DNA from: Actinomycetota bacterium
GTDB lineage: Bacteria > Actinomycetota > Thermoleophilia > RBG-16-64-13
Assembly (NCBI GenBank): GCA_012523095.1
Contig: JAAYJE010000033.1
Span: 10,612 to 74,611 of the forward strand
Direction of reading: 5' to 3'
Length of the DNA stretch: 64,000 nucleotides
Part shown: piece after piece, positions 1 through 64,000 of the stretch
Numbering within the stretch: the stretch's first letter is position 1
How the letters are laid out: each line of letters starts with the position of its first letter
The notes under the pieces: model-generated
Seen by the model: the letters and a program-made list of their open reading frames with translations, nothing else
What the model was told of the DNA's origin: nothing
Database searches by the model: none
Program-made: the position numbers and the translations under genes

Positions 1-498
1 GCCGCCCACGAAGAAGGCGTCATCGACGCCATCGTGCGTCTAGTGGCCGCCTTCCGTGACAAGGACCTACCGGTGCTCTACAGCGTCACCTACACGGCGC
101 CCGACGTGAGATGGCCGGCCTACGGAGGTTTCTGGCAGACATCCCGGCAGATCACTGTGAACCGGATGGGGACCTGGGACGTGGAGGTCATCGAAGAACT
201 GAAGCCGGATCCTGAAGAGCCCATTTTCTGCAACTGGCCTTTCAACCCCTTCGAGGGGACGGGGTTGCACGAGCATATGCAGGAGGACGGCGTGGATACC
301 GTGGTGCTCACCGGTGTCGCCACGGGCATGTCGGTGGGGACGGCCGCCTGGGCATTGGCCGAGCGTTTCTACAACCTCATCATCCCCTCCAACGCGATCA
401 CCGACGCCGACAGTGAAGTCCACCGGGTGGTGCTCGGACAGGTGTTGCCGGCCATCGCGCTCATCACGACCACGGAGGACGTGATCAAGCATTTGTAG
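1..498 (+). CDS. isochorismatase-like (cysteine hydrolase fold) protein, 5' end outside window
   Basis: Frame 1 is open from base 1. The translation (...VDTVVLTGVATGMSVGTAAWALAERFY...) has the isochorismatase-family core and is a paralogue of the 950..1570 product. The position of the nucleophilic Cys reads Ser. Confidence 0.75.
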   Translation, partial: AAHEEGVIDAIVRLVAAFRDKDLPVLYSVTYTAPDVRWPAYGGFWQTSRQITVNRMGTWDVEVIEELKPDPEEPIFCNWPFNPFEGTGLHEHMQEDGVDTVVLTGVATGMSVGTAAWALAERFYNLIIPSNAITDADSEVHRVVLGQVLPAIALITTTEDVIKHL

Positions 499-598
499 CA
501 CGAAGCGTTTTCCTTGGGAGCCTTGTTGTGCTTTGCTGATGTGGACCTCGGGTCCGTCGTATAGTGACACCGGCGGACGCTGACCTGCACGGAGAGAG

Positions 599-920
599 GT
601 GGCTCTCATGACAGAGAAGAGGATCTTCACCGACCTAGAACTCGGGGAGATGGGGGCTCGGACCCTGGATCTTCTTCTGGCAGCCATCGATGCCGGCGAC
701 AAGGACGGGGCGCAGGCGCGGGCCTGGAGGATGCAGAAGGAGTTCCAGTATCTCCACGACGGTCAGCGTTTGCATGAAGCCGCACCGCATCACCTGGGGC
801 ATGGAGGACTTCCCCATCTACTGTGTGCACTGTCCCGTGATGGAGGCTCTAGATGTCTACAAAGATCCCAACGATATCCCAGAGGAGTTCTACACGCGGC
901 GGGGCAAGAAGAAGCCCTAG
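599..920 (+). pseudogene. small conserved-looking CDS apparently interrupted by a +1 frame change near 750-775
   Basis: Frame 2 gives a plausible N-terminus (ALMTEKRIFTDLELGEMGARTLDLLLAAIDAGDKDGAQARAWRMQKEFQYLHDG). Frame 0 then gives a plausible C-terminus (MKPHRITWGMEDFPIYCVHCPVMEALDVYKDPNDIPEEFYTRRGKKKP*) ending at 920. The frame-2 tail beyond about 780 runs antisense into the next gene. Confidence 0.3.
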
Positions 921-949
921 GATGTCTCTCCGGCCGCTTCGTGACGGCG

Positions 950-1570
950 TCAAAGGTGCGCGATGACATCCTCGGCCGAGGTGATGAGCGCGATGGGCGG
1001 CAGCATCCACTCAAGGACTGCCTCGTGCAGCCTGCTGTTTGCGTCGGCGCAGGTATCGAAAGGCACGATCAGGCTGTAGAGCCGGTCGGCTAAGGCGAAG
1101 GAGTTGTGGCCGATGGCCATGCCGGTGGCGACGCCGGTGACCACTACCGTCTCGACGGCCTCCTCGCGCAGGTACCTGTCTAGGTCGTTCGTGAGGAAGA
1201 CGTCGAAGGGCCAATTGTAGAAGACCGGTTCACCGGGAGCGGGCTTCAGTTCGTCGATGATCTCTACGTCTGAGGTGTCCTCGAGGTTGATCCTCATCTC
1301 GGCGGCCGCCGACCAGAAAAGTCCATATTCCGGGACCTTGAACTCAGCCGGATGGCGGGCCGCGACGAAGACCACGGGAAGACCCTTGGCCCGGAAGGCG
1401 TCCTGTAGGGCTCGGATATTGGCTATGATGCCCGCTTCCCGGGCCGCCCTGCAGTGACCCATCCCCTCCAGACTCCCACCGGACATGCACAAGGATCTCT
1501 GCATATGGATGACGAGAAGCGCCGGTTTGCCGACGAGAGACCATTCGTTCACAGGGTCGCCTCCTGCCAT
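950..1570 (-). CDS. isochorismatase-like protein with a substituted catalytic triad
   Basis: 206-aa ORF with the family fold signature (ALLVIHMQ..., VVVTGVATGMAIGHNSFALADR). The canonical Asp/Lys/Cys positions read His/Asn/Ala when aligned to the RutB-like gene at 44457..45164. Confidence 0.8.
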   Translation of the reverse strand: MAGGDPVNEWSLVGKPALLVIHMQRSLCMSGGSLEGMGHCRAAREAGIIANIRALQDAFRAKGLPVVFVAARHPAEFKVPEYGLFWSAAAEMRINLEDTSDVEIIDELKPAPGEPVFYNWPFDVFLTNDLDRYLREEAVETVVVTGVATGMAIGHNSFALADRLYSLIVPFDTCADANSRLHEAVLEWMLPPIALITSAEDVIAHL

Positions 1571-1847
1571 GACGAGGTCAGCAGGACCATGCTTTCACCG
1601 TTCGCCGGAGCTGTCAACGGCCCGAGTCGGCAACGGACCGGCGCCTGGGTTGGACGGTGGGCTCAAGGCCGATTGACTCCCGGGCGGCGTGGTGGTAGGT
1701 TCGACGTTGAATGCGGCAACGGCGTCCGCCGCGCGCTGTTCGAGAAGGGGGGCGAAGCCGTCGGCTCGCATCCTTCGAGAGAGGTGGGTGACCAGAATGG
1801 GAGACCTCAGGCGGGGCATGCCGAAGTTCATGCTGTACGGTCTCACC

Positions 1848-2579
1848 TCACTCCCGACTCCATCCGTCTTGTTCCGTGACATATATGTGAGCGTCGCTCT
1901 GGCCTGTGACCCGACCCACAGAGCCGCGAGGAAACACATCCTCCCCGCGCAACCAGCGCTTCTCCATGTCCTTCTCACGGACTGCCGCAGCCAAGCCCTC
2001 GCGGAGCTCGACGGGCCTTCCCACCAGACCTAAGGCGTCCAAGGAGTCCGTGACCCCCTTCAGCATAGCCGCGGCGCCCAGTTGATGTGCCGTGGAGCGT
2101 GGGACCGGGCGGTCATCGTCGCATGCGGCGCAAAGCGAGGCGTCCCCGGAGACACAGCCCCTGCACGCCAGCGGGCGGGAGCTGTAGACGAGGCAGGTGC
2201 CGTCGTCCAGCAGTGGGCAGGGTCGCAGGCTGCCGGTCAGGGGTGCGGCCAGGCGCGTCTCGAGCTCAGGGTTAGGAGCATGCGCTTCACGCAGCCGATG
2301 GATGATGGTGAATACCTCTATGGGGCTGACCGTCACTCGGAGCGTTCGGCAGCAGTGATCGCAACCAGGAGCGCAGGCCGGCTTTCCATCTCCAGGCAGT
2401 GCGTCGAAAGCCCGCTCAATCATCCGGTCGAGCTCCTTCTGAAGTCGCCGGACCAGGTTATCAAGCCGGCTACCGCTTCTGCCCGGTCCAAGCGCGGCCT
2501 CGGTCAGACGGTAGCCCAGATCCCGCGCAGCTTCCGCATACGGTCTCCATATGGGCGAGAGGTGAGAGGATCTATGCAT
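1848..2579 (-). CDS. YkgJ-family cysteine-cluster (putative Fe-S/Zn) protein
   Basis: 243-aa ORF with a CAPGCDHCC motif followed by CPLL..GTCLVY..RPLACR, as in the UPF0153/YkgJ family. Confidence 0.7.
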   Translation of the reverse strand: MHRSSHLSPIWRPYAEAARDLGYRLTEAALGPGRSGSRLDNLVRRLQKELDRMIERAFDALPGDGKPACAPGCDHCCRTLRVTVSPIEVFTIIHRLREAHAPNPELETRLAAPLTGSLRPCPLLDDGTCLVYSSRPLACRGCVSGDASLCAACDDDRPVPRSTAHQLGAAAMLKGVTDSLDALGLVGRPVELREGLAAAVREKDMEKRWLRGEDVFPRGSVGRVTGQSDAHIYVTEQDGWSRE

Positions 2580-2879
2580 CTCGGCCTTTGGGGGAACGAG
2601 GCCACTCGAGTCTCGTCCTCAATCATCAGCAGGCGCACAACCATACCATCTGTTGGGCGGTGTATAAAGGATGCTCCGTGCATCCCTCCACCACCGCTGC
2701 GGGTCACACCGGTTGGAACGAACGAAGGGGGTGACGCTGCACCATGACGAGCCCGAGCCGAAAGACGATACAAAGAGCCCTCGCGGGAACTGAAGGTCTG
2801 CCACGAGGTGATGCAGAGGCTCGACGTCAAGGGCGGCGCCCGGCCTCCGCAGAAACGCCACCTAGGTTCGGATGACCCC

Positions 2880-3160
2880 AAGCTCACCGAGGAATTGAAG
2901 CACTACCACGATTTCGTCGAGGACGGTCGGGTGTGCATGAGCGTCATAGTCGACCCGGAATTGTTGAAGTGCGTCATGAACGAGATGGTGGAGGAAGCGG
3001 GTGTCAGGCTCTACCTGCACTCCTGGGCCGGGAGAGCGCTTGTCGATGGCGGCCGCGGTGACCCTCGGGGACGGGGTGCAGCCCCGCCGAGTGGACATGA
3101 GGAAGGTCCAGAGGAAGTTGGTAGAGCAGGGAGTATGGTTGCCTAGGGAGTTGCGAGGGT
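2880..3160 (+). pseudogene. remnant of an FAD-dependent oxidoreductase (FAD_oxidored-type)
   Basis: Only a mid-protein piece (VDPELLKCVMNEMVEEAGVRLYLHSWAGRALVDGGR) is present. After a frame change there is a C-terminal-like piece (VDMRKVQRKLVEQGVWL). No dinucleotide-binding N-terminus lies upstream. Confidence 0.4.
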
Positions 3161-3170
3161 AGCGGCTCTT

Positions 3171-3869
3171 CTACTCGATCTGCCCGCGGATCTCTCCTTG
3201 GGGATTTTGAACCGTGCCTACGTTGACGTAGGCCAAGCCACCCTGCAGAAGGACCGCGAAATCGACGATGCTCCTGCCCGTGAGCGACCCGATGAGCACC
3301 GAGGCGTCGAAGTAGCCTTGGGCGATCACTCCGCTGAACGGGCCTTCCACCATAGGACCGGGATATAGGATGAGCAGACCCGACCCGTTGCTGCCGGGCC
3401 TGCCTTCGTGCACACGCGACGCGATCACGTCGGTCATGTTCTCGAGCGTGAGCTTGAAGTAGGCTCGCGTGCCGGTCGCGTCGATGCTGAAGGTCGCCGT
3501 TCCCGTGGCCTGCGTCTCGACCGGGGGAACGACCTGCGTTCCTGTCAGCTCGGCGGTGAAAGTGCCGGCGGGCTCGAAAGGGGCGAGAGTGGTGGTCGTG
3601 GAGCTCGACATAGCGGTGTGAGGCGCACCCGCGGCGTCGGTGGAGCCGACGGTCAAAGCCGTCGAACCCGTGGTCGAGACGACGGCAGCGACCGTGGCGG
3701 TCGAGCTCGTGATTGAGTCGGCAGCAGCGGCGGCGGTCGAACCCGTGGTCGAGTCGACGGCGGATGGCGTCGGTGCGACTGCGTTCGTAGCGGTGGTCGA
3801 CGGTATCGTGCAACCGGCTACAGCCAACGACACGGCGAGGAGAAGGACAAGGGGAAGGGCCGTCTTCAC
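3171..3869 (-). CDS. CHRD domain lipoprotein with a Ser/Thr/Ala-rich linker
   Basis: Signal peptide plus lipobox (LAVAGC). C-terminal CHRD-like motifs (VHEGRPGSNG..., AYVNVGTVQNPQGEIRGQIE). Confidence 0.75.
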   Translation of the reverse strand: MKTALPLVLLLAVSLAVAGCTIPSTTATNAVAPTPSAVDSTTGSTAAAAADSITSSTATVAAVVSTTGSTALTVGSTDAAGAPHTAMSSSTTTTLAPFEPAGTFTAELTGTQVVPPVETQATGTATFSIDATGTRAYFKLTLENMTDVIASRVHEGRPGSNGSGLLILYPGPMVEGPFSGVIAQGYFDASVLIGSLTGRSIVDFAVLLQGGLAYVNVGTVQNPQGEIRGQIE

Positions 3870-3872
3870 GGC

Positions 3873-5273
3873 CTAGTAGTACACGTCCACCGGTGTGCCT
3901 CTGGGCAGCTGGTTGTACAGCTCGACCGCGGTCCACACCGGGACTCGTACACAACCGTGGCTCGCCGGGTAGGGCGGCACGCTCTCATATCCGTGGATGG
4001 CCGTCTTGCTCACTATGTAGGAGGGGTAGTACATCTTGCCGTCCAGAGTCACGCACTTGACCCAGCCTTCGTACTTGGCCTGTATCTGGTAATGACCTGT
4101 GCGAGTACCCAGCTTCCCGGTCGAGACGTGGACGACCTTCCAGACTCGGTCGTCGGTGATCATCATGAGCACCTGCCGGGTGAGGTCCACCTCACAGCGG
4201 GTTCCCTCCAGCGAGCGACGCGGGGCAGGGGTACGGGCTCTGAAGAGACGTTGCCAGACCTCCGGGCCCACGACGCCGTCCCGTTTGAGTCGTTCAACCT
4301 TCTCGAAAGCCATCACGGCATCTTTGGTGCGGGAGTCGTAGACACCGTCCACCGGCCCGCAGGGATAGCAGAGGGCGGTGAGCCTCGCCTCTAGAAACGA
4401 CACCAGGGCCCCCTCAGAACCCTTCGACCGACTTGGGTAGCCTGAGACGGCGGGCAACTCCAGGGGGTAGACATTTCTGGCCTTGACGGGCTGCAAGAAG
4501 GCCCGGTGGAGCATGGCGGCCATCTGTGCTCTGGTCAGATTGAGATCAGGATAGAACCAACCGTCGGTCGGACTATGGATGATCCCCAGGCGGTATGCGT
4601 TGGCCACCGAGACGACATGGTCCGAGGCGATCAGCGCCCGGTCGCGGAAGCCGGCGAGCCAGAGGGAGATTTGGTCTGGCTCGAGCCTGTACTCGAGGAC
4701 GAGCGCGGGGTCGTCCTGGGCGGCGAAGCTCAAGCAACGCATCAGCATGCCGGCCGCCTGTTGACGGGTGATCGGCTCATCGGGAGAGAACAAGAAGTCG
4801 GCGCTGCCCTGGATAAGGCCTCTCTGATAGAGGGCGCCGACCGCGCCCGCGAACACGTCCTGGGTGGTCACGTCTGTGAAGGGCTGCCAGAAAGATTCGG
4901 GTAGTCCCAGCACCCGGGCCAAGAACACGGCCATCTGGGCCCGACTCACCGTTTCGTCGGGGCCGAACGAGCCGTCCACGCGGCCCTTGATGACGTCTCG
5001 CTCGGCCAAAGCGTAGACGGCTTCGGCGAACCATTCATCACCCTGCATGTCGGTGAAGGTAGGACTCGGCGGTGCGACCGGGGCAGACCTCACGGGGGAG
5101 ACGGGCACCGCCGGAACAGAGGTGGCGGGGGAGGCGGGCGCCGTCGACTGCGCCAGAGCCGTAGCAGGCCGGCAGTCCAGGGCGACAAGTGCCGGAACAG
5201 AGAGGGCAAGAGCGGAGAGGGCGGCAAACGTCACCAGGGTACGAATGGGTCTCCACCCGAGCTCGTGGTGCAT
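3873..5273 (-). CDS. SLH-domain cell-wall protein with a peptidoglycan-binding domain and an L,D-transpeptidase (YkuD) catalytic domain
   Basis: N-terminal signal peptide, repeated SLH-like segments (F.D....WFA.AV..L....I..G), PG_binding_1-like DGVYDSRTKDAVMAFEK, and a C-terminal HGCVRVP catalytic motif. Confidence 0.85.
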   Translation of the reverse strand: MHHELGWRPIRTLVTFAALSALALSVPALVALDCRPATALAQSTAPASPATSVPAVPVSPVRSAPVAPPSPTFTDMQGDEWFAEAVYALAERDVIKGRVDGSFGPDETVSRAQMAVFLARVLGLPESFWQPFTDVTTQDVFAGAVGALYQRGLIQGSADFLFSPDEPITRQQAAGMLMRCLSFAAQDDPALVLEYRLEPDQISLWLAGFRDRALIASDHVVSVANAYRLGIIHSPTDGWFYPDLNLTRAQMAAMLHRAFLQPVKARNVYPLELPAVSGYPSRSKGSEGALVSFLEARLTALCYPCGPVDGVYDSRTKDAVMAFEKVERLKRDGVVGPEVWQRLFRARTPAPRRSLEGTRCEVDLTRQVLMMITDDRVWKVVHVSTGKLGTRTGHYQIQAKYEGWVKCVTLDGKMYYPSYIVSKTAIHGYESVPPYPASHGCVRVPVWTAVELYNQLPRGTPVDVYY

Positions 5274-5392
5274 TGTCTACCCCCGCGCGGCTACATGTCA
5301 GGACTCGTACTCATTTCTCCGGCGATCGTCCCGGACCTTCCGGGCTCCACGGATCTATAAGGCCTGGGTGCCGCGCGCCTCGAGCTACCGAG

Positions 5393-5827
5393 CTAGAAGG
5401 CCCCCAACTGGCAGTGCTTCACTCTGATGCCCAGAGCTTCGCAGGCACACGAGACCGTAAGCTTCTCGCTCCCGAGTTCTTCCGCGATCTTCCAACAGGA
5501 GGCGCAGGGGATCTGCCCGTTGGTCGCGTATCGCCCCAACCGGTCGCGAAGGTCTTCGGAGATGTCCTCAGCCGGCCTGACGGTCCTCTTCTCGGGCTCG
5601 TGACCGAAAAGGCCCATCTGGCACTTGATGATGCGGTATTCCAACAGATCGGCGGCTTTGCCCACCTCGGAGGGCGCGATCTTGGAGACCGCCGCTATCT
5701 CGTGAGCGGCGGCGCAGGCTACGCGCTCGTTCTCAGCCACTTTCTCAAGGGCGGCGGCGATGGCAGGGTCGCAGACCGTTCCGGCGGGATGTTTGGCACC
5801 GTAGTGTCCAGCGTCTTCATGCGTCAT
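5393..5827 (-). CDS. hypothetical protein with an internal tandem duplication ending in C-Q-(M/L)-G-x-F
   Basis: 144-aa ORF. Its start overlaps the stop of the upstream NTPase gene (ATGA). It contains two ~40-aa repeats (ACAAAHEIA...IIKCQMGLF and CASCWKIAEE...VKHCQLGAF). Confidence 0.6.
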   Translation of the reverse strand: MTHEDAGHYGAKHPAGTVCDPAIAAALEKVAENERVACAAAHEIAAVSKIAPSEVGKAADLLEYRIIKCQMGLFGHEPEKRTVRPAEDISEDLRDRLGRYATNGQIPCASCWKIAEELGSEKLTVSCACEALGIRVKHCQLGAF

Positions 5828-6492
5828 GGGTTCTCCTCCTGTAACGGCCCGTCAAAGGGCTCTGGCTCCAGTATCTCATGGGCCGTGGCCCTTGCCCCGA
5901 CCAGGGGCATCATCGTCATAATGGCGGTTGGTAGAGCATCCCGCCCCTCAATGGTGACCTCGAAGAGGGAGATGGGGACCGGGCCCAGTTGCTTCTTCAG
6001 TTCCTCAAGGAGCTTGGGCCGACAGACTACCAAGGCGACGCTGTAATCACGGCAGCGCAGCACTTCGAGCGCCGACGCCCAACCGCGGCCGCCCAGCAAC
6101 TCCAAGGGCCCGAGTTCATCGACCACCAGGAGGTCGCAGGGGGTCGCTTGGGAGAGGGTTGCATCTGCCCAGGCAAAGGCTTCCGCGTTGAAATCCCAGC
6201 CTGGGGTGAGCGGATCGGTGGTGACCATCCCGCGGGTCTCGGCAGGCGGAACAGCGCGCCTCCCTCTCCTCGCACATTCCCCGTACTCAGAACCCAACGG
6301 CCGGCTCTCTCCGGATCGCAGGTCCACGACCCGGCGCGAGGCGCTCCACTCGCCGTCATCGATCCGCTCGGTCAGGAGGCCGGCCACAACGAAGTCGTTC
6401 TTGGCTACCGTCCGGGCCACCCGGGCGCAGACCGTGCTCTTACCCGAGCCTTTCTCGCCCGTGACCACGTAGATCAGACCCTCAGGCGGCAC
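5824..6492 (-). CDS. P-loop NTPase (THEP1/DUF2478-like)
   Basis: Walker A VTGEKGSGKST near the N-terminus and Walker B LLVVDELG. Confidence 0.7.
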   Translation of the reverse strand: MPPEGLIYVVTGEKGSGKSTVCARVARTVAKNDFVVAGLLTERIDDGEWSASRRVVDLRSGESRPLGSEYGECARRGRRAVPPAETRGMVTTDPLTPGWDFNAEAFAWADATLSQATPCDLLVVDELGPLELLGGRGWASALEVLRCRDYSVALVVCRPKLLEELKKQLGPVPISLFEVTIEGRDALPTAIMTMMPLVGARATAHEILEPEPFDGPLQEENP

Positions 6493-6505
6493 ACCCGCCC
6501 CCGCT

Positions 6506-7027
6506 CTATTTGAACTCTAGGGAGACGACGTCCTTGACCCAGGCTTTGCTCTCGAGGCCGGGGATCACGACACTCAGCCTGCCGTCGTCACCGATGGCGA
6601 GGATGGCGTCGGCACTCCCCTTGATGTCGCTAATGGGCACCTCTCCCATGTAGGCGTCGGCGGCGGTCATGACGAGGGTCGTCGCTTCGCTTTGGACCCC
6701 GAGAGTAGTGAAGAGCTCGCTTAGGAGCACGCCCCGGTAATCGGTCATCCCCAGTTTAGGATGGTCCACGGTGATCTCGGCCACCGTCATCGTCTCAAGC
6801 AGTGCGGCCGTGAGTGTGGTGGGATTGTCGACCATGCCCTTAACGGCGGCGTTGCCGCTGGTTCCCACCGAGGAAGAGGCAGGATCCGTAGCCATAGTGG
6901 TGGTCGTCTCGGAAGCGACGGCCGTAGCAGACGTCTCAGATTCGCCGCAGGCTGCGACGAACAACAGCGCGCCGGTCAACAGGAGCGCTGCGATCAGCGC
7001 GAGACGGCGAGAGTAGCGGGTGGTCAT
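6506..7027 (-). CDS. lipoprotein with a molybdopterin-oxidoreductase-like (YedY-fold-like) substrate domain
   Basis: Lipobox FVAAC, a Thr/Ser linker, then YRGVLLSELF...TLVMTAADAYMGEVPISDI...SVVIPGLESKAWVKDVVSLEF, which resembles the short oxidoreductase molybdopterin-binding-like domain proteins found next to ABC importers. Confidence 0.5.
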   Translation of the reverse strand: MTTRYSRRLALIAALLLTGALLFVAACGESETSATAVASETTTTMATDPASSSVGTSGNAAVKGMVDNPTTLTAALLETMTVAEITVDHPKLGMTDYRGVLLSELFTTLGVQSEATTLVMTAADAYMGEVPISDIKGSADAILAIGDDGRLSVVIPGLESKAWVKDVVSLEFK

Positions 7028-7054
7028 TAGCGGACCCTCCTCGTTTCTTTGACT

Positions 7055-8221
7055 CTAGTTGGTTGGAACAGCATGCTTCATGAGTTCCTGCATCTGTTTG
7101 TCGCTCAGGTCGAAGTGATAGAAGAGCTCGTAGAACTCTTTGACCTTGGCCTGTATGTCGAAATCGTATAATTCTGGGTAGAGTAGGTTGCCCACCCAAG
7201 GGATGCCGAGGATGCGTCCGATGGAGTAGGGGCGGTCGACCCAGTCGAAGGGACCGTGCGGGATCTCATACACCCGGTCGTCCTTCACGGCTTGGATGGT
7301 CGCCCAGTCTGCACCGGTGGTGATCTGCTCGTGGACGTTGGTTTCTCCGGCGGGGTCGCTGGCCACGAAGATCACCTGTGGATTCCACGCGATCACCTGT
7401 TCCAGCGACACCGGCGACATCCCATAACCCTGTTGAAGCTCCACGTTGGCGACGTTCCTCGCGCCCACCAGGCTGAAAACCTCTGTATGGTTGGAGCCCT
7501 CGGGGTCGGTGTGCAACCCCTTGCCTCCCTCGGCGTAGTAGACACTTATCCGGTCGGCCTCTGTCAGCTCGGCCGTGTTATCGCGAGCCTGACGGAGGAC
7601 CTCGTCGGAATAGACGGCCAGCTCCTCTGCCTGTTCTTGCTCGCCGAGTATCTGTCCGATGAACCTGTATGCGTCGCCTGTCTTGGCAAGGGTGGAGTCG
7701 ACGACGACCACAGGCACACCCAGCAGGCCTTGGATGCGCTCGGCATCGGACACGGTCGCTTCGTCCACGTCGCCCAAGCTGATGACTACATCGGGAGCCA
7801 GCTTGATGATCTCCTCCACGTTGCCGGTGGTGTTCTTACCGAACCACCCTCCAAGGCCGACCATGGTGCGATGCTCGGCCGGTATGTACTCTTGCTCCTG
7901 CTCCGTGGGCGTGATGTTCCAGCCGATCAGAAGCTCAGGGGCCAGGGTGTAGATCAGATTGGTGGCGGTCGGACCGGACCCGAAAACCCGTCCGACGCGT
8001 GCGGGGACCGTCACCTGCCGGCCGGCATGGTCGGTGATGGTGACCGCCTCCTCGCCGCCCGACGTGGAGGTGGTATCGACGGGATCCTGCTTGGCGCCGC
8101 AGGCTACCGCCGACAGCGACAACAGGGCTGATACTAAGATAAGGACCAAGAAGACCGCCGTCGACCGGGCCGCAGACTGCGTTACGGACTGTACTCCGGA
8201 CTGTAGTGTGGACTGTACCAC
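7055..8221 (-). CDS. ABC transporter periplasmic/lipoprotein substrate-binding protein, FecB/BtuF (type 8 PBP) family
   Basis: GTG at 8221 precedes a signal peptide with lipobox (LSAVAC). The body matches iron-siderophore/cobalamin binding proteins (RVFGSGPTATNLIYTLAPELLIGW..., PDVVISLG, WNPQVIFV). The longer 498-aa ORF overlaps the ATPase gene and was trimmed. Confidence 0.8.
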   Translation of the reverse strand: MVQSTLQSGVQSVTQSAARSTAVFLVLILVSALLSLSAVACGAKQDPVDTTSTSGGEEAVTITDHAGRQVTVPARVGRVFGSGPTATNLIYTLAPELLIGWNITPTEQEQEYIPAEHRTMVGLGGWFGKNTTGNVEEIIKLAPDVVISLGDVDEATVSDAERIQGLLGVPVVVVDSTLAKTGDAYRFIGQILGEQEQAEELAVYSDEVLRQARDNTAELTEADRISVYYAEGGKGLHTDPEGSNHTEVFSLVGARNVANVELQQGYGMSPVSLEQVIAWNPQVIFVASDPAGETNVHEQITTGADWATIQAVKDDRVYEIPHGPFDWVDRPYSIGRILGIPWVGNLLYPELYDFDIQAKVKEFYELFYHFDLSDKQMQELMKHAVPTN

Positions 8222-8376
8222 CGAAGAGGTGCGAGGCCCTCGTGACCGATGCGCCTGGATTGTGCATCCGTTCTTCTTCGCTGCCACTGCTGCTCTCCTA
8301 TCGTGCCGCGTAATCCGGCACAGAGTATAACGCTTCTGTAGCTCGTGAGACAAGTCCCCAGCGTGCACGTCGGCCC

Positions 8377-9162
8377 CTATAAGGCCCGGGCGGCGCAGAC
8401 CTTGAGGCTCGGATCTGTCTCCGGGTCTCCCTCGAGGATGCGTACCGGTATGCCGTAGATGTCTTCCAGGCTGGCCTCGGTCAGCACCTGGGTCGGATTC
8501 CCCAGCGCCATCAGGCGACCGTCTTTGATCAGTCCCACTCTCGAGGCGCATGCGAAGGCGTGGTTGGGGAAATGGGATGACATGAGCACGGCCAGATCGC
8601 GCTCATGCACCAGGCTCTTGATCAGGGAGAGCAATCGGGACTGGTTGCCGAAATCCAGATGGGACGATGGTTCATCCATGATGAGGACCCTTGGTTCCTG
8701 GGCTAGAGCCCGGGCGATAAGGACCAGTTGTCGCTCGCCGCCGCTCAGCTCAGTGTAGGGTCGGTCGGCAAGGTCGGCGATGTCCATGCGTTCGAGCGCC
8801 GCTCTAGCCACTTCTTCATCGTGGCGCGAGGGGGTGGACGTAAGCGAGATGTGGGCCGTACGGCCTGTCAGTACTACATCGATGACGTGAAAGGGGAACG
8901 GAGCCGTATGGGCTTGAGGCACGTACGCCATCAGGCGGGCGCGTTGGCGACGCGACCGGCCTGCGAGGCTTTCGCCGTCGACCAACACCTCCCCGCCCAT
9001 AGGTTGGATGGCGCCGAGGATGGTGCGGAACAGCGTGGTCTTGCCGACCCCGTTGGGTCCCAGCAGGCAGAGGTTCTCCCCGGCGATGATGGACAGATCG
9101 ACATTGCTGAGTACGACACGGCGTCCGTATCCGCACGAGAGACTTTTCAACTCGAGGATCAC
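8377..9162 (-). CDS. ABC transporter ATP-binding protein (FepC/BtuD-like)
   Basis: Walker A GPNGVGKTT, signature LSGGERQ, Walker B LIMDEPSSHLD. The GTG start overlaps the permease stop (GTGA). Confidence 0.9.
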   Translation of the reverse strand: MILELKSLSCGYGRRVVLSNVDLSIIAGENLCLLGPNGVGKTTLFRTILGAIQPMGGEVLVDGESLAGRSRRQRARLMAYVPQAHTAPFPFHVIDVVLTGRTAHISLTSTPSRHDEEVARAALERMDIADLADRPYTELSGGERQLVLIARALAQEPRVLIMDEPSSHLDFGNQSRLLSLIKSLVHERDLAVLMSSHFPNHAFACASRVGLIKDGRLMALGNPTQVLTEASLEDIYGIPVRILEGDPETDPSLKVCAARAL

Positions 9163-10256
9163 GTCCAGGCCCTTCGGGTCCGTGCCAGGAGGAAGATGAA
9201 GAAGGGCGCTCCGATGAGCGCGGTGAGGATGCCCAGAGGTATCTCCAGGGCCCCGGCCAATCGAGCGATGTCGTCTATCAGCAGTAGGTAGACCCCTCCG
9301 ATGACCGCCGAGACGGGCAGGAGTCTGCCGTAGTCGGGGCCGACCAGGCCTCGAGCCACGTGCGGGATTATGAGCCCCACCCAGCCTACGATACCGGCGA
9401 CCGCCACAGCGGAAGCGGTCATCAACGTGCAGGCGCCTATGACGATGATGCGCATCTTGGTCGTCTCCGAACCCATGGCCTGCGCCTCTTCTTCTCCGAA
9501 TGAGAGGGGGTTGAGGTGCCACCTGACTACCAAGAGGGCGATGCCGCCGACAAGCATGGGGCCGATGAGGATGAGGATGTCCTGCCGATTGACGGCGGCC
9601 AAGCTGCCCATCAACCAGAAGGTTATGGTGGGGAGCTTGTCGGACGGGTCGGCGAGTACTTTGAGTATCGAGATAAGCGACGTGAAGACGGTGCCCACCA
9701 GAATACCCGTCAACACCAAGAACAGGGTGGGGTCGCCTCGGCGGATGCGGCCGGCCAACATGTACGTGGCAAGGACGGCGACCAGGCCGAAACCAAGGGC
9801 AAGAAACTGCGTGACTATGACGCTCTTGGAGAGCATGATGCCGAGCGCCGCGCCGAAACCGGCTCCGGCTGAGGCGCCAAGAATATCGGATGAGACCAAG
9901 GGGTTGCGAAACATGCCTTGATAGGCGGCGCCCGACAAGGCCAGTCCGGCGCCGATGAGCATGGCCGCGAAGATGCGGGGGAGGCGCACATTGAGGATGA
10001 CGGTGGCGACTTCCGGTGACACTGTGGCGTCGGTGAGCCCGAGTTTGGCCCCAAACAAGGTGAACAACTCTCCGAGCGACACCGGGTAACGGCCCAGCGT
10101 CACCGACAGTAGGAACACGAGGATAGGCACCATGATGAGACCCGGGACCCGGAGCCGTACGGCGATGACCTTGAGTCTGGAGCCGAGGCTCAGTGCCGGG
10201 GTCTCGGCTCCTTTCGCTTCCACTGTCTCCGTGATACCGTCGGCCATGCGCGTCAA
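9159..10256 (-). CDS. FecCD/BtuC-family ABC permease
   Basis: 365-aa polytopic membrane protein with typical FecCD motifs (LPRIFAAMLIGAGLALSGAAYQGMFRNPLVSSDILG...). Confidence 0.9.
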   Translation of the reverse strand: MTRMADGITETVEAKGAETPALSLGSRLKVIAVRLRVPGLIMVPILVFLLSVTLGRYPVSLGELFTLFGAKLGLTDATVSPEVATVILNVRLPRIFAAMLIGAGLALSGAAYQGMFRNPLVSSDILGASAGAGFGAALGIMLSKSVIVTQFLALGFGLVAVLATYMLAGRIRRGDPTLFLVLTGILVGTVFTSLISILKVLADPSDKLPTITFWLMGSLAAVNRQDILILIGPMLVGGIALLVVRWHLNPLSFGEEEAQAMGSETTKMRIIVIGACTLMTASAVAVAGIVGWVGLIIPHVARGLVGPDYGRLLPVSAVIGGVYLLLIDDIARLAGALEIPLGILTALIGAPFFIFLLARTRRAWT

Positions 10257-11131
10257 TCCGTCGTCTCAGGAGCAGTGGTGAAGGGCTCCGCGATGGGGTG
10301 GCCCACTGCACTCGGCCCGGCGTCGGGCTGCGGGATGACACGCGCGGCTGCGTCCTGCATGGCGCTCAAGTCCGCCCGCACATCGTCTCGGGTGATCTGG
10401 ACCTTCCGTCCCCCGTTGCTGAACGGACCTTTCAGTCCGCCCTCCTGGCAGTATCTCCACGCCTCGTCGCGGTCGATCACCACCATCCCTGCAAGGACGT
10501 CCACCCCTTGGTCGAACCACCACGGGGCCAGAGGGACGCTGGGTCCCATCAGCACTACGGTAGCCTGCGCTGAGAGCTCGATCAATCTGGGAAGGGTCTT
10601 GTTGGTCACCGTCACTCCGGTGATGAAGACGTAATCCTGCTCGGGGAGCACATATTCCGCAGCGAAGTCCGGCAGGTCGTCACCGTGGGGGTCGCGCTCC
10701 AGTACGGTCAACTCGCACCGGGATGCGGCCGCCTCCACATCTGGGAAATGCCCGATGACGGCCACTTTCTTGCCCGAGACGTGCTCCAGCATGTCGGTCA
10801 GAGCGCCGGCTCCGTGGACGGCGTCGAGCGGCCCCTTCAGCCATCCCCTCACCCGTTCGGGCGAATTGTAGTGGGAATTGACCGCCGCCATCCCAAGTGA
10901 GGCCTCGTGAAGATCCCAGCTTCTCAAGTAGGCGGCCAGTTCGCTCAGCCTGCGCCCCGAGTAGGGAGGGCGAAGGGCGCTCCGTTGGGGATCGCCCCGG
11001 CAGGTCATGGCGATGCCGAGGCCTTCGCTGTCGACTACGGTCCAGCTACGACCCACCAAGCAGGCTTTCACAACCGCATCACTCGGGATCTCTTCCAGGA
11101 GTCGATCGTAGATGACCCAGCTGTCGGTCAA
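10253..11131 (-). CDS. DUF4213/DUF364 (putative heavy-metal/cofactor chelation, Rossmann-like) protein
   Basis: 292-aa ORF with a TTG start, overlapping the permease start. Motifs match DUF364 proteins that commonly lead such ABC operons (GKKVAVIGHFP..., DYVFITGVTVTNKTLPRLI). Confidence 0.7.
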   Translation of the reverse strand: MTDSWVIYDRLLEEIPSDAVVKACLVGRSWTVVDSEGLGIAMTCRGDPQRSALRPPYSGRRLSELAAYLRSWDLHEASLGMAAVNSHYNSPERVRGWLKGPLDAVHGAGALTDMLEHVSGKKVAVIGHFPDVEAAASRCELTVLERDPHGDDLPDFAAEYVLPEQDYVFITGVTVTNKTLPRLIELSAQATVVLMGPSVPLAPWWFDQGVDVLAGMVVIDRDEAWRYCQEGGLKGPFSNGGRKVQITRDDVRADLSAMQDAAARVIPQPDAGPSAVGHPIAEPFTTAPETTD

Positions 11132-11530
11132 TCCATGCCCAGTCTCGTTGTTTGCGCGCCCGGCCGTGCGAATGGTGCCCGGCGTTCGTTATCGGAGAAG
11201 AAGTATAACGTACGGAACGGCTCATGAACAACAGTCGAGGACCCCCTGGACTGTTGCCCGTCGCTACCGGTGGCGATGAGATGAACGAGTGCAACAGCAC
11301 CTTCTACTCCCGCTCGAGCATTCTGCGCAGGCTGGGGCGGAGTGTTGCGGCGGGGCGCACCCCGCTCTTATCTGGGGGGAGGCGGCGGCACGGCAGCTAC
11401 GCCAACTGGTCTCGGTGCTGAGGCTGCGGATGGCCTGGTTCTTCCGCCGGCCTAGAGCCCCCGCGTCTGCTCTCGTGCTCCTTGGTGTTACGCAGGGCGC
11501 CCCTCCCGACGCTTCCCAGCCATCCCTGTG

Positions 11531-11560
11531 TTACACTGCTCCTCAGCATTCGATAGGTAT
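11531..11560 (+). promoter_or_regulatory. candidate sigma-70-type promoter for the RRM gene
   Basis: TTACAC, 17 nt spacer, then TAGGTAT, about 100 nt upstream of the RRM start codon. This is a sequence match only. Confidence 0.2.
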
Positions 11561-11646
11561 CCGCTTTAGGCTCAGCGCAGAGCATCTTGATCTCCTCGCC
11601 CGGTCTCCAGTATTTCCCTCTCGTGTGTCGCAATGTAACTCCGTTT

Positions 11647-12012
11647 ATGGAGGCTGTAGTGAGTTCAGCAAGACTGTACGTAGGCAATCTCAGTTATGAG
11701 ACGTCTGAGGCGAGCGTCAGGGCTCTTTTTGAGCCGCATGGCGAGGTGGCTTCTGTCAGACTCATCACCGACCGTGACTCCGGACGCCCAAAGGGCTTCG
11801 GTTTCGTGGAGATGGGATCGGCGGAAGCAGCTCAGAAGGCCAAGGGCGCCCTCGACGGCACCCAGCTTGACGGCCGCGCCCTCAAAGTCGACGAGGCCAA
11901 GGAGCAGGCGCCCCGTGCGCCCCGTTCCGGCGGCTACGGCGGAAGCCGGGGCGGCTTCGGTGGCGGCTTCGGTGGGAACCGCGGCGGGGGCTACAGCGGC
12001 AACCGCTGGTAG
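11647..12012 (+). CDS. RRM-type RNA-binding protein with a Gly/Arg-rich tail
   Basis: RNP2 (LYVGNL) and RNP1 (KGFGFVEM) motifs, with a C-terminal GGYGGSRGGFGGGFGGNRGGGYSGNRW tail. Alternative start at GTG 11659, preceded by GGAGG at 5 nt. Confidence 0.85.
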   Translation: MEAVVSSARLYVGNLSYETSEASVRALFEPHGEVASVRLITDRDSGRPKGFGFVEMGSAEAAQKAKGALDGTQLDGRALKVDEAKEQAPRAPRSGGYGGSRGGFGGGFGGNRGGGYSGNRW

Positions 12013-12035
12013 TATCCGCATAACAGCGACGCGTG

Positions 12036-12067
12036 AAGGCGCCGGCCCCAGGGCCGGCGCCTTTTTT
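12036..12067 (+). terminator. rho-independent terminator
   Basis: Perfect GC-rich hairpin GGCGCCGGCCC-ca-GGGCCGGCGCC followed by TTTTTT, 25 nt after the RRM stop. Confidence 0.85.
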
Positions 12068-12223
12068 GGTACGCGTGTATGAAAGACAGCTCAGGGACGA
12101 AAGTCCCCCGGAGTGGGAGGTGGCACCGACCTCCAGTCACAGGCAACGCTGCGGCGGATGCCTGCCCGTCCGCGCTAGAATCGAGGTGCACACGCTTCCG
12201 CATGAAAAGGGAGGAGATGTTGG

Positions 12224-12520
12224 ATGCCTGTCAACCTCTCTATCAAGAACGTTCCCGACGAGGTCGTCCGCGGGCTCCGCAACCGAGCGGCCAACAACCA
12301 ACGCTCCTTACAGCAGGAGTTGCTGGCCATACTGCGGCAGGCGGCCAAGGACCAGCCTGAGGTAAGCATCGACGGGCTGTTGGAGCAGGCCCAGAGGAAG
12401 AGGCCGGCTCTCGACGAGACGGCTTCAAAGGTGTTGGCCGCCCGAGACGCGGAGCATGAGAGAGTGGCTCGCCGCTTCGAGGACCTGTTGGACGGATCGG
12501 ACGAGGACGGCCGGGCTTAG
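12224..12520 (+). CDS. ribbon-helix-helix (Arc/FitA-like) antitoxin-type DNA-binding protein
   Basis: N-terminus MPVNLSIKNVPDEVVRGLRNRAANNQRSLQQELLAIL is a typical RHH antitoxin beginning. GGAGGAG SD lies upstream. Confidence 0.65.
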   Translation: MPVNLSIKNVPDEVVRGLRNRAANNQRSLQQELLAILRQAAKDQPEVSIDGLLEQAQRKRPALDETASKVLAARDAEHERVARRFEDLLDGSDEDGRA

Positions 12521-12524
12521 CGAG

Positions 12525-12905
12525 TCAGCGCAACTGCTTCTCGCGGCGCCTCGCCTGGCACAGTCCACAACCTTGGCGGCAGCTTCTGTTGGGCATCGCG
12601 GTGTCCAGTCCGTAATGCATGCGAAGGCGGCGTTCCTCGGTTTTGGACAGAGGCCGACCCGGTTCCATGACCGGTCCGCCGTCCACATATGTCTTGGGAT
12701 AGGGGAGGACCAGGCGTTCCGTCGAGCAAAGGAACTGCTCCGCGGGCGCGAGGATCGTTCCGGCCGCTGTCTCCACCAGCAGCCAGGTGACGCCGAACTT
12801 CTTGCGGGGATAGGCGAGGCCTGTGATTGTGCCGATCCTCTTGCCGGCCGCGTCGAACAGTTCTCTGCCTCGCCATCCGGCTGCTTCGGAGATCAGGTCG
12901 TTCAT
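12525..12905 (-). CDS. PRC-barrel-like domain protein
   Basis: ATG at 12905 with AAAGGAAC upstream. GRELFDAAGKRIGTITGLAY...WLLVETAAGTILAPAEQ resembles PRC-barrel proteins. The longer N-terminal extension in the track is Arg-rich and unlikely to be real. Confidence 0.5.
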   Translation of the reverse strand: MNDLISEAAGWRGRELFDAAGKRIGTITGLAYPRKKFGVTWLLVETAAGTILAPAEQFLCSTERLVLPYPKTYVDGGPVMEPGRPLSKTEERRLRMHYGLDTAMPNRSCRQGCGLCQARRREKQLR

Positions 12906-13110
12906 GATGTTCCTTTCTACAACAGTCTCCTCCTCTCTACCGCATGTAGGGCCGATAGAAACACGATACGGCTGACAGGGTCGCAGGCGCCGGGCGCGAG
13001 CAAGGGTGCTGCGCAGGCTCGGCACTATGGTGTTCGCCACGCGCCCCGGCAGGTGGTACGGTTAGCTCTACACCGATGATACTCAGTCAGTCCGAGTAGG
13101 AGACAGTCAC

Positions 13111-14880
13111 ATGGCGCAACAGTCTTCTAATCCCCTTGGCACCGTTCTCGACCCCAGGGGTCAACCGACCAACATCGTGGAGCCCAAGCCGTTGGCGCCG
13201 CGCCTGGATACGCTTGAAGGAAAGACCATACACCTGATCGACATAGGGTTCGGCGGGGGATGGGAGTTCCTCGAAGAGACGGTCGCTTGGTTCGCCCGCC
13301 ACATGCCCAGTGTGAAGACCGTCCTCAAGCGCAAAGACGGCATCATGTTCGTAGACGCGCCTCAGATGTGGGAGGACGCCAAGGCTAACGCCGATGCGGT
13401 TGTTCTTGGTGTAGGCGGCTGAGACGGCTGTGCGGCGAGTGTCGCCGCCTATTGTAGGATACTAGAGTCTGAGTACGGCGTTCCGACCGCGCCCCTTTCG
13501 AGCGCCCGCTTCGCCGACTTCCTGGGCCTGGACGCGCGGAACCACGGCATGAACCTTCGGTTCCACTACGCCCCGTATCCGTTGGTGGGAAGGCCGCGCG
13601 ACGTCCTTCGTAGGTATGTCGAGGGCAACGATCCGGTCACGGGCAGGCCCCTGATGCAGGAGATCATCGATGCGCTCACCAAGCCACTCACCCCAGAGGA
13701 GAGCGATCCTCAGCCGTCCCGCGGCGCTCCGCGCCCGAGGCTGCTGAAGTCGGACAGAGAGGAGAACCTCCATCAACTGTTCCTAGAAAACGGGTGGACG
13801 GACGGTGCTCCCATCGTGCTGCCCACCGAGGAGCGCGTGGCCCGGATGCTGACCGGCACGGCTGCCGATCCCAACGAGGTCGTAGGCCGAATGACGGTGA
13901 CCGTCCATGAGGAGAAGCTCGAGTACACGGTGGAGAAAGTGGCCGTGAATGCCGTGATGGCCGGCGCCGGACCGGAGCATCTGCCCGTGATCCTCGCGAT
14001 CGCGGCCGGCGGTGAAGCGTCGATGCCGAGTTCCACCACCTCTTTCGGCAGGATGGCCGTCGTGAACGGGCCCATCCGTGATGAGATAGGCATGAACTCG
14101 GGCCTGGGCGCCCTCAGCCCCTTCAACCACGCCAACACCGTCATAGGCCGGGCCTGGACGCTCATGACCATCAACCTGGGCGATGCACGTCTCAGCGACA
14201 CCTTCCTGGCTTCGACCGGCAACAACATGAACTACAACAACATGACGTTCGCCGAGAATGAGGAGAGGAGCGTGTGGGATCCGTTCCATGTCCGCAAGGG
14301 CTTCAAGAAGAAGGACAGCACGGTCAGCCTCTTCCAAGGCTGGAGCGCCATAAACAGCATGGGCGCCGCCGGCTGTTGCCGCCCGGCGCATGAAGAGATG
14401 CTGATCATCATGCAGGCCTTCCCCTGCCTGAGGGGGGCACTGACATTGGTCATGGACCCGCTGGTGGCCAAGCACCTCAAAGAACAGGGGTTCGAGCATC
14501 CCGGCAGGTTGTCCCAGTACCTGTCCGAGAACTTCAAGATGACCGCCGGCCAGTTCTGGGGTTCGGACGTCGTCTACTCCTTGGTGGAGCCTACTGCGCG
14601 AATGGGGGTGGAGCCGCTGGCATCCTTCCTGAGAGCGTCTAAGGATGAGCTCATCGCCCCATATGCCGACCCCGAAGCCATCAATGCGGTGGTCGTTGGC
14701 GGCGAAACCCAGGCGCTCTGGCTGACCACGGACATGTGGCATTCGCAGACCGTGTCGGTGGATAGGTGGCGTCCGAAGAGCGGTGTCTACCAAGAGGACG
14801 AGCAGGTAAGACGCCGCCGAGAGGCGCGCCAGAAGCGGCACTCGGCGGCACTGACCCTAAGCGGCTACGACCTAGTGTGA
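13111..14880 (+). CDS. candidate selenoprotein: UGSC-like redox domain (GG-U-DG-C) fused to a ~440-aa domain of unknown function, read through the UGA at 13420..13422
   Basis: ORFs 13111..13422 and 13549..14880 share a frame, and the 42 codons between them contain no stop. The only interruption is a TGA inside ...VVLGVGG-TGA-DGCAAS..., giving a U-x-x-C motif. The ATG at 13549 has no SD. A GC hairpin follows the TGA. Confidence 0.55.
13420..13449 (+). promoter_or_regulatory. candidate bacterial SECIS element (UGA plus downstream hairpin)
   Basis: A 7-bp stem (GCGGCGA/UCGCCGC, 13432-13438 and 13442-13448) starts 9 nt after the UGA. Its GUG apical loop lies 19 nt from the U of UGA. Confidence 0.4.
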
Positions 14881-16097
14881 TGGTGGCGGGCGGGAGGGCC
14901 GGCGGCGTCGCCGCCGGCCCGGAGGCCAACCCCAGTCTGCGGCGCCGGCTGCCGCTCTATCCGTGCCAGTTCCTGTGCGCGATGGCCATCGTCTCGCTGG
15001 GGCCCCTCCTCGACCCGATGATGCGCGACCTCGGTATCTCTCTTGCCCGTGGAGGGCTTATCAGCGCCGGGCTCTTTCTCGGCAATGTGAGCGGCATCGT
15101 AGTGCTCAACACGGCCATGGCGAGGGTGCCGGCGAAGTGGGTGCTGGCAGGGGGCGCGGCCCTCCAGGGCGCCGCGCTCATCCTCGCGGCCGCGGTGGCT
15201 TGGGGCCTCGGGTCCTTGCTGGTCATCTATCTACTGGTCGGCTTCGGCGGAGCCCTGCTGAACGCCACCTGCTGGATGTGGATCTCGACGCACGTGAAAG
15301 AGAACAGGGCCGCCGCCGCCCTGCACATGATCCTGTTCTTCGCTCTCGCGATGATAAGCGTGCCTCTGATCATTGGGTTGGCGTTGGACGCCGGAGCCAC
15401 ATGGCGTTGGGTGCTCGTCGTCGAGGGAGGACTGGCCTGGTTGGTCGCACTGAGTCTGGCGTTGGCGCCTCTTGCGGACATCGCGGGGCGACGGAACGTG
15501 CGTCTCTCGCACTTCCGCGAGGTGGTTAGGTTCGATTCCAAGCTCATTGTAGGGATGATGGGAGCGGGTTTCTTCTACGTGGGAGCAGAGATGACCCTGA
15601 ATGTCTGGCTCCCGAAGTTTCAGATCGACACTTTCGGTGCCGGCGGCGCCTGGGCCAGCTTCGCGGTGACTCTCTTCTGGGTGGGTCTGATCGTGGGCCG
15701 GCTGATCGTGATGGGGCTCACCCGGCGCTTCTCTCCCTCAAGGCTGTTGCTTGTCTGCACCTGCGCCATGGCGGTCTTCACCGTGGCGATCGCTCTCGCT
15801 CCGTCGCAAGTCGTGTCTCTGGTCTTCGCCGTCGGTGCGGGACTGGGAGCGTCGGCCTCCTACGGCATCATCGGGAGCTACGCGGGACGCTTTCCTGGGT
15901 GGCAGTCGGCGGTGGCCTCCTCGCTCTTCATCCTGTCGGGCGGGGTAGGCAGCATAACGTTCCCCTACCTCATGGGCCCACTGGCTCACTCAGCCGGGTT
16001 TAGGATGGCCCTTGCCATGATTGCAGTGCCCGCGGTCGTCTGCGCGTTGTTCTCCCTCCTCATCCGTGCCCGCTCTGGAGAAGCAAGGGCGTCGTGA
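14880..16097 (+). CDS. MFS transporter
   Basis: ATG at 14880 overlaps the upstream stop (TGATG). About 12 predicted TM segments of MFS-like character. The upstream part of the 443-aa track ORF overlaps the previous gene and was trimmed. Confidence 0.8.
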   Translation: MVAGGRAGGVAAGPEANPSLRRRLPLYPCQFLCAMAIVSLGPLLDPMMRDLGISLARGGLISAGLFLGNVSGIVVLNTAMARVPAKWVLAGGAALQGAALILAAAVAWGLGSLLVIYLLVGFGGALLNATCWMWISTHVKENRAAAALHMILFFALAMISVPLIIGLALDAGATWRWVLVVEGGLAWLVALSLALAPLADIAGRRNVRLSHFREVVRFDSKLIVGMMGAGFFYVGAEMTLNVWLPKFQIDTFGAGGAWASFAVTLFWVGLIVGRLIVMGLTRRFSPSRLLLVCTCAMAVFTVAIALAPSQVVSLVFAVGAGLGASASYGIIGSYAGRFPGWQSAVASSLFILSGGVGSITFPYLMGPLAHSAGFRMALAMIAVPAVVCALFSLLIRARSGEARAS

Positions 16098-16153
16098 CGT
16101 GAAGGCGGTCTGCGACGAAGACGGTCGTCCTCGGCGTACCGGCCGTGACCCTA

Positions 16154-17125
16154 TCACTCTTCCACGCAGATACGAGCCCGGATTATATTGACAATAGTCA
16201 GGAGCGCGAGCAGGCAGATGAGGATCACCACGATGGCGAACACCACGAAGGCGAGCACGCGGTAGAAGAGTAGACCGGTCTGCGCGTGCATCATCGTGCT
16301 GGCTATGACGAGGGCGGCCACAGGGAACGAGTAGGCCCACCAAGACAGGTGGAAGCGCGCTTTGCGCAGCATGCCCACCTGCACCAATAGGAAGAGGAAG
16401 ATGAAGAGCCCGTAGTAGTAGAGGATGTTGGTGAAGGCGTCCAGCCCGCCACTCAGTTTCACGTAGGCAATGGCGCCGACCACGGGCGGGGCAAGCAGGA
16501 TGAAGAAAGTAGGGAGCAGCTTCTCGGGTAATGGATGATGGAAGAAGATGCGGTAGAAGAAGAGGGTCTGCAGAATCACCCAGAACACCACGCCGATGCT
16601 GAAGAAGAGCCATGAGATCTCGTCAGGAGCATGCTCCACTCCGGCTACCGGCACAAGGATGTTGCCCACCACAGGGATGAACCACACCGGGCACATGTGC
16701 TTGATCTCGAACTTCTGCTGCTGCACCCAGATGCTGAGGATTATCAGGGTGAGCATGAGATGCAGCACCGCGCCTATGACCCAGAAGACCAGCGAAGCCG
16801 TCTTACTGACAGGGAGAAAGGCAACGGCGACAAGCAGGAAGTTTATGGAGAAGGCTGGGAAGAAGCTCAACCCGACCGGGTCGTTGAACTCCTGTATACA
16901 GGCCTGTCGATGACGCACAAGTTTGAGAGCATAGACCAACGTGATGATGAGGAACACCGCCAAGGTCAAGGCGAGCAGGACCGTGCTGGATACGTTGGTG
17001 GTCCCTAGCAGGCCCTCGATCTTCTGGGTGGCGATGGCCAAGCCGTTCAGGCCCATGACGATCGAGAAGAATGAAACAGGGAAGTTGCCGAGTCTCGACG
17101 CGGGGGCCTTCGCTTCTTGGGTCAT
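16154..17125 (-). CDS. TehA/SLAC1-family (tellurite-resistance/dicarboxylate transporter type) anion channel
   Basis: 323-aa polytopic protein. N-terminal FPVSFFSIVMGLNGLA and overall architecture are typical of the TDT/TehA family. Confidence 0.8.
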   Translation of the reverse strand: MTQEAKAPASRLGNFPVSFFSIVMGLNGLAIATQKIEGLLGTTNVSSTVLLALTLAVFLIITLVYALKLVRHRQACIQEFNDPVGLSFFPAFSINFLLVAVAFLPVSKTASLVFWVIGAVLHLMLTLIILSIWVQQQKFEIKHMCPVWFIPVVGNILVPVAGVEHAPDEISWLFFSIGVVFWVILQTLFFYRIFFHHPLPEKLLPTFFILLAPPVVGAIAYVKLSGGLDAFTNILYYYGLFIFLFLLVQVGMLRKARFHLSWWAYSFPVAALVIASTMMHAQTGLLFYRVLAFVVFAIVVILICLLALLTIVNIIRARICVEE

Positions 17126-17146
17126 CCATCCGCCTTACAACGCAGG

Positions 17147-17563
17147 TTACGCGAGTCGCTCCTCCGCGATCCTGCTCAGGTGGAGAAGAGCGTTGCCTCT
17201 CTCCGTCAGGATAGCAGCCCAAGAGCGCAGCAGCTCGCGCCCGGAAGGCTCAAGTGTATAGGTGCGTCGCCGAGGGCCGGCGGAGCTCGGTTCCCAGGAA
17301 GAGCTCACCACTCCCGCCTCTTCGAGCAGTCGCAGGATGCGGTAGACGCTTCCCGGATCCACGTAGACCTGCCGACCTACAAGTTCGTGGACGCGTTCGA
17401 TGAGTGCATAGCCGTGCCCACTCTCTTCGATCAAGGCGATGAGGAGCGCCGTCTCGATCAACGAGCGCTTCTGCTCGCCGGCCGGAACGCCTGGGCCTCG
17501 AGGGCCCTGTCCTCCGACACCCTGGCCCCGGCGGCGTCGCTGGTATCCTCCCGGTCCCTTCAT
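17147..17563 (-). CDS. PadR-family transcriptional regulator with an Arg/Gly-rich N-terminal extension
   Basis: Core ALLIALIEESGHGYALIERVHELVG...VDPGSVYRILRLLEEAGVVSSSWE...RRRTYTLEPSGRELL is a PadR winged helix. The stop lies 22 nt before the TehA-like start. Confidence 0.8.
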   Translation of the reverse strand: MKGPGGYQRRRRGQGVGGQGPRGPGVPAGEQKRSLIETALLIALIEESGHGYALIERVHELVGRQVYVDPGSVYRILRLLEEAGVVSSSWEPSSAGPRRRTYTLEPSGRELLRSWAAILTERGNALLHLSRIAEERLA

Positions 17564-17698
17564 ATCTCTTCCTCATCTTGGGGTGCGCATGTGTACCTTC
17601 GAGCGCACGCGCATGGCCCTGCGCCCTGGTCGGCCCATATGTGCCTACGGGCGCTCCCGTCCGGTCGGCGGTCACCCGACACTTGGCCATATACTACC

Positions 17699-17733
17699 GC
17701 GGCGCGCCGACCGCTGTGGGGCCGGCGCGCCGC
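17699..17733 (-). terminator. GC-rich perfect hairpin (11-bp stem, 13-nt loop), terminator-like, no U-tract
   Basis: GCGGCGCGCCG (17699-17709) pairs with CGGCGCGCCGC (17723-17733), located just downstream of the DUF5320 gene stop. Confidence 0.4.
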
Positions 17734-17756
17734 GATGGATCCGTGGGATTCTTGGT

Positions 17757-18143
17757 CTACTTAGCGGTGGACTCGGACTCCAGATCTGTGAGGCGCTTCA
17801 TCACAAGATCCAGCTGTGCCTGTAGGGCGTCTGCCTGGTTCTTGAGCGCCTGCTTCTGCAACTGGGGGTCGGGCTCAGCATAGGGCGCCGGGTACGGATA
17901 GGGCGCCGGGTACGGATAAGGAGCGGCATACTCGCCGCCGCGCGCCCATCCGGGTAGGCCGGTGGCATAGTACATATTGCGCCATCCACGCCCGCCGCCT
18001 CCGTATCTTCCTCGGCCCATGCCGTAACCCCGGCCGAACCCGACATCGGCATAACCTGGGGCGTCGTAACCGGCACAGTATCCGGCGGCGCGTCCCGTCA
18101 TCGGGCCCGCGCCCCTGGGTCCTGTTCTATCTCCTCTTGGCAT
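17757..18143 (-). CDS. DUF5320-type small protein (MPRGD N-terminus, PYPYPA repeats, C-terminal coiled coil)
   Basis: Internal ATG at 18143 gives MPRGDRTGPRGAGPMTGRAAGYCAG..., the hallmark N-terminus I recall for DUF5320. The C-terminus LQKQALKNQADALQAQLDLVMKRLTDLE is coiled-coil-like. Confidence 0.7.
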   Translation of the reverse strand: MPRGDRTGPRGAGPMTGRAAGYCAGYDAPGYADVGFGRGYGMGRGRYGGGGRGWRNMYYATGLPGWARGGEYAAPYPYPAPYPYPAPYAEPDPQLQKQALKNQADALQAQLDLVMKRLTDLESESTAK

Positions 18144-18222
18144 CTTGATCCTCCCGTGTGTTCTTGTGTGGGTCTTCTGTGGTCGACGCAGATGGTTGAG
18201 TAGGTCCACGCAACGGACGCGC

Positions 18223-18417
18223 TCACGGCTCCCTGGTCATGGCCGCGCCACACTTGGGGCAGGGCTGCTGATTGCAGGGCTGCCCCTGCACATGAGCCTC
18301 CCGATGGCCACAAGCGGTGCAGATACATGATCCTCCTGGTCCGGCGGCTCGAGGTCCGCCCATATTTCCTCGGCCGCCCCCTCTCTGGGGAGGTCCGGTT
18401 CCGTCGCCTCTGGGCAT
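18223..18417 (-). CDS. small MPRGD-type protein with a CxxC...CxxC zinc-ribbon-like C-terminus
   Basis: ATG at 18417 gives MPRGDGTGPPQRGGGRGNMGGPRAAGPGGSCICTACGHREAHVQGQPCNQQPCPKCGAAMTREP, 64 aa. Confidence 0.55.
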   Translation of the reverse strand: MPRGDGTGPPQRGGGRGNMGGPRAAGPGGSCICTACGHREAHVQGQPCNQQPCPKCGAAMTREP

Positions 18418-18536
18418 GACGTACCTCGCTTTCGTCGAGCGGGACGAAGGACGCGTCCCATGCGTAGCTACATCATAGCACAACATAGATGCAATTAGCA
18501 TCTATTACCATGAACAAATTAGCACAAGCAATCGAC

Positions 18537-19280
18537 TCAGCTGCCGTAGGGGCAGTAGCGCTCGTACCCAAACAGGGCGGCAGCGCCGGCGATGGTGACC
18601 CCGTAGAAGACGGTGGGCTTGGCGCTCAGAAGACCGTCAAGGGTGTTGTTGGCGAGAGTGGTGCCCGTGACCAGTAAGACATCCGCCCAATCGAGGATCT
18701 CCTTCGTGTTTTCCACTCCCTCGATAAGCACTCCCGCGCGTTCTTGTCCTATGTTGTCCGGGTCCATGTCGGTCACGCGTACTGAGAACTCCGGCGCCAA
18801 GGCCGCTATCATCGCGGGCTGGAATCCGATAATCGCCAAGCGGGGCGACCCGAAGCGATCACGGATATATCGGGCGATGCCGTCGGCGCACTGTCTGGGT
18901 CCGTCGTCACGACAGTGGGCGGTATTCTCTGTGAGTCCCAGATGGGCCAGGAGGGCGTTGGCGGTCGCCACCACGAGGGCGCGATCGAAGTCTGTCAGAA
19001 GGGGCCTGCCGAGTATCTCCCCGATGGTGCCTTCGAAATGACCCGGTTCAGAGGTGAAGGCGTGACCTCGACAGTCGCGGAAACGTGCCTCCATCATGAA
19101 CTCCTTGCCCTTCAAGATAGGGAAATCCGTGCGCTCCGGCCGGCCGATGGCCTCATCGGGTGTGAGCGGACGGGCGGAAACCACCTCAACGGCCTCGGCG
19201 GTAAGCGCATGCAGGCGGGCCAACTCCAGTGCGCGGTGTCGGAAGCGCTCCAGCACCGTCTCGTCGTGGGACTCATCCAC
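18537..19280 (-). CDS. DUF364-like Rossmann-fold protein (second copy in the window)
   Basis: 247-aa ORF. The segment RLAIIGFQP...ADVLLVTGTTLANNTLDGLL parallels KVAVIGHFP...DYVFITGVTVTNKTLPRLI in the 10253..11131 product. Confidence 0.6.
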   Translation of the reverse strand: MDESHDETVLERFRHRALELARLHALTAEAVEVVSARPLTPDEAIGRPERTDFPILKGKEFMMEARFRDCRGHAFTSEPGHFEGTIGEILGRPLLTDFDRALVVATANALLAHLGLTENTAHCRDDGPRQCADGIARYIRDRFGSPRLAIIGFQPAMIAALAPEFSVRVTDMDPDNIGQERAGVLIEGVENTKEILDWADVLLVTGTTLANNTLDGLLSAKPTVFYGVTIAGAAALFGYERYCPYGS

Positions 19281-19482
19281 GGCACACCTCCCATAAGCTG
19301 CATACTGTTCTCGGGGTGTCTCTTAAGGTGTCGTCTGCATTCGCAAAGAGCCTACCATCGATAAGCGTCGACGAGGTGTCGGCCCCAAGTCGCGGTGAGG
19401 TAGCATAGACCGAGAGGAGTTGAGGGCGCCGCCGGCGAAAGGCTGCCCGGTGGGTTCCCGACGAGACTTGAGGAGGAAGACG

Positions 19483-19854
19483 GTGAAGATCAAGCGGCGC
19501 GAGGACGTGCCTTCGGTGGCGATGGCGGGATGCCCAGGCGTAGGCAAGCAGGTGGTCCTGGGGCCTGCCGACGGGTCGGAAGAGGTCGCACTGCGTTACT
19601 TCACCGTGGATGCGGGGGCGGCCACTCCGCACCATACCCATGACTTCCCGCATCTCGTGAGGGTAGAGGCCGGCCGGGGAGTGGCGGTGGACGGCGAGGG
19701 GAACGAGGCGCCGATCTCCGCCGGTGACTATGTGTACGTGGCGTCGAACGAGATGCATACCTTCAAGAACGCCGGCAGGACCCCGATAGAGTTCATCTGC
19801 ATCGTGCCGGGGCGCGGCGAGCCGCCGACGGCCGGTGGGCGGCGAACAGGGTGA
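19483..19854 (+). CDS. cupin domain protein
   Basis: GTG at 19483, 6 nt after AGGAGG. Cupin motifs HHTHDFPHLVRVEAGRG and GDYVYVASNEMHTFKN. Confidence 0.8.
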   Translation: MKIKRREDVPSVAMAGCPGVGKQVVLGPADGSEEVALRYFTVDAGAATPHHTHDFPHLVRVEAGRGVAVDGEGNEAPISAGDYVYVASNEMHTFKNAGRTPIEFICIVPGRGEPPTAGGRRTG

Positions 19855-19864
19855 GGTGGGCCAC

Positions 19865-21094
19865 ATGAATGACGAGCGTCTGGAGTCTCTGATGACCGAT
19901 CTCCCGGCAGCCGTCCGGAGAGCCAAGAGTGAGGGCGTCAAAGTGGTTGGCTACCTACCTGGGCCGTACGTGCCCGAGGAGCTCATCTACGCATCTGGGG
20001 CCCTGCCCGTATGTTTGGCATACGGTGGTGACGCTCAGGTAGCGGACTACGCTCTGTCTCTGCTTCCTCCCATCATCTGCCCGTTCGCGCGCGCCCAGGT
20101 GGGCGAGATGCTGCTCAAGAACAGGCCGGTCTATGACGCGATCGACATGGTGGTGGTCCCAAGCACATGCCAACACTACAGGATGGTCGGTGACGTGTGG
20201 GAACACCAAGAGTGGACCGACATCTTCAAGCTGGGGGTGCCTTACGATCCCAGAGAAGAGGTGTCGATGGTTTACTTCCGTGACCGTCTGTCCGACCTGT
20301 GGGAAAGGCTGGAGAACCTCACCGGCAAGAAGATCACCGACACATCGCTCAAGGAGGCGATCGGCGTCTACGACCGCTTGAGGGAGGCCCTTCGCAATAT
20401 CAGTCTGCTGCGTCGAAATCTGTCGCCTGGAGTGAGCGGCTTGGAGTTCATGAAGCTCAACCACGCCTCTTTGGTCGGTGATCCCCTGGCCATGGCCGAG
20501 GCCCTCGAGGTGTTCCACGGTGAACGTGTGGCCGCCATGCCCGACGAAACCGGCGTACAGGGAGCGGCCGGCGTACAGGGAGAGGCCTCCGGGCGGCAAG
20601 AGGCCGCCGCGCAGGGAGAGACCGACGACTCGCCCAGGCTGCTGCTCATCGGCCCCAATGTGGGTATCGGCGACTACGGGATCCTCGAGATGGTGGAGAG
20701 TGCCGGCGCGCATGTGGTCATGGAGGATGTCTTCGAAGGCGTAAGGGACTATTGGTGCACGGTGGGGCAGGATGGCGACCCGCTCGACGCCCTCGTCCAG
20801 GCCCATCTTGTGGACAGGGTGCCGGCGGCCTTCATGAGGTCGTCCACGGGTCCCAGGTTCGAGATGGTGTCCAAGATCATCCCCTGGTTCCAGGTGGAAG
20901 GGGTGATCTGGTACGAGCTGCTCTGCTGTGAGTTCTACGACCAAGAAGCGTACTTCTTCGAGAACAAGCTGCGGGAGCTGAATATCCCCATGCTGACGTT
21001 GGAATCGAACTACGACGATCTGCGCTCGGGATCTATTCGCACGAGACTTGAAGCGTTCCTCGAGGTAGTCCAGGGAGGGCCGGCCGATGCGTGA
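19865..21094 (+). CDS. 2-hydroxyacyl-CoA dehydratase / benzoyl-CoA reductase BcrB-BadD family subunit
   Basis: HGD-D family features (YVPEELIYASGALPV, ICPFARA, VVVPSTCQHY, GVIWYELLCCEFYD). ATG at 19865. Confidence 0.8.
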   Translation: MNDERLESLMTDLPAAVRRAKSEGVKVVGYLPGPYVPEELIYASGALPVCLAYGGDAQVADYALSLLPPIICPFARAQVGEMLLKNRPVYDAIDMVVVPSTCQHYRMVGDVWEHQEWTDIFKLGVPYDPREEVSMVYFRDRLSDLWERLENLTGKKITDTSLKEAIGVYDRLREALRNISLLRRNLSPGVSGLEFMKLNHASLVGDPLAMAEALEVFHGERVAAMPDETGVQGAAGVQGEASGRQEAAAQGETDDSPRLLLIGPNVGIGDYGILEMVESAGAHVVMEDVFEGVRDYWCTVGQDGDPLDALVQAHLVDRVPAAFMRSSTGPRFEMVSKIIPWFQVEGVIWYELLCCEFYDQEAYFFENKLRELNIPMLTLESNYDDLRSGSIRTRLEAFLEVVQGGPADA

Positions 21095-22505
21095 ACTGCT
21101 GGAGCTGTGCGGGTACGAGCCGCATGAGATCGACACCGAATCCGCGCGCGTGGGCAAGGCTCTGGGCATGGTGGGGATAACCGACGAAGACCTCCCGCGG
21201 GGCAAGGCGCGCATCAGCACATATTTCGACGTGGAGTTGTCCGGGGTGAGGAAGATCCTGGGCGCCCTCCTGAAGGACTTCACAGATGTGGTGCTGCTAC
21301 GGGAGCGCGAGGGGGTCAAAGTGGCGTTCTCGTTTATGGCGCCGGGTTGTCAGGTGTTGGGCTCCACCATGATGGCGAATCACGACAACGTGGCCTGGGT
21401 CAACGCCAACTACACGATCCTCATCGTGGTGAGCTCTATGTTCGACAAAGGCGCGGGCTTGATGGAAGCTGCGGAGAAGCTGTGGCTTCGGACCGGTGGG
21501 GTCGCCCATTGCGGTAATGTGAAGTGCGCCCTGGGGTCCTTGGCGTTGAACATGGTTCCCAAACCCGATCTGGCTGTGACGAGTGGGTTCCTCTGCGACA
21601 CTGGGGCCAAGACGATCGGGTTGATCCAGGACTGGTTCGGGATCCCGGGCTACTATGTAGACTGCTGGCAGGACCGTGAGCTCCGCGAGTTCCCTTATGC
21701 TAAGCGAACCACCAGCTTCTTCGCGAAGAGCCTGCGCACTCTCGCCGAAGATGTCGGCAAACAATTCGGCATCGAGATCACAGACGAGATGCTGTGGCGG
21801 AATCTGTCGGCCAGGAAGAAGTATTCGCAGGCCAAGGAGCGCGTGCATGAGCTGATGCGCCACAGCGATCCCATCCCCATGTCGTCCACCCATCTACACC
21901 TTCTTTTCGCGCTCGACGAGATTGTGCTCAAAGGTGACGAGACGGCGTCTCTCACTGTGGCGCTCGACACGCTTGCCGATGAGTTGCTGGAGCGGGTGAA
22001 CCAGGGCATCGGGGCGACGCCGAAAGGAGCGCCGCGCGTGCTCGGGGTGCTGCCCACCCATCATTCCGATCCCAGATGGGAGCACGTGGCCAACGAAGCG
22101 GGGATCGCTATCGCGGCTTCCGACTTCGAGTTCTCTTCCAGTCAAGGCCACGACGGAGCAGGCGTACTCGACCCGAACGATCCGTACGACCTGATAGGAC
22201 AGCACCTCCACTCAGCGGCCCAGCAGACCCTAGGGGGGAGACTGGCCATCGTCCTTGACGCGTGCAGGCGACTGCACCTTGACGGGGTGCTCAATCACTA
22301 TCACGTGGGCTGCCGGTATGTGGCGGGGGACGCGCTCCCTATAAAGAACGTGGTCACGAAGGAGCTGGGTATACCGGTGCTAACGTTCGAATGGGACAAC
22401 TTCGACCCCCGCAGCTACAATCACGAGCAGTACAGGGCCAATCTGGAGACGTTTCTGGGGATGATGGGGAAAGAAGCCAACCTGCCGGTCGGACCTCTCG
22501 CATAG
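21087..22505 (+). CDS. 2-hydroxyacyl-CoA dehydratase family subunit (second subunit)
   Basis: 472-aa ORF overlapping the previous stop by 8 nt. HGD-D-like regions include GFLCDTGAKT and LDGVLNHYHVGCRYVAGD. Confidence 0.75.
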   Translation: MRELLELCGYEPHEIDTESARVGKALGMVGITDEDLPRGKARISTYFDVELSGVRKILGALLKDFTDVVLLREREGVKVAFSFMAPGCQVLGSTMMANHDNVAWVNANYTILIVVSSMFDKGAGLMEAAEKLWLRTGGVAHCGNVKCALGSLALNMVPKPDLAVTSGFLCDTGAKTIGLIQDWFGIPGYYVDCWQDRELREFPYAKRTTSFFAKSLRTLAEDVGKQFGIEITDEMLWRNLSARKKYSQAKERVHELMRHSDPIPMSSTHLHLLFALDEIVLKGDETASLTVALDTLADELLERVNQGIGATPKGAPRVLGVLPTHHSDPRWEHVANEAGIAIAASDFEFSSSQGHDGAGVLDPNDPYDLIGQHLHSAAQQTLGGRLAIVLDACRRLHLDGVLNHYHVGCRYVAGDALPIKNVVTKELGIPVLTFEWDNFDPRSYNHEQYRANLETFLGMMGKEANLPVGPLA

Positions 22506-22579
22506 CCGCCGCAGGTAGTCCACTTCCCGGCCGATCTCGGAGGCGAGACAGACGGCTCAGGCCGGTCGAGGAACGTCTC

Positions 22580-22879
22580 CTAGCGCTTCAGTACCGTCTT
22601 CAGCACTCGCTTCGGGTCGCTCAGCAGGAGCCGCACGAACCATATGAATAGGCCGAGCGCAAGGACCGACAGGCCGACGGCGGTCGCCTGGGCGTCGATC
22701 TCGAAGAATGGGCCTCCCTCTTGCGCGTAGGCCATGACGTGATCCACGAGCCACATGAGTGTGGCTCCCCAGTATATAAGGCTGAGGAAACCGAGTTTGT
22801 ACCTATCGAACGGAGCGCTCACGTACCACATGGCGCCGGTGATCAGCGCGGCCAAGGCTGTGATCAGCAGCCACATCAC
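22580..22879 (-). CDS. small integral membrane protein (paralogous to the C-half of the upstream gene)
   Basis: 99 aa with 3 hydrophobic segments. Start overlaps the upstream stop (ATGA). Shares L....WG.T....L.(D/E)HV........PF with the 22876..23280 product. Confidence 0.55.
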   Translation of the reverse strand: MMWLLITALAALITGAMWYVSAPFDRYKLGFLSLIYWGATLMWLVDHVMAYAQEGGPFFEIDAQATAVGLSVLALGLFIWFVRLLLSDPKRVLKTVLKR

Positions 22880-23280
22880 GAGCCTCCGTCGATTATCTCA
22901 GCCTCGACTTCAGGCAGAGTCTTGGTCCGGGCCCTGAGCTCAGCCACCCCCACCATGATCCCCCAGGCCGCGATTACGACGGCCGTCATCGTCACTCCGT
23001 AGGTCAGGATCTCATGGAGCATGGGGCCGGTTTCTCCCGGGGTCTGCATCGCGGTAAGGAAGGGTGGCCAGGGCACCAGTTCGCCGTGCCACACGTGTTC
23101 CAAAGCCAGGAGTGCCGTTCCACCCCAAAGCATGGTGTTGAGCCACCGTAGTCTCTGAGACCATGTGCCCCGGACTTTCTGCGTCTGCTCCGGGGTTCGG
23201 CCGCCTTCTCGTTTCTCAACAACCCTCTGCACGACCGTCGTTACGATGGCCGTGGCGGCAGGTGCAACAAAACACGCCAT
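22876..23280 (-). CDS. small integral membrane protein
   Basis: ATG at 23280 (MACFVAPAATAIVTTVV...). The track's longer start adds a non-hydrophobic leader. Confidence 0.5.
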   Translation of the reverse strand: MACFVAPAATAIVTTVVQRVVEKREGGRTPEQTQKVRGTWSQRLRWLNTMLWGGTALLALEHVWHGELVPWPPFLTAMQTPGETGPMLHEILTYGVTMTAVVIAAWGIMVGVAELRARTKTLPEVEAEIIDGGS

Positions 23281-23418
23281 CTCGTTCCGCCTTTCAGGGA
23301 CACTCGGTGTAGTCGCAGCCGCGACCAATGGCACTGTAGCAAGCATGCGCCGGACGGGTCAAACCCGCCGCGCGGTGCGCCGGGGACAACAGGCCGGCCG
23401 GTGGGGCCGCCTGCTCAG

Positions 23419-23467
23419 CGGGGCCGCGTCGTCCGGCGGGGCCGCGTCGTCCGGCGGGGCCGCGTCG
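23419..23467. repeat. 18-bp tandem repeat, 2.7 copies (CGGGGCCGCGTCGTCCGG)
   Basis: Copies at 23419-23436, 23437-23454 and a partial copy at 23455-23467. It is intergenic, between the ligD-pol stop and the membrane-gene pair. Confidence 0.9.
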
Positions 23468-23470
23468 CGC

Positions 23471-24397
23471 CTAGGCCGTCGGGATACTTTGAGAGGGTCC
23501 GATCTCAAAATAGCCGCTCCAAGGGTCTCCCTCGAGCCGCCTGAGTCTGTTCGACACAGTTCTCACCGTGTGCGTGTCGGGTCGGATACGTCCGCTCAGC
23601 TCCGACCATCTCAACGGCACCGCGACCGTGGCCCTCTCCTTCGCTCGAGTGGAGTACGGGGCTATCGCGGTGGCACCTCGGTTGTTGCGTACGTAGTCGA
23701 TGTAGATCCTGCCTGTTCTCTTTGCCTTCGACATGTCGACGGTGAGTCTGTCCGGCGCTTCGCCCGCCGCGTTTTCGGCGACTCGTCGGCAGAAGACGCG
23801 GACCCGTTCCCAATCGTGCTCCGGCTTGATGGGGGCAACAACGTGCAGGCCCTTGCCGCCCGTGGTCTTGACGAAGCTCGACAGACCGGCGCTGCTCAGC
23901 AGATCTCTCACAAGGCGGGCAGCGTCCGCCAGCTCCCGCCAGGGGACGGCGGGATCAGGATCGAGGTCAAAGACGAGCGTGTCTGGATTCTCGATGTCGG
24001 GCCAGGTCGCTCCCCAAACGTGGATCTCTAGGGTTCCCATCTGGGCGAGGGCGGTGAGACTTCCCGCCTCGGTGATGGTGATATAGGGGGCAGGCCCGCC
24101 GGATTCGGGGATCGTGATCCGTGCGAAAGGCCCTGGGAAGCCATTAGAAGGGTGTTTATGGAAGAAGCAGACATGGACTCTGCGCCGCCCCCGGCGGATC
24201 TCGGGCGGCAGTTCGAGAAGACCTCCGGGACACCGCACCATCGACAGGGGCCTTCCCAGCACGTAGGGCAGCATGTAGGGGGTGACTCGATCGTAATAGT
24301 GGGCGAGGTCTCGCTTGGTGATGTGGTCGCGTGGCCAATAGACCCGGTTGGGATCAGTGAGGATGACGCCGTTCAGGGATTCAGAGAGGTCGGCCAT
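23471..24397 (-). CDS. ligD: NHEJ DNA polymerase/primase domain protein (LigD Pol domain, stand-alone)
   Basis: 308 aa. LTDPNRVYWPRDHITKRDLAHYYDRV...GRPLSMVRCPGG, LVFDLDP, KTTGGKGLHVV and IDYVRNNRGATAIAPYSTR are typical LigD-Pol/PolDom motifs. No ligase or phosphoesterase domain is attached. Confidence 0.85.
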   Translation of the reverse strand: MADLSESLNGVILTDPNRVYWPRDHITKRDLAHYYDRVTPYMLPYVLGRPLSMVRCPGGLLELPPEIRRGRRRVHVCFFHKHPSNGFPGPFARITIPESGGPAPYITITEAGSLTALAQMGTLEIHVWGATWPDIENPDTLVFDLDPDPAVPWRELADAARLVRDLLSSAGLSSFVKTTGGKGLHVVAPIKPEHDWERVRVFCRRVAENAAGEAPDRLTVDMSKAKRTGRIYIDYVRNNRGATAIAPYSTRAKERATVAVPLRWSELSGRIRPDTHTVRTVSNRLRRLEGDPWSGYFEIGPSQSIPTA

Positions 24398-24596
24398 GCG
24401 CCGGGTCCCTTTCCCGCTTCCTCGGCGACGTCTCGGCCGTCACCTCCCGCGCCGTCTTCCACCCCGTCCACGAAGTGCATGATGTCGACGTCCGGGTGGT
24501 CTCAGATCCGGCTGCCTCCAGATCGGTCTTGCCTAGTGATACTGGGATGGTCACCAAACCAGGACTGATGGCCCCTCTCCAAAGTGGTCGCGGCAT
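24381..24596 (-). pseudogene. ku: ku remnant (N-terminal ~24 codons retained, core deleted)
   Basis: ATG at 24596 gives MPRPLWRGAISPGLVTIPVSLGK, matching the Ku N-terminal consensus (M..iWkGaIsFGLV.IPV.l). The reading frame then loses all Ku similarity and stops after 71 codons. Only ~350 bp are available before the next gene. Confidence 0.5.
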
Positions 24597-24799
24597 ATCT
24601 TCTCCTGTCCGAGCGGCTGAGGATCCATGCACCCAGTAATGACGGATACCCGGCAACGGTCATCGGCACACTCGAAGTGGTTCAGGATCTTGTTGGCGGG
24701 CCTTGGTCGCGAGGGGTTCACGCACTATCATAGGGTCTCTATAAGGAAATGGGTTCGCCCGATCACGCAGAGCCCGGCTACCAACACAAGAGGGAACAC

Positions 24800-26236
24800 A
24801 TGATCAAGTTCAGCGAACGGCAGCTCAAGACGCCCAAGTTCATGCGGCCGGTCTATCTGGTGACTGCCGGCCAGTCCAAGTACGCGAGGGCGATCCCGGA
24901 GAAGCGGACCGAGGAGTTGTGTGTCGACGCCCTGACTATGGCGGCCGAGATGCTGAATCTTACTCCCACCGAGCTCAAGCGGTACATACACACTTGTTAT
25001 TATGGGCACTTCGCCGACCACTTCGGAGACCAACTTCTGGGTGAGGCGGTCATCCACGACCGTCTAGGTCTTGATCCCCTCGGCAACATCGGCGTCAAGT
25101 CGGGTGGCGCCACGGGTGGGTCGACTCTTTGGGAAGCGGCTAAAGCCGTCGCTTCCGGCTATTCCGACTGTGTTCTCGCGATGGGTTGGGAGCGCATGGA
25201 TGAGGTCCCCACCGACGAAGGCAACTTCCTCATCGCTTCCGCCGCCGACCGGGACTGGGAATCGCCTATGGGTCAGATCTACACGGGCTACTACGCGGTC
25301 ATGGCTCAGAAATACTGGCAGGTGTTCGGCAAAGCCGAAGCTTCGTTCAGACGCACCCTAGCCGAGATCTCCGTGAAGCATCACGACTACGCCCGCTTCA
25401 ATCCGTTCGCTCACGGCGGCATGAAGATCACCACCGACGATGTCCTGGTCTCGCCTATGGTGGCCGACCCGCTGCGTGCCCTCGACTGCTGTCTGATGAG
25501 TGTGGGAGCCGCCTGCGCGATCCTCTGTGACGAGCCCACTGCCATGGAACTTACCAGGAACAGTAAGAACAAGCCGCTCCGCATCTGGGTCACCGCGGGT
25601 TCCCATACTCTGCGCCCCGCCGACCGGCGTGATATGGAGATCCCGCTCCTTCCGCACGAGGCGGCGGACCAGTACAAGGACTTGGCCAAGGAGTTCCCCG
25701 GCGGCGATCGCTACCCGGGGTTCACCGGTTTTCTCGCGGCGAGGATGGCTGCATACTACGCCTACCACATGGCGGGCATCACTGATCCCATGGAGGACCT
25801 TGATGTCATAGAGCTTCACGACGCCTTCACCATAAGCGACGTGCAGACCTACGAAGACATCGGCCTCAGGCCCTACGGGCAGGGTCGCGATTTTGTCGAA
25901 TCGGGCGACTGCTATCACAAGAACCCGCTCACCGGCAGGCCGGGCAGGCTCCCGTCCAACCTCTCCGGCGGACTGATAGGCTGCATGCATGCCGTGGGCG
26001 CCAGCGGGATCATGCAGGTGTTCGAGATCGCCACTCACCTCTGGGGGCGTTGGGCCGAGATCCACAGCGACGAGAAGCGCTGGAAGGAGTTCGGTCGCGA
26101 GAAACCGGAAGACTGGACCGACCTACAGGTCAAGGGGGCTAAGAGGGCTCTCTCCATCAGTCACGCCGGCGTGGGGTCGCACGTGACAGCGACCATCCTC
26201 ATGGATCCCGATCATCTATTGAAGAAAGACGCTTGA
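24800..26236 (+). CDS. thiolase-like (SCP-x / DUF35-partnered type) protein
   Basis: ATG at 24800 (MIKFSERQLKTPKFMRPVYLV...). Thiolase-fold motifs include VKSGGATGGSTLWEAAKAVASG and LSGGLIGCMHAVGASG. Confidence 0.85.
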   Translation: MIKFSERQLKTPKFMRPVYLVTAGQSKYARAIPEKRTEELCVDALTMAAEMLNLTPTELKRYIHTCYYGHFADHFGDQLLGEAVIHDRLGLDPLGNIGVKSGGATGGSTLWEAAKAVASGYSDCVLAMGWERMDEVPTDEGNFLIASAADRDWESPMGQIYTGYYAVMAQKYWQVFGKAEASFRRTLAEISVKHHDYARFNPFAHGGMKITTDDVLVSPMVADPLRALDCCLMSVGAACAILCDEPTAMELTRNSKNKPLRIWVTAGSHTLRPADRRDMEIPLLPHEAADQYKDLAKEFPGGDRYPGFTGFLAARMAAYYAYHMAGITDPMEDLDVIELHDAFTISDVQTYEDIGLRPYGQGRDFVESGDCYHKNPLTGRPGRLPSNLSGGLIGCMHAVGASGIMQVFEIATHLWGRWAEIHSDEKRWKEFGREKPEDWTDLQVKGAKRALSISHAGVGSHVTATILMDPDHLLKKDA

Positions 26237-26247
26237 GAGAGGCGACG

Positions 26248-26838
26248 ATGAGCTCATACGGACAGGTTCAGGTCAAGAACGGACGCTATAAGTTCCGGGG
26301 TGATTTCCATCGCCTTGAACAGAATATGCCCATCAGGGACGCCGACGATAATTGGAAGCTCGTCGGTGTCACCAAGCCGAGGGATATGACCTATGTGCAC
26401 ACGTACGGCGGCGAGGCGATCTTCTTCGAGTCGTTGTCGCAGGGCAAGCTCCTCGCCACCAAGTGCGAGAATCCTGCGTGCGAGTCGAACGGCTCGATCT
26501 TTCAGCCCTTCAGGATCCACTGCCCCGATTGTCTCTCGAAGAACACGGTCATCGACATGACCGATGTCGCGAAGAAGACGGCCACGATCCACACCTACAT
26601 GGTGTGCGAGAGGTCCGGCGCCTTCAACATGCTCGACAAGCCCATCCGCTTCATCAACATAGAGTTCCAGGGCGTGTCGACCATCCTTTTCAGCTATCTG
26701 CTGGTGGGTGAGCCCCAGATCGGGATGCGGGTCGTACCTGTCTTCAAGCACTACAATCCGACCTATACCATCCTGGACCTTTCCTGGGCGCCGGCGGGCA
26801 CTCAGCTCGAGGCGCTACCCGAGGGGTTTGGTTTCTAG
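26248..26838 (+). CDS. Zn-ribbon/OB-fold DUF35 protein (thiolase partner)
   Basis: Cys4 ribbon (CENPACESNG...CPDC) followed by an OB-like region. It lies immediately downstream of the thiolase-like gene, the usual pairing. Confidence 0.75.
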   Translation: MSSYGQVQVKNGRYKFRGDFHRLEQNMPIRDADDNWKLVGVTKPRDMTYVHTYGGEAIFFESLSQGKLLATKCENPACESNGSIFQPFRIHCPDCLSKNTVIDMTDVAKKTATIHTYMVCERSGAFNMLDKPIRFINIEFQGVSTILFSYLLVGEPQIGMRVVPVFKHYNPTYTILDLSWAPAGTQLEALPEGFGF

Positions 26839-26861
26839 ACGACTGATGATCAAGGCGGTGC

Positions 26862-26892
26862 GGGTGACGTGAGGCGGGGAGCCGCGTCACCC
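26862..26892 (+). terminator. hairpin downstream of the DUF35 gene (8-bp outer stem), terminator-like
   Basis: GGGTGACG ... CGTCACCC with an inner GGC/GCC helix. No clear U-tract. Confidence 0.3.
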
Positions 26893-26936
26893 TCGAAGGA
26901 CGGAGGTCGATCACGAGCGAGCCCGGAGGGTCGTTG

Positions 26937-27920
26937 ATGAGGAACTACGAGGCGCTCAGCAAGGACGTCAACCTGTTAGGCGTCATCAAGGCCGCGGCGG
27001 TCATCGGCCGCTACCTGAACCGGACGAATCTCACCTATTACTCGGAACTGTCTCGTCTTATAAGCTGTGACGTTTTCGTCAAGCACGAGAACCACAATCC
27101 CACAGGGTCGTTCAAGATCCGTGGCGCGCTCAACTTCTTCCATCACATGTCGAAGGAAGATCTGGAGACAGGAGTGCTCGTTGCGACACGTGGCAACCAC
27201 GGACTTGCCATGGCGTGGGCCGGGCACTTCTTCAACGTCTCCTGCACCGTGGTGGTCCCCGAGAACAACAATCCCGAGATCAACCGTATCGTGGAGAGCT
27301 TCGGAGCCGATCTCATCGTGCAGGGGCGAGATTTTTACGATGCCCAGTCGTATTGTGACGAGCTGGTGGACAGCGCAGGCTATTACTACGTGGAGCAGGG
27401 CAACGAACCTGAGATATTGAACGGCTTGGGCACCATGGGTCTGGAGATATTCCAGGACCTCCCCGAGGTGGACGTCATCATCTGTCCTATCGGGGGCGGG
27501 TCCGGTTGCGCCTCGCTCCTCAAGGCGGCTCAGGCCGTCGATCCCGATGTGGAGATCATCGGAGTCCAAGCCGAGCGGGCCGCGGCCTTCTACGAGTCGC
27601 GGAAGAACGGGGAGCGTGTCACCTTAGAAGGCGCCGACACGGTGGCCGACGGCCTGGCGGCGCGGAGCGTCTTCCAGTTGCCATGGGTGATCATGAAGGA
27701 CCTTGTCGCGGACGTGGTGCTGCTAAGCGAGGAGGAGATCCTTGAAGGGGTGCGGCTGGCTCTCCAGACCACACACAACCTCGCTGAGACGGCGGGGGCG
27801 GCTTCGCTTGTCGCTGCGCTCAAGATCAAAGAGCGGCTGGCCGGCAAGAAGGTGGTGCTGATCATGTCCGGAGGCAATCTCGATCACGAGCACCTGCTCC
27901 GGGCGCTGCCCTGGAGGTAG
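26937..27920 (+). CDS. PLP-dependent threonine/serine dehydratase
   Basis: HNPTGSFKIRGALN (PLP lysine motif), ICPIGGGSGCAS (phosphate loop), GGAGGG SD 6 nt before the ATG at 26937. Confidence 0.85.
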   Translation: MRNYEALSKDVNLLGVIKAAAVIGRYLNRTNLTYYSELSRLISCDVFVKHENHNPTGSFKIRGALNFFHHMSKEDLETGVLVATRGNHGLAMAWAGHFFNVSCTVVVPENNNPEINRIVESFGADLIVQGRDFYDAQSYCDELVDSAGYYYVEQGNEPEILNGLGTMGLEIFQDLPEVDVIICPIGGGSGCASLLKAAQAVDPDVEIIGVQAERAAAFYESRKNGERVTLEGADTVADGLAARSVFQLPWVIMKDLVADVVLLSEEEILEGVRLALQTTHNLAETAGAASLVAALKIKERLAGKKVVLIMSGGNLDHEHLLRALPWR

Positions 27921-27984
27921 GCTTCGCCGGTTGGAAGGCCTGCTCTCCGTCGGCCTGCGAAGTGTCCTCGGAGCGACTGATGCC

Positions 27985-28884
27985 TCAGATCGCGCGGGAA
28001 AAACCGGCCCATTTGGCGTCGATCTGCTCCTGGATGTCGGCGACCTGCTCCTCAGTCATGACCTTGAAGCGTGACTGCGTCTTCAAGTATTCAATCACCG
28101 GCGTCAACGGCCGCTTCTCGAGGAGTTTCCCCGATGCGCCGGTCAGCCTGAACTCACCATGGTCGACCTCGTAGAGGTCGAAATACCCGGTCTCGATCGC
28201 GAGCCGGCCGATCTTGACGGTGTATCGAGTGTCGAAGCCCCATCCCGGCGGACACGGCGTGTGGATGTGGATGTACTTCGTGCCCTCTATCGATAGGGCC
28301 TTCTTGATCTTGTCATAGAGATCCAGAGGGTAGGCCGACGAGGCGGTGGCCACATAGTCGATGCCGTGGGCGGCCATGATGGCGGGCACGTCTTTCTTCC
28401 TCTGTTGCTTGCCCTTGAAGGGCGTGTTCGTAGTGATGGCGCCCTGAGGCGTAGTGCCCGAACGCTGCACCCCGGTGTTCATGTAGCCCTCGTTGTCGTA
28501 GCATATGAAGAGGAAGTCGTCGCCGCGTTCGGCGGCTCCGGAGAGCGCCTGGATGCCGATGTCGCTGGTACCTCCGTCACCGGCCCAGCCCACCACTTTG
28601 ATGTATGTTCTTCCCTGGGCCTTGAGCGCTTCGAGGACGCCGGTGGCCGCCGCGGCGGTGGAGGCGAAGGTGACGTTCAGGCAGGGCAGCTTAGTGGAGG
28701 CCACAGGGAACAGCCCCTGCAGGACCGTGAGGCAACTCGGCGGCACGACAAGGATGGTGTCCGGCCCCAGGGCCTTGAGCCCGATACGGTACGCGATGCT
28801 TAGACCGCAGCCTGTACAGGCTCGGTTGCCCGGGTGAACCAGTTCTTCCTTAGGCAGCGTGAGTATGGTGGTCTTGGCGGACAT
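27985..28884 (-). CDS. 2-oxoacid:ferredoxin oxidoreductase beta (TPP-binding) subunit
   Basis: CTGCG near the N-terminus and the GWAGDGGTSDIG TPP motif. Last gene of a gamma-delta-alpha-beta operon. Confidence 0.85.
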   Translation of the reverse strand: MSAKTTILTLPKEELVHPGNRACTGCGLSIAYRIGLKALGPDTILVVPPSCLTVLQGLFPVASTKLPCLNVTFASTAAAATGVLEALKAQGRTYIKVVGWAGDGGTSDIGIQALSGAAERGDDFLFICYDNEGYMNTGVQRSGTTPQGAITTNTPFKGKQQRKKDVPAIMAAHGIDYVATASSAYPLDLYDKIKKALSIEGTKYIHIHTPCPPGWGFDTRYTVKIGRLAIETGYFDLYEVDHGEFRLTGASGKLLEKRPLTPVIEYLKTQSRFKVMTEEQVADIQEQIDAKWAGFSRAI

Positions 28885-28893
28885 GTCAGCCTT

Positions 28894-30153
28894 TCAGATC
28901 TTCAGACCGATCCAACCGGGATCGTCAAGGGCGCCGGTGATGGCGGTGCGCAGCGTGTCGGTAAGGTCGGCGGTCCTGATATCTCGCCCGCCTATACCGG
29001 CGATGAGGCCTCTAACGAAGGGCCCGTCGACGCAGGGGCCTCCGCGCTGCGTGACGTCGGTGCGGTCGCCGGGAAGGCCGCCGGCCGCGTCGGCGCCATC
29101 GCCGCGGCATCCGTACAGAGCCGCCTTGATATCGGAAGAGAGCGCCCCCTCGTATCCGTAGGACAGCGCCTTCTCGATGACGAACACCCCACGGGCGCGC
29201 CGCAGGACCTCGACCGCCGCTTCATCGGGGAAGGGCCGGTACATCCGGATGCCCAGTACGCCCACCTTCAGCCCTTCACTCCGCAGCGTCTCCACGACGT
29301 CACGCAGCTGATATGTCAGCGAACCAAGGCCGACCACTATGTAGTCCGCATCGTTGCACCGGTGAGGTTCGAGAAGGGCGTTCCCACCGCGCCCGAAGAT
29401 CTGCGTGAACCTATCCTCGATCTCTTGGGCGATGGTCAAGGTCTGTCTCAGGTCTTCCTGGAGCAGATAACGGAACTCCATGTATCCGTGGGCCATCTCG
29501 CCCTCTACGTCCATGCGCACGTCGGGTAGGGTCACGGTGTTGAGGTTGGCGGGATTCTGAGGGTCGAGGGCGTAGTGAGGCTTGAACGGCCGCAGGAAGC
29601 GCTTGACCTGCTTCTCTTCCGGTACCTCGAAAGGCATGTAGGTGTGTGAGAGCAGGTAGCCGTCGTAGCACACCATGACCGGTATGCTGACGGTCTCGGC
29701 TATCGCGAAGGCCTTGAGCACGCTGTCGATGATCTGCTGGTGGTCGCAGGCATACATCTGGATCCATCCCGTGTCGCGCTGTGAGATGGAGTCCTGATGG
29801 TCGTTCCAGATATTCCAGGGCGCACCCACGGCGCGGTTGACCACACACATCACTATAGGCAGCCGGGCGCCCGCCGCCCAATGGACCTGCTCGTGCATGT
29901 AGAGCAGTCCGTTGGCACTGGTGGCCGTGAAGGCCCTGGCTCCTGTCGAACTTGCGGCGATGCAGGCGGCCAAGGCGGAGTGTTCGCTCTCCACCGGGAT
30001 GTATTCGGCCTTCATCTCCCCGGCTTCGATGAACTCGGAGAGTTTCTCGGTGAGCGGGGTTTGTGGCGTGATGGGGTAGGCGGCGATCACCTGGACTCCG
30101 GCGAGCTTCACTCCCAGTGCAGCCGCCACGTTGCCGTTCTCGATCACGTGCAC
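28894..30153 (-). CDS. 2-oxoacid:ferredoxin oxidoreductase alpha subunit
   Basis: GNVAAALGVKLAGVQVIAAYPITPQT is a typical PorA/VorA N-terminus. About 30 aa of Gly/Asp-rich insertion lies near the C-terminus. Confidence 0.85.
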   Translation of the reverse strand: MHVIENGNVAAALGVKLAGVQVIAAYPITPQTPLTEKLSEFIEAGEMKAEYIPVESEHSALAACIAASSTGARAFTATSANGLLYMHEQVHWAAGARLPIVMCVVNRAVGAPWNIWNDHQDSISQRDTGWIQMYACDHQQIIDSVLKAFAIAETVSIPVMVCYDGYLLSHTYMPFEVPEEKQVKRFLRPFKPHYALDPQNPANLNTVTLPDVRMDVEGEMAHGYMEFRYLLQEDLRQTLTIAQEIEDRFTQIFGRGGNALLEPHRCNDADYIVVGLGSLTYQLRDVVETLRSEGLKVGVLGIRMYRPFPDEAAVEVLRRARGVFVIEKALSYGYEGALSSDIKAALYGCRGDGADAAGGLPGDRTDVTQRGGPCVDGPFVRGLIAGIGGRDIRTADLTDTLRTAITGALDDPGWIGLKI

Positions 30154-30494
30154 GGTCTGGGTCCTTCAAACGAGCAGGTGTCCGGCGTATCGACCTCCTC
30201 GGGCCTCTCCGTCTCGTCGACCATGGTGATGGCTTTGGTCGGGCATTCCTCGGCACAGATGGCGCAGCCCTTGCAGTACTCGTAGTCGATAGTGGGGGGG
30301 ATGGTACGCGATATGACCGCGTCGGGACAGTAGAGCCAGCAGATGAAGCAGGCCTCGCTGCCGCGCTTGACAGGGGTGCATCGCTCCAGGTCGATGATCG
30401 GGCGCTGTACCCGCCAAGACCCTGTCCTGCCTCCGTCACCGGGCCCGGACAGGCTGTGCGAAGTCTTGTAACGATAGTCCCTGGTCCCCATCAC
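30144..30494 (-). CDS. 2-oxoacid:ferredoxin oxidoreductase delta subunit (2x[4Fe-4S] ferredoxin)
   Basis: CFICWLYCP and CKGCAICAEECP motifs in a 116-aa protein. Confidence 0.8.
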   Translation of the reverse strand: MMGTRDYRYKTSHSLSGPGDGGRTGSWRVQRPIIDLERCTPVKRGSEACFICWLYCPDAVISRTIPPTIDYEYCKGCAICAEECPTKAITMVDETERPEEVDTPDTCSFEGPRPCT

Positions 30495-31147
30495 CCACTC
30501 CCAGACACGGCCGAGCCCGGGTCTCTCACCACAGCGACCAGATCAGCACCAAGCCGCCCGGCAATCGCTCCGGCGTCGTCCGCGTCGGCGACGGTCGGGG
30601 AGCCGTTCACAACCGTCCTCTCGTAGGCCAGCCTAGCCGATTGGGCGTTCGCCTGCGGTCTCTTCGTCTTGAACTCGGCTTCAATCTCCCCGAGCACTCG
30701 CTCGAAGGGTACGATGTCAAACGCGCGGCACAAGATCCCGATCACTCCGGAGTTCACCACACCGCGTGGTAACCCCGCCTCCACCGCGAGAGAGGTCGCG
30801 TCGGCCACGGCCAGCCGCTCGACGCCGAAGTCATAGGAATCCAGCGGCTTGGGGGTGTTCAAGACCATGAGCCCCCTCTCCTTGAGCCCCCCGGTGACGT
30901 CGGCCTCGGTCAACAGCAGGTGGTCGAGTACCACCACGATGTCGGGGGTCTCGATGGGGGAGATGTCGTAGATCTTCTCCTTGGCGAGCTTCAGCGAGGT
31001 GAAGACCGGAGCGCCGCGTCGTTCGGTGCCGAAAGTCGGGGCCATAACCACTCCGGTGTACCCGGACTTGAATGCCGCCGTGGCGAATATCTTGGCCGCC
31101 GTTATGGCGCCTTGTCCGCCTCTGCCGTGCCATCGTATCTGGATCAT
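30491..31147 (-). CDS. 2-oxoacid:ferredoxin oxidoreductase gamma subunit
   Basis: ATG at 31147 gives MIQIRWHGRGGQGAITAAKIFA..., the canonical gamma-subunit start. Confidence 0.85.
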   Translation of the reverse strand: MIQIRWHGRGGQGAITAAKIFATAAFKSGYTGVVMAPTFGTERRGAPVFTSLKLAKEKIYDISPIETPDIVVVLDHLLLTEADVTGGLKERGLMVLNTPKPLDSYDFGVERLAVADATSLAVEAGLPRGVVNSGVIGILCRAFDIVPFERVLGEIEAEFKTKRPQANAQSARLAYERTVVNGSPTVADADDAGAIAGRLGADLVAVVRDPGSAVSGSG

Positions 31148-31160
31148 CCGTTCTCTCTCT

Positions 31161-31220
31161 AGCCGTCGTAGACGCCCGTATCGCAAACGTCACCGTCGCA
31201 GATGCCCGTGTCGCGAATGC
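31161..31220. repeat. imperfect 30-bp tandem direct repeat in the divergent promoter region
   Basis: agCCGTCGtAGAcGCCCGTaTCGCaAAcGt and caCCGTCGcAGAtGCCCGTgTCGCgAAtGc share 22/30 positions. They lie between the oxidoreductase operon and the crotonase gene. Confidence 0.6.
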
Positions 31221-31315
31221 GCTTGCGGGGTATTCTAGCCTGCCTGGGAGAATTTCGACGCCGTTTGCGCGCTTCGATGGCGATCAGTGCGGCATAGGGA
31301 GGTCGGTGAGCCGGT

Positions 31316-32086
31316 ATGTATGTCGATCTACGCAAGGAAGACGGAGTCGCGGTGCTGACCATCGACAGGCCCGAGGCGCTCAATGCCATGAACGTGGACA
31401 TGCTGGCCGAGTTGCGCGAGACCATCGAGCAGGTGGAGGGTGATGACGACATCTTGGTGCTTGTCGTCACCGGTACGGGCAAAGCTTTCATCGCCGGCGC
31501 GGACATCGCCCACATGAAGGACTTCTCCTCTCGGCAGGCCAAGGAGTGGTCGGAGTACGGCCAGGACACGGTGGGCATGCTCGAGAAGATGAAGAAACCG
31601 GTCATCGCGGCGGTGAACGGTTACGCCTTGGGCGGGGGCACGGAGCTGGCCATGGCTTGCGATATCCGGGTGGCGTCGGATAAGGCGGTGTTCGGGCAAC
31701 CGGAGGTCAAGTTGGGCATGATCGCCGGTTTTGGCGGGACGCAGAGGCTGCCGCGGTTGGTGGGGCCCGGCAAGGCCAAGGAGATGCTCTTCACCGGTGA
31801 TCACTACGATGCTCAGGCGGCTTACGAGATGGGTCTGGTCAACAAAGTCGTGTCTGCAGACGAGCTCATGGACTACTGTCTCGACATGGCCAAGCGGATC
31901 GCCTCCTGCGGGAAGCTGGCCGTGAGACTCAGCAAAGAAGCCGTAGACCACGGTCAGGAGATGGACCTGGAGAAGGCACTTCATCTCGAATCGAGTCTGT
32001 ATGCGGTAGTCTTCTCTACCGACGAACCCTGCGAGGGTTGTGGTGCCTTTCTAGAGAAACGGGAGCCGAAGTGGACTTCAAGCTGA
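31316..32086 (+). CDS. enoyl-CoA hydratase (crotonase family)
   Basis: VLTIDRPEALNAMN, FIAGADI and AAVNGYALGGGTELAMACDIRVAS motifs. Confidence 0.9.
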   Translation: MYVDLRKEDGVAVLTIDRPEALNAMNVDMLAELRETIEQVEGDDDILVLVVTGTGKAFIAGADIAHMKDFSSRQAKEWSEYGQDTVGMLEKMKKPVIAAVNGYALGGGTELAMACDIRVASDKAVFGQPEVKLGMIAGFGGTQRLPRLVGPGKAKEMLFTGDHYDAQAAYEMGLVNKVVSADELMDYCLDMAKRIASCGKLAVRLSKEAVDHGQEMDLEKALHLESSLYAVVFSTDEPCEGCGAFLEKREPKWTSS

Positions 32087-33210
32087 CAGAGGATCAACAA
32101 CTCATCCGCGATACCGCCAAGGATTTCGCGCAACGCGAGATAGCGCCCCAGGCAGAGGAGATCGATAGGTCGGGGACCTTCCCCCTCCACATCCTCAGAC
32201 AGATGGCCGGCCTCGGCCTCATGGGCCTGCCGATCGCTGAGGAGTATGGGGGAGCCGGGGGAGACTACACCAGCTACTGTCTGGCCCTGGAAGAGATCAC
32301 CCGGGCCTGTGGGTCCACGGGTCTGACCTACGAGGCGCACATCTCTCTCGGGTGCATGCCGATCTACTACTATGGGACTGAGGAGCAGAAACGGGAGTAT
32401 CTCCCCATGCTGTGCAGCGGCGAGAGCATGGGCTCCTTCGGCCTCACCGAGCCGGAGGCCGGGTCTGACGCCGGGGGCACCAAGACGACCGCCGTCCTTG
32501 AAGACGGGGAGTGGGTCATCAATGGTTCCAAGTGCTTCATCACCAACGCCGGCTACGCCAAGTTCGTGACCATAACGGCGGTGACCGACAGGGATAAGGG
32601 CACCCGGGGCATCAGCGATATCGTCGTGCCCACCGACACGCCCGGGTTCACAGTGCGATCGGGATATGAGAAGCTGGGCCTTCACGGCTCCAACACCACC
32701 GAGCTGTTCTTCGACGACGTGAGGGTGCCGGAGAAGAACCTGATCGGGGTGCGCGGAGAGGGTTACAAACAGTTCTTGGTGGTGTTGGACGGCGGCCGCA
32801 TAGCTATCGGTGCGATGGGGGTCGGCATCGCTCAGGCGTGCTTGGACGCCGCCCTCAAGTACGCCAAGGAACGTTGCCAATTCGGCCGTCCCATCGGGAA
32901 GTTCCAGGCCATCCAGTTCAAGCTGGCCGACATGGCCATGAACATCGAGCTGGCCAGGAACATGTACCTGAAGGCCGCATGGCTCAAGGATACCGGGCAG
33001 CCCTACTCGCTGGAGGCCAACTACGCCAAGCTCTTCGGCTCGGAGATGGCGACCAAGGCCGCGTTGGAGGCCATCCAGATTCATGGGGGGTATGGTTACA
33101 TCAACGAGTTCCCGGTGGGGCGTTACCTACGTGACTCCAAGCTGCTGGAGATCGGTGAGGGCACCTCGGAGGTGATACGGCTGGTGATCGCCCGGAGACT
33201 CGGTCTCTAG
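32071..33210 (+). CDS. acyl-CoA dehydrogenase (short/branched-chain type)
   Basis: GTG at 32071 gives VDFKLTEDQQLIRDTAKDFAQREIAP. GLTEPEAGSDAGG and the C-terminal QIHGGYGYINEFPVGRYLRDSKLLEIGEGTSEV are also present. Confidence 0.9.
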   Translation: MDFKLTEDQQLIRDTAKDFAQREIAPQAEEIDRSGTFPLHILRQMAGLGLMGLPIAEEYGGAGGDYTSYCLALEEITRACGSTGLTYEAHISLGCMPIYYYGTEEQKREYLPMLCSGESMGSFGLTEPEAGSDAGGTKTTAVLEDGEWVINGSKCFITNAGYAKFVTITAVTDRDKGTRGISDIVVPTDTPGFTVRSGYEKLGLHGSNTTELFFDDVRVPEKNLIGVRGEGYKQFLVVLDGGRIAIGAMGVGIAQACLDAALKYAKERCQFGRPIGKFQAIQFKLADMAMNIELARNMYLKAAWLKDTGQPYSLEANYAKLFGSEMATKAALEAIQIHGGYGYINEFPVGRYLRDSKLLEIGEGTSEVIRLVIARRLGL

Positions 33211-33265
33211 CCCTTACCACAGTCCGCTCCGCCGACGAGGGATCCAGAACGACGGCCGGTCCGTC

Positions 33266-34699
33266 TCACCCGGCGCCCAGCTTCTCGTCCAGCAGCTCGC
33301 GTATGACCTTGGGATCGGCCTTGCCGCCCGATGCCTGCATCACGCGACCGACCAAGAAACCGAGGGCCTTCACCTGCCCACTCTGGAAGTCGGCCACAGC
33401 CCTCGCCTGCTCGGTAAGGACCTTGTCGATGAGCGGGTCTAGAGCGTCGGCATCGGAGATCTGCTTGAATCCGCGCCGGGCCACGATCGCCTCCGGAGCC
33501 TCATCACATCCGAACATCTCCACGAGTACCTCGCGCGCCGCGTTGGCATTGATCTCGTCCTTTGCAAGCAGGTCAAGAAGCGCGGCCAGGCGCTCCGGGG
33601 CGACCGGCGAGGTGTTCAGATCCTGCCGTCGCTCCCTGACGGCCGGGATCAACTGAGTGGTCAACCAGTGCATGGCGGTCCGCGGTGCAATGCCGCGCGC
33701 GACCAGCGCATCGAAGTAGGCCGCCACCTCGGGGTCGGCGCTCAGAGACAGTGCCTCTTCTCGCGTGAGCCCGTGCTGTGCGGTCAAACGCTCCCCGCGT
33801 TCAGTCGGCATCTCTGGAAGACGGGTCCGCATCTGCTCGATCCATGCGGGGGACAGTTCGATTGCGGGTACGCACGGATCGGGCACACAGGGTCCTTCAA
33901 ATTTGGCCCGCATGGGGAGGGTGGCCTTCTTGTCGGGGTCCCATAGGCGGGTGTGCAGTATCACAGCTTCGTCCGCCTGAACGGCCGCCGTTTGGCGGGC
34001 GATCTCATAGGAGATGGCGTCTCCCACGTGACGCACAGAGTTCATGTTCTTGACTTCGACCTTGGTGTTCATCTGGTCGGTACCGCGAGGACGTATTGAG
34101 ATGTTGGCGTCGGCGCGCATGGTGCCGTCGTCCATGTTGCAGTCGGAGGAGCCCACGTAGCGGACTCGGGTTCGGAGCGTCTTGAGGAACTCCATGGCCT
34201 GATAAGGTGTGCGGAAGTCGGGCTCTGTGACGATCTCTACCAGCGGAGCTCCTGCACGGTTGAAGTCCACCAGACCGACCGGCAGACGTCCCTCCATCTC
34301 ATGCACGAGTTTGGCCACGTCTTCCTCCATGTGGATATGGTGGATACGGAGCTTTCGAGTCACGCCGTCCTCGTCCAGGATGTCGATACCTCCGCCACGG
34401 GAGAGCGGGAGGTGGATCTGTGACAACTGAAAGCCCTTGGGTAGATCGGGGTAGTAGTAGATCTTCTGGTCGAAGGCGCTCCTGGGTTGGAGTTCTGCGC
34501 CCAGCCCCAGAGAAAGAAGTGAGGCTTTCTCAAGGGCTTCCTGGCTCAGGCGGGGAAGCGCCCCGGGCAGCCAGAGACACGTAGGGCAGGTGTTGGCGTT
34601 GGGTTGGTCGCCGGGATGGTTCGGGCAATCACAGAACATCTTGGTGACGCAGTTGAGCTCGACATGGATCTCGAGTCCGATTACCGCTTCGAATTCCAT
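33266..34699 (-). CDS. gatB: Asp-tRNA(Asn)/Glu-tRNA(Gln) amidotransferase subunit B
   Basis: MEFEAVIGLEIHVEL..., YYYPDLPKGFQLSQ, HHIHMEEDVAKLVH, and a C-terminal YqeY-like tail. 477 aa. Confidence 0.9.
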   Translation of the reverse strand: MEFEAVIGLEIHVELNCVTKMFCDCPNHPGDQPNANTCPTCLWLPGALPRLSQEALEKASLLSLGLGAELQPRSAFDQKIYYYPDLPKGFQLSQIHLPLSRGGGIDILDEDGVTRKLRIHHIHMEEDVAKLVHEMEGRLPVGLVDFNRAGAPLVEIVTEPDFRTPYQAMEFLKTLRTRVRYVGSSDCNMDDGTMRADANISIRPRGTDQMNTKVEVKNMNSVRHVGDAISYEIARQTAAVQADEAVILHTRLWDPDKKATLPMRAKFEGPCVPDPCVPAIELSPAWIEQMRTRLPEMPTERGERLTAQHGLTREEALSLSADPEVAAYFDALVARGIAPRTAMHWLTTQLIPAVRERRQDLNTSPVAPERLAALLDLLAKDEINANAAREVLVEMFGCDEAPEAIVARRGFKQISDADALDPLIDKVLTEQARAVADFQSGQVKALGFLVGRVMQASGGKADPKVIRELLDEKLGAG

Positions 34700-34701
34700 G
34701 T

Positions 34702-35943
34702 CTACTCACCTCCCCAAGATTCTGAGATGAATCGGCCCAAGTCCAGCAGACGCCCATCGCTGAGTCTCGGCCCCGTCAGCTGGAAACCTGTTGGTGCGGA
34801 GCCGGGAACCGGCGGCAGGTACAACGCCGGTTGTCCGGTCACATTCGCGTAGAGGGTGGAGGCGTGACTCTCGTAAAGGCCGGCGAGCGACGGCGGAACG
34901 CCCGCGCCGCTGCGGACCTCCTGCGCCGGACCGTCGTCCATCGGCAGCACGAAGAAGTCGACCTCCGACTCGAGCCGCCGCATATCCTCGACCAGACGGG
35001 CGCGGATGCGGCAGGCGTCGATGAACGCCTCGTAGCGTTCGAACTGGAAGAAGGCCCCCTGGATGAGATAGCTCTTGATGAGCGTGCCGAACGCAGCGCC
35101 ACGCGACATGAGGTACATCTCGTTCCAGTTCTTGGCGCCCGGCGCACGGGGTCCGTAGCGCACCGAATCGTAGCGTCCGGCGGCAGAGGAGGCTTCCACG
35201 GAGCCGACGACCCTATGGACGAGCGAGAAAAGCTCGTAGCCGGGCAGAGACACTTCCCGCAGGGTGAAGCCCAAGCGCCTCAGCTCCTCCATGCTCGCGC
35301 GGAAGCCCTCTGCTCCTCTGGGCGTCGGTGCGCCCCGCGAGTCCCCTGTCGCAGGCGACCTTTCTGCGCCTGCGGCCATGCTCTGCGCTTCGGTGATGAT
35401 CCCGATGGTGATCTCTTCCGGTCGGATCTCCCGCGGGGAGAAGTCGGGAGCGTCCTCCTCGGGAAGCGAGAAATCCAGGCCGTCCTGGCCCGCGACGGTC
35501 ATCAGCACCTCCCCGATAGTATTCAGGCTCCCGGACAGGATGCCGCAACACTCCATGGAGGGGATGAGTCCGATCAGGCCGAAGCGTGACACCAGCCCGT
35601 AGCTGGGTTTGAGGCCATAAATGGATGCGTGGGCCGCGGCCAAACGGCTTTCGCCCATGAAGTCCATGAGCAGTTCGGCACCGTCCACAGCCTCCGCTCC
35701 GCCGGCACTCGGCCGGGGGGCCACCGCGGCCGCTCCGCCCACCGGCAGCCCGAAGCCGAACTCGCCCACACAAGCTGAGCTGCGCAGATGGGCTCCGGCC
35801 TCGCGCAACCGTCTTACGACGGTGGCATCCTCCACCGCCGTATAGCCGGTAAGAGCATTTGAACCTGCCTCCGCCGGCCGACCCCGCATCGAGATGTTGG
35901 ACGGCACCGCGACGGTCATATCCTGCTGAAGAGCGGGCTTCAT
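34702..35943 (-). CDS. gatA: GatA-derived subunit with substituted amidase-signature catalytic residues (predicted glutaminase-dead)
   Basis: Clear GatA similarity in the middle and C-terminal parts (YGLKPSYGLVSRFGLI, EASSAAGRYDSVRYG, YLMSRGAAFG). It is only 413 aa. IKDNI reads VPSNI, GGSSGGS is absent (AAVAPRPSAGG), and DTGGSIR reads DFMGESR. A good SD is present and the gene is tightly coupled to its neighbours. Confidence 0.75.
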   Translation of the reverse strand: MKPALQQDMTVAVPSNISMRGRPAEAGSNALTGYTAVEDATVVRRLREAGAHLRSSACVGEFGFGLPVGGAAAVAPRPSAGGAEAVDGAELLMDFMGESRLAAAHASIYGLKPSYGLVSRFGLIGLIPSMECCGILSGSLNTIGEVLMTVAGQDGLDFSLPEEDAPDFSPREIRPEEITIGIITEAQSMAAGAERSPATGDSRGAPTPRGAEGFRASMEELRRLGFTLREVSLPGYELFSLVHRVVGSVEASSAAGRYDSVRYGPRAPGAKNWNEMYLMSRGAAFGTLIKSYLIQGAFFQFERYEAFIDACRIRARLVEDMRRLESEVDFFVLPMDDGPAQEVRSGAGVPPSLAGLYESHASTLYANVTGQPALYLPPVPGSAPTGFQLTGPRLSDGRLLDLGRFISESWGGE

Positions 35944-35954
35944 GAGGTGTCTCC

Positions 35955-38075
35955 CTATTCCAGGATGCCGGCGACTTTGAAGTAGTCGCCTTTGAGAGAG
36001 GGGGCGTTCTTGAGCAGATCACCCGTTTCGGCGGACTCCGAGCGCTTCCCCACCGTTCCCGGCCGCGTGCGGTTGACGACGGGAACAACCGAGTACATCG
36101 GCTCCAGCTCTCCCGCTTCCTTGGCGGCCAGCAGGGCCAGCTCCTCGGCTTGGTCGAGGACGATCTCCATCGCCGGATGCTCCTCCGGGGCGACTCCGAT
36201 GCGAGACAGCCATGAGATGCGGTCCACCCGGTCCTCTCTCTCAGCGGCGTCGGGCGGCACTTCCCGGCCGCCCAGGTCGAGCAGCCCCAGTTCGGCCAAT
36301 TGTTCGCGTTTGACCGAGGCGGGCGCGCCGGTGAGAGGGCAGGCGGCACTACGATTCTTTGGGAAGGCGATAACCTCCCGTATGGAGGGTGTCTGAAGGA
36401 TCATCGACACGGTGCGGTCCATGCCCAGCGCCAGGCCGCCGTGAGGAGGGGGGCCGAAGTCGAAGGCCCGCAGGAAGAACCCGAACCTCTCTCTGACGTC
36501 GTCGTCCGTCAGCCCCAGCGCGGCGAAGATCTTTTGCTGTACCTCGCGGTCGCTGATGCGGATGCTGCCGCCGCCCAGTTCTTCGCCGTTCATGACCAGA
36601 TCGTAGGCCCGGGAGCGCAGTGTCAGCAGCTCCTCCACGTTGTTCGGGTCGAAATCGGTGCGGTCCGGCGCCGTGAACGGGTGGTGGCTGGAAGTGACGC
36701 TCCCCTCGTCGGTTGCGTCGAACAAGGGGAAGTCTGTGACCCAGACCGGGCAGAAGCTGTCCGCGGGAATCAGCCCGAGCCTATCCGCCAGGTGCAGGCG
36801 AAGCCGGCCTAGTGCCGAGGTCACCACATCGTACGCGGGATCGGCGATCATGATGAGGACGTCGCCATCCGCGACCTCGAAGCGCTCGCGCAACCCCTGC
36901 AGCTCTCTCTCGTTGAAGAACTGGACGATGTTGGATTCCAGCGCTCCGTTCTCAGCCCGCATCCAAGTCATGCCCTTGGCGCCGAATGAAGGTGCTATCT
37001 CTTTGGCATACTCGTTTTGAAGCACATTCTTACTGAGTCTATCGGACTGACCTTTGAGGTTAAGCCCCTTGATGCATCCACCCCGTAGAATTATCCGACG
37101 GAAGATCGAGTAGTCGGTTTCGTCGAACAGATCGGTCACATCGACGAAGCGCAGACCAAAACGTAGATCGGGGCGATCGGAGCCGGTGGAATCCACTGCC
37201 TCCGCGTAGGTGATGCGCGGGAAAGGCCGGGTCAGCGAGATGCCGCCCACGGCGAACATCTCGACGACCAACTCTTCGACCAACTCATAGAGGTACTCCT
37301 CGTCGATGAAGGAGGCCTCGATGTCAAGCTGTGTGAACTCCGGTTGCCGGTTGGGGCGTAGGTCTTCGTCGCGAAAACAGCGGGCCAGCTGATAGTAGCG
37401 CTCCATGCCCCCGATCATGAGGAGCTGCTTGAAGAGCTGGGGTGACTGGGGGAGGGCGTAGAAGCTCTGCTGGTGAAGCCGGCTGGGCACTAGGTAGTCT
37501 CGCGCTCCCTCGGGGGTGCTGGCGGTCAGCATAGGAGTCTCGACCTCAACATAACCCTTAGAATCGAGCACCCGGCGCACAGTCTGGAAGATTCGGTGCC
37601 TCAGTACCAGGTTGTCGTGCATGGAGGGGCGGCGGATGTCCAGGTACCGGTACTGGAGGCGCAGATCCTCCGTCACGTGGCCGGTCTCGGTGGAGGCGGC
37701 CCCGGCGACCATGCCTTTCTCTGAGACCGTGAAGGGAAGGGCCTCCGACTCTGAGAGTACTTCAAGTTCGGTGGCCATGACCTCGACCGTCCCGGTCCTT
37801 ATGCCCGGATTCTCGGTTCCCGGGCGGCGGCGTCTCACCTCACCCCTCACCGCAATGCAGTACTCCGAGCGCAGCGCGGCGGCCCGCTCGCAGATATGCC
37901 GCGGCGTCTCCTCCGGGCTGAAGACCAGCTGGATGATGCCGCTCCCGTCGCGAAGATGTACGAACATCAGGCCGCCGTGGTCTCGGAAGGCGTCTACCCA
38001 GCCGGCGACCACCACTTCGCGGCCGGTGTCGGCGGGAGCCAGTTCCCCGCAGAAAGCACGTTCGGAGAGATGCAT
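35955..38075 (-). CDS. aspS: aspartyl-tRNA synthetase fused at its C-terminus to a GatC module
   Basis: ATG at 38075 gives MHLSERAFCGEL...VVVAGWVDAFRDHGGLMFVHLRDGSG, a bacterial AspRS. It runs through the class II motifs to ...VIAFPKN.... After a ~16-aa linker with no stop comes a GatC-like 89 aa (DRISWLSRIGVAPEE...GELEPMYSV...NRTRPG...LLKNAPSLKGDYFKVAGILE*). Confidence 0.85.
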   Translation of the reverse strand: MHLSERAFCGELAPADTGREVVVAGWVDAFRDHGGLMFVHLRDGSGIIQLVFSPEETPRHICERAAALRSEYCIAVRGEVRRRRPGTENPGIRTGTVEVMATELEVLSESEALPFTVSEKGMVAGAASTETGHVTEDLRLQYRYLDIRRPSMHDNLVLRHRIFQTVRRVLDSKGYVEVETPMLTASTPEGARDYLVPSRLHQQSFYALPQSPQLFKQLLMIGGMERYYQLARCFRDEDLRPNRQPEFTQLDIEASFIDEEYLYELVEELVVEMFAVGGISLTRPFPRITYAEAVDSTGSDRPDLRFGLRFVDVTDLFDETDYSIFRRIILRGGCIKGLNLKGQSDRLSKNVLQNEYAKEIAPSFGAKGMTWMRAENGALESNIVQFFNERELQGLRERFEVADGDVLIMIADPAYDVVTSALGRLRLHLADRLGLIPADSFCPVWVTDFPLFDATDEGSVTSSHHPFTAPDRTDFDPNNVEELLTLRSRAYDLVMNGEELGGGSIRISDREVQQKIFAALGLTDDDVRERFGFFLRAFDFGPPPHGGLALGMDRTVSMILQTPSIREVIAFPKNRSAACPLTGAPASVKREQLAELGLLDLGGREVPPDAAEREDRVDRISWLSRIGVAPEEHPAMEIVLDQAEELALLAAKEAGELEPMYSVVPVVNRTRPGTVGKRSESAETGDLLKNAPSLKGDYFKVAGILE

Positions 38076-38232
38076 GAGATGAGCCCTTTCTACCACACGA
38101 GTGTCTGGTGAGGATAACGCAGCGTGGGGACTAACACTACCGAGTAGCAGGATCGAATCAGGGACTCCGCAGGCTCGACACAGCCGCCTCCTCGCGAGTG
38201 GCCGAGCCGCCGTCAGGCGGGTGACGGCTGGG

Positions 38233-39345
38233 TCAACAGGTGGCCAAAGGCAGGGCGCCCTGCCCACGCTTGCCGTTCGACAGCACGGAGACGTGCTGCT
38301 CCACCACATGCGCGATACGGTTGGGCGAGAGTATGTAGCGAGCGCTTTTGAGTTTGATGGCCTCCCCAGGCATGCCGTAGACCACAGATGTCTCCTCATC
38401 CTGGGCGATGGTCACGGCGCCCTTGTCGCGCATGAGCCGGAGTTCCTTGGCTCCATCTCTGCCCATGCCCGTCAGGAGGATACCGATGGCATTCGCGCCG
38501 TAGTGCTGGGCTACCGATCGGAAGAGTGCCGAGACCGACGGGCGAGAGCCGTTTTCCGGCGGGTCGTCGTTCAACACCAGCCGGCCCTGACGGTTCACAG
38601 TCATGTGCCGGTTGTCGGGCGCGAGGTATACCAAGCCTGGACGGAGGGGCATGCCGTGTTCGCCGACGCAGATCCGGGTGCCGGTCGATTCGGACAGCCA
38701 CGCCACCATGCTTGCCTGAAAGCCGGGACTCAGGTGTTGGACGAGCAGGATGGGTACCGGAACAGGCCGCGTCAGCCCGCGCAGGATGGTCTGTAGCACC
38801 GGCGGCCCTCCTGTTGACGCTCCTATGGCCACCACCTCGATGCGGGTGGCCGGCCGGGCCGGCGAAGGGGGCGGAATCGCTTCCGGGGGGAGCGAACGCG
38901 ACTGAGAACGGCGGTTCCTCCGTCTCACGACCTTGACCTCGGACATCGCGCGTACGGTGCTTATCAGTCTGTCGCCGCTGGCGCGTGCATCCGAGCCGGT
39001 GGGGGTCCAAGTGACGAAAGCCACTGCTCCGACGTTCAACGCCTGGCTCTCGAGGGTGGCCACAGGCGCGTCGGCCTGTTTCGACATCATAACGATGGGG
39101 ACCGGATGCCCGCTCATGATCTCCCATACCGCTGCGTAGCTGCCTGGGTTGGGCAGGTCACAATCGACCAGAATGACGGACGGCGTGACTTCCTCAACGA
39201 GGCACAGTGCTTTGTCCGCGGTCGCTGCTTCGCCCACCACATCGATATCGGCGATGGGGTCGAATAGCCCGCAGAGCCGCTCCCGGGCGGTCGGCGAGTT
39301 GTCGACGATCAGCAGTCTGATCGTTCGAGCCGTATTTTGTGTCAC
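38233..39345 (-). CDS. cheB: chemotaxis-type response regulator protein-glutamate methylesterase (REC-CheB, WspF-like)
   Basis: REC domain (RLLIVDNS..., ILVDCDLP) plus the methylesterase domain (VVAIGASTGGPPVL, LLVQHLSPGF, ILLTGMGRDG). The GTG start overlaps the cheA stop. Confidence 0.9.
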   Translation of the reverse strand: MTQNTARTIRLLIVDNSPTARERLCGLFDPIADIDVVGEAATADKALCLVEEVTPSVILVDCDLPNPGSYAAVWEIMSGHPVPIVMMSKQADAPVATLESQALNVGAVAFVTWTPTGSDARASGDRLISTVRAMSEVKVVRRRNRRSQSRSLPPEAIPPPSPARPATRIEVVAIGASTGGPPVLQTILRGLTRPVPVPILLVQHLSPGFQASMVAWLSESTGTRICVGEHGMPLRPGLVYLAPDNRHMTVNRQGRLVLNDDPPENGSRPSVSALFRSVAQHYGANAIGILLTGMGRDGAKELRLMRDKGAVTIAQDEETSVVYGMPGEAIKLKSARYILSPNRIAHVVEQHVSVLSNGKRGQGALPLATC

Positions 39346-41675
39346 AGGAGACTCCGAGCGGTCTCCAGAAGTGTCCCCTGCGTGAACGAACTCTTCGTGA
39401 GATAGGCGTTCGCCCCTACGTCAATGCCACGTTCCTTGTGCTCCTGGGACTCCATGCCTGTGACAAGCATAACGGGCAGCCGTGACAGGCGCGCGTCGCC
39501 GCGGATCTTGTTGGTCAGCTCGAAGCCGTCCATGCGTGGCATCTCGATGTCGCTGATGACCAGATCGAAATCCTCCTCGTTGAGGGCGGTGAGAGCGTCA
39601 ACCCCGTCCACAGTGGGTCTGACGTAGAAGCCCGCCGCTTCCAGCACGTTCTTGAGCAGCATCCGGGAAGTGATGGAGTCCTCGACGACCAGCACGGCTT
39701 TCCTGGGGACGCCGCCGTTGGCGGAGGCTCCATCGCGGCCTCTCGATGAGATGCCACCTCGGGCCGACTGCAGAAGATCGCTGATGTTGATGATAGGGAC
39801 TACCTTGCCGGATCCCATGATCGTCCCGCCGGCGATGTTCCGTACCCTTATGAGTTGCGGCCCAAGCGTCTTCACCAGCACTTCCTGTTCGTCGATGATG
39901 CTGTCCACCGCGAACGCGACACGCTCGTCTCCGCTGCCGGCCACTACGGCTTGGATATACTCAGAGACACCCCTCTGAGACTTGAGAGGTAGGTCCAGCA
40001 CCTCATGCAGGTACACCAGCGGCAGCGTCTGGCCCTCCAGTTGGATGGTTTCGCGGTTCTCCACCAGGCGCAGGTTGCTTCTGTGGATCCGAACCACCCG
40101 GTCCACTCCCACGACAGGCATGACAAACGGCCAATCGGAGACCTGGGCCACTACGCCCCGGGCCGTGGCCAGGGTCGCCGGTATAGTGATGCGGAATGTG
40201 GTTCCTTTGCCCAACTCGGTCTCGATGGCCACAGAGCCGCCGAGGTTCTCGACCTTCTCCTCCACTATGGCCAGTCCGAGCCCTCTGCCGGAGACCTGTG
40301 ACACCACTTGGGTTGTGGAGAGACCGGAGGCGAAGACCAGGCGAAGAGCTTCACCGTCGTCAGTGTCGTCCACCTGTATCTGGGTGCGATGGCCCTCGCG
40401 CACCGCGGTGTCGCGCAATCGTTGTACGTCGATGCCACCGCCGTCGTCGGAGACGCATATCTCGATCTTGTTGTTTTCGAGTTGAGAGACGGCGACAGAG
40501 ATCAGACCGCGTGGCGATTTGCCCAGGCCCATCCTGATCTCCGGCGTCTCGATCCCGTGGTCGACGCTGTTGCGAAGCAGGTGGATGAGCGGATCCTTGA
40601 GATTCTCAATCACGCGCTTGTCGATCTCGACGTCGGCGCCCACGATGGAGAACTCCACCAGCTTGTCCTTGGAGCGGGCCAGGTCGCGGATCATCTTGGG
40701 GAAGGTGGAGAGAAGAGAGGACATGGGCAGCATCAGGACGCGCTTCATCCCGTCCAACAGGTCGTCGACCATCGGGTCTATCGTGCGCCGTTCGTCATCC
40801 GCGGCTTTGGATAGCGCACGGATGTCGGCGATCACACCTTCCATGAAGGTGGAGTTCCACTCAAGGAAGTCCTCGACCTTGTCGCGGTCGTCGCTGATGT
40901 GAGTCTGATACCACTCCCTCTTCCACATGTCCAAACGGGAACTCAGGTCACGCAGAGCGGTTGCCTGCTGGCCGGCGGATAATTTGACGGAGATGAATTC
41001 CTCCGCCTGCAGCATGAGCGACTCCAGCTTGTTCGTGGCCACGCGGATCGTATCGGTGGCCGTTGCCAGGGGGGCCGTGGGGGTGGTCTGCTGTTCGGCC
41101 GAGGTGCCTTGAGCCGCGGGAGGCGCCGTCGGCGTGGGTTGACGCTCAGGCTGAACTCGGTGCGGCTCGACCGGGAGAGCAGACTCATCCGTAAACGGTT
41201 CCTCAGGGCGCCATCCGCTCCAGGGAGCATCGGGGGCGGCGATCGGCGGGGTTTGCTGTCTGTCCGGTCTCGCGTTGGTCGGTTTGCCGACGGCCGCCAA
41301 TCTCTCGAGCGCGGCGTCGACCCGTCCTTCCATAGACGCCTCGCCCGCGACCAGACAACCTTGGAGGCAGTCGACGCATTCGCTGAGCGCGTCGACCACC
41401 GGATAGGTGACCTGGAGTTCTGCATGCTTGAGCGCGGAGAACACGGACTCTACGTTCTGGCAGATGGAGACCATCAACGCGTATTCGACGGCGGCAGCCG
41501 CCCCCTTGAGACTGTGCGCCTCCCTCAAGAGGATCTCGAGGGGGGCGTGGGCGGCGTAGCCTTCCCCAGCGGCCTCGAGCTCCACCAGCGCCGTGGACAG
41601 TGCACCGATGTGCTCTTCCGCGTCCTGGCGGAACGTCTCCATCAAGTCTCTAAGGAATTCTTCGTCTTCAGTCAT
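39342..41675 (-). CDS. cheA: hybrid CheA-type histidine kinase with C-terminal receiver (WspE-like)
   Basis: HPt (REAHSLKGAA), HATPase (LIHLLRNSVDHGIE, DDGGGID, GRGLGLAIV), a CheW-like domain, and a C-terminal REC (VLVVEDS..., DLVISDIEMPRMDG). Confidence 0.9.
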   Translation of the reverse strand: MTEDEEFLRDLMETFRQDAEEHIGALSTALVELEAAGEGYAAHAPLEILLREAHSLKGAAAAVEYALMVSICQNVESVFSALKHAELQVTYPVVDALSECVDCLQGCLVAGEASMEGRVDAALERLAAVGKPTNARPDRQQTPPIAAPDAPWSGWRPEEPFTDESALPVEPHRVQPERQPTPTAPPAAQGTSAEQQTTPTAPLATATDTIRVATNKLESLMLQAEEFISVKLSAGQQATALRDLSSRLDMWKREWYQTHISDDRDKVEDFLEWNSTFMEGVIADIRALSKAADDERRTIDPMVDDLLDGMKRVLMLPMSSLLSTFPKMIRDLARSKDKLVEFSIVGADVEIDKRVIENLKDPLIHLLRNSVDHGIETPEIRMGLGKSPRGLISVAVSQLENNKIEICVSDDGGGIDVQRLRDTAVREGHRTQIQVDDTDDGEALRLVFASGLSTTQVVSQVSGRGLGLAIVEEKVENLGGSVAIETELGKGTTFRITIPATLATARGVVAQVSDWPFVMPVVGVDRVVRIHRSNLRLVENRETIQLEGQTLPLVYLHEVLDLPLKSQRGVSEYIQAVVAGSGDERVAFAVDSIIDEQEVLVKTLGPQLIRVRNIAGGTIMGSGKVVPIINISDLLQSARGGISSRGRDGASANGGVPRKAVLVVEDSITSRMLLKNVLEAAGFYVRPTVDGVDALTALNEEDFDLVISDIEMPRMDGFELTNKIRGDARLSRLPVMLVTGMESQEHKERGIDVGANAYLTKSSFTQGTLLETARSLL

Positions 41676-41708
41676 CTCGGACCTCTCTTACACGCGATTC
41701 AGGCGCTC

Positions 41709-42311
41709 CTATAGTCCGCTCCGCACCAATAGATCTTCGGAAGCAAGCAGTTTCTCGGCATCCAAGACCACGACCCTGTCCTGGGTGACTCCCTTCAGGT
41801 ATTCCTCGCGCTTCCCGGACAATGTGGCGAGTGCGCGCTGGCCTTGGTCGCCGTCGATCGCGTACACCCCCGCGATCTCATCGGCCAGGACCGCTAATTC
41901 CATCTCTCCATTGTGCAGGATGATCGCTTTGTTGAGATTAGTGAGGCCGACATTCACGAAGTCCATCAAACGGCGTATATCCATGACGGACAGGATGCGG
42001 CCCCGCACGTTCACTACTCCGAGGATGTAGGGCGGCACGTTCGGCAGCGGCGTGATCTCTATGAGGGGGAACACCTCGCGGACGAACGACGTCTCAAAGG
42101 CGTACCGCTCCGGACCGAGGGAGAACTCTAGGATTTCCATGAGCCGTGCCCCGCCCACCTCGGCATCCGGGGTCTTGGCCAGTTCCCTCGCCCGGCGCCT
42201 CAGTATCTCGCGAATCGGATCCGTCTCGGTGACGCCCGCGCGCGGCTCAGGGCTCTCCTGGAGTGGTCCTACTTCAGGTTCTGACATGGACGCTTCATTC
42301 ACGATACACAC
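41709..42311 (-). CDS. cheW: CheW-like coupling protein (WspD-like position)
   Basis: The CheW domain includes ILGVVNVRGRILSVMDIRRL. Alternative ATG at 42287, just after the cheR stop. Confidence 0.8.
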   Translation of the reverse strand: MCIVNEASMSEPEVGPLQESPEPRAGVTETDPIREILRRRARELAKTPDAEVGGARLMEILEFSLGPERYAFETSFVREVFPLIEITPLPNVPPYILGVVNVRGRILSVMDIRRLMDFVNVGLTNLNKAIILHNGEMELAVLADEIAGVYAIDGDQGQRALATLSGKREEYLKGVTQDRVVVLDAEKLLASEDLLVRSGL

Positions 42312-43705
42312 TCACTTCCCATCAGGGACGCCACCGTCTCGGCCATCTCGCCGGCGGTGAGTCCGTCCGCCTCAGGCAATACGGTGCTCGACGGCATCTG
42401 CGCAAGCAGGACGAGCGCCTCGCGGAAATGCTTGGCGGCTTCACCTGATCTGGATTGGCTACGGGCGATGGCGCCCAGCATTATCCGCGCTAGTGCAAAG
42501 CCGCCGTCGAGGAACAGCGTTGACTGCAGGGCCTGCTCCGCCTCGTCGGGGCGGTCCAGTTCCTGCAATATGCTGGCCTTCAGGTAATAGAGGGATGGGT
42601 TGAGCTTGTCGCACTCAAGGGAGGATTCGCAACAAGCCAGTGCTCGATTCAACTCCCCTCTGTCGGCCAGAATCCGCGCCTCTCGTGCGGCTTCCACCGG
42701 GTCCGTCGTCGCCTTGGCCGGCCTCTTCGCGGTCTCGGCTGCCGGCCTCTCGGCGTGGGCGGAGAACGGCCTGTTCTTGCTACGCCGCTCCACACGAGGG
42801 GCTTCCGGTGGCGCTGCTGCGGGCCGGTCCGCGAGCGGAACGTGGAGGTCGTCGTGTACAGCTCCACTGAACCTGGGAGTCTTCTTGTAGACGATCTCGC
42901 CGTTGCTCATGGAAGAAGTGAGGCCGCCCTGGATCTCTCGCGAAGCCTCGCTGGGTGTGACCAGAAGGTAGCCGCCTTCCCTCAAGGACCTGTGTAGTCG
43001 TTCAGCGACTTTTGCAGCCATCTCTCTGGAGAAGTACATCAGCACGTTCCGGCACAGGATCAGATCGAAGTCATGGATGTCCGACCCCGGCGAAGGGTAG
43101 ACGTTGTCGGCAAGGTTGAGAAAGCGGAAGGTCACCATGTCGCGTATCGCGGGGTCGAGCAGGTAGCGGCCCTCCGGGGTCCGGGTGAAGTACCCGTTTA
43201 TCACCCACGAAGGCGTGCCGCGGAAGGACCACTGTGTGTACTCTGCCTTGTTCGCTGCAGCGACGGCTTCGGGATTGACGTCGGTGGCAAGGATGGTCAC
43301 GTCCCAATCGGCGCGGTCGGAGATGAGACGCGAGATCAGGATCGCTAGGGAGTAGGGTTCTTGTCCGGTGGCGCACCCGGCACTCCAGAGCCTGAGCCTC
43401 CTCGTGGTGTGTTGCCGGGCGGCGATCAATTCAGGAAGCAACGAAGACTGCAACATGGCAAAAGTGTCCGGGCTGCGGAAGAAATGGGTCTCACCTACCG
43501 TAAGGTGAGCCGCCAGTGCCTGCACTTCGCGCCGGCCGAAGGAATCGGACAGGAGTCGGGCGACGAGAGAGTGAGGGCTCTCCAAGCCCAGGCTTTGTGC
43601 GGCCCCCTCGAGCCCCCTGACGAGGTCCGGCCAGCGGTCCTCAGGGAAGTTGAGCCCCATGCGCTCCGCGATACGACTTGCCGGCACCGACAGGTCGTAG
43701 TTCAT
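42299..43705 (-). CDS. cheR: CheR-type methyltransferase with a C-terminal TPR region (WspC-like)
   Basis: LRLWSAGCATGQEPYSLAIL, DLILCRNVLMYF, then a Pro/Ala linker and TPR-like helices. Confidence 0.9.
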   Translation of the reverse strand: MNYDLSVPASRIAERMGLNFPEDRWPDLVRGLEGAAQSLGLESPHSLVARLLSDSFGRREVQALAAHLTVGETHFFRSPDTFAMLQSSLLPELIAARQHTTRRLRLWSAGCATGQEPYSLAILISRLISDRADWDVTILATDVNPEAVAAANKAEYTQWSFRGTPSWVINGYFTRTPEGRYLLDPAIRDMVTFRFLNLADNVYPSPGSDIHDFDLILCRNVLMYFSREMAAKVAERLHRSLREGGYLLVTPSEASREIQGGLTSSMSNGEIVYKKTPRFSGAVHDDLHVPLADRPAAAPPEAPRVERRSKNRPFSAHAERPAAETAKRPAKATTDPVEAAREARILADRGELNRALACCESSLECDKLNPSLYYLKASILQELDRPDEAEQALQSTLFLDGGFALARIMLGAIARSQSRSGEAAKHFREALVLLAQMPSSTVLPEADGLTAGEMAETVASLMGSECVS

Positions 43706-44268
43706 GTCATTTCCAATTCGGCCAGAACTGAGGCAAAGTCACGGTCGGAGAAGGATCCGTCTCTGAAGACCACCCTCTCAAGATCGAGGGCGTAGATGAG
43801 CTCGCCGTCTACGGGGACGATCTTCTGGAGGCAGCGCGTCCGCTCGTCGTCGTCGTGAGGAACGAATCCGCCTGACACCTCCAGAGAGCCCAGCGCTGCG
43901 TCCGCGGGGAGGACCACCGAGGTGGTCGAGGTGTTTGCGATGATGAAGTGGTCATCCAGACCTATGTCGCGGGTAGGTTGCCCAAAACGCGCACGGAGAT
44001 CCACGACGGGTAGGACTCGGCCCTGGATGTTGACGACGCCCCGGATGTGAGACGGGGATTCCGGTACGGGCTTGACCTCGACGGCCCGGACTATCCTCTC
44101 GACCTCCCAGATATGAAGAGCGTAGGTCTGCTCGTCGAGTTGGAATGTCACCCAGGTCTCCGTCGTGCCGTCAGCAGCGGCGGCGTCCGCCGCCACGGCC
44201 GGCTCCGCATAGCCTGAAAGACCGTCTGACTGCATGGTCGTCTCACTCTCTCTTCCTAGAAGGAACAT
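43702..44268 (-). CDS. cheW: CheW-like coupling protein (WspB-like position)
   Basis: WVTFQLDEQTYALHIWEVERIV...IRGVVNIQGRVLPVVDLRARFG. The stop overlaps the cheR start (ATGA). Alternative start at ATG 44235. Confidence 0.8.
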   Translation of the reverse strand: MFLLGRESETTMQSDGLSGYAEPAVAADAAAADGTTETWVTFQLDEQTYALHIWEVERIVRAVEVKPVPESPSHIRGVVNIQGRVLPVVDLRARFGQPTRDIGLDDHFIIANTSTTSVVLPADAALGSLEVSGGFVPHDDDERTRCLQKIVPVDGELIYALDLERVVFRDGSFSDRDFASVLAELEMT

Positions 44269-44456
44269 TGCCGACCTGAATCACCCGCCTGGGCGCTCTT
44301 CCCAACGAACAGGCCATCCAGACTCTAGTATCGCCCGATATGCCCTCCAGCTTTACACCTTGCAAGTCGTCGGGGGAATATTCCACGCGTCAGCATCCAA
44401 CTCGGCTCCACAAGACCTCGAAAACGGGCTCAGGCGGTGTCGAAGGCGACCGCCGC

Positions 44457-45164
44457 TCAGCTGTTCGCGAGGGCCTCGACGAGTTCGTCGGTGGTGGTCA
44501 CCCAGCCGAACAGATTCTCTACGTTCCAGAGCGTTGCTTCGTAAGTCGGGCCGGGTATCAGCGGATTGGTGGCGTCACTCACCAGGATGGGCCAGTAGTC
44601 GAGAGAGAAGCCGTCCCTGAGGGTCGATTCGACGCACACGTTGGCGGCTAGGCCGGAATAGAGGCAATACTTGATTTGATATGTCTTCAGAACGTGGTCG
44701 AGTTTTGTGCCGGCGAAGGCGCTGTAGCGGTGTTTGCGCACGATGGTATCGCCGGCCTCGGGTTTGAGCTCTTCGATGATCTCCTCGTCCCAGGTGCCCT
44801 CTGTGATCAACTTGCCCCAGTACTCCGGGTGCCGTCTCATGAGGACCAGCGCCAACTCCTTGTGCCAGTTGGGCGACTCCGGCCCGCCGGAATCGGAGTA
44901 ATCTCTGTTGTAGCTCATTTTGATGAAGACTATCTTCACCCCGGCCTGCCGGCAGGCGGGGATGAGCTTCTGGTGTCTCTCGATAACCGAGGCGTGGGGG
45001 GACGGATCCCAACCGAAGAGGTCGACCATGCCGCCCTTCTTGGTGAAGGCGTTCTGCATGTCCACGACGATGAGCGCGGTGCGTGCAAGATCAAGGTCGA
45101 GGGGTTCCGGCCTGGCGGGGATCTGCAGTGGCCTGGGGGCCTGTGAAGGTTGGGGAAGATCCAC
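44457..45164 (-). CDS. RutB-like isochorismatase-family amidohydrolase (intact Asp/Lys/Cys triad)
   Basis: GTG at 45164, 6 nt after AAAGGAGGG. ALIVVDMQNAF, VRKHRYSAF and GLAANVCVESTLRDGF closely resemble ureidoacrylate amidohydrolase RutB as I recall it. Confidence 0.8.
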   Translation of the reverse strand: MDLPQPSQAPRPLQIPARPEPLDLDLARTALIVVDMQNAFTKKGGMVDLFGWDPSPHASVIERHQKLIPACRQAGVKIVFIKMSYNRDYSDSGGPESPNWHKELALVLMRRHPEYWGKLITEGTWDEEIIEELKPEAGDTIVRKHRYSAFAGTKLDHVLKTYQIKYCLYSGLAANVCVESTLRDGFSLDYWPILVSDATNPLIPGPTYEATLWNVENLFGWVTTTDELVEALANS

Positions 45165-45375
45165 GTTGACCCTCCTTTCGAATGCCGCGTGACTTTGACG
45201 AGACCTTATCAGTACTGCAGTGATCGCGGCAATGGAGGAGACCACGCTCGTGATGCTCCTGGAGCGGGTAGGAGCGCCGCCAAGGGGATCGCCGTTTCGC
45301 TACGCTCTCTGCACGATCGCGTGTCACGGCACTGTCCGGCCACCCCCTTGGCGGCCGCCGTCACAGGTTCAAGTC

Positions 45376-46455
45376 CTAGAACATGATGACGTTGCGGAGC
45401 GCCTCGCCCCTCTCGACCGTCTCCATGGCTTCGTCGATCTCTTCCAACGTGTATCGCTTGGTTATCAGCTCGTCAAGCTTGAGCTTGCCCAGCTGATACA
45501 GCGTCACCAACTTGGGGATGTCGTTCTTGAGATTCGTGTTGCCCATCCAGCAACCTATGATGGAGCGCTCCTCCCTGAACACCGGGAAGGGGGAGAAGGT
45601 GACGGTGTCCTTGATGTTGGGGATGCCGACCCATACTGCCGAGCCCCGCGGCGCCGCCATAGGGATGCTCTGCTCCAGGGCCTGCGGAGAGCCGACGGTG
45701 ACGAAGACGTAGTCGGCGCCTCGTCCGTCGGTCAGATCTTTGACTGCTTGTATCGGGTCGACTTCAGTGTTGTTCACTGTGTGGGTGGCGCCGAACTGCT
45801 TCGCCGCTTCCAGTTTGGCGTCGTTCACGTCGACCGCGATTATGGGGTACGCGCCGACCAGAGACGCCCCCTGGATGGAGTTGAGCCCCACGCCGCCAAC
45901 GCCTATGACCGCGACGCTCGAACAGAGTTCCACCTTGGCCCGCCAGACGACGGCTCCGAAACCGGTGGCGACCCCGCAGGCCAACAGACTGGCTGCGTCG
46001 AACGGCATGTCGGGCGGCAGTTTGACCACCTGCGACTTGTGGACGACCGTGTATTCGGCGAAGCTGCCGATCAGGAACCCCTGGTCGACGGGCTCACCCT
46101 TCTGGTTCCTGTATGGAGAATCGGCACCGCGCTCCCAAGGATACTCGCATAGATTGGGATGGCCGGTGATGCACATGCGGCATTCGCCACATGAGATGAG
46201 CAACGAGACAACGACCGGGTCACCCTTCTCGAAACCGGTGACCCCTTCGCCGATCTCCTCGACGTATCCGGCTGTTTCGTGACCTCCGACGACGGGAGGC
46301 GGAAAGGGGAGGGTGCCTCTCACGAGATGGATGTCACTGTGGCAGACGGCCGTAGCGACGTTCTTGATCTTGACTTCCCCGGGGGCGGGAGGGCGGATCT
46401 CGATATCTTCTATCACCAAGGGTTTGCCGAATTCGTAGCAGACTGCCGCTTTCAT
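45376..46455 (-). CDS. zinc-dependent alcohol dehydrogenase (class III-like MDR)
   Basis: ATG at 46455 gives MKAAVCYEFGKPL.... GVCHSDIH-type motif (ATAVCHSDIH), GHETAG, structural Zn Cys cluster (CGECRMCITGHPNLC), and GVGGVG. Confidence 0.9.
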   Translation of the reverse strand: MKAAVCYEFGKPLVIEDIEIRPPAPGEVKIKNVATAVCHSDIHLVRGTLPFPPPVVGGHETAGYVEEIGEGVTGFEKGDPVVVSLLISCGECRMCITGHPNLCEYPWERGADSPYRNQKGEPVDQGFLIGSFAEYTVVHKSQVVKLPPDMPFDAASLLACGVATGFGAVVWRAKVELCSSVAVIGVGGVGLNSIQGASLVGAYPIIAVDVNDAKLEAAKQFGATHTVNNTEVDPIQAVKDLTDGRGADYVFVTVGSPQALEQSIPMAAPRGSAVWVGIPNIKDTVTFSPFPVFREERSIIGCWMGNTNLKNDIPKLVTLYQLGKLKLDELITKRYTLEEIDEAMETVERGEALRNVIMF

Positions 46456-46654
46456 GGAGTACCTTCCTTTGCGTATGGACACCTTCAATCTGCGCCACCT
46501 ACCGTCGCCAGATAACTATAACCTTGCAATGGAGGCTTTGATAGGTTCGTGTCTCCCGCGGCCGGCTCACGGATCAGCGCGGAGGGAGGTGCGCAGGTGC
46601 TGGGTCAGACAAGTCCGGACGACCAGGTCGGCGTAATAATCAGTCGGAACAGAG

Positions 46655-46680
46655 AAGAGCCCCGCTCTCGCGGGGCTCTT
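46655..46680 (-). terminator. perfect 11-bp hairpin (AAGAGCCCCGC-tctc-GCGGGGCTCTT), terminator-like
   Basis: Located 62 nt downstream of the small Mo-enzyme subunit stop. There is only a weak T-rich tail. Confidence 0.5.
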
Positions 46681-46741
46681 GTACCTTCTATGCGGCCCAC
46701 CGGGTCACGGGGGCTTGGCTCATAAGACCGAGGCCAGACTC

Positions 46742-47557
46742 TTACAAGATGATGTCTCCCAGGTAGATGCTCTTGTACGTCTTGACCTCGAGTTCCTGGG
46801 TCTTGTAACCAGGCGCACCCACCGTGACTTTGTAGGATCTCCCTTCGGGCAGGTCTTCGAACTCGAAGTCGCCGAACGCGTCGGTCTGGGTGGTCTGGGC
46901 GTCGTCTTCACCCGTCAAGGTCACGGTCACGCCTTTCGCGCACTCGTCCTTATCTCCGAAAGCCACCGAGCCGGCCACGAAGTTCTTCGGCAGCCCGATG
47001 TACCGCACCTTGTCTCCGAGCTTGTACTCGGGATGCATGGCTTCAGCTCGTTTCCACGCCTTGGAGACTTCGCTGTTCGGATCATCCAGGTCACCGAAGA
47101 TGAGTGTGCCGGTCGGACACGCCTCGACGCATCGAGGCTCCTTCCAGCCGGCATCCAGGAGGTGGGCGCAGAACGTGCACTTCTGCGCGACGTCCGCTTC
47201 CGCGTTCCAGTAGATCCGGCGGTATGGGCACCTGGTGACCAGGTCTTTCTGTCCTTTGACCTTCTCGGGGTCGATCATGACGATGCCGTCGTCGCGCATG
47301 TGAACGGCCCCATTCGAATCGGTCATGCAGGCCGGGTTCTCGCACTGCATACAGGGCACAGCGATATAGTCCTGCTTGACCTTGGGGAACTGGCCACGCT
47401 CCACCGGGATGATCTTCATCCAGTCCTGGCCGGTCATCGGCTGGGCGGCGGAGTAGCCCTTCTTCTCCTGCTCGCAGTACTCATCTTTGCATGCGATGAA
47501 GCAGTTGTAGCAGCCGTCACACTTAGTGACGTCGATAACCATTCCGTACCTAGGCAT
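46742..47557 (-). CDS. Fe-S (3x[4Fe-4S]) small subunit of a DMSO-reductase-family enzyme, pyrogallol hydroxytransferase BthL-like
   Basis: MVIDVTKCDGCYNCFIACKDE..., PCMQCENPAC and CTFCAHLLD...RCVEACP. A C-terminal ~80-aa beta-sandwich-like extension matches the architecture I recall for Pelobacter BthL. Confidence 0.75.
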   Translation of the reverse strand: MPRYGMVIDVTKCDGCYNCFIACKDEYCEQEKKGYSAAQPMTGQDWMKIIPVERGQFPKVKQDYIAVPCMQCENPACMTDSNGAVHMRDDGIVMIDPEKVKGQKDLVTRCPYRRIYWNAEADVAQKCTFCAHLLDAGWKEPRCVEACPTGTLIFGDLDDPNSEVSKAWKRAEAMHPEYKLGDKVRYIGLPKNFVAGSVAFGDKDECAKGVTVTLTGEDDAQTTQTDAFGDFEFEDLPEGRSYKVTVGAPGYKTQELEVKTYKSIYLGDIIL

Positions 47558-47560
47558 GTG

Positions 47561-50089
47561 TCATCCCTCCCACTTTGTCATCTCGACGAGACAGGAGTTC
47601 GGCGCCATGCCCGGCACGTTCTTCGACATCATGCGGCCGGGACTGAGTAGGTTGGTGCAGCCGCCTCTGTCGGGGCTGTCGGGGTTGCCTTTTTCAATCG
47701 GGTCGTATCTGGATGACCCCTCGTAGGAGTGCACCACTCCCGGCCGGATCCTCTCGGTCACATAGGCGGCGAAAAGGACGGCTGCACGGTCGTTGTACAG
47801 TTTGATCACGTCACCGTGTTTGATGCCCCTCGCCTCCGCGTCCGTGGGATGGATGCGGCAGATCTGGTAGTTGTAGCCGTCAATCCACATGCGGTGTTCG
47901 GGAATCTCAGAGAGCCACGGAACGCGGGTGTCATGATGTGTGTGGAACGAGAAGCGTGGATGCGGAGACATGAACTGGAGCGGGTACTTCTTGAAGAGTT
48001 CGGACTCGGGACCTTCCCAGCTGGGGATGTACTTCGGCAGGGGAGCGCGCTCGTCATCGTCGGGCGTGTGACGCATGAGGCTCTGCGAGACGAACTCGAT
48101 GAGTCCCGTGTCGGTCGCCAGTTCGTGGGCCTTGTCGGTGCCGCGCTTGGGGTTGCTCGTGTCGGGCGTGTCGCACGGCCGGCCCTCGGCGAACCAGCGC
48201 AGGGCGTAGGTCGGCTTGTAGTCCGGCAACTGCGGGACCACGAAGTAGCCCTTCTTCTTGAATTCCTCGTAGTCCATGTACTCGGGCATGTCGGACCAGT
48301 CGTACATCTTCTTGATCCAGTCCTCCCAGGTGTTGCCCTCGGTGAACTGCTCCTCGTAGCCCAATCTCTTGGCGAGCTCGACGAAGATGTCGTAGTCCGG
48401 CTTCGACTCACCCACCGGGTCGACGCACTTCTGCTGGTACACGATCACCCGGTGGTTGGCGCTACCCGAGGCGTGCAGAGAATAGCCGCCCGAGCTGGCC
48501 CATTCGGCGATGTCGGTGCGCTCCAGGTTGGTGCAGGCCGGCAGGATGACGTCGGCGAACTGAGTCTCGTTGGTGAACCAGCAGTCCTGGTTGACCACGA
48601 ACTCCAGCTTGTCGCTCTGGTACATCCGCACCCACTTGCTGGTGTCGATCATGGTGGAGAGGAACGAGCCGCCGTAGCGGTAGAACATCTTCACCTCGGA
48701 GTGGTCGGGCAACGGATAGGTGAACTTGGTGAAGTGCTGCTCCAGGGAGTTGCCGCAGAAGCCCTCGCCCATCCACGCGATGTGTCCGTCGAGGACGGCG
48801 TCCGGTACCGTCAGCCGATACAGCCTCTGCTTGACAGGGTTGACGGCCGGCTTCTCAGCGATCAGATTGAAGCCGCCCTGCGCGTAGCCCGGGAATTCCA
48901 GCGTGTGGTTGAACGGTGGACCGTTGGCCGTGCCCCAGATGCTGATGCCCGGCAGACCCAGGCCCTGCATGGCCTGCAGGAACACCATATGCCGGGCCGC
49001 TTCGGTCGCATAGGCGTAGCGGCAGGCGCCGCCTTCGCCGCCCTTGGTGCCGCCGGCAAGCGAAGTCCTGTGCGAAGCCCACTCACGGGCAAGGGCCACG
49101 ATGGTGCGGGCTTCGATGCCGCAGATCTCCGCCGCCCAGCGAGGAGTCTTCGGAACGCCGTCGCTCTTGCCGAGTACGTAGTCCTTCCACTCGTCGAACC
49201 CGTGGGTGCGGGTGGCGACGTACTCCTTGTTGTAGGTGTCCTCTTCAAGCCAGACGTAGGCGATGGCTATGGCCAGGGCCGACGTGGTGCCGGGACGGTA
49301 AGAGATCCACTTGCCGTCGATGTGCGCCGCAGTGTAGTTGTGGAACGGGTCGATGAAGATGGTTTTGATGCCTCTCTCCCGCAGCCACAGGCGCCAGACG
49401 GCGGAGTCGGTGCCTCCGTAGATGCCGTGGGTGGTGTCGGGGTCGTTGCTCCATGAGATCAGGAGTTCGGTATTGCGGAGCGCATCCTCGAGCAGGTCGT
49501 AGTGCTCCGGGTTGCCCAGCCTCCAGTAGTAGCCGTACGAGTGGGTCGCTCCCCAGTGCCAACCTTCCCAGCTGTCGGGGTTATCGAGGATGTCGGTGAA
49601 CCCGATCAGGTTGAAGAAGCGGGCCCATGCTCCGGAGCGGTAGCCGAGGTTGCCCCAGTTGTGGTGGGAGGAAGCGCGGGACATGACGGCCTCGGGGCCG
49701 TACGTCTCCCGCACACGCTTCATCTCCTGCGCGACCAGGTCGAGCGCTTCGTCCCAGCTGATCCTCTTATAGCCGGACTTGCCGCGGTTCTGGTGGTTCC
49801 TGCCGCCGGGTCCCGTGGAGCCTGGGGCTCCGCTCGCATCGAAATCCACCCGTTTCATGGGATAGGGGATGCGGTCCTCCGAGTACACGCGGGCCCTTTC
49901 CACCAAAGAGAACGGAGCCACGCACGACTTGCGGAACGGGGTATATTTGTCCTCGCCGACATCGATGGTCCACGAAGGAGCGTCGGTCTCATCGAAGACC
50001 AGCGGACGCACCTTAGTGATCTTGCCGTCCTCCACGTGGACCCGGATCACGCCGCCGCCTGTACAGTTCACGAATACTTCTTCTGCCAT
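47561..50089 (-). CDS. molybdopterin large subunit without an N-terminal Fe-S motif, pyrogallol-phloroglucinol transhydroxylase AthL-like
   Basis: 842 aa. N-terminus NCTGGGVIRVHVEDGKITKVRPL, plus IPYPMKRVDFD, DNPDSWEGWHWG, RLGNPEHYDLLEDAL, LRWFAEGRP..DTPD and MSPHPRFSFHT parallel AthL as I remember it. Confidence 0.7.
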   Translation of the reverse strand: MAEEVFVNCTGGGVIRVHVEDGKITKVRPLVFDETDAPSWTIDVGEDKYTPFRKSCVAPFSLVERARVYSEDRIPYPMKRVDFDASGAPGSTGPGGRNHQNRGKSGYKRISWDEALDLVAQEMKRVRETYGPEAVMSRASSHHNWGNLGYRSGAWARFFNLIGFTDILDNPDSWEGWHWGATHSYGYYWRLGNPEHYDLLEDALRNTELLISWSNDPDTTHGIYGGTDSAVWRLWLRERGIKTIFIDPFHNYTAAHIDGKWISYRPGTTSALAIAIAYVWLEEDTYNKEYVATRTHGFDEWKDYVLGKSDGVPKTPRWAAEICGIEARTIVALAREWASHRTSLAGGTKGGEGGACRYAYATEAARHMVFLQAMQGLGLPGISIWGTANGPPFNHTLEFPGYAQGGFNLIAEKPAVNPVKQRLYRLTVPDAVLDGHIAWMGEGFCGNSLEQHFTKFTYPLPDHSEVKMFYRYGGSFLSTMIDTSKWVRMYQSDKLEFVVNQDCWFTNETQFADVILPACTNLERTDIAEWASSGGYSLHASGSANHRVIVYQQKCVDPVGESKPDYDIFVELAKRLGYEEQFTEGNTWEDWIKKMYDWSDMPEYMDYEEFKKKGYFVVPQLPDYKPTYALRWFAEGRPCDTPDTSNPKRGTDKAHELATDTGLIEFVSQSLMRHTPDDDERAPLPKYIPSWEGPESELFKKYPLQFMSPHPRFSFHTHHDTRVPWLSEIPEHRMWIDGYNYQICRIHPTDAEARGIKHGDVIKLYNDRAAVLFAAYVTERIRPGVVHSYEGSSRYDPIEKGNPDSPDRGGCTNLLSPGRMMSKNVPGMAPNSCLVEMTKWEG

Positions 50090-50129
50090 GCCTTATCCTC
50101 CCTGGAGTGTGCCGGCGCGCAATAGCCGT

Positions 50130-51350
50130 CTACGCGGTGGGCGCTCCGTTCAGTAGGGCCATCTCCGTGGTGGCGAAGCCGTGAAGCATGCAGTAGACAT
50201 CCCTCAGGTGCTTGCCGAACGGTACGTCGTCGTCGGTGGTGCCGTAGCCGCCCATGATGCCACAGGTGATATTGACGAAGTTCACTCCGATCTGGTCGAC
50301 GAACGCCTTCACCAGCATGCCGCACTTGGGGTTGTACTCGTATTTCTCTTTATACGACCAAGCGGACTTCATGAGGTACGCATGCGCCGCCTCATACTGC
50401 ATCTTCATCTCCGCCAGCTTCATGGCCACGTGCTGATGCTCGATGATCGGCTTACCTCCCTGTACGCGCTGCTTAGCGTACTCGAGGGCCTCCTCGTAGA
50501 CCGAGCGCACGGTGCCAAGGTTGGCGGCGGCGCCCAGGAGTCCGAATGGCGGCGGGACTCCTTGTGGGGTCTTCGACCAGTCGAACTGCGGACCGCCCCA
50601 TTCGCCCTCGGTGCCCCAGGCCTCTCCTTCATTACCGAGGAGGTATCTGGCCGGGATGCGGCAGTCCTCGAAGATGAGCGAAGCGTTGGCCAACAATCTG
50701 CGGCCCAGTTTGTTGTGGAACCTACCGATCTTGAAGCCGGGAGCGTCGTCCGGCACCAAGAAGCAACTGAGGCTCGTAGAGATGGGACCCTTCCGGTCGG
50801 TGCGCGCGTAGACGAAGTACAGCTTGGCTACTCCGCCGCACGAGATGTAGTGCTTGGTGCCGTTGATGACGTACTCGTCGCCGTCCTTCACCGCGTAGGT
50901 CTGGATCGAGGCGCCGGGTTCGTCATAGAGGAAGTGGGAGTCGGTGCCGGCGTCTGGCTCCGACCGGGCCAGGCCCAGGAGGAACGTGTCTTCTTCCATG
51001 AACTTGGTAAGCCATTCCTCGCGCAGCTCCGGGGTCAACTCTCCCACCAGCCGGGGCGACTCCGTGTAGCAGCCCCTGATGATGGTGGCGAAGCCCTGGT
51101 CTGCCGCTCCCAGTTCTTCAAGGATGAGCGCGAGCGTCGGGTAGTCCGCGCCGACGCCCCCGAACTTCTCAGGGATGGCCGCCGTGCGCAGGCCTAACGC
51201 CGACGCCTTCTTGATGAGGTCCCAGGGAACGCAGTCCTTAGGGTCCTGCTTGTGGTCGTAGTCCAGGGCCACGGGCTCGACTTCGTTTTCGGCGAAATCC
51301 CGGACCATGTCTCGGATCATCTCCTGCTCTTCAGTCAATCTGAAGTCCAT
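50130..51350 (-). CDS. acyl-CoA dehydrogenase family protein
   Basis: MDFRLTEEQEMIRDMVRDFAENEV.... ACAD middle and C-terminal domains, 406 aa. Confidence 0.85.
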   Translation of the reverse strand: MDFRLTEEQEMIRDMVRDFAENEVEPVALDYDHKQDPKDCVPWDLIKKASALGLRTAAIPEKFGGVGADYPTLALILEELGAADQGFATIIRGCYTESPRLVGELTPELREEWLTKFMEEDTFLLGLARSEPDAGTDSHFLYDEPGASIQTYAVKDGDEYVINGTKHYISCGGVAKLYFVYARTDRKGPISTSLSCFLVPDDAPGFKIGRFHNKLGRRLLANASLIFEDCRIPARYLLGNEGEAWGTEGEWGGPQFDWSKTPQGVPPPFGLLGAAANLGTVRSVYEEALEYAKQRVQGGKPIIEHQHVAMKLAEMKMQYEAAHAYLMKSAWSYKEKYEYNPKCGMLVKAFVDQIGVNFVNITCGIMGGYGTTDDDVPFGKHLRDVYCMLHGFATTEMALLNGAPTA

Positions 51351-51566
51351 ACAACCATCTCCTTCTAGAATCCCTTAGGGGCTGCTGCCGACTCCCACCT
51401 TGGCGCCGTCTCGACCGGTCGCCAACCCGACCGACGCCCGGTCGGGTGGATTGCAACATGATAGTACCAGCAGTGGCCAAGAACACGACTTCTCCCCAAC
51501 ATTTCATCGGGTGACGGTAAGTATTACGTCGACGTATACGATACGACAAACGACCCGCACTCGCGG

Positions 51567-52475
51567 TCATGATGAACAGCCCTGGTCTTCGCCGCCACGG
51601 CCGGAGATGGCCGCACGGATGTGGACCATCAGAGCCCGTGCCGACGCGGTCAGGGGGCGGTCGCGTGGGGAGATCAGGTTGAGGTCCCGGTATAGGGGCT
51701 CCCGGAAGGGGACGGCCACCAGCCCGTCCAGGGTCTCGGGCGTCGCCACCATCTTGGGCATGGGCGCGATCCCCACGCCTGCCCTCACCAGCGCCTTGGT
51801 CAGTTCGGGGTAGTTGGCCCGGCGCGAGATTCTGGGCTCAAGCCCGGCCCGTCGTAGAGCGTCGGCGATCACGTTGCCGGCATTGAGTCCCGCTCGGGGT
51901 AGCAGCACCGACTCGTTCGCGAGCATGCTCAGGTCGACGCATGGCTCCTTCGCCAAGGGGTGGTCTCGGGGCATGACCAGCAGGATCTCCTCTGTGAGAA
52001 GATGCTGAGTCGCCGTGCGCGTGGAGCCCCAGGGCGTCACGACCGCGCAATCCAGTTCCCCGCTGATCACGGCCTCTTCCAGCTGAGCGTCGTCCTTCTC
52101 TATCAGGTCGACGCTCACCCGAGGGTAGGCTGCGAAGAAGGAGGCCAGGATCGGCGTCAGAAGAATGGCCATGACGTTGCCGACGGCGCCGAACCGCACG
52201 GTACCAGAGCCGGTGCCCGCCTCGTCGCGGATGAGGCTGACGGCCTCGTCGGTCCGCGTTATGATCGCCCGAGCCAGTGGCAGCAGCAACTGGCCCGTGA
52301 CGGTGCACTCCACGTGTCGTCCGTATCGCTCGAAGAGACGGGCGCCCAACTCTTTCTCTAGGCGGGCGATCTGCCTGCTGAGGGTAGGTTGGGTCGAGTG
52401 CATGAGTCGCGCGGCCCGACTGAAACTGCGGGCTTCGGCAACGGTAACGAAAGATCTGAATAAATCGAGTTCCAT
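51567..52475 (-). CDS. LysR-family transcriptional regulator
   Basis: N-terminal HTH (LFRSFVTVAEARSFSRAARLMHSTQPTLSRQIARLEKELG) plus a LysR substrate-binding domain. It is divergent from the etf operon. Confidence 0.9.
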   Translation of the reverse strand: MELDLFRSFVTVAEARSFSRAARLMHSTQPTLSRQIARLEKELGARLFERYGRHVECTVTGQLLLPLARAIITRTDEAVSLIRDEAGTGSGTVRFGAVGNVMAILLTPILASFFAAYPRVSVDLIEKDDAQLEEAVISGELDCAVVTPWGSTRTATQHLLTEEILLVMPRDHPLAKEPCVDLSMLANESVLLPRAGLNAGNVIADALRRAGLEPRISRRANYPELTKALVRAGVGIAPMPKMVATPETLDGLVAVPFREPLYRDLNLISPRDRPLTASARALMVHIRAAISGRGGEDQGCSS

Positions 52476-52548
52476 CTATACACTATGGTAATACTTTCGA
52501 GGGGCGATGAAAAGTTGAGTGGAAGTGCGCCGTTTGCGGCGGTCACGG

Positions 52549-52563
52549 ATTATCATATAGAAT
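52549..52563. promoter_or_regulatory. candidate LysR-type T-N11-A box (ATTATCATATAGAAT)
   Basis: An AT-rich imperfect dyad in the 144-bp LysR/etfB divergent intergenic region. This is a motif-level match only. Confidence 0.2.
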
Positions 52564-52622
52564 ACCCGCAGCTCCGGGTGAAGGTGCGGCCGGGTGTCGC
52601 TTGAAAAAGGGATGGATGATTG

Positions 52623-53399
52623 ATGAACATTGCGGTGTGCGTAAAACAGGTGATCGATACAGAAGCTGAGAAGAAGCTCGATCCTTCTTCCTGGCGTCTG
52701 GACCGCAACGTGAACTGCATCCTCAACCCGTACGACGAGTACGCGGTGGAGGAGGCATTGCGGATCAAAGAAGCCCATGGCGGCCAAGTGGTGGCCGTAT
52801 GCATGGGTCCGGAGAAGGCGACCGACGCGGTGCGCAAGGCTCTGGCTATGGGAGCCGACACGGGCGTCTTGGTGAGCGATGAGGCTTTGGCCGGTTCAGA
52901 CGCGCAGGGAACGGCCTACGTCCTGGCCGAAGCGCTCAAAGGCTTGGAGTGGGATCTGATCCTCTTCGGGGTCAGGTCCACCGATGGCGAGACCGGCTGT
53001 GTGCCGGCGGCCGTGGCCGAGCGTCTCGGTATTCCGCTTCTCTCCACCTTGGCCAAGGTGGAGGTGGAGGGTTCCACGCTCAAGGTCCATCGGGAGACTG
53101 AGCAGGGCTACGTCGCGTACGAGTGCCCTACTCCCGCCGTCCTCTCGGTCATCAAAGGGATCAACGAACCTCGGTATCCATCGATGATGGGCATCATGGG
53201 CGCGAAGAAGAAGCCCCTTGAAGTGAAGGATGCGGGCGCGCTGTCTCTGGACAAGAGCCGGATCGGCCTGGACGGGGCCAAGACACGCGTGCTCTCAGCC
53301 CGCATCCCTGAGCCACGCAAGGCGGGAGTGAAGGTGGAGGACGACGGTTCGGGCGCCCAGAAGATCGCCGAGTTCCTGGCGAGCGAGAAGCTCGTGTAG
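52623..53399 (+). CDS. etfB: electron transfer flavoprotein beta subunit
   Basis: MNIAVCVKQVIDTE... and NPYDEYAVEEALRIKE are typical EtfB motifs. Confidence 0.9.
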   Translation: MNIAVCVKQVIDTEAEKKLDPSSWRLDRNVNCILNPYDEYAVEEALRIKEAHGGQVVAVCMGPEKATDAVRKALAMGADTGVLVSDEALAGSDAQGTAYVLAEALKGLEWDLILFGVRSTDGETGCVPAAVAERLGIPLLSTLAKVEVEGSTLKVHRETEQGYVAYECPTPAVLSVIKGINEPRYPSMMGIMGAKKKPLEVKDAGALSLDKSRIGLDGAKTRVLSARIPEPRKAGVKVEDDGSGAQKIAEFLASEKLV

Positions 53400-53415
53400 G
53401 AGAGGAGATATACCA

Positions 53416-54405
53416 GTGAGCAATCAGAGTGGCATCCTCGTTGTAGCCGAGCCCAAAGACGGGAAGCTCGCCAACGTCACCTTGGAAAGCATCACACAGG
53501 CACGTGCCCTGACGGCCGCTGCCGGTGGTCCGGTCAGTGTTGTCGTCGCCGCCGCGGAAGCCGCGCCGTTCGTGGCCGCCGCCGGTCTATTCGGCGCCGA
53601 CCGGGTCTATGTGGTCGAGACTCCCGAAGCCGCGGTGTTCCGATCCAACGTCTTCATCGACGCGGCCATGGCCGCCATTGAAGCAGCCGAGCCGGCGATG
53701 GTCCTGTGCTCGGGTTCTCCCGACGGGCGCGACGTGGCCGCGGGTTGTGCCGCCCGGCTCGACGCCGGTCTCTTGGTGGACCTCACCGGCCTCGAAGCGA
53801 AGGACGGACGCTTCATCGCGACCCACCCCTGCTTCGGCGGTACCGTGATCGTTGAGAAAGAAGCCACGGGCGGCGTCGCCGTCGCTACCGTGAGGCCGAA
53901 CGTCTTCGCTCGCGAAGAAACACCCAAAGACCCGGAAGTGATCTCGCTCGAGGTCGAGTTCGGGGCAGGCAGCCTCCTAGCCAAGGTGCTCGACGTCGTC
54001 TGTGAGAACGTGGGCATCGTCAGCCTGGAAGAGGCCTCCACCGTGGTCGCCGGCGGCAGAGGTATGGGGAGCGCCGAGAACTTCAAGTTGGTCCAGGAAC
54101 TGGCCGACGTGCTCGGGGCTGCCGTGGGAGCCAGCCGGTCCATCGTTGATGAGGGCTGGGTCAGTCATCAGTACCAGGTGGGACAGACGGGCAAGACCGT
54201 CTCGCCTCAGCTCTACATCGCCTGCGGCATCTCGGGTGCAATCCAGCACGCGGCCGGCATGCAGACCTCTAAGTGCATAGTGGCCATCAACAAAGACCCC
54301 GAAGCGGCCATCTTCAACTTCGCCGATTACGGTATGGTGGGCGACGCTGTCGCGCTGGTGCCGGCGTTGACGGAAGAGATCCGCAAGCGCAAATCAGCAT
54401 CCTGA
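53416..54405 (+). CDS. etfA: electron transfer flavoprotein alpha subunit
   Basis: GTG start. C-terminal FAD-binding region ([10 protein letters not shown]..., [11 protein letters not shown]...[25 protein letters not shown]). Confidence 0.9.
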
Positions 54406-54415
54406 GGTCGCGGCC

Positions 54416-56107
54416 ATGACTGAGTCAAGAGACGTTATGGAGGTCGATGTCCTCTATGTCGGTGGGGGCATCGCCTCGCTCAGCAGCGCCCTGCATCTCA
54501 CCAACCTGATCAAGGCCCACGACGAGAAGGCCGGTGACAAAAAGATCGGTGAGCTCGTGATCGTCGTCCTGGAGAAGGGGTTCGCCCCCGGAGCTCATGG
54601 CATATCAGGCGCGGTCATGGACCCGGCTCCTCTCAAGGAGCTCGTTCCTGATTTCGTCGGGAAGGGCGCCCCCCTCGAGGGAGAGGTTAAGAAGGAGTCG
54701 GTCTACCTGCTCACCAAGAGCGGCAAGATCAAGTCTCCCATCACGCCGCCTCCCCTGAACAATCACGGTAACTACGTGGTCTCCATGTCCAAGCTGAACC
54801 AATGGATGGCCGAGTTGGCCGAGGCGAACGGGGTCAACCTATTCCCGGAGTTCGCCGGTGTCGAGGTGCTCTACGACGACAACAAGGTCATCGGCGTGAG
54901 GGCGGGCGATAAGGGCGTTGACGCAGACGGGAACAAGAAGTCGAACTACGAACCTGGAGCGGATCTCCATGCGCGGGTAACCGTGTTCGGCGAGGGCTCG
55001 AGAGGCAATCTGACCAAGGATCTTATCGAGCATTTCAAGCTGGACGAGGGTAGGAACCCTGTGGCCTTCGAGGTCGGCGTCAAAGAGGTGTGGGAATTGC
55101 CGGAGCAGCGGCTCCAGCCCGGCGAGGTCATCCACAGTATGGGCTACCCGCTCAAGAGCGACACCTTCGGCGGGGGCTTCATCTACGGCATGAAGGACAA
55201 GATGGTGTCCATCGGGCAGATGACCAGCCTTGACTACTCCGATCCCTGCCTTGATCCACATAGAGAGTTCCAGAAGTTCAAGCTCCACCCGATGGTGAGC
55301 GAATTGCTCAAAGGCGGCAAGCTGATCCAGTACGGCGCTAAGACGGCGCCGGTGGGCGGTTACTTCTCCATACCCAAGTTGTCGTTCCCGGGTGGAATGA
55401 TCATCGGTGATGGGGCCAACCTGTTCAACAGTCAGAAGATCAAGGGCATCGACCTGGCCATCAGGTCGGGCATGTTGGCGGCTCAGACCATCTTCGAGGG
55501 CCTGCTTGAAGACGATCTCTCAGACGTCAAGCTGGCGGGTTACGCGAAGGCCATGAGCCGGAGCAAGGAGATGAAGAGTCTCTACAAGGTGCGCAACTTC
55601 CATCAAGCCATGACCAGGGGTCTGTACCCAGGCCTATTGACGGCGGTGGGACAGTATCTGCTCGGCGGAAGGGTGCTCAGCAACAGGTTGTCGTCCAAGC
55701 CCGACCACGAGCATATGGAGACATTGGTTGAGAGGTATGGCACCTCCACTCCATCGGCCGATGACGTGGGCGATATCAAGTTCGACAAGCAGCTCACCTT
55801 CGACAAAGAGACCGACGTCTATTATTCAGGCGCCACACACGAGGAAGCCCAACCCTCTCACCTCAAGATCTTGAATCTCGACATCTGCTACGGGGAGTGC
55901 GCGGAGAAGTACGGTAACCCGTGCGTCCGGTTCTGCCCGGCGAGCGTCTACGAGATGACGGTGGACGAAGCGACCGGCAAAAAGACGCTGAAGGTCAATT
56001 TCTCAAACTGCGTACATTGCAAGACGTGCGACGTCAAAGACCCCTTCGAGAACATACAATGGGTACCCCCGGAAGGTGGAGGCGGACCCAAGTACACTAT
56101 GATGTAG
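54416..56107 (+). CDS. electron-transferring-flavoprotein dehydrogenase (ETF-QO / FixC-FixX-like fusion)
   Basis: N-terminal FAD fold (DVLYVGGGIASLS) and a C-terminal 4Fe-4S region (CPASVYE...NCVHCKTCDVKDP...I.W..PEGGGGPKY). Confidence 0.9.
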   Translation: MTESRDVMEVDVLYVGGGIASLSSALHLTNLIKAHDEKAGDKKIGELVIVVLEKGFAPGAHGISGAVMDPAPLKELVPDFVGKGAPLEGEVKKESVYLLTKSGKIKSPITPPPLNNHGNYVVSMSKLNQWMAELAEANGVNLFPEFAGVEVLYDDNKVIGVRAGDKGVDADGNKKSNYEPGADLHARVTVFGEGSRGNLTKDLIEHFKLDEGRNPVAFEVGVKEVWELPEQRLQPGEVIHSMGYPLKSDTFGGGFIYGMKDKMVSIGQMTSLDYSDPCLDPHREFQKFKLHPMVSELLKGGKLIQYGAKTAPVGGYFSIPKLSFPGGMIIGDGANLFNSQKIKGIDLAIRSGMLAAQTIFEGLLEDDLSDVKLAGYAKAMSRSKEMKSLYKVRNFHQAMTRGLYPGLLTAVGQYLLGGRVLSNRLSSKPDHEHMETLVERYGTSTPSADDVGDIKFDKQLTFDKETDVYYSGATHEEAQPSHLKILNLDICYGECAEKYGNPCVRFCPASVYEMTVDEATGKKTLKVNFSNCVHCKTCDVKDPFENIQWVPPEGGGGPKYTMM

Positions 56108-56235
56108 AAGTCCGAAGGTTCACGAACCTTCTACCTGCGGGGCAGGGCTTCGGCACGGCCGGAGGTACAGCCGTGCCCAGATGGCAATAATGCCGAACGA
56201 ACGCGATCGTAAAGGCGACGAAAGGAGCAGTACAC

Positions 56236-56688
56236 ATGCCAAGGCCAGAGGAAGTTGAAGTCGTCAAGGCAATGAAGGCCGCCAAGACCGGTCCGGAGAT
56301 CTTCGCCTCTTGGGCTATGCAGCGCCCGGGTTACGTGCCGGGTGAAGGTGGGGACCCAACCCTGGACTTCTGGTCAGATAACAAAGTCGAGATGCTGCAT
56401 ACGTTCGCCCAGAACCAGCTGGCCCAGCTGCTCGACCGGGGCATCTTGGATCCCAAGACCCGGTACCTGCTGCTGGTGGGCCTGTACATGATGACCAACC
56501 ACTGGGACGGCGTTCTGCCTCAGGCCTGCAACGCCAAGGCCGCCGGCGCCACAGACGAGGAGATCATGGAAGTGGCCTTCTGCGTCTGCTACTCGGTAGG
56601 CAAGGCCAAGATGCAGGAGAGCGGTGAGTGTTTGGGCGAGGTCTTCGCGAACCCCATGTTTCAGAGCATCACGGCGCTCAAGAAGTAG
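56236..56688 (+). CDS. carboxymuconolactone decarboxylase (AhpD-like) family protein
   Basis: 150 aa. LDPKTRYLLLVGLYMMTNHWDGVLPQACNAKAAGATDEEIMEV fits the CMD fold pattern. Confidence 0.7.
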   Translation: MPRPEEVEVVKAMKAAKTGPEIFASWAMQRPGYVPGEGGDPTLDFWSDNKVEMLHTFAQNQLAQLLDRGILDPKTRYLLLVGLYMMTNHWDGVLPQACNAKAAGATDEEIMEVAFCVCYSVGKAKMQESGECLGEVFANPMFQSITALKK

Positions 56689-56722
56689 TCTCGAGCGGCA
56701 TCGGATCCTGCGAAGGATCAGT

Positions 56723-56752
56723 GGGGAAGCCCCGCCTTGGCGGGGCTTCCCC
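56723..56752 (+). terminator. perfect 12-bp GC hairpin (GGGGAAGCCCCG-ccttgg-CGGGGCTTCCCC), terminator-like
   Basis: Located 35 nt after the CMD-family stop. No U-tract. It could act bidirectionally. Confidence 0.5.
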
Positions 56753-56851
56753 GTCTCAGGCCGGCCTCAACCGAGGTATCTCAGCGGCCTGTTAACGCTT
56801 GGGCGGCCCGCGGTGGATGGTTACCCCCGGGCGGCGGGAGGCCGGGGCCGG

Positions 56852-57073
56852 TCAGGCCAGTGATCCGCCCCGCGCGCGGATGAGGTCGTCGGTGAAGCCG
56901 GAATGGAGCGAGCTCTCGCGATCTTCCCCCCAACGGCACAACAGCTCGAACATCGGCCGTGTGACAGTGAAGGCTAACATCCATGGCTCCAAGAACTTGC
57001 GCATGGCCTGGTCGGTCGACCCGACGACGGCCTGGGATGCGTCCAGATCGTCGAAGAGCGTGATGAGCTGCAT
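56852..57073 (-). CDS. possible small protein or gene remnant (73 aa)
   Basis: ORF with high third-position GC (MQLITLFDDLDASQAVVGSTDQAMRKFLEPWMLAFTVTRPMFELL...). No recognised family. It could be the C-terminal remnant of a regulator or chaperone. Confidence 0.2.
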   Translation of the reverse strand: MQLITLFDDLDASQAVVGSTDQAMRKFLEPWMLAFTVTRPMFELLCRWGEDRESSLHSGFTDDLIRARGGSLA

Positions 57074-57279
57074 GCAAGTACTGCCATCCTGGGTCCGGCG
57101 TGTACCGGCTCCCATGAGAGGCCCGAGTTGCTCAGCGCTCGGGCCTCGCCATCAAGTCGCAATCTGCGGCTACACGCATGATCACTTGCCCGGCGTGTGG
57201 CCGCGCACCCTGGCGAATGGCGCACCGTCCCTGTATCCTGTCCCGGAAATCGGCGAGTAACGGACAGGGGAGAATCACT

Positions 57280-59877
57280 GTGATCGTTCGTACGACCGCC
57301 TGGTCGGCCGGTCCCGGCTGCCATGGCGGGTGTGGGGTCTTGGCCCATATCGAAGACGGCAGGCTGGTCAAGGTCGAGGGTGACCCGGAGCACCCCATCA
57401 ATAGGGGGCGACTCTGCTCGCGCTGCCTGGCTATGACCCAATATGTGGACCATCCGGGGCGGCTTCGTAGTCCCCGCAAGCGCGTGGGCGAGCGTGGCGA
57501 GAACAAGTGGCAGGATATCTCCTGGGAAGAGGCCTACGATCTCATCGAGGAGAAGATGGGCAAGATCCGGGAGGAGTATGGGCCGGAGAGCGTGGTCTTC
57601 TCCATGGGCACCGGCCGCGACGTGGGTGCCTGGATCTGCCTGCTCGCCTACAACTACGGCAGCCCCAACGTCATGTTCGCCCTCTCCGGCATCGGCTGCT
57701 ACTCGCCCCGCATCGCGGCTTCCGAGACGGTGTTGGGCGATTACTGCGTCTTCGATGGCGGCCAGTGGCTCCCGAAGGGGCATGACGATCCCCGCTACAA
57801 GGTGCCCGAGACTATCGTCATCTGGGGCTACAACATCAACGCCTCCTGCCCGGACAACATCTTCGGCCACTGGATCACCGATCTCATGAAAAAGGGCAGC
57901 AAGATCATCTGCATCGATCCCCGGCTGTCATTTTTCGCTTCACGCGCCGACAAGTGGCTACAACTGCGGCCCGGCACCGACGGAGCCCTAGCCATGGGCT
58001 TCCTGAACGTCATCATAAACGAGGACCTCTACGACCGGGAGTTCGTAGAGAAGTGGACCAACGCCCCTCATCTGGTCCGCAGCGACACAGGCACGCTCCT
58101 TCGAGCTTCTGACCTCGTTGAAGACGGCTCGCCGGACGACTTCGTCGTTTGGGACACATCGACCGGCGCTCCCGCCATCTGGGATGCGGCCAACCTGGAG
58201 TTTCGCGCGCCCGGCGCGGCGCCGGATGCTCCATCTCTGACTGGAGTGGTGCCGGCGTTGGAGGTCCCGGCCGAACAATGCGCGGTGCACCTGCTGGACG
58301 AGTCGTCCGTGCCGGTGAAGACCGTCTGGTCGGTCTTCTGTGCTGAGGTGGCTGAATACCCCGTGGACAAGGTGGCCCAGATCACCTGGCTGAGAGCGGA
58401 GGACATCGTCGAGGCCGCTCGGCTGTACGCCACCAGCAAACCGGCCACCATTCAATGGGGCGTGGCCGTCGATATGACCCCCGCCATCACGCCCACCTCC
58501 ATGGCCATCGCGGCGTTGTGGTGCCTCACCGGAAACCTGGACGTGCCGGGCGGCAACGTAGTAGCCCGCTCCGCCTTTGGAGCCGTCGCCTACGCGCTGC
58601 CCGGCAGTCGAGGACCGATCCAGCTCCCCAGCCAAGAGGTCGACACCACCCGCATCGCGAGGGATCGCTACGGTGTGCTCTCCGAGTTCATTTGGCGCGC
58701 GCAGACCGACGTGACCCTGGAGCAGATCTTCACAGGCAAGCCATATCCCATCAAGGGCATGTGGGTGCAGGCCTGCAACCTCGTGGGCGGTATCGGCTAC
58801 GATCCGCAGCGCTGGGTCAAGGCGCTTAAGAAGCTCGACTTTGTATGTGTAGTCGACACCTTCATGACGCCCACCGCCGAACTGGCCGACATCGTGTTGC
58901 CGGCCGCCACCTTCTTGGAGAAGGACGGTATTCGGAGCTGGTGGACGCCGTTGGAGAGTATCGTGAAGGCCATGGAGGTGGAGGGGTGCCGGCCCGACAA
59001 CGAGATCAACTTCGAGTTGGCGCGGCGCTTCAACCCCGATCTCAAGTGGAACGACCTGCACGAGCTGTTGGATGAGATCGTGAGTCCTTCGGGCATGACG
59101 TTCGATGAGTTGGCCAAGAAGGGTTGGGAGCTTCCCCCCGACGGCGACCCGAGCGCACCGTATCACCGTCACGAGCGGGGTCTGTTGCGCACCGACGGCA
59201 AGCCGGGTTTCAAGACTCCCTCCGGCAAGATGGAACTCTATTCGGTGCTACGGGAACGCTGGGGCTTCGAACCGCTGCCTCATCACGAGGAGCCGCCGTT
59301 CAGCCCCGTCTCCAGTCCGGAGCTCTTCGAGCAGTACCCGCTGATCCTCACCACGGGGAGGCGGTCACCGGTGTACTTCAACTCCGAGCATCGCAACATC
59401 CCTTGGTTGCGGGAGGCCGACCCCGATCCGGTGGTGGAGCTGCACCCTGAGACCGGGGCGGCTCTCGGCATCGGTAACGGCGAGTGGGTCTGGATAGAGA
59501 ACATGTTCGGCAAGGCCCGGCTGAAGGCCAAACTCACCCCCATCGTACCGCGCTGGCTGGCCTCCGCCGCCCACGGTTGGTGGTACCCGGAGCAGGAGGG
59601 CGCTGAGCCCTCGCTGCGCGGCGTCTGGGACTCGAGCACCAACCAATTGCTCCCCATGGGCTACCAAGGCAAAGACGGTCTGGGAACGCACGCAAAGTGC
59701 ACGCTCTGCAGGGTCTACCGCGCTCACACTGCCCCGCCCGGCGCGTACACGTTGCCGGAGGGCGGCGTGATCGGCGGAGCCGTGAGTGTCGCAGGAACCG
59801 CCCACGGCCCGGCTCCGGGCCATGCGCCGGCGACGGCCCGGGGAGCCTTGGTACGCAACCCGGATAAGGAGGCCTGA
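57280..59877 (+). CDS. molybdopterin/tungstopterin oxidoreductase catalytic subunit (DMSO reductase superfamily), cytoplasmic
   Basis: GTG at 57280 after GGGGAGAA. N-terminal Cys pattern is C-x3-C...C-x2-C (GPGCHGGCGV...GRLCSRC). MopB core and C-terminal beta-barrel motifs are present. No Tat signal. Confidence 0.85.
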   Translation: MIVRTTAWSAGPGCHGGCGVLAHIEDGRLVKVEGDPEHPINRGRLCSRCLAMTQYVDHPGRLRSPRKRVGERGENKWQDISWEEAYDLIEEKMGKIREEYGPESVVFSMGTGRDVGAWICLLAYNYGSPNVMFALSGIGCYSPRIAASETVLGDYCVFDGGQWLPKGHDDPRYKVPETIVIWGYNINASCPDNIFGHWITDLMKKGSKIICIDPRLSFFASRADKWLQLRPGTDGALAMGFLNVIINEDLYDREFVEKWTNAPHLVRSDTGTLLRASDLVEDGSPDDFVVWDTSTGAPAIWDAANLEFRAPGAAPDAPSLTGVVPALEVPAEQCAVHLLDESSVPVKTVWSVFCAEVAEYPVDKVAQITWLRAEDIVEAARLYATSKPATIQWGVAVDMTPAITPTSMAIAALWCLTGNLDVPGGNVVARSAFGAVAYALPGSRGPIQLPSQEVDTTRIARDRYGVLSEFIWRAQTDVTLEQIFTGKPYPIKGMWVQACNLVGGIGYDPQRWVKALKKLDFVCVVDTFMTPTAELADIVLPAATFLEKDGIRSWWTPLESIVKAMEVEGCRPDNEINFELARRFNPDLKWNDLHELLDEIVSPSGMTFDELAKKGWELPPDGDPSAPYHRHERGLLRTDGKPGFKTPSGKMELYSVLRERWGFEPLPHHEEPPFSPVSSPELFEQYPLILTTGRRSPVYFNSEHRNIPWLREADPDPVVELHPETGAALGIGNGEWVWIENMFGKARLKAKLTPIVPRWLASAAHGWWYPEQEGAEPSLRGVWDSSTNQLLPMGYQGKDGLGTHAKCTLCRVYRAHTAPPGAYTLPEGGVIGGAVSVAGTAHGPAPGHAPATARGALVRNPDKEA

Positions 59878-59878
59878 C

Positions 59879-60235
59879 ATGGCCGCCAAGCGGAAAGCCA
59901 AGGCTCCCAAGAACGGTCTGCTCATCGATTACGAGTACTGTACGGGCTGCTATGCGTGCCAGGTGGCCTGTCAGCAGGAGCACCACTGGCCGGCCGGCAT
60001 GAGCGGCATCCGGGTGCATGAGATAGTGCAGAACCTGCCCAACGACAAGGCGTACCTAACCTACCTTCCGTTCCCCACCGAGCTGTGCGTCCTCTGCGCG
60101 GCTCGTACCCGCAAGGGTCAGCAGCCGGCCTGCGTGCAGCACTGCATGGCCGCCTGTATGAGATACGGGAAGATCGAGGAACTGGCCAAGGAGATGAGCA
60201 AGCCGCGCATGGTACTCTGGGCGCCGCGGGGGTAG
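59879..60235 (+). CDS. small 4Fe-4S ferredoxin-like subunit (118 aa)
   Basis: ATG at 59879, 6 nt after AAGGAGG and 2 nt after the upstream stop. CTGCYACQVACQ, CVLCA and CVQHCMAAC motifs. Confidence 0.8.
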   Translation: MAAKRKAKAPKNGLLIDYEYCTGCYACQVACQQEHHWPAGMSGIRVHEIVQNLPNDKAYLTYLPFPTELCVLCAARTRKGQQPACVQHCMAACMRYGKIEELAKEMSKPRMVLWAPRG

Positions 60236-60304
60236 TATGGCGCGGTGACGCAGACGGCGTTCGGATGGACCATGCGGCGCCCGACGAGAATCGGAGGTGG
60301 TGAT

Positions 60305-61147
60305 TTGCAGGCGACGCCCCAACCCTCGACGGCGACCGCCGTGACCCTCGGTGTCATCGGTGCCGGTAACATGGGCGGCGCCCTCGTCGAAGGATGGGTG
60401 CGCTCGCCGCTTCCTGGGCTTGGGCTGGTCGTGTGGGACAAAGTGGAAGCCGCCGGCCGGCGATTGCTCACCTCGGACATGGTTTCTCTCGCCGGCTCTG
60501 TCGATGCTCTGGTGCAGAAGGCGGATGTGGTCTTTGTGGTGGTGAAGCCCAAAGATGCCGCCGAAGTCCTCGGTCTGCTGGCCGGCCGTCTCCGTCGCGA
60601 TCAGGTCGTCGTCTCGGCCATGGCCGGCCCGACGCTGGAGTGGATGCGGGGCATTATCGGGCCGGGACCGGCCTTGATCCGTATCATGCCGAACCTAGGG
60701 GTCTCGCTGGGGGCGGGAGCACTCGCGATGACGGCCGATACCCTTACTGATGCCGCGACCGTGCAGACGGTCGCGCGTCTCCTCGAACCCCTGGGGATCG
60801 TGGAATCCGTACCGGAGGACGCTCTTGACGCCGTTACCGCCGTGGCCGGGTCCGGCCCGGCCTTCTTGGCCCTCGTCCTGGAAGGCCTAGAGGATGGTGC
60901 TGTGGCTGCGGGTCTACCGCGCGTCGCTGCTCAAGCTTTGGTCAGACAGGCGGCGTTGGACACCGCCCGCCTCCTGCCCCTCCATAGCGACTCAGCGGCC
61001 GGACTCCGCGCACATCTCGACGCCGTCGGCGGGCTCGACCGGTCGGCCATGGCCGTACTGGAAGACAGAGAGGTCTGCGTGGCCTTTAAAAAGGCGATAA
61101 AAGTGGCTATGGAGAGGAGTCGGAGCCTCCGAGCTGCTGTACACTAG
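60305..61147 (+). CDS. proC: pyrroline-5-carboxylate reductase
   Basis: GVIGAGNMGGAL dinucleotide fold, and MPNLGVSLGAGALAM plus SGPAF typical of ProC. TTG at 60305 follows GGAGG. GTG at 60341 is an alternative start. Confidence 0.8.
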   Translation: MQATPQPSTATAVTLGVIGAGNMGGALVEGWVRSPLPGLGLVVWDKVEAAGRRLLTSDMVSLAGSVDALVQKADVVFVVVKPKDAAEVLGLLAGRLRRDQVVVSAMAGPTLEWMRGIIGPGPALIRIMPNLGVSLGAGALAMTADTLTDAATVQTVARLLEPLGIVESVPEDALDAVTAVAGSGPAFLALVLEGLEDGAVAAGLPRVAAQALVRQAALDTARLLPLHSDSAAGLRAHLDAVGGLDRSAMAVLEDREVCVAFKKAIKVAMERSRSLRAAVH

Positions 61148-61180
61148 AAGTCAGTCGTCCCGCGGAGATAGGAGGATCAC

Positions 61181-61813
61181 ATGCTCGTTCGCGATAGGAT
61201 GTCCAGGCACCCCATCACCACCACGCCGGGGGCCTCGGTACCGGACGCGCTCAAGGTGATGCAAGGCGCCAAGGTCCGCCAACTCCCCGTGCTGAACGAA
61301 CAGAACGCAATGGTGGGCATCGTATCCCTCGTCGATCTGTTCCGAGTCTCGCCGTCGCCGGCGACCTCGCTCAGCGTCTGGGAGGTCGACTACCTGCTGG
61401 AGAAGATCAAGGTCGAGCAGGTGATGACCCGAGAGGTCATCACGGTGACCGAAGACACCCCGGTGGAAGAAGCCGGTCGCATCATGTCCGATAACAGGAT
61501 CAGCGGTCTGCCGGTCATGAGAGATGCCGAATTGGTGGGCATCATCACCGAGTCGCATCTCTTCAACATCCTACTGGAGCTGTTCGGGGCCCGTACCTCC
61601 GGCGTACGCGTCATGGCTAAGATCTCCCATGAGCAGGGCATATTGGCCAAGATCACAGGCGCGATAGCGGCTGCCGGCGGTCAGATCGAGGCGTTGGGCC
61701 TCCATGGGGACTCTGAGACGGTCACCTGCAAGGTGGTACATATCGACCGCGATGCAGTGATCGCTGCGATAAAGCCTTTGGTGGTCGATGTCCTGGACGT
61801 GCGCGAGATCTAG
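61181..61813 (+). CDS. CBS-pair plus ACT domain protein (AcuB-like)
   Basis: Two CBS motifs (MSRHPITT..., VMTREVITV...GLPVM) and a C-terminal ACT-like segment. Confidence 0.85.
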   Translation: MLVRDRMSRHPITTTPGASVPDALKVMQGAKVRQLPVLNEQNAMVGIVSLVDLFRVSPSPATSLSVWEVDYLLEKIKVEQVMTREVITVTEDTPVEEAGRIMSDNRISGLPVMRDAELVGIITESHLFNILLELFGARTSGVRVMAKISHEQGILAKITGAIAAAGGQIEALGLHGDSETVTCKVVHIDRDAVIAAIKPLVVDVLDVREI

Positions 61814-61901
61814 ACCTCGGACCGGGATCGGCGTCGGGACGGCCCACTCTGCGACCATTGCTGCGCCTGGGCGCTCTGGGGGCTGCTATGTGTGTGCGCG
61901 C

Positions 61902-62810
61902 CTAACCCTCCGCCGCTTTCTGAGCCTCGCGGAACGCCGCTATGAAACGCATGGCGTAGTTGTCGCGCCCCAGGACGAGGTCGGCTGAGCGCACGGCTGA
62001 GCGTACCTGGGCTACATCGACCGTGGGGCAGGTGAGACCGGCTTCGATGGCGAGTGCCAGGTAGGTTCCGGTCAAGATCGGCCGGTTGGGAAGTCCGTGG
62101 GAGATGTTGCTGCATCCCTGGGTTTGATTGACACCGAACTCGTCTCTCACCCTACGCGTAGCCTCCAGAGTCGCCAAGCCGGCCTGGACGTTCGCGCCCA
62201 AGGAGAGGGTGAGGCAGTCGATGATCACATCCTCCCGGGGGATGCCCAAGGCCTCCGCCCGCTCCACGATACGGCGGGCGATCTCGACTCTTGCAGCCGC
62301 CTCCGCGGGGATACCTTTCTCGTCCAGCGTCAGGCCTACTACCGGCAGGTTGTACTGTTTGACCAGCGGCAGCACTTCGTTGAGCGACGATTCCTCTCCG
62401 GTGACAGAGTTGACGATGGGCCTGCCCGGGCAGACGGCCAAGGCGGCAGCCAGTGCTTTGACCTTGCGGCTGTCGATGCAGAGGGGAACGTCGACGACTT
62501 CGGCGACCGCTTCGACGGCGCGGGGCAGCATCTCGATCTCGTCGACCCCGGTGGCGCCGACGTTGACGTCGAGGACATCGGCGCCCGCAGCGACCTGGGC
62601 CACCGCTTCTTCGCGGACCACGCTCAGGTCGCCGGCCCGCAGAGCCTCGGCCAGTCGCTTCTTGCCGGTCGGGTTGATGCGCTCGCCGATGAGCACCGTA
62701 GGCCGGCCGCCTCCGATGATGACCTCTTTGGTTGCGCTCGCTACTCGTGTCTCCATTGGATACGTCCTCCATGCCTTGGTGGTGGTCGACAGATTGTGTT
62801 TCACGGTCAC
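61902..62810 (-). CDS. methyltetrahydrofolate:corrinoid methyltransferase (pterin-binding, MeTr/AcsE/MtrH-like)
   Basis: VLIGERINPTGKKRL, DVLDVNVG, PLCIDS, NSV and GCSNISHGLP motifs. GTG at 62810 overlaps the upstream stop (GTGA). Alternative ATG at 62756. Confidence 0.85.
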   Translation of the reverse strand: MTVKHNLSTTTKAWRTYPMETRVASATKEVIIGGGRPTVLIGERINPTGKKRLAEALRAGDLSVVREEAVAQVAAGADVLDVNVGATGVDEIEMLPRAVEAVAEVVDVPLCIDSRKVKALAAALAVCPGRPIVNSVTGEESSLNEVLPLVKQYNLPVVGLTLDEKGIPAEAAARVEIARRIVERAEALGIPREDVIIDCLTLSLGANVQAGLATLEATRRVRDEFGVNQTQGCSNISHGLPNRPILTGTYLALAIEAGLTCPTVDVAQVRSAVRSADLVLGRDNYAMRFIAAFREAQKAAEG

Positions 62811-63598
62811 TCGGTGGCGAAAAGATGTGAGAAGTCGATGGCTTCCGTGGGAGGGACCACCACGATCTCACTATCGCGTTCGCCTTTGAACAGTCTCTCC
62901 AGCAGCTGGACGGAGCCTGAGACGACGATGTGATCCAAGTCCAGATCCTTTGCGTACGCGCGGCTTTGGTCGATGCATTCCGACAGGTCGTATGCTTTGG
63001 TGTCGATGAGTCCTACCCGTTCGTAGCCCGTGAACATGGTCTTGCGCAGCCGGGCCGCCCGCTCCGGACCGTAGCGTTCGGTCCAGTCTTCAAAGGCCTC
63101 GGTGACCGAGCTGTTATGGGCGAACCAGCCCCGAGTCAAATAGTAGCTGCGGGAATCCCGGGGGATGTCCTCTCTGGCACATCCGTGATTGAGAAGCAGG
63201 GAGACACAATCGTCTACACGGGGGAACACGAGGGTGAGGTGCTGGGCCTTCAACCCCTGCAGGCCTTTTCCACAGAAGCCCAAGGCCAGCAGCACCTCGT
63301 CCACGGGATCCACCTGTACTTCTTCGCTGCGCTCTGTCGCCGCGCCCTGGCCGGGGCGGACGGTGGGGAGAGAGACAGTACTCCCTGTGGATAACCCCTC
63401 ATCCAACAGATCTATCAGTCGCTGCAGAGCCTCCTTCAGGAGCTCGGGTCTATCGTGCAACTTGCTCTCGACCCAGACTACCGGCGGTCGATTTTCCGGC
63501 GCCAGGACCTCCAGCGCCAATCGCACCTCATCCTCGATCATCTCGCAGGCGATTATCACCGTATTCGGCAAGCGTTCGCTCCCTGGTTCTCTTCTCAA
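62807..63598 (-). CDS. DUF1638 domain protein
   Basis: IIACEMIEDEV near the N-terminus and overall length (263 aa) fit DUF1638, a family I recall as linked to corrinoid methyltransferase genes. Confidence 0.7.
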   Translation of the reverse strand: MRREPGSERLPNTVIIACEMIEDEVRLALEVLAPENRPPVVWVESKLHDRPELLKEALQRLIDLLDEGLSTGSTVSLPTVRPGQGAATERSEEVQVDPVDEVLLALGFCGKGLQGLKAQHLTLVFPRVDDCVSLLLNHGCAREDIPRDSRSYYLTRGWFAHNSSVTEAFEDWTERYGPERAARLRKTMFTGYERVGLIDTKAYDLSECIDQSRAYAKDLDLDHIVVSGSVQLLERLFKGERDSEIVVVPPTEAIDFSHLFATE

Positions 63599-63622
63599 CG
63601 GCGTCTCATCGGGTCTTCCGTA

Positions 63623-64000
63623 TCAGTAGACCCCGTATTCTTTCGCGGTCTTGATCATCGTGTGAAGGTTCTCTTCCTTACCTTCGTCGGCTACCGCCCC
63701 GAAGTCCACGATCAAGCCGCCGCCTTCGCCGGCGTCGTCGATGAGCCTGCGGGTGTAGTCGGCCACTTCTTCAGTGGTGCCGGCGTGGAGCAACGACAAG
63801 GGCACATTGCCCTGTATACAGGCAACCTTGCCTATGGTCTCTTTTGCTCGTGCCATATCGGTCTGATCGAAGAGCCAGATGGTCGAGCCCTTCGGCAGGT
63901 CGGAGATGACCTCCAGCCGTGAACCATAGCGGCCTTCGGCGAACAGGAACGGGATGGCCCCCTCGTCGATGAGGCCGATCAACATCGCTCGAAGCGACGG
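63623..64000 (-). CDS. uroporphyrinogen decarboxylase-family (MtaA/MtbA-like methylcobamide methyltransferase) protein, N-terminus outside window
   Basis: The C-terminal 125 aa (...IPFLFAEGRYGSRLEVISDL..., ACIQGNVPLSLLHAGTTEEV..., GGGLIVDFGA...) are typical of URO-D/MtaA-type enzymes. The frame stays open to the window edge. Confidence 0.75.
   Translation of the reverse strand, partial: PSLRAMLIGLIDEGAIPFLFAEGRYGSRLEVISDLPKGSTIWLFDQTDMARAKETIGKVACIQGNVPLSLLHAGTTEEVADYTRRLIDDAGEGGGLIVDFGAVADEGKEENLHTMIKTAKEYGVY

Follow-up and report, generated by a model that had tools for sequence, protein, structure and literature searches.

A single 589-codon gene of the UGSC superfamily, interrupted by a UGA probably read as selenocysteine, in an Actinomycetota bacterium

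Two open reading frames that are called separately in a 64-kb stretch of DNA from an Actinomycetota bacterium (the window, meaning the whole stretch analysed) appear to be a single gene of 589 codons, in which an in-frame UGA encodes selenocysteine (Sec). The gene belongs to the UGSC superfamily, as a member with two domains and Sec, and this Sec form is seen only as shortened calls. We consider it highly probable that the locus is best explained, as a whole, by one gene for a 589-residue selenoprotein with a SECIS, two domains and the reductase mechanism proposed below. The features of the locus are as follows.

13098..13102, + strand: Shine-Dalgarno sequence AGGAG, 8 nt 5' of the ATG at 13111 (direct sequence reading)
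13111..14880, + strand: putative complete selenoprotein gene, with ATG at 13111, Sec codon 104 and terminal TGA at 14878-14880
13141..13623, + strand: UGSC-like redox domain, residues 11-171 (Pfam PF24696), predicted flavodoxin-like alpha/beta fold
13420..13422, + strand: UGA apparently read as Sec (U104), in the motif GVGG-U-DG-C, with C107 as resolving cysteine
13423..13548, + strand: 42 codons between the called ORFs, omitted by a caller that starts at ATG 13549; they encode helices 3 and 4 and strand 4 of the UGSC-like domain
13432..13448, + strand: SECIS-type hairpin, 7-bp stem (13432-13438 with 13442-13448) and GUG loop (13439-13441)
13762..14772, + strand: C-terminal domain of unknown function, residues ~218-554 (~340 aa), with conserved motifs
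14773..14877, + strand: basic, clade-specific tail of 35 aa, predicted to be helical (alignment; model helix 391-410)
14880..16097, + strand: neighbouring MFS transporter gene (Pfam MFS_1, 100 bits), TGATG overlap at 14878-14882

The segment 13111-14880 on the + strand is one open frame of 589 codons plus a stop, and the TGA at 13420-13422 is its sole interruption. A first-pass annotation had joined the ORFs at 13111..13422 (103 aa) and 13549..14880 (443 aa) across this codon, and direct inspection of the sequence confirmed the layout on which it relied: the ORFs lie in a common frame, the interrupting codon, number 104, is a TGA flanked as GVGG-TGA-DGC, no stop occurs in the next 42 codons, and AGGAG precedes 13111, with nothing comparable before the ATG at 13549. 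The predicted peptide around the Sec site reads ...AVVLGVGG-U-DGCAASVAAYCR.... That callers would split such a gene was also foreseen correctly, given that the best 120 database matches are shortened entries of 422-479 aa, named 'hypothetical protein', in every close relative listed. A promoter and terminator scan around the gene found nothing exceeding chance.

Comparison with relatives indicates that the codon is maintained as a UGA. It is TGA in 80/80 related genome loci, which span five phyla (Actinomycetota, Acidobacteriota, Desulfobacterota, Bacillota and Chloroflexota) and share the same two-domain architecture, and it is never TAA, TAG or a sense codon. In a wider, similarity-ranked set of 80 metagenome loci and 7 Cys-form loci, which covers several motif subclades, TGA was found in 70 and Cys in 14 of the 84 loci that could be classified. 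The stretch 13423-13548 evolves like the coding sequence that flanks it, with the same identities as that sequence at codon positions 1, 2 and 3 (0.78, 0.80 and 0.50) and stops in 0/80 loci. Uninterrupted homologues place the first Cys of a CxxC at the UGA position in 124 of 145 cases; the Cys homologues without interruption (545-570 aa) align over their full length, and the Pfam UGSC match runs across the TGA. The alignment of Cys with the UGA and the third-position bias had both been named beforehand as ways to check the proposal, and both favour it. A six-frame screen of the window for TGA codons in coding-like surroundings returned only the codon-104 site and two ordinary gene junctions. 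A second selenoprotein was considered at the uncalled gap 38400-39341 and rejected, the gap being ordinary sequence 5' of an aspartyl-tRNA synthetase.

In bacteria, the SECIS (e.g. that of E. coli fdhF, or the bSECISearch consensus) is a hairpin that lies in the coding sequence just 3' of the UGA and has a G and a U in its apical loop, some 16-20 nt past that codon. The hairpin here is as it was first described, with a 7-bp GC stem and a GUG loop: GCGGCGA-GTG-TCGCCGC starts 9 nt 3' of the TGA, and the loop begins 16 nt after it. It resembles the known elements in lying in coding sequence directly after the UGA, with the loop G and U ~17-18 nt downstream, and in the sister clades the loop is GGUC and one base bulges from the stem, likewise as in bacterial SECIS. 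Unlike the known elements, it has a stem of only 7 bp and a loop of only 3 nt, and it matches no Rfam SECIS model; neither a gathering scan of the window nor a permissive scan of 13380-13520 found a SECIS or a credible RNA family.

The hairpin is supported by its conservation and covariation and not by its energy: the stability of the region against shuffled sequences (z = -0.27) is not unusual for GC-rich coding sequence. RNAalifold, run on the 80-sequence alignment, did not recover the named hairpin and gave a spurious weak consensus instead, so the named structure was tested by pair counts. Among 79 distinct sequences 95.1% of the cells are paired, and both sides change in 4 of the 7 pairs, a covariation that is partly lineage-bound, the outermost pair being U-A or G-C by clade. 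None of 500 shuffles reached these values, and slid controls gave 24-66%. Some of the compensatory changes pair two synonymous third positions, as in GCG/GTC to GCC/GTG and in TCG/GCC to TCA/GCT. A GU-loop hairpin is present in 78/79 loci of the clade, with the loop G and U nearly invariant. In a sister clade encoding ...STCAPAV..., such a hairpin follows the codon in 40/40 distinct TGA forms as against 4/11 TGC forms that encode the same peptide, and the mean MFE is -15.6 in the former vs -9.1 kcal/mol in the latter (p = 4e-5). A like-designed hairpin, CGUGCA-GUG-UGCACG, is found in a short canonical UGSC gene at one related locus (L092). Taken together, these comparisons support the view that 13432-13448 is a SECIS-type element. 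With the invariant TGA, the codon-like stretch, the Sec/Cys pair, the covariation and the Sec-versus-Cys control, the original suggestion of a candidate selenoprotein with a SECIS-like hairpin holds. The signs by which a Sec UGA is recognised, namely a conserved in-frame UGA with coding constraint on both sides, Cys homologues and a downstream GU-loop hairpin, are all present.

The N-terminal region had been likened to the UGSC family, and this is right at the level of the domain. Residues 11-171 match Pfam PF24696 at 65.5 bits, above the cutoff of 25, over profile positions 1-160 of 172. The protein is nevertheless not a member of the equivalog NF041046, on which it scores 40.3 bits against a cutoff of 125; it carries the motif U-D-G-C and has 589 residues in two domains. 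Since the long Cys forms also stay below that cutoff, at only 40-86 bits, the long proteins are relatives, and not equivalogs, of NF041046. The fusion of this domain to a region of ~420 aa, also put forward at the outset, is real, although it is not peculiar to this gene: a very large family has it as its standard architecture.

The first UGSC selenoproteins were described from Hyphomonas neptunium and the Sargasso and GOS metagenomes (PMC1976440, PMC2398784), and the 2008 GOS paper already noted a UGSC fusion, with a partner labelled 'Unknown_1', and suggested a thioredoxin-like fold. The N-terminal 170 residues here pass the PF24696 threshold, as the UGSC proteins do. In both groups Sec is the first residue of a UxxC after the Gly-rich end of a strand, and most members have Sec, with Cys in a minority; the short canonical gene has a GUG-loop hairpin too and can adjoin a C-domain gene. 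The present protein differs in its motif (U-D-G-C instead of U-G-S-C), in its length (589 instead of about 150-190 residues, owing to the fused domain of ~340 residues) and in its predicted fold, which is flavodoxin-like.

The closest annotated counterparts are Cys forms of ~550 aa in RefSeq and UniProt, which NCBI already names 'UGSC family (seleno)protein' and which also appear as 'UGSC-like domain-containing protein'. Their hosts include Pseudonocardia, Microbacterium album, Agromyces, Roseomonas and Aquamicrobium. They are collinear with the protein studied here from end to end, 42-48% identical, and share the C-domain motifs and the position of the redox motif. They differ from it in having Cys (HCSTC) and being called intact, whereas the present gene has Sec and is split by callers. 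A TrxB-like gene usually lies directly downstream of them, unlike in this clade, which has none and often has a short-chain dehydrogenase (SDR). The extra C-terminal tail of 35 residues belongs to this clade only.

The position of the motif is consistent with a redox function. In a confident AF2 model of a Cys homologue (P0272; pLDDT 88.8), the CxxC (98-101) follows a strand (90-96) and opens a helix (101-115), so that the U/CxxC motif sits between strand 3 and helix 3; the redox pair U104-x-x-C107 stands where a helix begins. The N-terminal domain is predicted, from this model, to have a flavodoxin-like alpha/beta fold. Foldseek with the full-length model gave only weak matches in the PDB, of flavodoxin-like domains to the N-terminal domain, and no PrdB or GrdB structure was listed; PDB sequence searches with the N-terminal domain and with the family profile found no match. 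Profile-profile alignment (hhalign) to PrdB reads gave a probability of 83.5% (E = 8e-6) with U aligned to U, from four metagenomic reads over ~66 columns. GrdB of the glycine/sarcosine/betaine reductases and PrdB of D-proline reductase (PF07355) likewise have a UxxC at the end of a beta-strand, followed by a helix and an 'LE..G-I-P-T-V' strand. PF07355 (GRDB) gives no match at E <= 1, leaving only local profile-profile similarity around the Sec site over those ~66 columns, and the partner domain here is fused and has a different fold. Neither the window nor the neighbour clusters that recur around the related loci contain GrdA, GrdE or PrdA/pyruvoyl-proprotein partners.

The C-terminal domain carries the conserved motifs GWTDG.P..LPTE, VNAVMAG, VNGPIR, AN..IGRA, AENEE, VVGG and D.WR, with many invariant polar residues, no invariant cysteine and no recognisable cofactor motif. 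Pfam (at E <= 1) and NCBIfam gave no match to this domain in the present protein or in 10 divergent relatives. The source names of divergent relatives are all 'hypothetical protein'. Its sequence has no match in the PDB, and its model resembles no PDB fold (best E = 2.9, TM <= 0.16). A search with the domain retrieved 3865 representative clusters at E <= 1e-3. Most family members lack the 35-aa tail and end at ...D.WR. Tandem C-domain proteins without a fused UGSC domain occur; another protein taken for a 'standalone' C-domain (P0201) proved to be one more split Sec form.

The first-pass annotation also described translational coupling to an MFS transporter gene. The TGATG overlap is real in this genome, but the transporter is missing from the conserved neighbour clusters of the relatives. 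Other neighbours recur in these similarity-ranked samples: a gene for a TrxB-like flavoprotein carrying a CASC motif directly follows in 8 of the 12 CxxC loci with enough flank and is adjacent in about 11 U-STC loci, and an SDR accompanies the gene in 35-39 of the 81 loci of this clade, often immediately after it. No TrxB-like gene was found in the loci of this clade or in the window. Fusion of the two halves is standard, and they also occur as adjacent separate genes in L092, where a short U-G-S-C selenoprotein gene stands directly upstream of a separate C-domain gene. The ORF directly upstream of the gene (12456-13079 on the + strand or 12525-13040 on the - strand) belongs to no family on either strand. 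None of selA, selB, selD and tRNA-Sec was found in the 64-kb window or in the sequences flanking the 80 loci; Acidobacteriota are documented Sec users (PMC12013277).

Beyond what the comparisons support, namely a UGA decoded as Sec, a Sec/Cys redox pair, a fused two-domain build and recurrent partner genes, the most likely function that we infer is that of a Sec-dependent reductase acting on a small molecule. By analogy with known bacterial Sec decoding, the hairpin 9 nt after the codon-104 UGA would act as a SECIS during translation, recruiting SelB-GTP-Sec-tRNA(Sec), so that selenocysteine would be inserted and translation would not stop. The enzyme may then follow the same logic as selenoprotein B of the glycine and D-proline reductases. 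A small organic substrate would be bound by the C-terminal domain, the selenolate of U104 would attack it or pass electrons to it, the adduct would be resolved by C107 as a selenenylsulfide, and this would be re-reduced with electrons derived from NAD(P)H. Glycine reductase depends on an NAD(P)H-linked disulfide-reductase system, and a similar dependence is suggested here by the TrxB-like neighbours. In the sister clades, re-reduction would fall to the dedicated TrxB-like flavoprotein encoded next door and, in this clade, to a housekeeping thiol system, with the adjacent SDR probably catalysing a nearby step in the conversion of the substrate. A C-terminal domain with neither an invariant Cys nor a recognisable cofactor motif constrains neither the substrate nor the chemistry of this putative reductase.

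Three other explanations have to be weighed against this account. The locus could comprise two genes, a 103-aa protein ending at a true TGA and an independent 443-aa protein starting at ATG 13549, as the relic of a split gene. The callers give this model in every close relative listed (the same best 120 matches), and an ATG is kept at the +129 position, 13549 here, in 77/80 loci. In the other three it is replaced by ATC or CTG, and it has no Shine-Dalgarno sequence here. The 42 codons that the two-gene model leaves untranslated are under codon-like constraint and stop-free in 80/80 loci, and they encode the second half of one Pfam domain that is confidently modelled as one compact fold. A genuine stop would also have to be always TGA and never TAA or TAG, to coincide exactly with a Cys in uninterrupted homologues and to be followed by a hairpin specific to the TGA forms, and we regard two genes as very improbable. 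The TGA could, secondly, be a pseudogene lesion, a sequencing or assembly error, or a codon reassigned to Trp or Gly: a lone in-frame stop is the usual signature of an error or a pseudogene, and no Sec machinery was seen in the window. Here the codon is shared by 80 independent assemblies and 70 further loci (nearly all metagenome contigs), with purifying selection on either side of it; TGA ends other genes in the window, including this gene and at two gene junctions, and the residue in homologues is Cys rather than Trp or Gly. The 80-locus TGA, the coding constraint and the counts in the wider set effectively refute a lesion, an error or a reassignment, to which we give almost no weight.

The third explanation accepts a Sec-decoded gene and disputes its function. 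The UxxC domain could serve a non-redox C-terminal domain (a hydrolase, isomerase or lyase) as a thiol-disulfide or selenium-carrier module, for example by keeping it reduced or by delivering sulfur or selenium. About 15% of the uninterrupted members lack one or both Cys and keep all C-domain motifs, and some of these have signal peptides. Some family members lack both Cys, so that part of the family does something for which no redox pair is needed. The tandem proteins without a fused UGSC domain, the acidic and polar character of the C-domain invariants (TD, E, N, S, R, ENEE, H and D), as in many hydrolases and lyases, and the local nature of the PrdB similarity point the same way. Against this stand the co-located TrxB-like NAD(P)H flavoproteins and SDRs, which suggest a net flow of electrons, and the strong preference for Sec over Cys in environmental sequences, which is typical of catalytic nucleophiles and not of structural disulfides. 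In L092, moreover, the tandem C-domain gene still adjoins a UGSC selenoprotein. A carrier module is accordingly a serious competitor, though an unlikely one, and we retain the Sec-dependent reductase as the most likely function.

A broader proposal is offered only tentatively, and we lean somewhat against it as a whole. The C-terminal domain may be a new enzyme fold that, with the UGSC-type Sec domain, forms a third class of reductase beside the glycine and D-proline reductases, with a TrxB-like partner in some clades and a substrate imported by co-located Tct, TRAP, ABC or MFS transporters. It might also rank among the most common selenoenzymes still unannotated in Acidobacteriota, Gaiellales and Dehalococcoidia, since in soil and sediment metagenomes Sec forms, which appear there as shortened calls, are far more numerous than Cys forms.

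Since databases contain the gene only as shortened calls in the close relatives listed, protein catalogues lack its redox domain and Sec for Acidobacteriota, Gaiellales/Thermoleophilia, Dehalococcoidia and others. The context GV.G-TGA-xxC followed by a GU-loop hairpin offers a simple rule for the repair of split calls. Since 2005-2008, UGSC proteins have counted among the environmental selenoproteins of highest abundance. What is new here is a fixed partner domain of UGSC, fused or adjacent, a neighbour that recurs as a TrxB-like flavoprotein or an SDR, a connection with the PrdB/GrdB Sec site, and a set of cultured organisms with Cys forms (Microbacterium, Pseudonocardia, Roseomonas and Aquamicrobium) for knockout and enzyme assay. 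Together, these make the function of UGSC proteins experimentally approachable.

Window positions 13111-14880 constitute one gene of 589 codons with a conserved in-frame UGA, and the case for a selenoprotein, as called in the first-pass annotation, is solid, given the conserved TGA, the Sec/Cys pairs and a covarying hairpin. The gene spans two open reading frames:

13111-13422 (+), first ORF
13549-14880 (+), second ORF, in the same frame

The sole break is TGA 13420-13422 (codon 104), in the context ...AVVLGVGG-TGA-DGCAASVAAYCR..., and the 42 codons between it and ATG 13549 contain no stop. An AGGAG is found 8 nt 5' of ATG 13111, and at the 3' end the stop TGA shares bases with the start ATG of an MFS_1 transporter gene (14880-16097), reading TGATG. 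All these elements, together with a hairpin, GCGGCGA-GTG-TCGCCGC at 13432-13448, 9 nt 3' of the TGA, had been pointed out in the first-pass annotation and are present in the sequence. The coupling to the MFS gene stands as this overlap, but that gene is not conserved across the clade (the window gene plus 80 genome loci). When all six frames of the window were screened for TGA codons flanked by coding-like sequence, only TGA 13420-13422 and two ordinary gene junctions came up.

The best 120 database homologues are all 422-479 aa long and align to no more than the C-terminal 72-81% of the query; in each close relative listed the gene callers therefore start 3' of the TGA, a shortening that had been foreseen. 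Across the 80 loci, taken from bacterial assemblies with one genome per species (Gaiellales/Thermoleophilia, other Actinomycetota, Acidobacteriota, Desulfobacteraceae, Bacillota and Dehalococcoidia), the aligned codon is TGA in every case, and the N-terminal part extends upstream in frame with strongly conserved amino acids. In the 42 codons 3' of the TGA, identity at codon positions 1/2/3 is 0.78/0.80/0.50, the same pattern as in the 20 codons 5' of the TGA and in the 42 that follow ATG 13549. This stretch has no in-frame stop in any of the 80 loci, whereas the other two frames have stops in 17 and 46 loci, and ATG 13549 is replaced by ATC or CTG in 3/80. The first-pass annotation had considered that homologues might end at the TGA, with an independent downstream gene, or that the stretch might not be codon-like; on both points the conserved TGA, the codon-like stretch and the ATC/CTG variants favour read-through.

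Exhaustive searching across 1.84 billion representatives yielded 3865 related clusters, among them uninterrupted proteins of 545-570 aa that are collinear with the window protein over the whole length. In these, the TGA column corresponds to the first Cys of a CxxC (HCSTC, SCPGC, GCSTC, ACGSC), and the alignment of homologues proposed earlier places CxxC at this position in 124 of 145 uninterrupted full-length homologues. A profile search located Cys forms in cultured Pseudonocardia, Microbacterium album, Agromyces, Georgenia, Aquamicrobium, Pseudoruegeria and Roseomonas; they carry the names 'UGSC family (seleno)protein' (NCBI) and 'UGSC-like domain-containing protein' (UniProt). A wider set of 87 loci (80 found by scanning metagenomes with a diverse profile of the family, and 7 Cys-form loci) contained 70 TGA and 14 Cys loci among the 84 that were classifiable, a proportion that is not unbiased because the set was ranked by similarity to the query. 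Its TGA subclades are U-DGC, U-STC, U-SSC, U-GGC, U-PGC, U-HGC and U-AGC. Several Dehalococcoidia, Bacillota and Terriglobia loci have a second TGA-bearing paralogue no more than a few kb away from the main copy (TGA at L041:11701, L068:729, L074:8003, L075:9898, L059:9875, L051:8102 and L052:5114), mostly GVAG-U-PGC with a different hairpin and a GGUC loop; some genomes therefore carry at least two of these genes side by side. Three long relatives from outside the window (P0141, P0182, P0204) have an N-terminal signal/lipoprotein-like sequence and lack one or both redox Cys, which suggests exported, non-redox versions of the two-domain protein.

The loop G/U of a bacterial SECIS lies about 16-20 nt after the UGA, within the coding sequence, and the geometry of the window hairpin fits this. 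Over 79 distinct clade sequences, 95.1% of cells of the 7-bp hairpin are paired and both sides change in 4/7 pairs; none of 500 column shuffles equalled the real alignment in pairing, number of double changes or covariation score, and pairing fell to 24-66% when the 3' arm was shifted by 1-3 nt. Synonymous third-position double changes occur from GCG...GTC to GCC...GTG (six sequences, two phyla) and from TCG...GCC to TCA...GCT (three sequences), while one pair in L077 alters two amino acids jointly (A...A to P...G). The outermost pair switches by lineage, and the nearly invariant loop G and U fix the Ser codon as AGT. A sister clade, with Sec and Cys forms of near-identical peptide (STCAPAV...), served as control: a GU-loop hairpin is present in 40/40 distinct TGA forms versus 4/11 TGC forms, and the covarying hairpin is thus particular to TGA forms. 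Two hairpins are typical of the sister-clade TGA forms, CCGGC-GGUC-GCCG (one base bulged) and CCCNAC-GGUC-GUNGGG, and the subclades differ from each other by compensatory changes. Folding energy averages -15.6 kcal/mol for TGA and -9.1 kcal/mol for TGC forms (Mann-Whitney p = 4e-5, only indicative because the sequences are related). The hairpin region is no more stable than shuffled sequence, RNAalifold did not recover the hairpin unaided, and Rfam holds no matching model.

The resemblance to UGSC proteins holds at the domain level, Pfam PF24696 matching residues 11-171 of the read-through product across codon 104 (65.5 bits, cutoff 25), but not for the NCBIfam equivalog NF041046, where the window protein scores 40 bits and long Cys forms 40-86 bits against a cutoff of 125. 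The long proteins are therefore a subfamily apart from the UGSC selenoprotein of ~150 aa. An AlphaFold2 model of P0272, a Cys homologue 48% identical (pLDDT 88.8, pTM 0.88), alternates beta and alpha elements and places the U/CxxC redox pair at a strand-helix junction (CxxC 98-101, between strand 90-96 and helix 101-115). Foldseek with this model gave no match at E <= 1e-3; the weak matches, to the N-domain, were flavodoxin-like (WrbA, the flavodoxin domain of flavorubredoxin, B12-binding domains). The thioredoxin-like fold guessed for UGSC in 2008 is at odds with this model and these matches. The N-domain profile also aligned with four PrdB selenoprotein reads from GOS (83.5% probability, E = 8e-6, 66 columns), over the strand, U-x-x-C, helix and 'LE..GIPTV', with U opposite U.

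The C-domain (residues ~218-554), which the first-pass annotation could not place, has no Pfam/NCBIfam match in the window protein or in ten divergent relatives, and no PDB relative by sequence. Modelled alone (pLDDT 75.5), it gave no PDB fold match (best E = 2.9, TM <= 0.16). Its invariant polar motifs are TD, PT, E..A.N..MAG, S, VNGP.R, N..IGR, ENEE, W.P.H, DP, VVGG and D.WR, with no invariant Cys. Its association with the N-domain is fixed. One relative locus, L092, has a canonical short UGSC gene at 4217-4777 (TGA 4499-4501), called as two pieces of 94 and 84 aa; the ~186-aa product reads ...ITGIGD-U-G-S-C... and has its own stop and a GUG-loop hairpin. Directly 3' (5001-7130) lies a separate 709-aa protein of two tandem C-domains. 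To the earlier question of fused or adjacent halves, the answer is both: adjacent in some genomes, fused in others.

Other genes noted in the window are:

34-498 (+), 950-1570 (-) and 44457-45245 (-), three isochorismatase-family genes
10253-11131 and 18537-19280 (-), DUF364/DUF4213 'putative heavy-metal chelation' proteins, flanking the locus
12224-12520, FitA-like ribbon-helix-helix antitoxin gene, 5' of the selenoprotein gene
16154-17125 (-), TehA/SLAC1-type anion channel, just 3' of the MFS gene
19420-19854, cupin gene, 5' of the HGD-D pair
19835-22505 (+), two adjacent overlapping HGD-D genes (2-hydroxyglutaryl-CoA dehydratase D-component)
33266-35943 (-), GatB and an amidase (GatA-like) gene, directly 3' of the aspartyl-tRNA synthetase
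35955-38399 (-), aspartyl-tRNA synthetase, 814-aa ORF
46742-50089 (-), molybdopterin oxidoreductase, N-terminal domain like the pyrogallol hydroxytransferase large subunit (AhtL-like)

After the MFS gene the order is TehA/SLAC1-type channel, PadR regulator, DUF364 and the two HGD-D genes, near which no activator ATPase was seen. A FecCD permease gene and one for a periplasmic binding protein adjoin one of the DUF364/DUF4213 genes. The FitA-like gene is followed, directly 5' of the selenoprotein gene, by an ORF at 12456-13079 (+) or 12525-13040 (-) that has no family match on either strand; the two may form a toxin-antitoxin pair whose toxin is unrecognised. Behind the AhtL-like gene, without a change of frame, comes a 4Fe-4S/CarboxypepD_reg small subunit, and the two together resemble an enzyme of the pyrogallol-phloroglucinol transhydroxylase type; some Acidobacteriaceae loci (L027-L029) have tannase/feruloyl-esterase genes close to the selenoprotein gene. 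The 814-aa ORF has an extended C-terminal region, and its long N-terminal extension is probably spurious. With 2-oxoacid:ferredoxin oxidoreductase, the pyrogallol-transhydroxylase-like Mo enzyme, ETF/ETF-QO and corrinoid methyltransferase parts, the gene content looks like that of an anaerobe. No selA, selB or selD is found in the 64-kb window. Isochorismatase-like proteins have been predicted to be associated with the orphan SelD-based selenium trait (review, PMC9312934).

Among the relatives, oxidoreductases of the NAD(P)H type are recurrent neighbours. A short-chain dehydrogenase recurs in 35-39 of the 81 clade loci, often as the next gene downstream and as more than one copy; OYE-type flavoreductase, Zn-ADH, tannase and G6PD genes are sporadic. 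Cys forms of Microbacterium, Aquamicrobium, Roseomonas and Pseudonocardia are directly followed by a Pyr_redox_2/3 flavoprotein of ~300-325 aa with a TrxB-type CASC. This TrxB-like gene is directly downstream in 8/12 CxxC loci with enough flank, and adjacent on the same strand, upstream or downstream, in ~11 U-STC Sec loci; no relative of it occurs in the window or the 80 clade loci. Regulators of the GntR/FCD type and transporters of the Tct, TRAP or ABC type are also repeatedly found near Cys forms.

We propose that Sec would be inserted at the UGA in a SelB-dependent manner and that the C-domain would bind a small organic substrate, with U104 acting as nucleophile or electron donor and C107 resolving the selenenylsulfide. 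The pair could then be re-reduced by the TrxB-like partner in sister clades and by a general thiol system in the window clade. The selenoprotein B components of glycine and proline reductases follow the same logic, although the window protein, tested for membership of that family, falls outside it. Because ~15% of family members no longer carry the Cys pair, a live rival to this redox cycle is a C-domain with a non-reductase role, to which the UxxC domain would be accessory.

Catalogues have listed UGSC-containing selenoproteins since 2005-2008, describing them as abundant proteins of unknown function; the GOS paper mentions a 'UGSC/Unknown_1' fusion, and long Cys forms are already named in RefSeq. 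Within the literature searched, none of the papers covers long Sec forms, their SECIS, their partner genes or a PrdB link. The interest of the finding lies mainly in the truncated annotation of each close relative listed and in the uncharacterised partner C-domain, apparently without a structural representative.

Follow-up and report, generated by a model that had tools for sequence, protein, structure and literature searches.

The window analysed here, a 64,000-nucleotide stretch of an Actinomycetota contig, encodes a GatA homologue (gatA′) that has lost both the Ser-cisSer-Lys amidase triad and the residues that bind glutamine, and that is nevertheless preserved by purifying selection within a three-gene cassette, aspS::gatC-gatA′-gatB. 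With moderate confidence, we propose that GatA′ is a glutaminase-dead yet working subunit of a self-contained tRNA-dependent amidotransferase that would use free ammonia as its nitrogen source. Glutaminase activity is the defining property of the A subunit of GatCAB, the textbook tRNA amidotransferase that depends on glutamine. A search of the full-text literature for the AspRS::GatC fusion, a dead GatA or an ammonia-dependent GatCAB found no description of such a system. Coordinates are those of the window, and all of the features given lie on its minus strand.

Homology, fold and translational coupling of gatA′

The gatA′ gene (34702–35943) encodes a product of 413 aa. GatA ancestry of this product, proposed in the first-pass annotation from motifs alone, was borne out by profile, sequence and fold matching. 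GatA′ matched Pfam Amidase (PF01425) at 129 bits and TIGR00132 gatA at 178.1 bits over model positions 60–462, far below the equivalog cut-off of 481.1, and the top matches in a PDB sequence search were all GatA chains. The AF2 model (pTM 0.84) is a well-folded GatA-like domain whose top Foldseek matches were likewise GatA chains. The amidase-signature fold is thus held in common with canonical GatA (2DF4, 3H0L, 3KFU and 4WJ3; TM 0.76–0.78), as are the place in the operon upstream of gatB and the motifs KP[ST]YG.VSR.G, EASS..RYD..RYG and ANV/L.G.P, at a sequence identity of 24–33%. The N-terminal truncation that had been noted is real, and is closer to 52–58 residues than to the ~65 first estimated; compared with the canonical GatA structures, about 40–58 residues are absent. 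Residue 8–10 of GatA′ pairs with residue 60–68 of canonical GatA in the alignment, and inspection of the open reading frame showed that no earlier in-frame start is possible.

The gene lies between gatC and gatB and is translationally coupled. A Shine-Dalgarno sequence read as GGAG (35951–35954) immediately follows the TAG of aspS::gatC, 7 nt 5′ of the gatA′ ATG. The gatB ATG is 2 nt downstream of the gatA′ stop codon, and its own Shine-Dalgarno sequence, GGAGG (34709–34713), is within the final gatA′ codons, where it overlaps a 'GG' that is conserved at the C terminus across the family. The open frame, GGAG site and tight junction described at first reading were all confirmed.

Loss of the catalytic and glutamine-binding residues

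The active site was mapped by HMMER against the Aquifex, Thermus and Pseudomonas GatA proteins and by MAFFT alignment, and the two methods agreed. Canonical AVKDNI reads AVPSNI in GatA′, placing Pro14 (codon CCG, 35902–35904) at the position of the catalytic Lys (S. aureus Lys79). Approximately 20 residues around GGSSGGS are deleted relative to the three reference proteins in the MAFFT alignment, and a variable linker of residues 67–88 (35680–35745) stands in for the segment of ~30 residues that carries GGSSGGS and the cis-Ser. This linker differs in length and sequence across the family and has a pLDDT below 50 in the AF2 model. The nucleophile motif DTGGSIR reads DFMGESR, with Glu98 (GAA, 35650–35652) at the position of Ser178. 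No member of the triad is left, as had been claimed from an ungapped comparison of the Lys motif, the cis-Ser loop and the nucleophile motif. Concealment of the triad by misalignment was ruled out, since the replacements came out alike in HMMER comparison with three PDB GatA chains, in fold matching and when canonical fragments were aligned by MAFFT; in these alignments, no in-register Ser/Ser/Lys alternative was present.

The glutamine-binding residues of GatA have been identified as Tyr309, Arg358 and Asp425 in S. aureus numbering (bioRxiv 10.1101/733030; PMC4027206). In GatA′ all three are replaced: His243 (CAT, 35215–35217) occupies the position of Tyr309, Tyr292 (TAT, 35068–35070) that of Arg358, which binds the glutamine carboxylate, and His360 (CAC, 34864–34866) that of Asp425, which binds the glutamine amino group. 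The loss of these three ligands had not been seen in the earlier reading. Judged from the homologous glutamine site in GatA proteins of solved structure, Glu98, His243, Tyr292 and His360 would be expected to cluster in space.

Conservation of the replacements and selection on gatA′

The replacements are shared by 158 distinct GatA′ homologues, in which the new residues are themselves conserved. Glu occupies the nucleophile position in 157 of 157 aligned sequences, His the Tyr309 position in 156 of 158, and Tyr (145) or Phe (10) the Arg358 position in 155 of 158. The catalytic Lys position is Gln in 147 sequences and Pro, as in the window, in 6 (n=158). The Asp425 position is Phe in 149 of 158; the His found there in GatA′ of the window is unique to it among the 158. 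For comparison, K-T-S-Y-R-D was found at the equivalent positions in 69 of about 80 canonical representatives. In the family as a whole, which spans at least six phyla, 153 of 368 columns are at least 90% conserved, and conservation of the pocket is only modestly above this background (5 of 6 alignable positions at ≥90%, versus 42% of all columns). By these alignments, the pocket has not simply decayed but has been rebuilt as a new conserved set of Glu, His and aromatic residues.

The dN/dS check on orthologues gave values of 0.13–0.26 for gatA′ in unsaturated pairs (dS 0.08–0.66), which indicates purifying selection and not decay. In the same pairs, dN/dS was 0.05–0.14 for gatB and 0.04–0.17 for aspS, a rate roughly half that of gatA′. 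A parallel check for frameshifts and stops found the frame intact in 79 of 80 loci; in the one exception, L073, a stop interrupts the frame close to the end of the contig. GatA′ thus has the features of a pseudoenzyme, namely absent catalytic residues, purifying selection and conserved orthologues. Together with the recurrent substitutions and the conserved gene order, these data support the first-pass proposal of a maintained non-glutaminase subunit over that of a pseudogene.

The AspRS::GatC and GatB partners

Upstream of gatA′, aspS::gatC (35955–38075, ATG at 38075) encodes a fusion protein of 706 aa in gene calls, in which a bacterial-type AspRS with an OB anticodon-binding domain, a class II core and a GAD domain is followed by a C-terminal GatC-like domain (Pfam, in order: tRNA_anti-codon, tRNA-synt_2, GAD, GatC). 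The fusion, already suspected from the sequence, was confirmed by an end-to-end match to NF009460 (PRK12820, bifunctional aspartyl-tRNA synthetase/amidotransferase subunit C; 1261.7 bits over model positions 17–723 of 723, a small shortfall from the cut-off of 1379) and by a match to NF001750 aspS (741 bits). A full-length AspRS and a GatC domain are therefore present in one polypeptide. The GatC-like domain comprises about the last 107 residues (35955–36278); residues 616–707 matched TIGR00135 gatC positions 4–93 of 93 (E=4.6e-4), and Pfam GatC was matched at 21.4 bits. It was found in every locus where the contig permits, with an identity of 49–81%. The class II motifs of the AspRS part are preserved. 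Its 'DHGG' His is common to P. aeruginosa and M. tuberculosis PDB chains named Asp/Asn ligase and is also found in the housekeeping AspRS of Smithella. Leu takes its place in two Thermus-type chains, 6hhv_A (named tRNA(Asp) ligase) and 1efw_A. The shared His hints that the AspRS of the fusion may be non-discriminating, charging tRNAAsn in addition to tRNAAsp or in its stead.

Downstream, gatB (33266–34699) encodes a canonical kinase/transamidase subunit of 477 aa, and its intact appearance at first reading proved correct. The product scored 544 bits against NF004012 (cut-off 338), 463 against TIGR00133 and 401 against Aquifex GatB, and matched both GatB_N and GatB_Yqey in Pfam. The cradle and YqeY domains are thus both present, and the motifs GLEIHV, YYYPDLPKG, EED..K, NRAG.PL.EIVTEPD and EVKN.NS are preserved. 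Both partners of GatA′ therefore look functional.

Distribution and gene context of the cassette

The cassette is widespread across phyla and not peculiar to the genome of the window. The order aspS::gatC-gatA′-gatB was found in all 80 GTDB loci examined, wherever the contig reaches, in at least six phyla by record label, and likewise in two divergent 50%-identity clusters. The window derives from anaerobic digester metagenomes, and the carriers, which include Syntrophus, Smithella, Dehalococcoidia, Gaiellales and others, come from digesters, methanogenic enrichments and anoxic sediments. One carrier, Syntrophus buswellii DM-2, is cultured. Spread across phyla through assembly chimeras or contamination is unlikely, given that the GC content of the cassette tracks that of the host flanks (r=0.93 over a range of 47–72% GC) and that the flanks vary between lineages.

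Searches by tblastn with the GatA proteins of Aquifex and Thermus showed no second gatA within the window or in the retrieved loci (~1 Mb of flanks), and annotation of the rest of the window showed no other aminoacyl-tRNA synthetase, gat, asn or gln genes. In Smithella, a GlnRS gene adjoins the cassette, which indicates that the cassette is not required for Gln-tRNA in this host. Control by a dedicated tRNA, riboswitch or T-box was rejected, as no conserved tRNA was found near the cassette in 56 loci, no tRNA lies within the window, and no Rfam match was found upstream of the cassette.

A proposed ammonia-dependent transamidosome

In the favored model, the AspRS part of the fusion would place Asp onto tRNAAsn, and the fused GatC tail would hold GatA′ and GatB on the synthetase, so that the Asn-transamidosome would stay assembled permanently; GatB would phosphorylate the Asp-tRNAAsn and then amidate it. 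The nitrogen would come from free NH3/NH4+, because GatA′ should be unable to hydrolyse glutamine, and would most likely enter through the opened former glutamine pocket. In this pocket, the Ser nucleophile, Tyr, Arg and Asp have given way to conserved Glu, His, Tyr/Phe and Phe. The new set suggests a vestibule where the GatA-GatB tunnel begins, in which ammonium would be captured and deprotonated, possibly with Glu98 and His243 taking part.

Ammonia as the physiological donor is put forward from the loss of the glutaminase site and by analogy with yeast mitochondrial GatFAB, which transamidates with 20 mM NH4Cl once its glutaminase is bypassed and which became more active when the GatA site was exposed (PMC4027206). 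Direct use of ammonia would spare the ATP otherwise spent by glutamine synthetase for each amide, a saving that would be of benefit in ammonium-rich, energy-limited methanogenic communities. Such use also fits the anoxic, methanogenic settings from which the carriers come. In hosts that also have canonical gatCAB or asnS, the cassette would be an accessory system with a less clear physiological role.

Alternative roles for GatA′

The strongest alternative, although an unlikely one, is that GatA′ serves purely as a scaffold joining GatB to the GatC tail, with ammonia from solvent reaching the GatB site directly and the pocket residues contributing to structural packing. GatC is reportedly required for the folding of GatA and for GatA-GatB assembly (PMC2330236). 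Since GatC is here part of the AspRS polypeptide, tethering of GatB would call for an adaptor shaped like GatA. The variable, low-confidence linker at the former cis-Ser loop and the faster evolution of gatA′ would also fit such a role. Against it stand the invariant Glu at the nucleophile position, the nearly invariant His at that of Tyr309, and the recurrence of the same Glu in other triad-less GatA lineages (P0158, P0161, P0209, P0219, P0201 and P0208). A change of Ser to Glu requires at least two nucleotide substitutions in the genetic code, and its recurrence despite this argues for selection of a carboxylate and not for neutral filling of the site.

The conserved pocket is also what commends a less probable reading, in which GatA′ would be an amide hydrolase with new Glu/His chemistry, acting on asparagine, a small amide or a carbamoyl donor and still passing ammonia through the tunnel. 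The replaced residues are highly conserved and include a potential acid/base pair in Glu98 and His243. However, the cis-Ser loop, which builds the catalytic machinery of amidase-signature enzymes, is deleted and variable, and we know of no amidase-signature enzyme that functions without a Ser nucleophile. Neither a metal-binding motif nor an alternative nucleophile motif is evident in GatA′; its 'SMEC' motif is the homologue of canonical 'SLDQ' in the MAFFT alignment.

Amidotransferases commonly have their glutaminase and synthase split into separate subunits, and the opened pocket could serve as a docking site for a glutaminase or other ammonia-generating protein encoded elsewhere. This seems improbable to a further degree, since the sequences flanking the cassette in 80 loci from many phyla contained no conserved fourth gene that might encode a separate glutaminase or another partner, and a cassette that transfers as three genes should be self-sufficient. 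More doubtful again is the possibility that the rebuilt pocket delivers another nucleophile or donor to Asp-tRNA activated by GatB, so that the product would not be the standard glutamine-derived Asn-tRNAAsn; if true, this would be a new route of tRNA-dependent amino-acid modification in anaerobes. Finally, decay of gatA′ to a pseudogene, held open by chance or through polarity or translational coupling to gatB, might be read from the loss of every catalytic residue, the TIGR00132 score far under the family cut-off and the stop in L073, but is refuted by the low dN/dS, the columns conserved across phyla, the intact length and frame in the other 79 loci and the well-folded GatA-like model.

Comparison with related systems

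Other glutamine-dependent enzymes have counterparts that use ammonia. AsnA is the ammonia-dependent counterpart of AsnB, and NH3-dependent forms of NadE are likewise known. Both follow the same proposed logic of dropping the glutaminase for free ammonia, but lack a glutaminase domain altogether, whereas the cassette retains its dead domain in the form of a conserved subunit. GatFAB resembles the proposed complex in its amidation with free ammonia; it retains an active glutaminase and its use of ammonia is an in vitro bypass (PMC4027206), while the glutaminase of GatA′ has been lost by evolution. Tse8, a type VI secretion effector of P. aeruginosa, is GatA-like, lacks glutaminase activity and the Tyr309/Arg358/Asp425 ligands, and takes the place of GatA on GatB and GatC (bioRxiv 10.1101/733030). 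Unlike GatA′, which is a resident, co-evolving subunit, Tse8 keeps the triad, is encoded outside the gat operon and poisons the complex as a toxin. AtzE-AtzG (PDB 6C62), among the fold matches of GatA′, pairs a GatA-like amidase with a GatC-like small subunit and has been repurposed from tRNA amidation, but AtzE is an active amidase without a GatB partner, whereas the cassette has kept GatB and lost the amidase site. The NF009460 model has the architecture of aspS::gatC and names the fusion only; no record was found of its partner GatA as triad-less.

Should the ammonia-dependent model be correct, the cassette would encode the first natural ammonia-dependent transamidosome, widespread, selected, horizontally spread and tied to AspRS through GatC, and would show translation-linked nitrogen metabolism adapting to ammonium-rich, energy-starved anaerobic life. 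Genes of the gatA′ type are currently annotated as 'GatA' or 'amidase family protein', and pathway predictions presume dependence on glutamine. With S. buswellii DM-2, a cultured carrier is at hand in which the question can be addressed directly.

The triad-less lineages outside the family occupy ordinary gatC-gatA-gatB operons, indicating that loss of the glutaminase recurs. These independent losses suggest a general, overlooked evolutionary route.

Organization of the aspS::gatC-gatA'-gatB cassette

The gene gatA' (window 34702-35943, minus strand) lies in a three-gene cassette, downstream of aspS::gatC (35955-38075, minus strand) and upstream of gatB (33266-34699, minus strand). The 706-aa product of aspS::gatC contains OB-fold, class II core, GAD and GatC domains and was matched end to end by NF009460 ('bifunctional aspartyl-tRNA synthetase/amidotransferase subunit C', 1262 bits). 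The 477-aa GatB is canonical; it scored 544 bits on NF004012 (cut-off 338 bits) and, by sequence comparison, carries the full set of active kinase/transamidase marks. The 413-aa open reading frame of gatA' matched Pfam Amidase with 129 bits and scored just 178 bits on the NCBIfam GatA equivalog TIGR00132, against a cut-off of 481. The aspS::gatC/gatA' junction reads TAG-GGAG-7 nt-ATG and the gatA'/gatB junction TAG-2 nt-ATG, with GGAGG within the final gatA' codons. At window 34705-34713 the C-terminal 'GG' of GatA', conserved in its family, overlaps this gatB ribosome-binding site, and its conservation may partly reflect selection on the DNA signal and not on the protein.

Loss of the canonical active site in GatA'

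Three independent comparisons (phmmer against PDB sequences, MAFFT with GatA fragments of three bacteria, and Foldseek with an AlphaFold2 model of pTM 0.84 and mean pLDDT 77) concurred that the active site of GatA' is gone. The best Foldseek matches were the GatA chains 3H0L_A, 3KFU_E and 4WJ3_A (TM 0.76-0.78). In S. aureus numbering, Lys79 of canonical AVKDNI is replaced by Pro14 in AVPSNI, Ser178 of DTGGSIR by Glu98 in DFMGESR, and the GGSSGGS loop bearing cis-Ser154 by a short variable linker (residues 67-88, pLDDT <50) following deletion of about 20 residues. The glutamine-binding residues Tyr309, Arg358 and Asp425 (bioRxiv 10.1101/733030; yeast equivalents in PMC4027206) are His243, Tyr292 and His360. 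Outside the pocket, the MAFFT alignment showed GatA-specific motifs to be kept (KPSYG.VSR.G, EASS..GRYDSVRYG and ANVTG.P, with S-M-E for S-L-D).

The first-pass annotation had described a GatA-derived product with VPSNI for the catalytic Lys motif, a replaced cis-Ser loop and Glu for the Ser nucleophile, encoded in an open frame with a GGAG Shine-Dalgarno sequence and tightly coupled to gatB beside an AspRS-GatC fusion. All of this was borne out, and none of the three comparisons placed the triad in GatA'. The N-terminal truncation was also real, although shorter than the 65 or so residues proposed, at about 52-58; an earlier start is impossible.

A rebuilt pocket in GatA' and purifying selection on its gene

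More than 1000 database proteins resembled GatA', the best 120 being mostly 377-457 aa in length, with identities of 54-98%; public records label the family's protein 'amidase family protein' or 'GatA'. Among 158 distinct sequences of the cassette family, the Lys79 position was Gln in 147 and Pro in 6, Tyr309 was His in 156, Arg358 was Tyr in 145 and Phe in 10, and Asp425 was Phe in 149; Ser178 was Glu in 157 of 157. Canonical GatA representatives had K-T-S-Y-R-D at the same positions (69 of about 80). Conservation reached 90% or more at five of the six alignable pocket positions, compared with 42% of all columns in the family. Because the same replacements recur throughout the family, the sequences indicate that the pocket has been rebuilt into a new conserved set and not left drifting. 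In the window's Gaiellales-like clade GatA' is shorter at the N-terminus than in the remaining family, by about 20 residues, and this clade alone carries a low-complexity insertion, AGAERSPATGDSRGAPTPRGAEG (window 35310-35381, residues 191-213).

Among unsaturated orthologue pairs (dS 0.08-0.66, Nei-Gojobori), dN/dS was 0.13-0.26 for gatA', 0.05-0.14 for gatB and 0.04-0.17 for aspS; gatA' is thus under purifying selection, relaxed about twofold relative to its neighbors. The frame was intact in 79 of 80 genomic copies. In the sole exception (L073:15-884), a stop takes the place of the invariant Glu131 in frame ('PSM*CCG'), roughly 100 nt from a contig end; it may be real and inactivating, or an error of sequencing. 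Simple pseudogenization is thereby dismissed, and these data, together with the conserved replacements, support the earlier interpretation of a maintained, non-glutaminase subunit.

Other GatA-like lineages lacking the triad

In a profile search over 1.84 billion representatives, the cassette family scored from 613 to about 216 bits and canonical GatA at most 212 bits. Outside the family, at least 25 further GatA-like representatives lacked the Lys and/or the Ser (among them P0155, P0158, P0161, P0172, P0194, P0209, P0210, P0216, P0219 and P0259; loci L088-L097), with Glu, Gln, Cys, Ala, Gly or Asp in place of the nucleophile. In a rough neighbor-joining tree, several of these lineages adjoined canonical sequences, a pattern suggestive of independent losses. 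P0158, P0209 and P0216 are located in ordinary gatC-gatA-gatB operons, and P0161 and P0172 directly upstream of gatB; P0216 lies in a housekeeping neighborhood (yicC-remA-gmk-rpoZ-coaBC) and scored above the GatA equivalog cut-off. With so many lineages, several in ordinary operons, loss of the GatA glutaminase looks recurrent. In several of them the nucleophile position is again occupied by Glu, although a change from Ser to Glu requires at least two nucleotide changes.

Distribution and genomic setting of the cassette

When one genome of each GTDB species was scanned, 80 loci were recovered (about 13 kb of sequence each), and the order aspS::gatC-gatA'-gatB was kept at all of them as far as the contig reached. 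Carriers included Syntrophus buswellii DM-2 (complete genome), the benzene-degrading enrichment organism ORM2a, Smithella, Desulfatiglans, Dehalococcoidia, Verrucomicrobiota, Acidobacteriota, Planctomycetota and Gaiellales/Thermoleophilia, the last being nearest to the window (67% identity). Record titles gave digesters, methanogenic enrichments and anoxic sediments as sources, and the window sequence itself is present in anaerobic digester assemblies. In P0124 and P0128, two divergent clusters of the Glu/His family defined at 50% identity, the gene again lay between a 706-aa AspRS and GatB.

Across carrier phyla, the cassette AspRS was 73-89% and GatB 71-89% identical to those of the window, whereas the housekeeping AspRS next to the cassette at two Smithella loci was only 45-46% identical. 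Cassette GC tracked host GC (r=0.93, range 47-72%), and the flanks were unrelated from lineage to lineage. It follows that the cassette has long resided in diverse genomes, and horizontal transfer between anaerobes sharing a habitat is the simplest explanation of its distribution. Alongside the cassette there was no conserved tRNA in 56 loci or the window, no riboswitch upstream, and no conserved fourth gene in the flanks of the 80 loci; no canonical gatCAB or AsnRS was found within the window or the 13 kb or so per locus. One carrier MAG had Wadjet-like genes (SbcC-type ATPase, JetD_C-domain protein) just upstream (L099:1-2376).

Further synthetase genes were observed at L042:9544-12642, L057:11678-13093 and L060:5617-7308: a housekeeping hisS-aspS pair adjoined the cassette in Smithella, and glnS adjoined it in three loci. 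Such genomes thus possess two AspRS genes and synthesize Gln-tRNA directly; since the adjoining gene encodes a GlnRS (TIGR00440, 772 bits), the Smithella cassette is dispensable for Gln-tRNAGln.

Proposed mechanism

In the cassette AspRS the class II motifs are intact and the histidine of 'DHGG' is present. The Asp/Asn ligase entries from P. aeruginosa and M. tuberculosis have this histidine too; the residue is Leu in the Thermus-type chains 6hhv_A, whose entry names a tRNA(Asp) ligase, and 1efw_A. This likeness is no more than a lead towards a non-discriminating AspRS, since the housekeeping AspRS of Smithella carries the same His.

Judging from its residues, the GatA' pocket cannot be expected to supply nitrogen by glutamine hydrolysis. 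The GatC-AspRS fusion implies what would be a permanently tethered Asn-transamidosome, and a GatA-shaped subunit would still be needed to attach GatB to it, as GatC is reported to be necessary for GatA folding and GatA-GatB assembly (PMC2330236). An ammonia-dependent tRNA-dependent amidotransferase (AdT) is the best-supported reading, held with middling confidence, given that pocket hydrolysis appears ruled out and that AdTs accept NH4Cl once the glutaminase is bypassed; uncovering the GatA site of yeast GatFAB raised NH4Cl-driven activity (PMC4027206). The main rival to this reading is a purely structural role for GatA'. The shortened N-terminus and deleted loop would open the former glutamine pocket, where the Glu98 carboxylate, the His243 imidazole and aromatic side chains could form a site for ammonium capture and deprotonation at the tunnel entrance. 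Direct ammonia use spares the glutamine synthetase ATP for each amide. If the reading is true, this saving would, on general grounds, suit anaerobes that are limited by energy, syntrophs among them, where reactors are rich in ammonium.

The fused AspRS::GatC-GatA'-GatB cassette is thus widespread in anaerobes, and its GatA subunit has lost the glutaminase site yet is kept by selection; a full-text literature search found no published description of a triad-less GatA or of the cassette.

Other genes of the window

A complete chemotaxis cluster (CheW, CheR, CheW, CheA-CheW-REC, CheB; 38233-45900, minus strand) immediately precedes aspS::gatC, at a distance of about 157 nt. Genes of anaerobic acyl-CoA metabolism (19835-22505, 26000-33210 and 50130-56107) encode two HGD-D (2-hydroxyacyl-CoA dehydratase-like) subunits, a thiolase, a four-subunit 2-oxoacid:ferredoxin oxidoreductase, an enoyl-CoA hydratase, two acyl-CoA dehydrogenases, ETF alpha/beta and an ETF:quinone oxidoreductase-like protein, a content that fits a syntrophic or fermentative way of life. 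The window also encodes two molybdopterin oxidoreductases together with Fe-S partners (47561-50089 and 57178-59877), and a URO-D/DUF1638/pterin-binding (CdhD-like) trio at about 61900-64000 resembles a corrinoid methyltransferase system.

What the first reader, a model, noticed from the sequence alone, without database searches (positions are those of the whole stretch)
35955..38075. Aspartyl-tRNA synthetase fused in-frame to GatC (a hard-wired transamidosome component)
- The AspRS reading frame does not stop after the usual C-terminus (...VIAFPKN...QLAELGLL).
- It continues through a ~16-aa acidic linker into an 89-aa segment with the hallmarks of GatC: an N-terminal L(S/A)RI...EE helix, GxxEP, N..R.., and the terminal LLKNAP...GDYFKVAGILE. 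This segment covers about 35958-36224.
- No separate gatC is present. The next genes are gatA-like (SD plus ATG 11 nt after the stop) and gatB (ATG 2 nt after the gatA stop).
- Non-discriminating AspRS, GatCAB and tRNA-Asn are known to form a transamidosome complex. A covalent AspRS-GatC link would fix that assembly genetically.
- I am not aware of this fusion being described, but I cannot check.
Basis: partly seen in the sequence, partly recalled or inferred. Interest (0 to 1): 0.7.

Follow-up and report, generated by a model that had tools for sequence, protein, structure and literature searches.

The report
AspRS–GatC fusion with dead GatA partner
The aspartyl-tRNA synthetase really is fused in frame to a GatC-like tail; NCBI already catalogues this architecture, but its operon partner GatA has lost its whole glutaminase site while GatB is intact, which points to an unstudied tethered machine for making Asn-tRNA.

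Summary
One 706-codon frame (38075→35958, minus strand) encodes a complete bacterial-type AspRS, a 22-residue spacer and a C-terminal GatC-like domain. A GatA-like gene and gatB follow, 11 nt and 2 nt downstream.

It is not an assembly artefact. The same three-gene module occurs in 141 species genomes, with cultured carriers in Desulfobacterota: Syntrophus, Syntrophorhabdus, Desulfatitalea and Desulfocicer. The tail is under purifying selection.

The fusion is not new as an architecture. NCBIfam NF009460 (PRK12820) is named [quoted passage not shown]. I found no paper on it.

New points from this work:
- The GatA-like subunit lacks the catalytic Lys, the cis-Ser motif, the nucleophile Ser (Glu in 74/74) and both glutamine-binding residues. 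It is still conserved (dN/dS 0.14–0.34).
- GatB keeps every ATP, Mg and catalytic residue checked (70/70).
- In Smithella genomes a normal hisS-aspS operon lies nearby, so the fused AspRS is an extra paralog there.

Best reading: a covalently tethered Asn-transamidosome that does not use GatA-catalysed glutamine hydrolysis and probably takes free ammonia. That last step is inferred, not shown.

The parts
35955..38075 (-). aspS::gatC fusion gene: 706 codons plus TAG stop
   Evidence: The ORF is continuous. NCBIfam NF009460 matches end to end at 1260 bits, NF001750 aspS at 741 bits and TIGR00459 at 679 bits. More than 120 homolog clusters, almost all 704-710 aa, share 73-100% identity.
37755..38015 (-). 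Anticodon-binding OB domain (residues 21-107) with 'RDHGG' and 'RRPGTENP'
   Evidence: Pfam PF01336. The best PDB matches are AspRS chains deposited as Asp/Asn ligases: 4o2d, 4rmf, 5w25, 4wj3_M and 5gro. Alignment.
36351..37670 (-). Class II catalytic core (residues 136-575), including the bacterial GAD insertion (residues 326-421, 36813-37100)
   Evidence: Pfam PF00152 at 385 bits and PF02938 at 63 bits. PDB AspRS matches reach E about 1e-157.
36216..36281 (-). Fixed-length 22-residue spacer (residues 599-620, LDLGGREVPPDAAEREDRVDRI)
   Evidence: The spacer is 22 aa in 68 of 70 genomes and carries a conserved L[DN]LGG..LPG motif.
35958..36215 (-). GatC-like domain (residues 621-706; SWLSRIG ... 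LLKNAPSLKGDYFKVAGILE)
   Evidence: PF02686 gives 26.6 bits on the tail alone, and TIGR00135 covers model positions 4-93 of 93. It aligns to S. aureus GatC 2df4_C residues 7-94. All 13 of 13 family tails hit PF02686. Median dN/dS is 0.18.
35944..35954 (-). 11-nt intergenic spacer with a GGGAG Shine-Dalgarno before the GatA-like ATG
   Evidence: Sequence read directly.
34702..35943 (-). GatA-like pseudo-glutaminase (413 aa)
   Evidence: PF01425 at 129 bits. TIGR00132 scores 178 bits against a cut-off of 481. The catalytic Lys is Pro here (Gln in 62 of 74 family members, Lys in none), the cis-Ser motif is deleted, the nucleophile Ser is Glu, the Gln-binding Arg is Tyr/Phe, and the Gln-binding Asp is His here (Phe in 66 of 74, Asp in none). 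The AF2 model's best PDB matches are all GatA subunits. dN/dS is 0.14-0.34.
33266..34699 (-). gatB (477 aa), kinase/transamidase subunit with YqeY tail
   Evidence: NF004012 scores 544 bits against a cut-off of 338; Pfam finds GatB_N and GatB_Yqey. It aligns end to end with Aquifex GatB 3h0l_B. All ATP, Mg and catalytic residues checked are conserved in 70 of 70. There is a family-specific 3-aa deletion in the DYRYFPDPDL motif.

Best explanation
The three co-directional, tightly spaced genes encode a self-contained machine for tRNA-dependent asparagine formation, in which the synthetase is covalently tied to the amidotransferase.

Shown by sequence:
- The first protein is a complete bacterial-type AspRS. 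Its C-terminus continues through a fixed 22-residue spacer into a GatC homolog.
- The second protein has the GatA fold but no glutaminase catalytic or glutamine-binding residues.
- The third is a GatB with all kinase/transamidase residues and the tRNA-binding YqeY tail.

Inferred mechanism:
1. As in GatCAB, the GatC-like tail wraps the interface between the GatA-like subunit and GatB. This docks one amidotransferase on each subunit of the AspRS dimer.
2. AspRS charges tRNA-Asn with aspartate.
3. The acceptor end passes to GatB, which phosphorylates the side chain and amidates it to give Asn-tRNA-Asn.

Because the GatA-like subunit cannot hydrolyse glutamine, the nitrogen most likely enters as free ammonia or ammonium through the remodelled former active site or tunnel. 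The GatA-like protein would be kept as a scaffold and entry port. This is comparable to ammonia-dependent carbamoyl-phosphate synthetase I, which retains a dead glutaminase domain (from my own knowledge).

The tether would replace the weak, dynamic association seen in bacterial-type transamidosomes and keep mischarged Asp-tRNA-Asn away from the ribosome.
For: Fusion and domains:
- Established.
- The module is conserved as a unit with unrelated flanks in 141 species genomes.
- The spacer length is fixed.
- There is purifying selection on all parts, including the tail.

AspRS:
- It scores far above the curated cut-offs for aspS.
- Its anticodon-binding domain is closest to structurally characterised Asp/Asn ligases.

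GatA-like subunit:
- The triad and substrate residues are absent in 74 of 74.
- The GatA fold is retained.

GatB:
- Catalytic residues are intact in 70 of 70.

Literature:
- GatC is needed for GatA folding and for assembly with GatB (PMC2330236).
- The H. pylori bacterial-type Asn-transamidosome is dynamic and less stable than the Thermus one (PMC3367201).
- A GatFAB amidotransferase works with 20 mM NH4Cl when the glutaminase step is bypassed (PMC4027206).
- Syntrophus aciditrophicus is listed without asnS, so it depends on the indirect route (PMC4206432 Table S1).

The window comes from an anaerobic digester metagenome. Digesters are usually ammonium-rich (own knowledge).
Against: - Nothing biochemical exists. 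The complex, the tRNA specificity, the product and the nitrogen donor are all inferred.
- I could not establish whether carriers also hold a canonical gatCAB that could supply an active GatA.
- In Smithella genomes a housekeeping AspRS with the same 'RDHGG' and Gly features sits nearby. The division of labour between the two AspRS copies is therefore unclear.
- The module's GatB carries a family-wide deletion in the otherwise conserved DYRYFPDPDL motif, with unknown effect.
- Single-sequence GatC scores are marginal. The tail found no canonical GatC at E<1e-3 among 1.84 billion representatives.
- No tRNA-Asn gene or T-box accompanies the module.
Confidence: 0.55

Rival explanations
1. Redundant or conditional back-up. 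The carriers also hold a canonical gatCAB and a housekeeping AspRS that do the routine work. This module is a specialised second system, for example for tRNA-dependent asparagine biosynthesis when ammonium is plentiful. It might borrow the canonical GatA or another glutaminase.
For: A housekeeping hisS-aspS operon sits next to the module in five Smithella-type genomes and is widespread in Smithellaceae. Extra AspRS/GatCAB sets with conditional roles are reported for Clostridium acetobutylicum and Thermus/Deinococcus (PMC4206432). The module's GatB is a distinct subfamily.
Against: The GatC-like tail and the GatA-like subunit have co-diverged and are always adjacent, which argues that they pair with each other rather than with canonical subunits. 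No canonical gatA or gatC was seen within 10 kb in 80 genomes. A published survey counts only one gatCAB in S. aciditrophicus.
Confidence: 0.25
2. The chemistry has changed. GatB still activates Asp-tRNA by phosphorylation, but the remodelled GatA-like pocket delivers a nucleophile other than ammonia, or the module makes an aminoacyl-tRNA for a use outside translation.
For: The replacement residues are invariant rather than random: Glu at the nucleophile Ser in 74 of 74, and Tyr/Phe at the glutamine-binding Arg and Asp. This hints at a new ligand site. GatA/GatC-derived pairs with other functions exist, such as AtzE/AtzG (6c62 among the fold matches).
Against: The flanking genes are not conserved, so no further pathway partner is evident. 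GatB's catalytic residues and tRNA-binding tail are canonical. No candidate alternative substrate emerges from the data.
Confidence: 0.08
3. Artefact or decaying locus. The fusion results from a lost stop codon or an assembly error, and the GatA-like gene is a pseudogene.
For: A few draft genomes show frameshifted copies (L032, L048, L057, L073).
Against: The same frame, length and spacer occur in 141 species genomes and more than 120 protein clusters. dN/dS is 0.05-0.34 for all three genes and 0.18 for the tail. The L057 split is a single-base deletion relative to a near-identical intact copy.
Confidence: 0.01

Closest known systems
NCBIfam NF009460 / PRK12820, 'bifunctional aspartyl-tRNA synthetase/aspartyl/glutamyl-tRNA amidotransferase subunit C'
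   Same: The architecture is identical. The window protein aligns to model positions 18-723 of 723, as do seven other family members tested.
   Different: The score of 1260 bits is below the very strict cut-off of 1379. Even Syntrophus buswellii (1316 bits) fails it. RefSeq and UniRef therefore call these proteins plain 'aspartate--tRNA ligase'. The model's name implies a normal GatC role and says nothing about the dead GatA partner.
Asn-transamidosomes of Thermus thermophilus (3KFU), Pseudomonas aeruginosa (4WJ3) and Helicobacter pylori
   Same: The same component families take part: a non-discriminating-type AspRS, GatA, GatB, GatC and tRNA-Asn. The window proteins match those chains.
   Different: Those complexes are non-covalent, and the H. 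pylori bacterial-type complex is dynamic (PMC3367201). They use an active GatA glutaminase. Here AspRS and GatC are one polypeptide and GatA is catalytically dead.
Extra AspRS plus extra GatCAB in Clostridium acetobutylicum
   Same: A second AspRS is associated with its own amidotransferase set (PMC4206432). From memory, aspS2 and gatCAB2 form one operon.
   Different: The genes are separate there and GatA is active. Here they are fused and GatA is degenerate.
Yeast mitochondrial GatFAB
   Same: The GatC-type belt is embedded in a larger polypeptide. The enzyme can use NH4Cl when the glutaminase step is bypassed (PMC4027206).
   Different: GatF's extension scaffolds an active GatA. It is not a synthetase.
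Other fusions: Deinococcus GlnRS-YqeY and the Mycobacterium smegmatis gatC-gatA fusion
   Same: These are precedents for joining synthetase and amidotransferase parts in one chain (PMC1865053, PMC7541841; listed).
   Different: The partners differ. The mycobacterial fusion is a laboratory mutant, not a conserved family.
Ammonia-dependent enzymes that keep a dead glutaminase module, such as carbamoyl-phosphate synthetase I (own knowledge)
   Same: The glutaminase catalytic residues are lost while the domain is retained as a structural part of an ammonia-using synthetase.
   Different: The fold and pathway are unrelated. The analogy concerns mechanism only.

Membership tests
NCBIfam NF009460 (bifunctional AspRS/GatC) | End-to-end match to the 723-position profile, covering both the AspRS and the GatC part | tested here: met
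   Residues 1-706 align to model positions 18-723 with E=0.
NCBIfam NF009460 (bifunctional AspRS/GatC) | Score at or above the curated cut-off of 1379 bits | tested here: not met
   The window protein scores 1260.1 bits. Seven relatives score 1160-1316 bits and also fail. The model is narrowly trained, and the window protein is a more distant member of the same architecture.
Bacterial-type AspRS (NF001750 / TIGR00459) | Score above the curated cut-off, with an OB anticodon domain, class II core and GAD insertion | tested here: met
   741 bits against a cut-off of 443, and 679 against 374. Pfam finds the three domains.
Non-discriminating AspRS | His and Gly in the anticodon-binding domain at the positions equivalent to P. 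aeruginosa H31 and G83 (criterion recalled from Bernard et al. 2006, not re-read) | tested here: met
   'RDHGG' and 'RRPGTENP' align with the P. aeruginosa, M. smegmatis and H. pylori Asp/Asn ligases. The unfused Smithella AspRS has them too, so they do not distinguish the paralogs.
Non-discriminating AspRS | Aspartylates tRNA-Asn as well as tRNA-Asp | not testable with these tools
   This needs an aminoacylation assay.
GatC (PF02686 / TIGR00135) | Profile match at or above the curated threshold | tested here: inconclusive
   Pfam gives 26.6 bits for the tail alone (gathering score 23) but 21.5 bits in the full protein. TIGR00135 gives 26 bits against 47, although it covers positions 4-93 of 93. 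All 13 of 13 family tails hit PF02686.
GatC (PF02686 / TIGR00135) | Encoded immediately upstream of gatA and gatB | tested here: met
   The order is fusion tail, GatA-like, gatB, with gaps of 11 nt and 2 nt. The order is the same in all loci with enough flank.
GatA (TIGR00132; amidase-signature glutaminase) | Ser-cisSer-Lys catalytic triad | tested here: not met
   Lys is present in 0 of 74, the cis-Ser motif is deleted in 73-74 of 74, and the nucleophile Ser is Glu in 74 of 74.
GatA (TIGR00132; amidase-signature glutaminase) | Glutamine-binding Arg and Asp (S. aureus R358 and D425; yeast R334 and D418 in PMC4027206) | tested here: not met
   Arg is replaced by Tyr in 61, Phe in 12 and Leu in 1. 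Asp is replaced by Phe in 66 and by other residues in 8.
GatA (TIGR00132; amidase-signature glutaminase) | Score at or above the curated cut-off of 481 bits | tested here: not met
   178 bits. The N-terminal 60 or so model positions are absent.
GatA (TIGR00132; amidase-signature glutaminase) | GatA fold | tested here: met
   The AF2 model has pTM 0.78 and pLDDT 68. The top nine Foldseek PDB matches are all GatA subunits with TM about 0.7.
GatB (NF004012 / TIGR00133) | Score above the cut-off, with ATP, Mg and catalytic residues and the YqeY tail | tested here: met
   544 bits against 338, and 463 against 315. The residues are conserved in 70 of 70. It aligns end to end with 3h0l_B.
Transamidosome (ND-aaRS, amidotransferase and tRNA particle) | Physical complex that channels the mischarged tRNA | not testable with these tools
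   Multimer modelling was not available. The full-length monomer model was too poor to use.

The most novel reading that the evidence does not exclude
This would be a glutamine-independent, ammonia-using tRNA-dependent amidotransferase. GatA has become a conserved pseudoenzyme that acts as scaffold and ammonium port, and GatC is welded to a dedicated AspRS. In AsnRS-lacking carriers such as Syntrophus it would be a main, or the only, route to Asn-tRNA-Asn. It would save the ATP otherwise spent on glutamine synthesis in energy-limited syntrophs.
Probability: 0.3. Interest if true: 0.8.

Novelty: new variant of a known kind. Interest (0 to 1): 0.55.

Why it matters
Transamidosomes are the textbook case of substrate channelling that protects the genetic code. 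How stably the synthetase and the amidotransferase associate differs between organisms and is still debated.

A natural, widely conserved covalent AspRS-GatC link gives a ready-made stable particle for structural and kinetic work. The accompanying GatA, which has lost every glutaminase residue while GatB is untouched, raises a directly testable question. Can a tRNA-dependent amidotransferase run on free ammonia in vivo, and what does a dead GatA contribute?

It also matters for annotation. Public records name these proteins 'aspartate--tRNA ligase', 'amidase family protein' or 'GatA'. Genome surveys of Asn/Gln-tRNA pathways can therefore miscount AspRS and GatCAB in Desulfobacterota.

Tried and rejected
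- **Literature.** Nine full-text searches were run (one search was rejected for a term error). I also read reviews and surveys. No paper describes the fusion or a dead GatA. Sheppard & Söll 2008 (JMB) is not held.
- **Full-length AF2 model of the fusion.** It gave pLDDT 52 and pTM 0.33 with a shallow alignment. It was not used.
- **Regulatory RNA.** An Rfam gathering scan of the whole window found nothing, so no T-box leader.
- **Promoter and terminator scan.** It found no more than chance.
- **Dedicated tRNA.** There is none in the window or in 60 loci.
- **A natural unfused form.** The split copy in Syntrophorhabdus aromaticivorans (L057) is a 1-nt deletion relative to the intact, near-identical L055. 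The short hits in the representative library look like fragments.
- **First pattern scan.** Alignment A1 was too divergent, so it was repeated with A2.
- **asnS, asnA, asnB, glnS, gatC or a canonical gatA in the window.** None was found among about 40 ORFs scanned with Pfam.
- **Telling the two AspRS paralogs apart by the His and Gly 'non-discriminating' residues.** Both have them.
- **Carrier taxonomy from MAG labels.** The labels are inconsistent and locus GC ranges from 42% to 70%. Only the cultured Desulfobacterota carriers are relied on.
Full report
**What is there**

On the minus strand a single reading frame runs from ATG 38075 to TAG 35955-35957. The purely mechanical ORF extends upstream to 38399. 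The 706-residue product starting at 38075 is the one shared by more than 120 homolog clusters, almost all 704-710 aa, at 73-100% identity. It is also the one that aligns end to end with the NCBIfam profile.

Pfam finds the three parts of a bacterial-type AspRS: the OB anticodon domain at residues 21-107, the class II core at 136-575 and the GAD insertion at 326-421. It also finds a C-terminal GatC match at 640-701. The aspS equivalog models are passed by a wide margin, 741 bits against 443 and 679 against 374.

The GatC signal is weak for one sequence. Pfam gives 26.6 bits on the tail alone against a gathering score of 23, and 21.5 bits in the whole protein. TIGR00135 gives 26 bits against 47. 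phmmer to S. aureus GatC gives E = 0.18.

Three things make the signal credible. TIGR00135 is covered from position 4 to 93 of 93. S. aureus GatC is covered from residue 7 to 94. All 13 diverse tails tested hit PF02686. The tail also occupies the gatC position of a gatCAB operon. A GatA-like gene starts 11 nt after the stop, behind a GGGAG Shine-Dalgarno, and gatB starts 2 nt after the GatA-like stop.

**Not an artefact**

A scan of 185,579 species genomes used the tail motif KG[DNG]YFKVA. It gave 141 confirmed loci, of which I examined the best 80. Wherever enough flank is present, the order is fusion, GatA-like, gatB. The surrounding genes differ between lineages, so the three genes travel as a unit.

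The stretch between the AspRS end (…ELGL) and the GatC-like start (SW[VL]SR) is 22 residues in 68 of 70 genomes. It carries a conserved L[DN]LGG..LPG motif.

dN/dS over 15 genome pairs is 0.05-0.21 for the fusion, 0.055-0.22 for gatB and 0.14-0.34 for the GatA-like gene. The 122 C-terminal codons alone have a median of 0.18.

The few split copies in draft genomes are frameshifts. The second Syntrophorhabdus copy differs from the intact one by a single deleted base.

Cultured carriers are Syntrophus buswellii, Syntrophorhabdus aromaticivorans, Desulfatitalea alkaliphila and Desulfocicer vacuolatum, all Desulfobacterota. MAG labels are heterogeneous and I do not rely on them. The window itself is a contig from an anaerobic digester metagenome.

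**Already catalogued**

NCBIfam NF009460 (PRK12820) is named [quoted passage not shown]. It matches the window protein over model positions 18-723 of 723 at 1260 bits.

Its cut-off of 1379 bits is so strict that the window protein and seven relatives, including S. buswellii at 1316 bits, all fall below it. This explains why RefSeq and UniRef call these proteins simply "aspartate--tRNA ligase".

I found no paper that mentions the fusion. A 2014 survey of 547 genera lists no Desulfobacterota among genomes with two AspRS. It records S. aciditrophicus with one aspS, one gatCAB, no asnS and one glnS (PMC4206432).

**The partner is not a normal GatA**

The 413-residue product of 34702-35943 scores only 178 bits on the gatA equivalog, against a cut-off of 481, and lacks the first 60 or so model positions.

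I aligned it to Aquifex and Thermus GatA and to 73 orthologs from other genomes. The comparison shows:

| Canonical feature | State in the family |
|---|---|
| Catalytic Lys of AVKDNI | Never Lys (Gln in 62, Glu in 5, Asp in 3, others) |
| GGSSGGS cis-Ser motif | Removed by a deletion of about 22 residues, in 73-74 of 74 |
| Nucleophile Ser of DTGGSIR | Glu in 74 of 74 |
| Glutamine-binding Arg (S. aureus R358) | Tyr or Phe in 73 of 74 |
| Glutamine-binding Asp (S. aureus D425) | Phe in 66 of 74, never Asp |

The R358 and D425 numbering is from memory. It is consistent with the yeast residues R334 and D418 named in PMC4027206.

The protein is nevertheless under purifying selection. An AlphaFold model (pTM 0.78, pLDDT 68, with the low-confidence stretches concentrated in the former active-site loops) finds GatA subunits as its nine best PDB matches.

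Public names for it are "amidase family protein", "hypothetical protein" or "amidotransferase subunit A".

**GatB is intact**

The gatB product passes its equivalog cut-off, 544 bits against 338, and aligns end to end with Aquifex GatB.

It keeps every ATP, Mg and catalytic residue I checked in 70 of 70 orthologs. These are the Glu and His of GLEIH, EED of HIEED, E/T/E of EIVTEPD, N/N/S of KNVNS, and conserved Lys, Arg, Asp and Asn. The only variation is Thr to Ser in 7 sequences and Glu to Gln in 2, both in EIVTEPD.

One family-wide oddity is a 3-residue deletion in the usually conserved DYRYFPDPDL motif. Its significance is unknown.

**The fused AspRS is an extra copy in some carriers**

Five Smithella-type loci carry a second, unfused AspRS of 589-599 residues. 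It is 45% identical to the fused one and lies directly downstream of hisS. It scores 868-879 bits on the aspS equivalog. Orthologs of this housekeeping copy are widespread in Smithellaceae.

Both copies have the "RDHGG" His and the Gly that I recall as markers of non-discriminating bacterial AspRS. The fused copy's anticodon-binding domain is closest to PDB chains deposited as Asp/Asn ligases. These residues therefore do not separate the roles of the two copies.

**How it most likely works**

Shown by sequence are a complete AspRS, a GatC homolog on a fixed-length tether, a glutaminase-dead GatA-fold protein and a catalytically complete GatB.

The rest is inferred:
- The tail wraps the interface between the GatA-like subunit and GatB, as GatC does. 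GatC is required for GatA folding and for assembly with GatB (PMC2330236). One amidotransferase would thus sit on each AspRS subunit.
- Asp-tRNA-Asn made by the synthetase is handed to GatB and converted to Asn-tRNA-Asn.
- A covalent link would replace the weak, dynamic association reported for the H. pylori bacterial-type transamidosome (PMC3367201).
- Because glutamine hydrolysis is excluded, free ammonia is the simplest nitrogen source. An amidotransferase of this class works with NH4Cl when the glutaminase step is bypassed (PMC4027206). The carriers live in anaerobic, typically ammonium-rich settings.
- Using ammonia directly would also save the ATP spent on making glutamine. This is an attractive but speculative rationale for energy-limited syntrophs.

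I put about 0.55 on this overall reading. Within it, the fusion and its GatC homology rate about 0.97, assembly with the two downstream products about 0.8, and ammonia as donor about 0.4.

**Rivals**

- A conditional second system working beside a canonical gatCAB and possibly borrowing an active glutaminase (0.25).
- A changed chemistry or non-translational product (0.08).
- An artefact or decaying locus (0.01, effectively refuted).

**Verdict**

The fusion is real and conserved, but it is already catalogued. What appears undescribed is the system around it: a tethered AspRS-GatC, a conserved pseudo-GatA and an intact GatB across at least 141 species. I rate it a new variant of a known kind, with moderate to good interest. 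One genome inventory and a few standard assays would settle the matter.

Noticed in passing
window 34702-35943 (-), and the orthologous genes in L006-L085: The GatA-like subunit is a conserved pseudoenzyme. It has no catalytic Lys, the cis-Ser motif is deleted, the nucleophile Ser is Glu in 74 of 74, and the glutamine-binding Arg and Asp are replaced by aromatic residues. dN/dS is still 0.14-0.34.
   Followed up: yes
window 33266-34699 (-), around residues 263-277; all 70 orthologs: The module's GatB carries a family-wide 3-residue deletion and substitutions in the normally conserved 'KEEAEDYRYFPDPDL' motif, which becomes 'KFEGP---C[VI]PDP[ST]V'. All ATP, Mg and catalytic residues are kept.
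   Followed up: partly
L014 4867-7963, L023 5381-7153, L024 16112-19469, L026 13994-15772, L029 7885-9654: An unfused AspRS (589-599 aa) lies within about 6 kb of the fused module in five Smithella-type genomes. In the two loci checked (L014, L024) hisS sits directly upstream, forming a housekeeping hisS-aspS operon. These genomes therefore have two bacterial-type AspRS, a situation not listed for Desulfobacterota in the 2014 survey (PMC4206432 Table S2).
   Followed up: partly
L055 and L057 (Syntrophorhabdus aromaticivorans UI, two scaffolds): There are two near-identical copies of the module. The L057 copy has a single-base deletion that splits AspRS from the GatC-like tail. This is either a draft assembly error or a recent pseudogene.
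   Followed up: partly
L006-L085 record titles: MAG carriers bear very different taxonomic labels (Dehalococcoidia, Thermoleophilia, Pirellulaceae, Nitrospirota, Omnitrophota and others) despite 46-72% identity in the 122-residue tail used for the scan. Locus GC ranges from 42% to 70%. This could reflect mislabelled bins or horizontal transfer and is unresolved.
   Followed up: partly
window 38233-44268 (-): A chemotaxis cluster lies directly upstream of the fusion gene: cheW, cheR with TPR repeats, cheW, a cheA-type hybrid kinase with a receiver domain, and cheB. It is not conserved next to the module in other genomes.
   Followed up: partly
window 19835-22505 (+): Two adjacent HGD-D family genes are present (2-hydroxyacyl-CoA dehydratase / benzoyl-CoA reductase-like D components). 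Together with the thiolase, acyl-CoA dehydrogenase, enoyl-CoA hydratase and ETF/ETF-QO genes elsewhere in the window, they fit an anaerobic fatty-acid or aromatic degrader.
   Followed up: no
window 47561-50089 (-) and 57178-59877 (+): There are two molybdopterin oxidoreductases. The first has a pyrogallol-hydroxytransferase-like (AhtL) N-terminal domain and is followed by a 4Fe-4S dicluster protein at 46742-47557.
   Followed up: no
window 3873-5273 (-): One protein combines SLH domains, a peptidoglycan-binding domain and a YkuD L,D-transpeptidase domain. SLH domains are unusual for Desulfobacterota, which adds to the uncertainty about the window's taxon.
   Followed up: no
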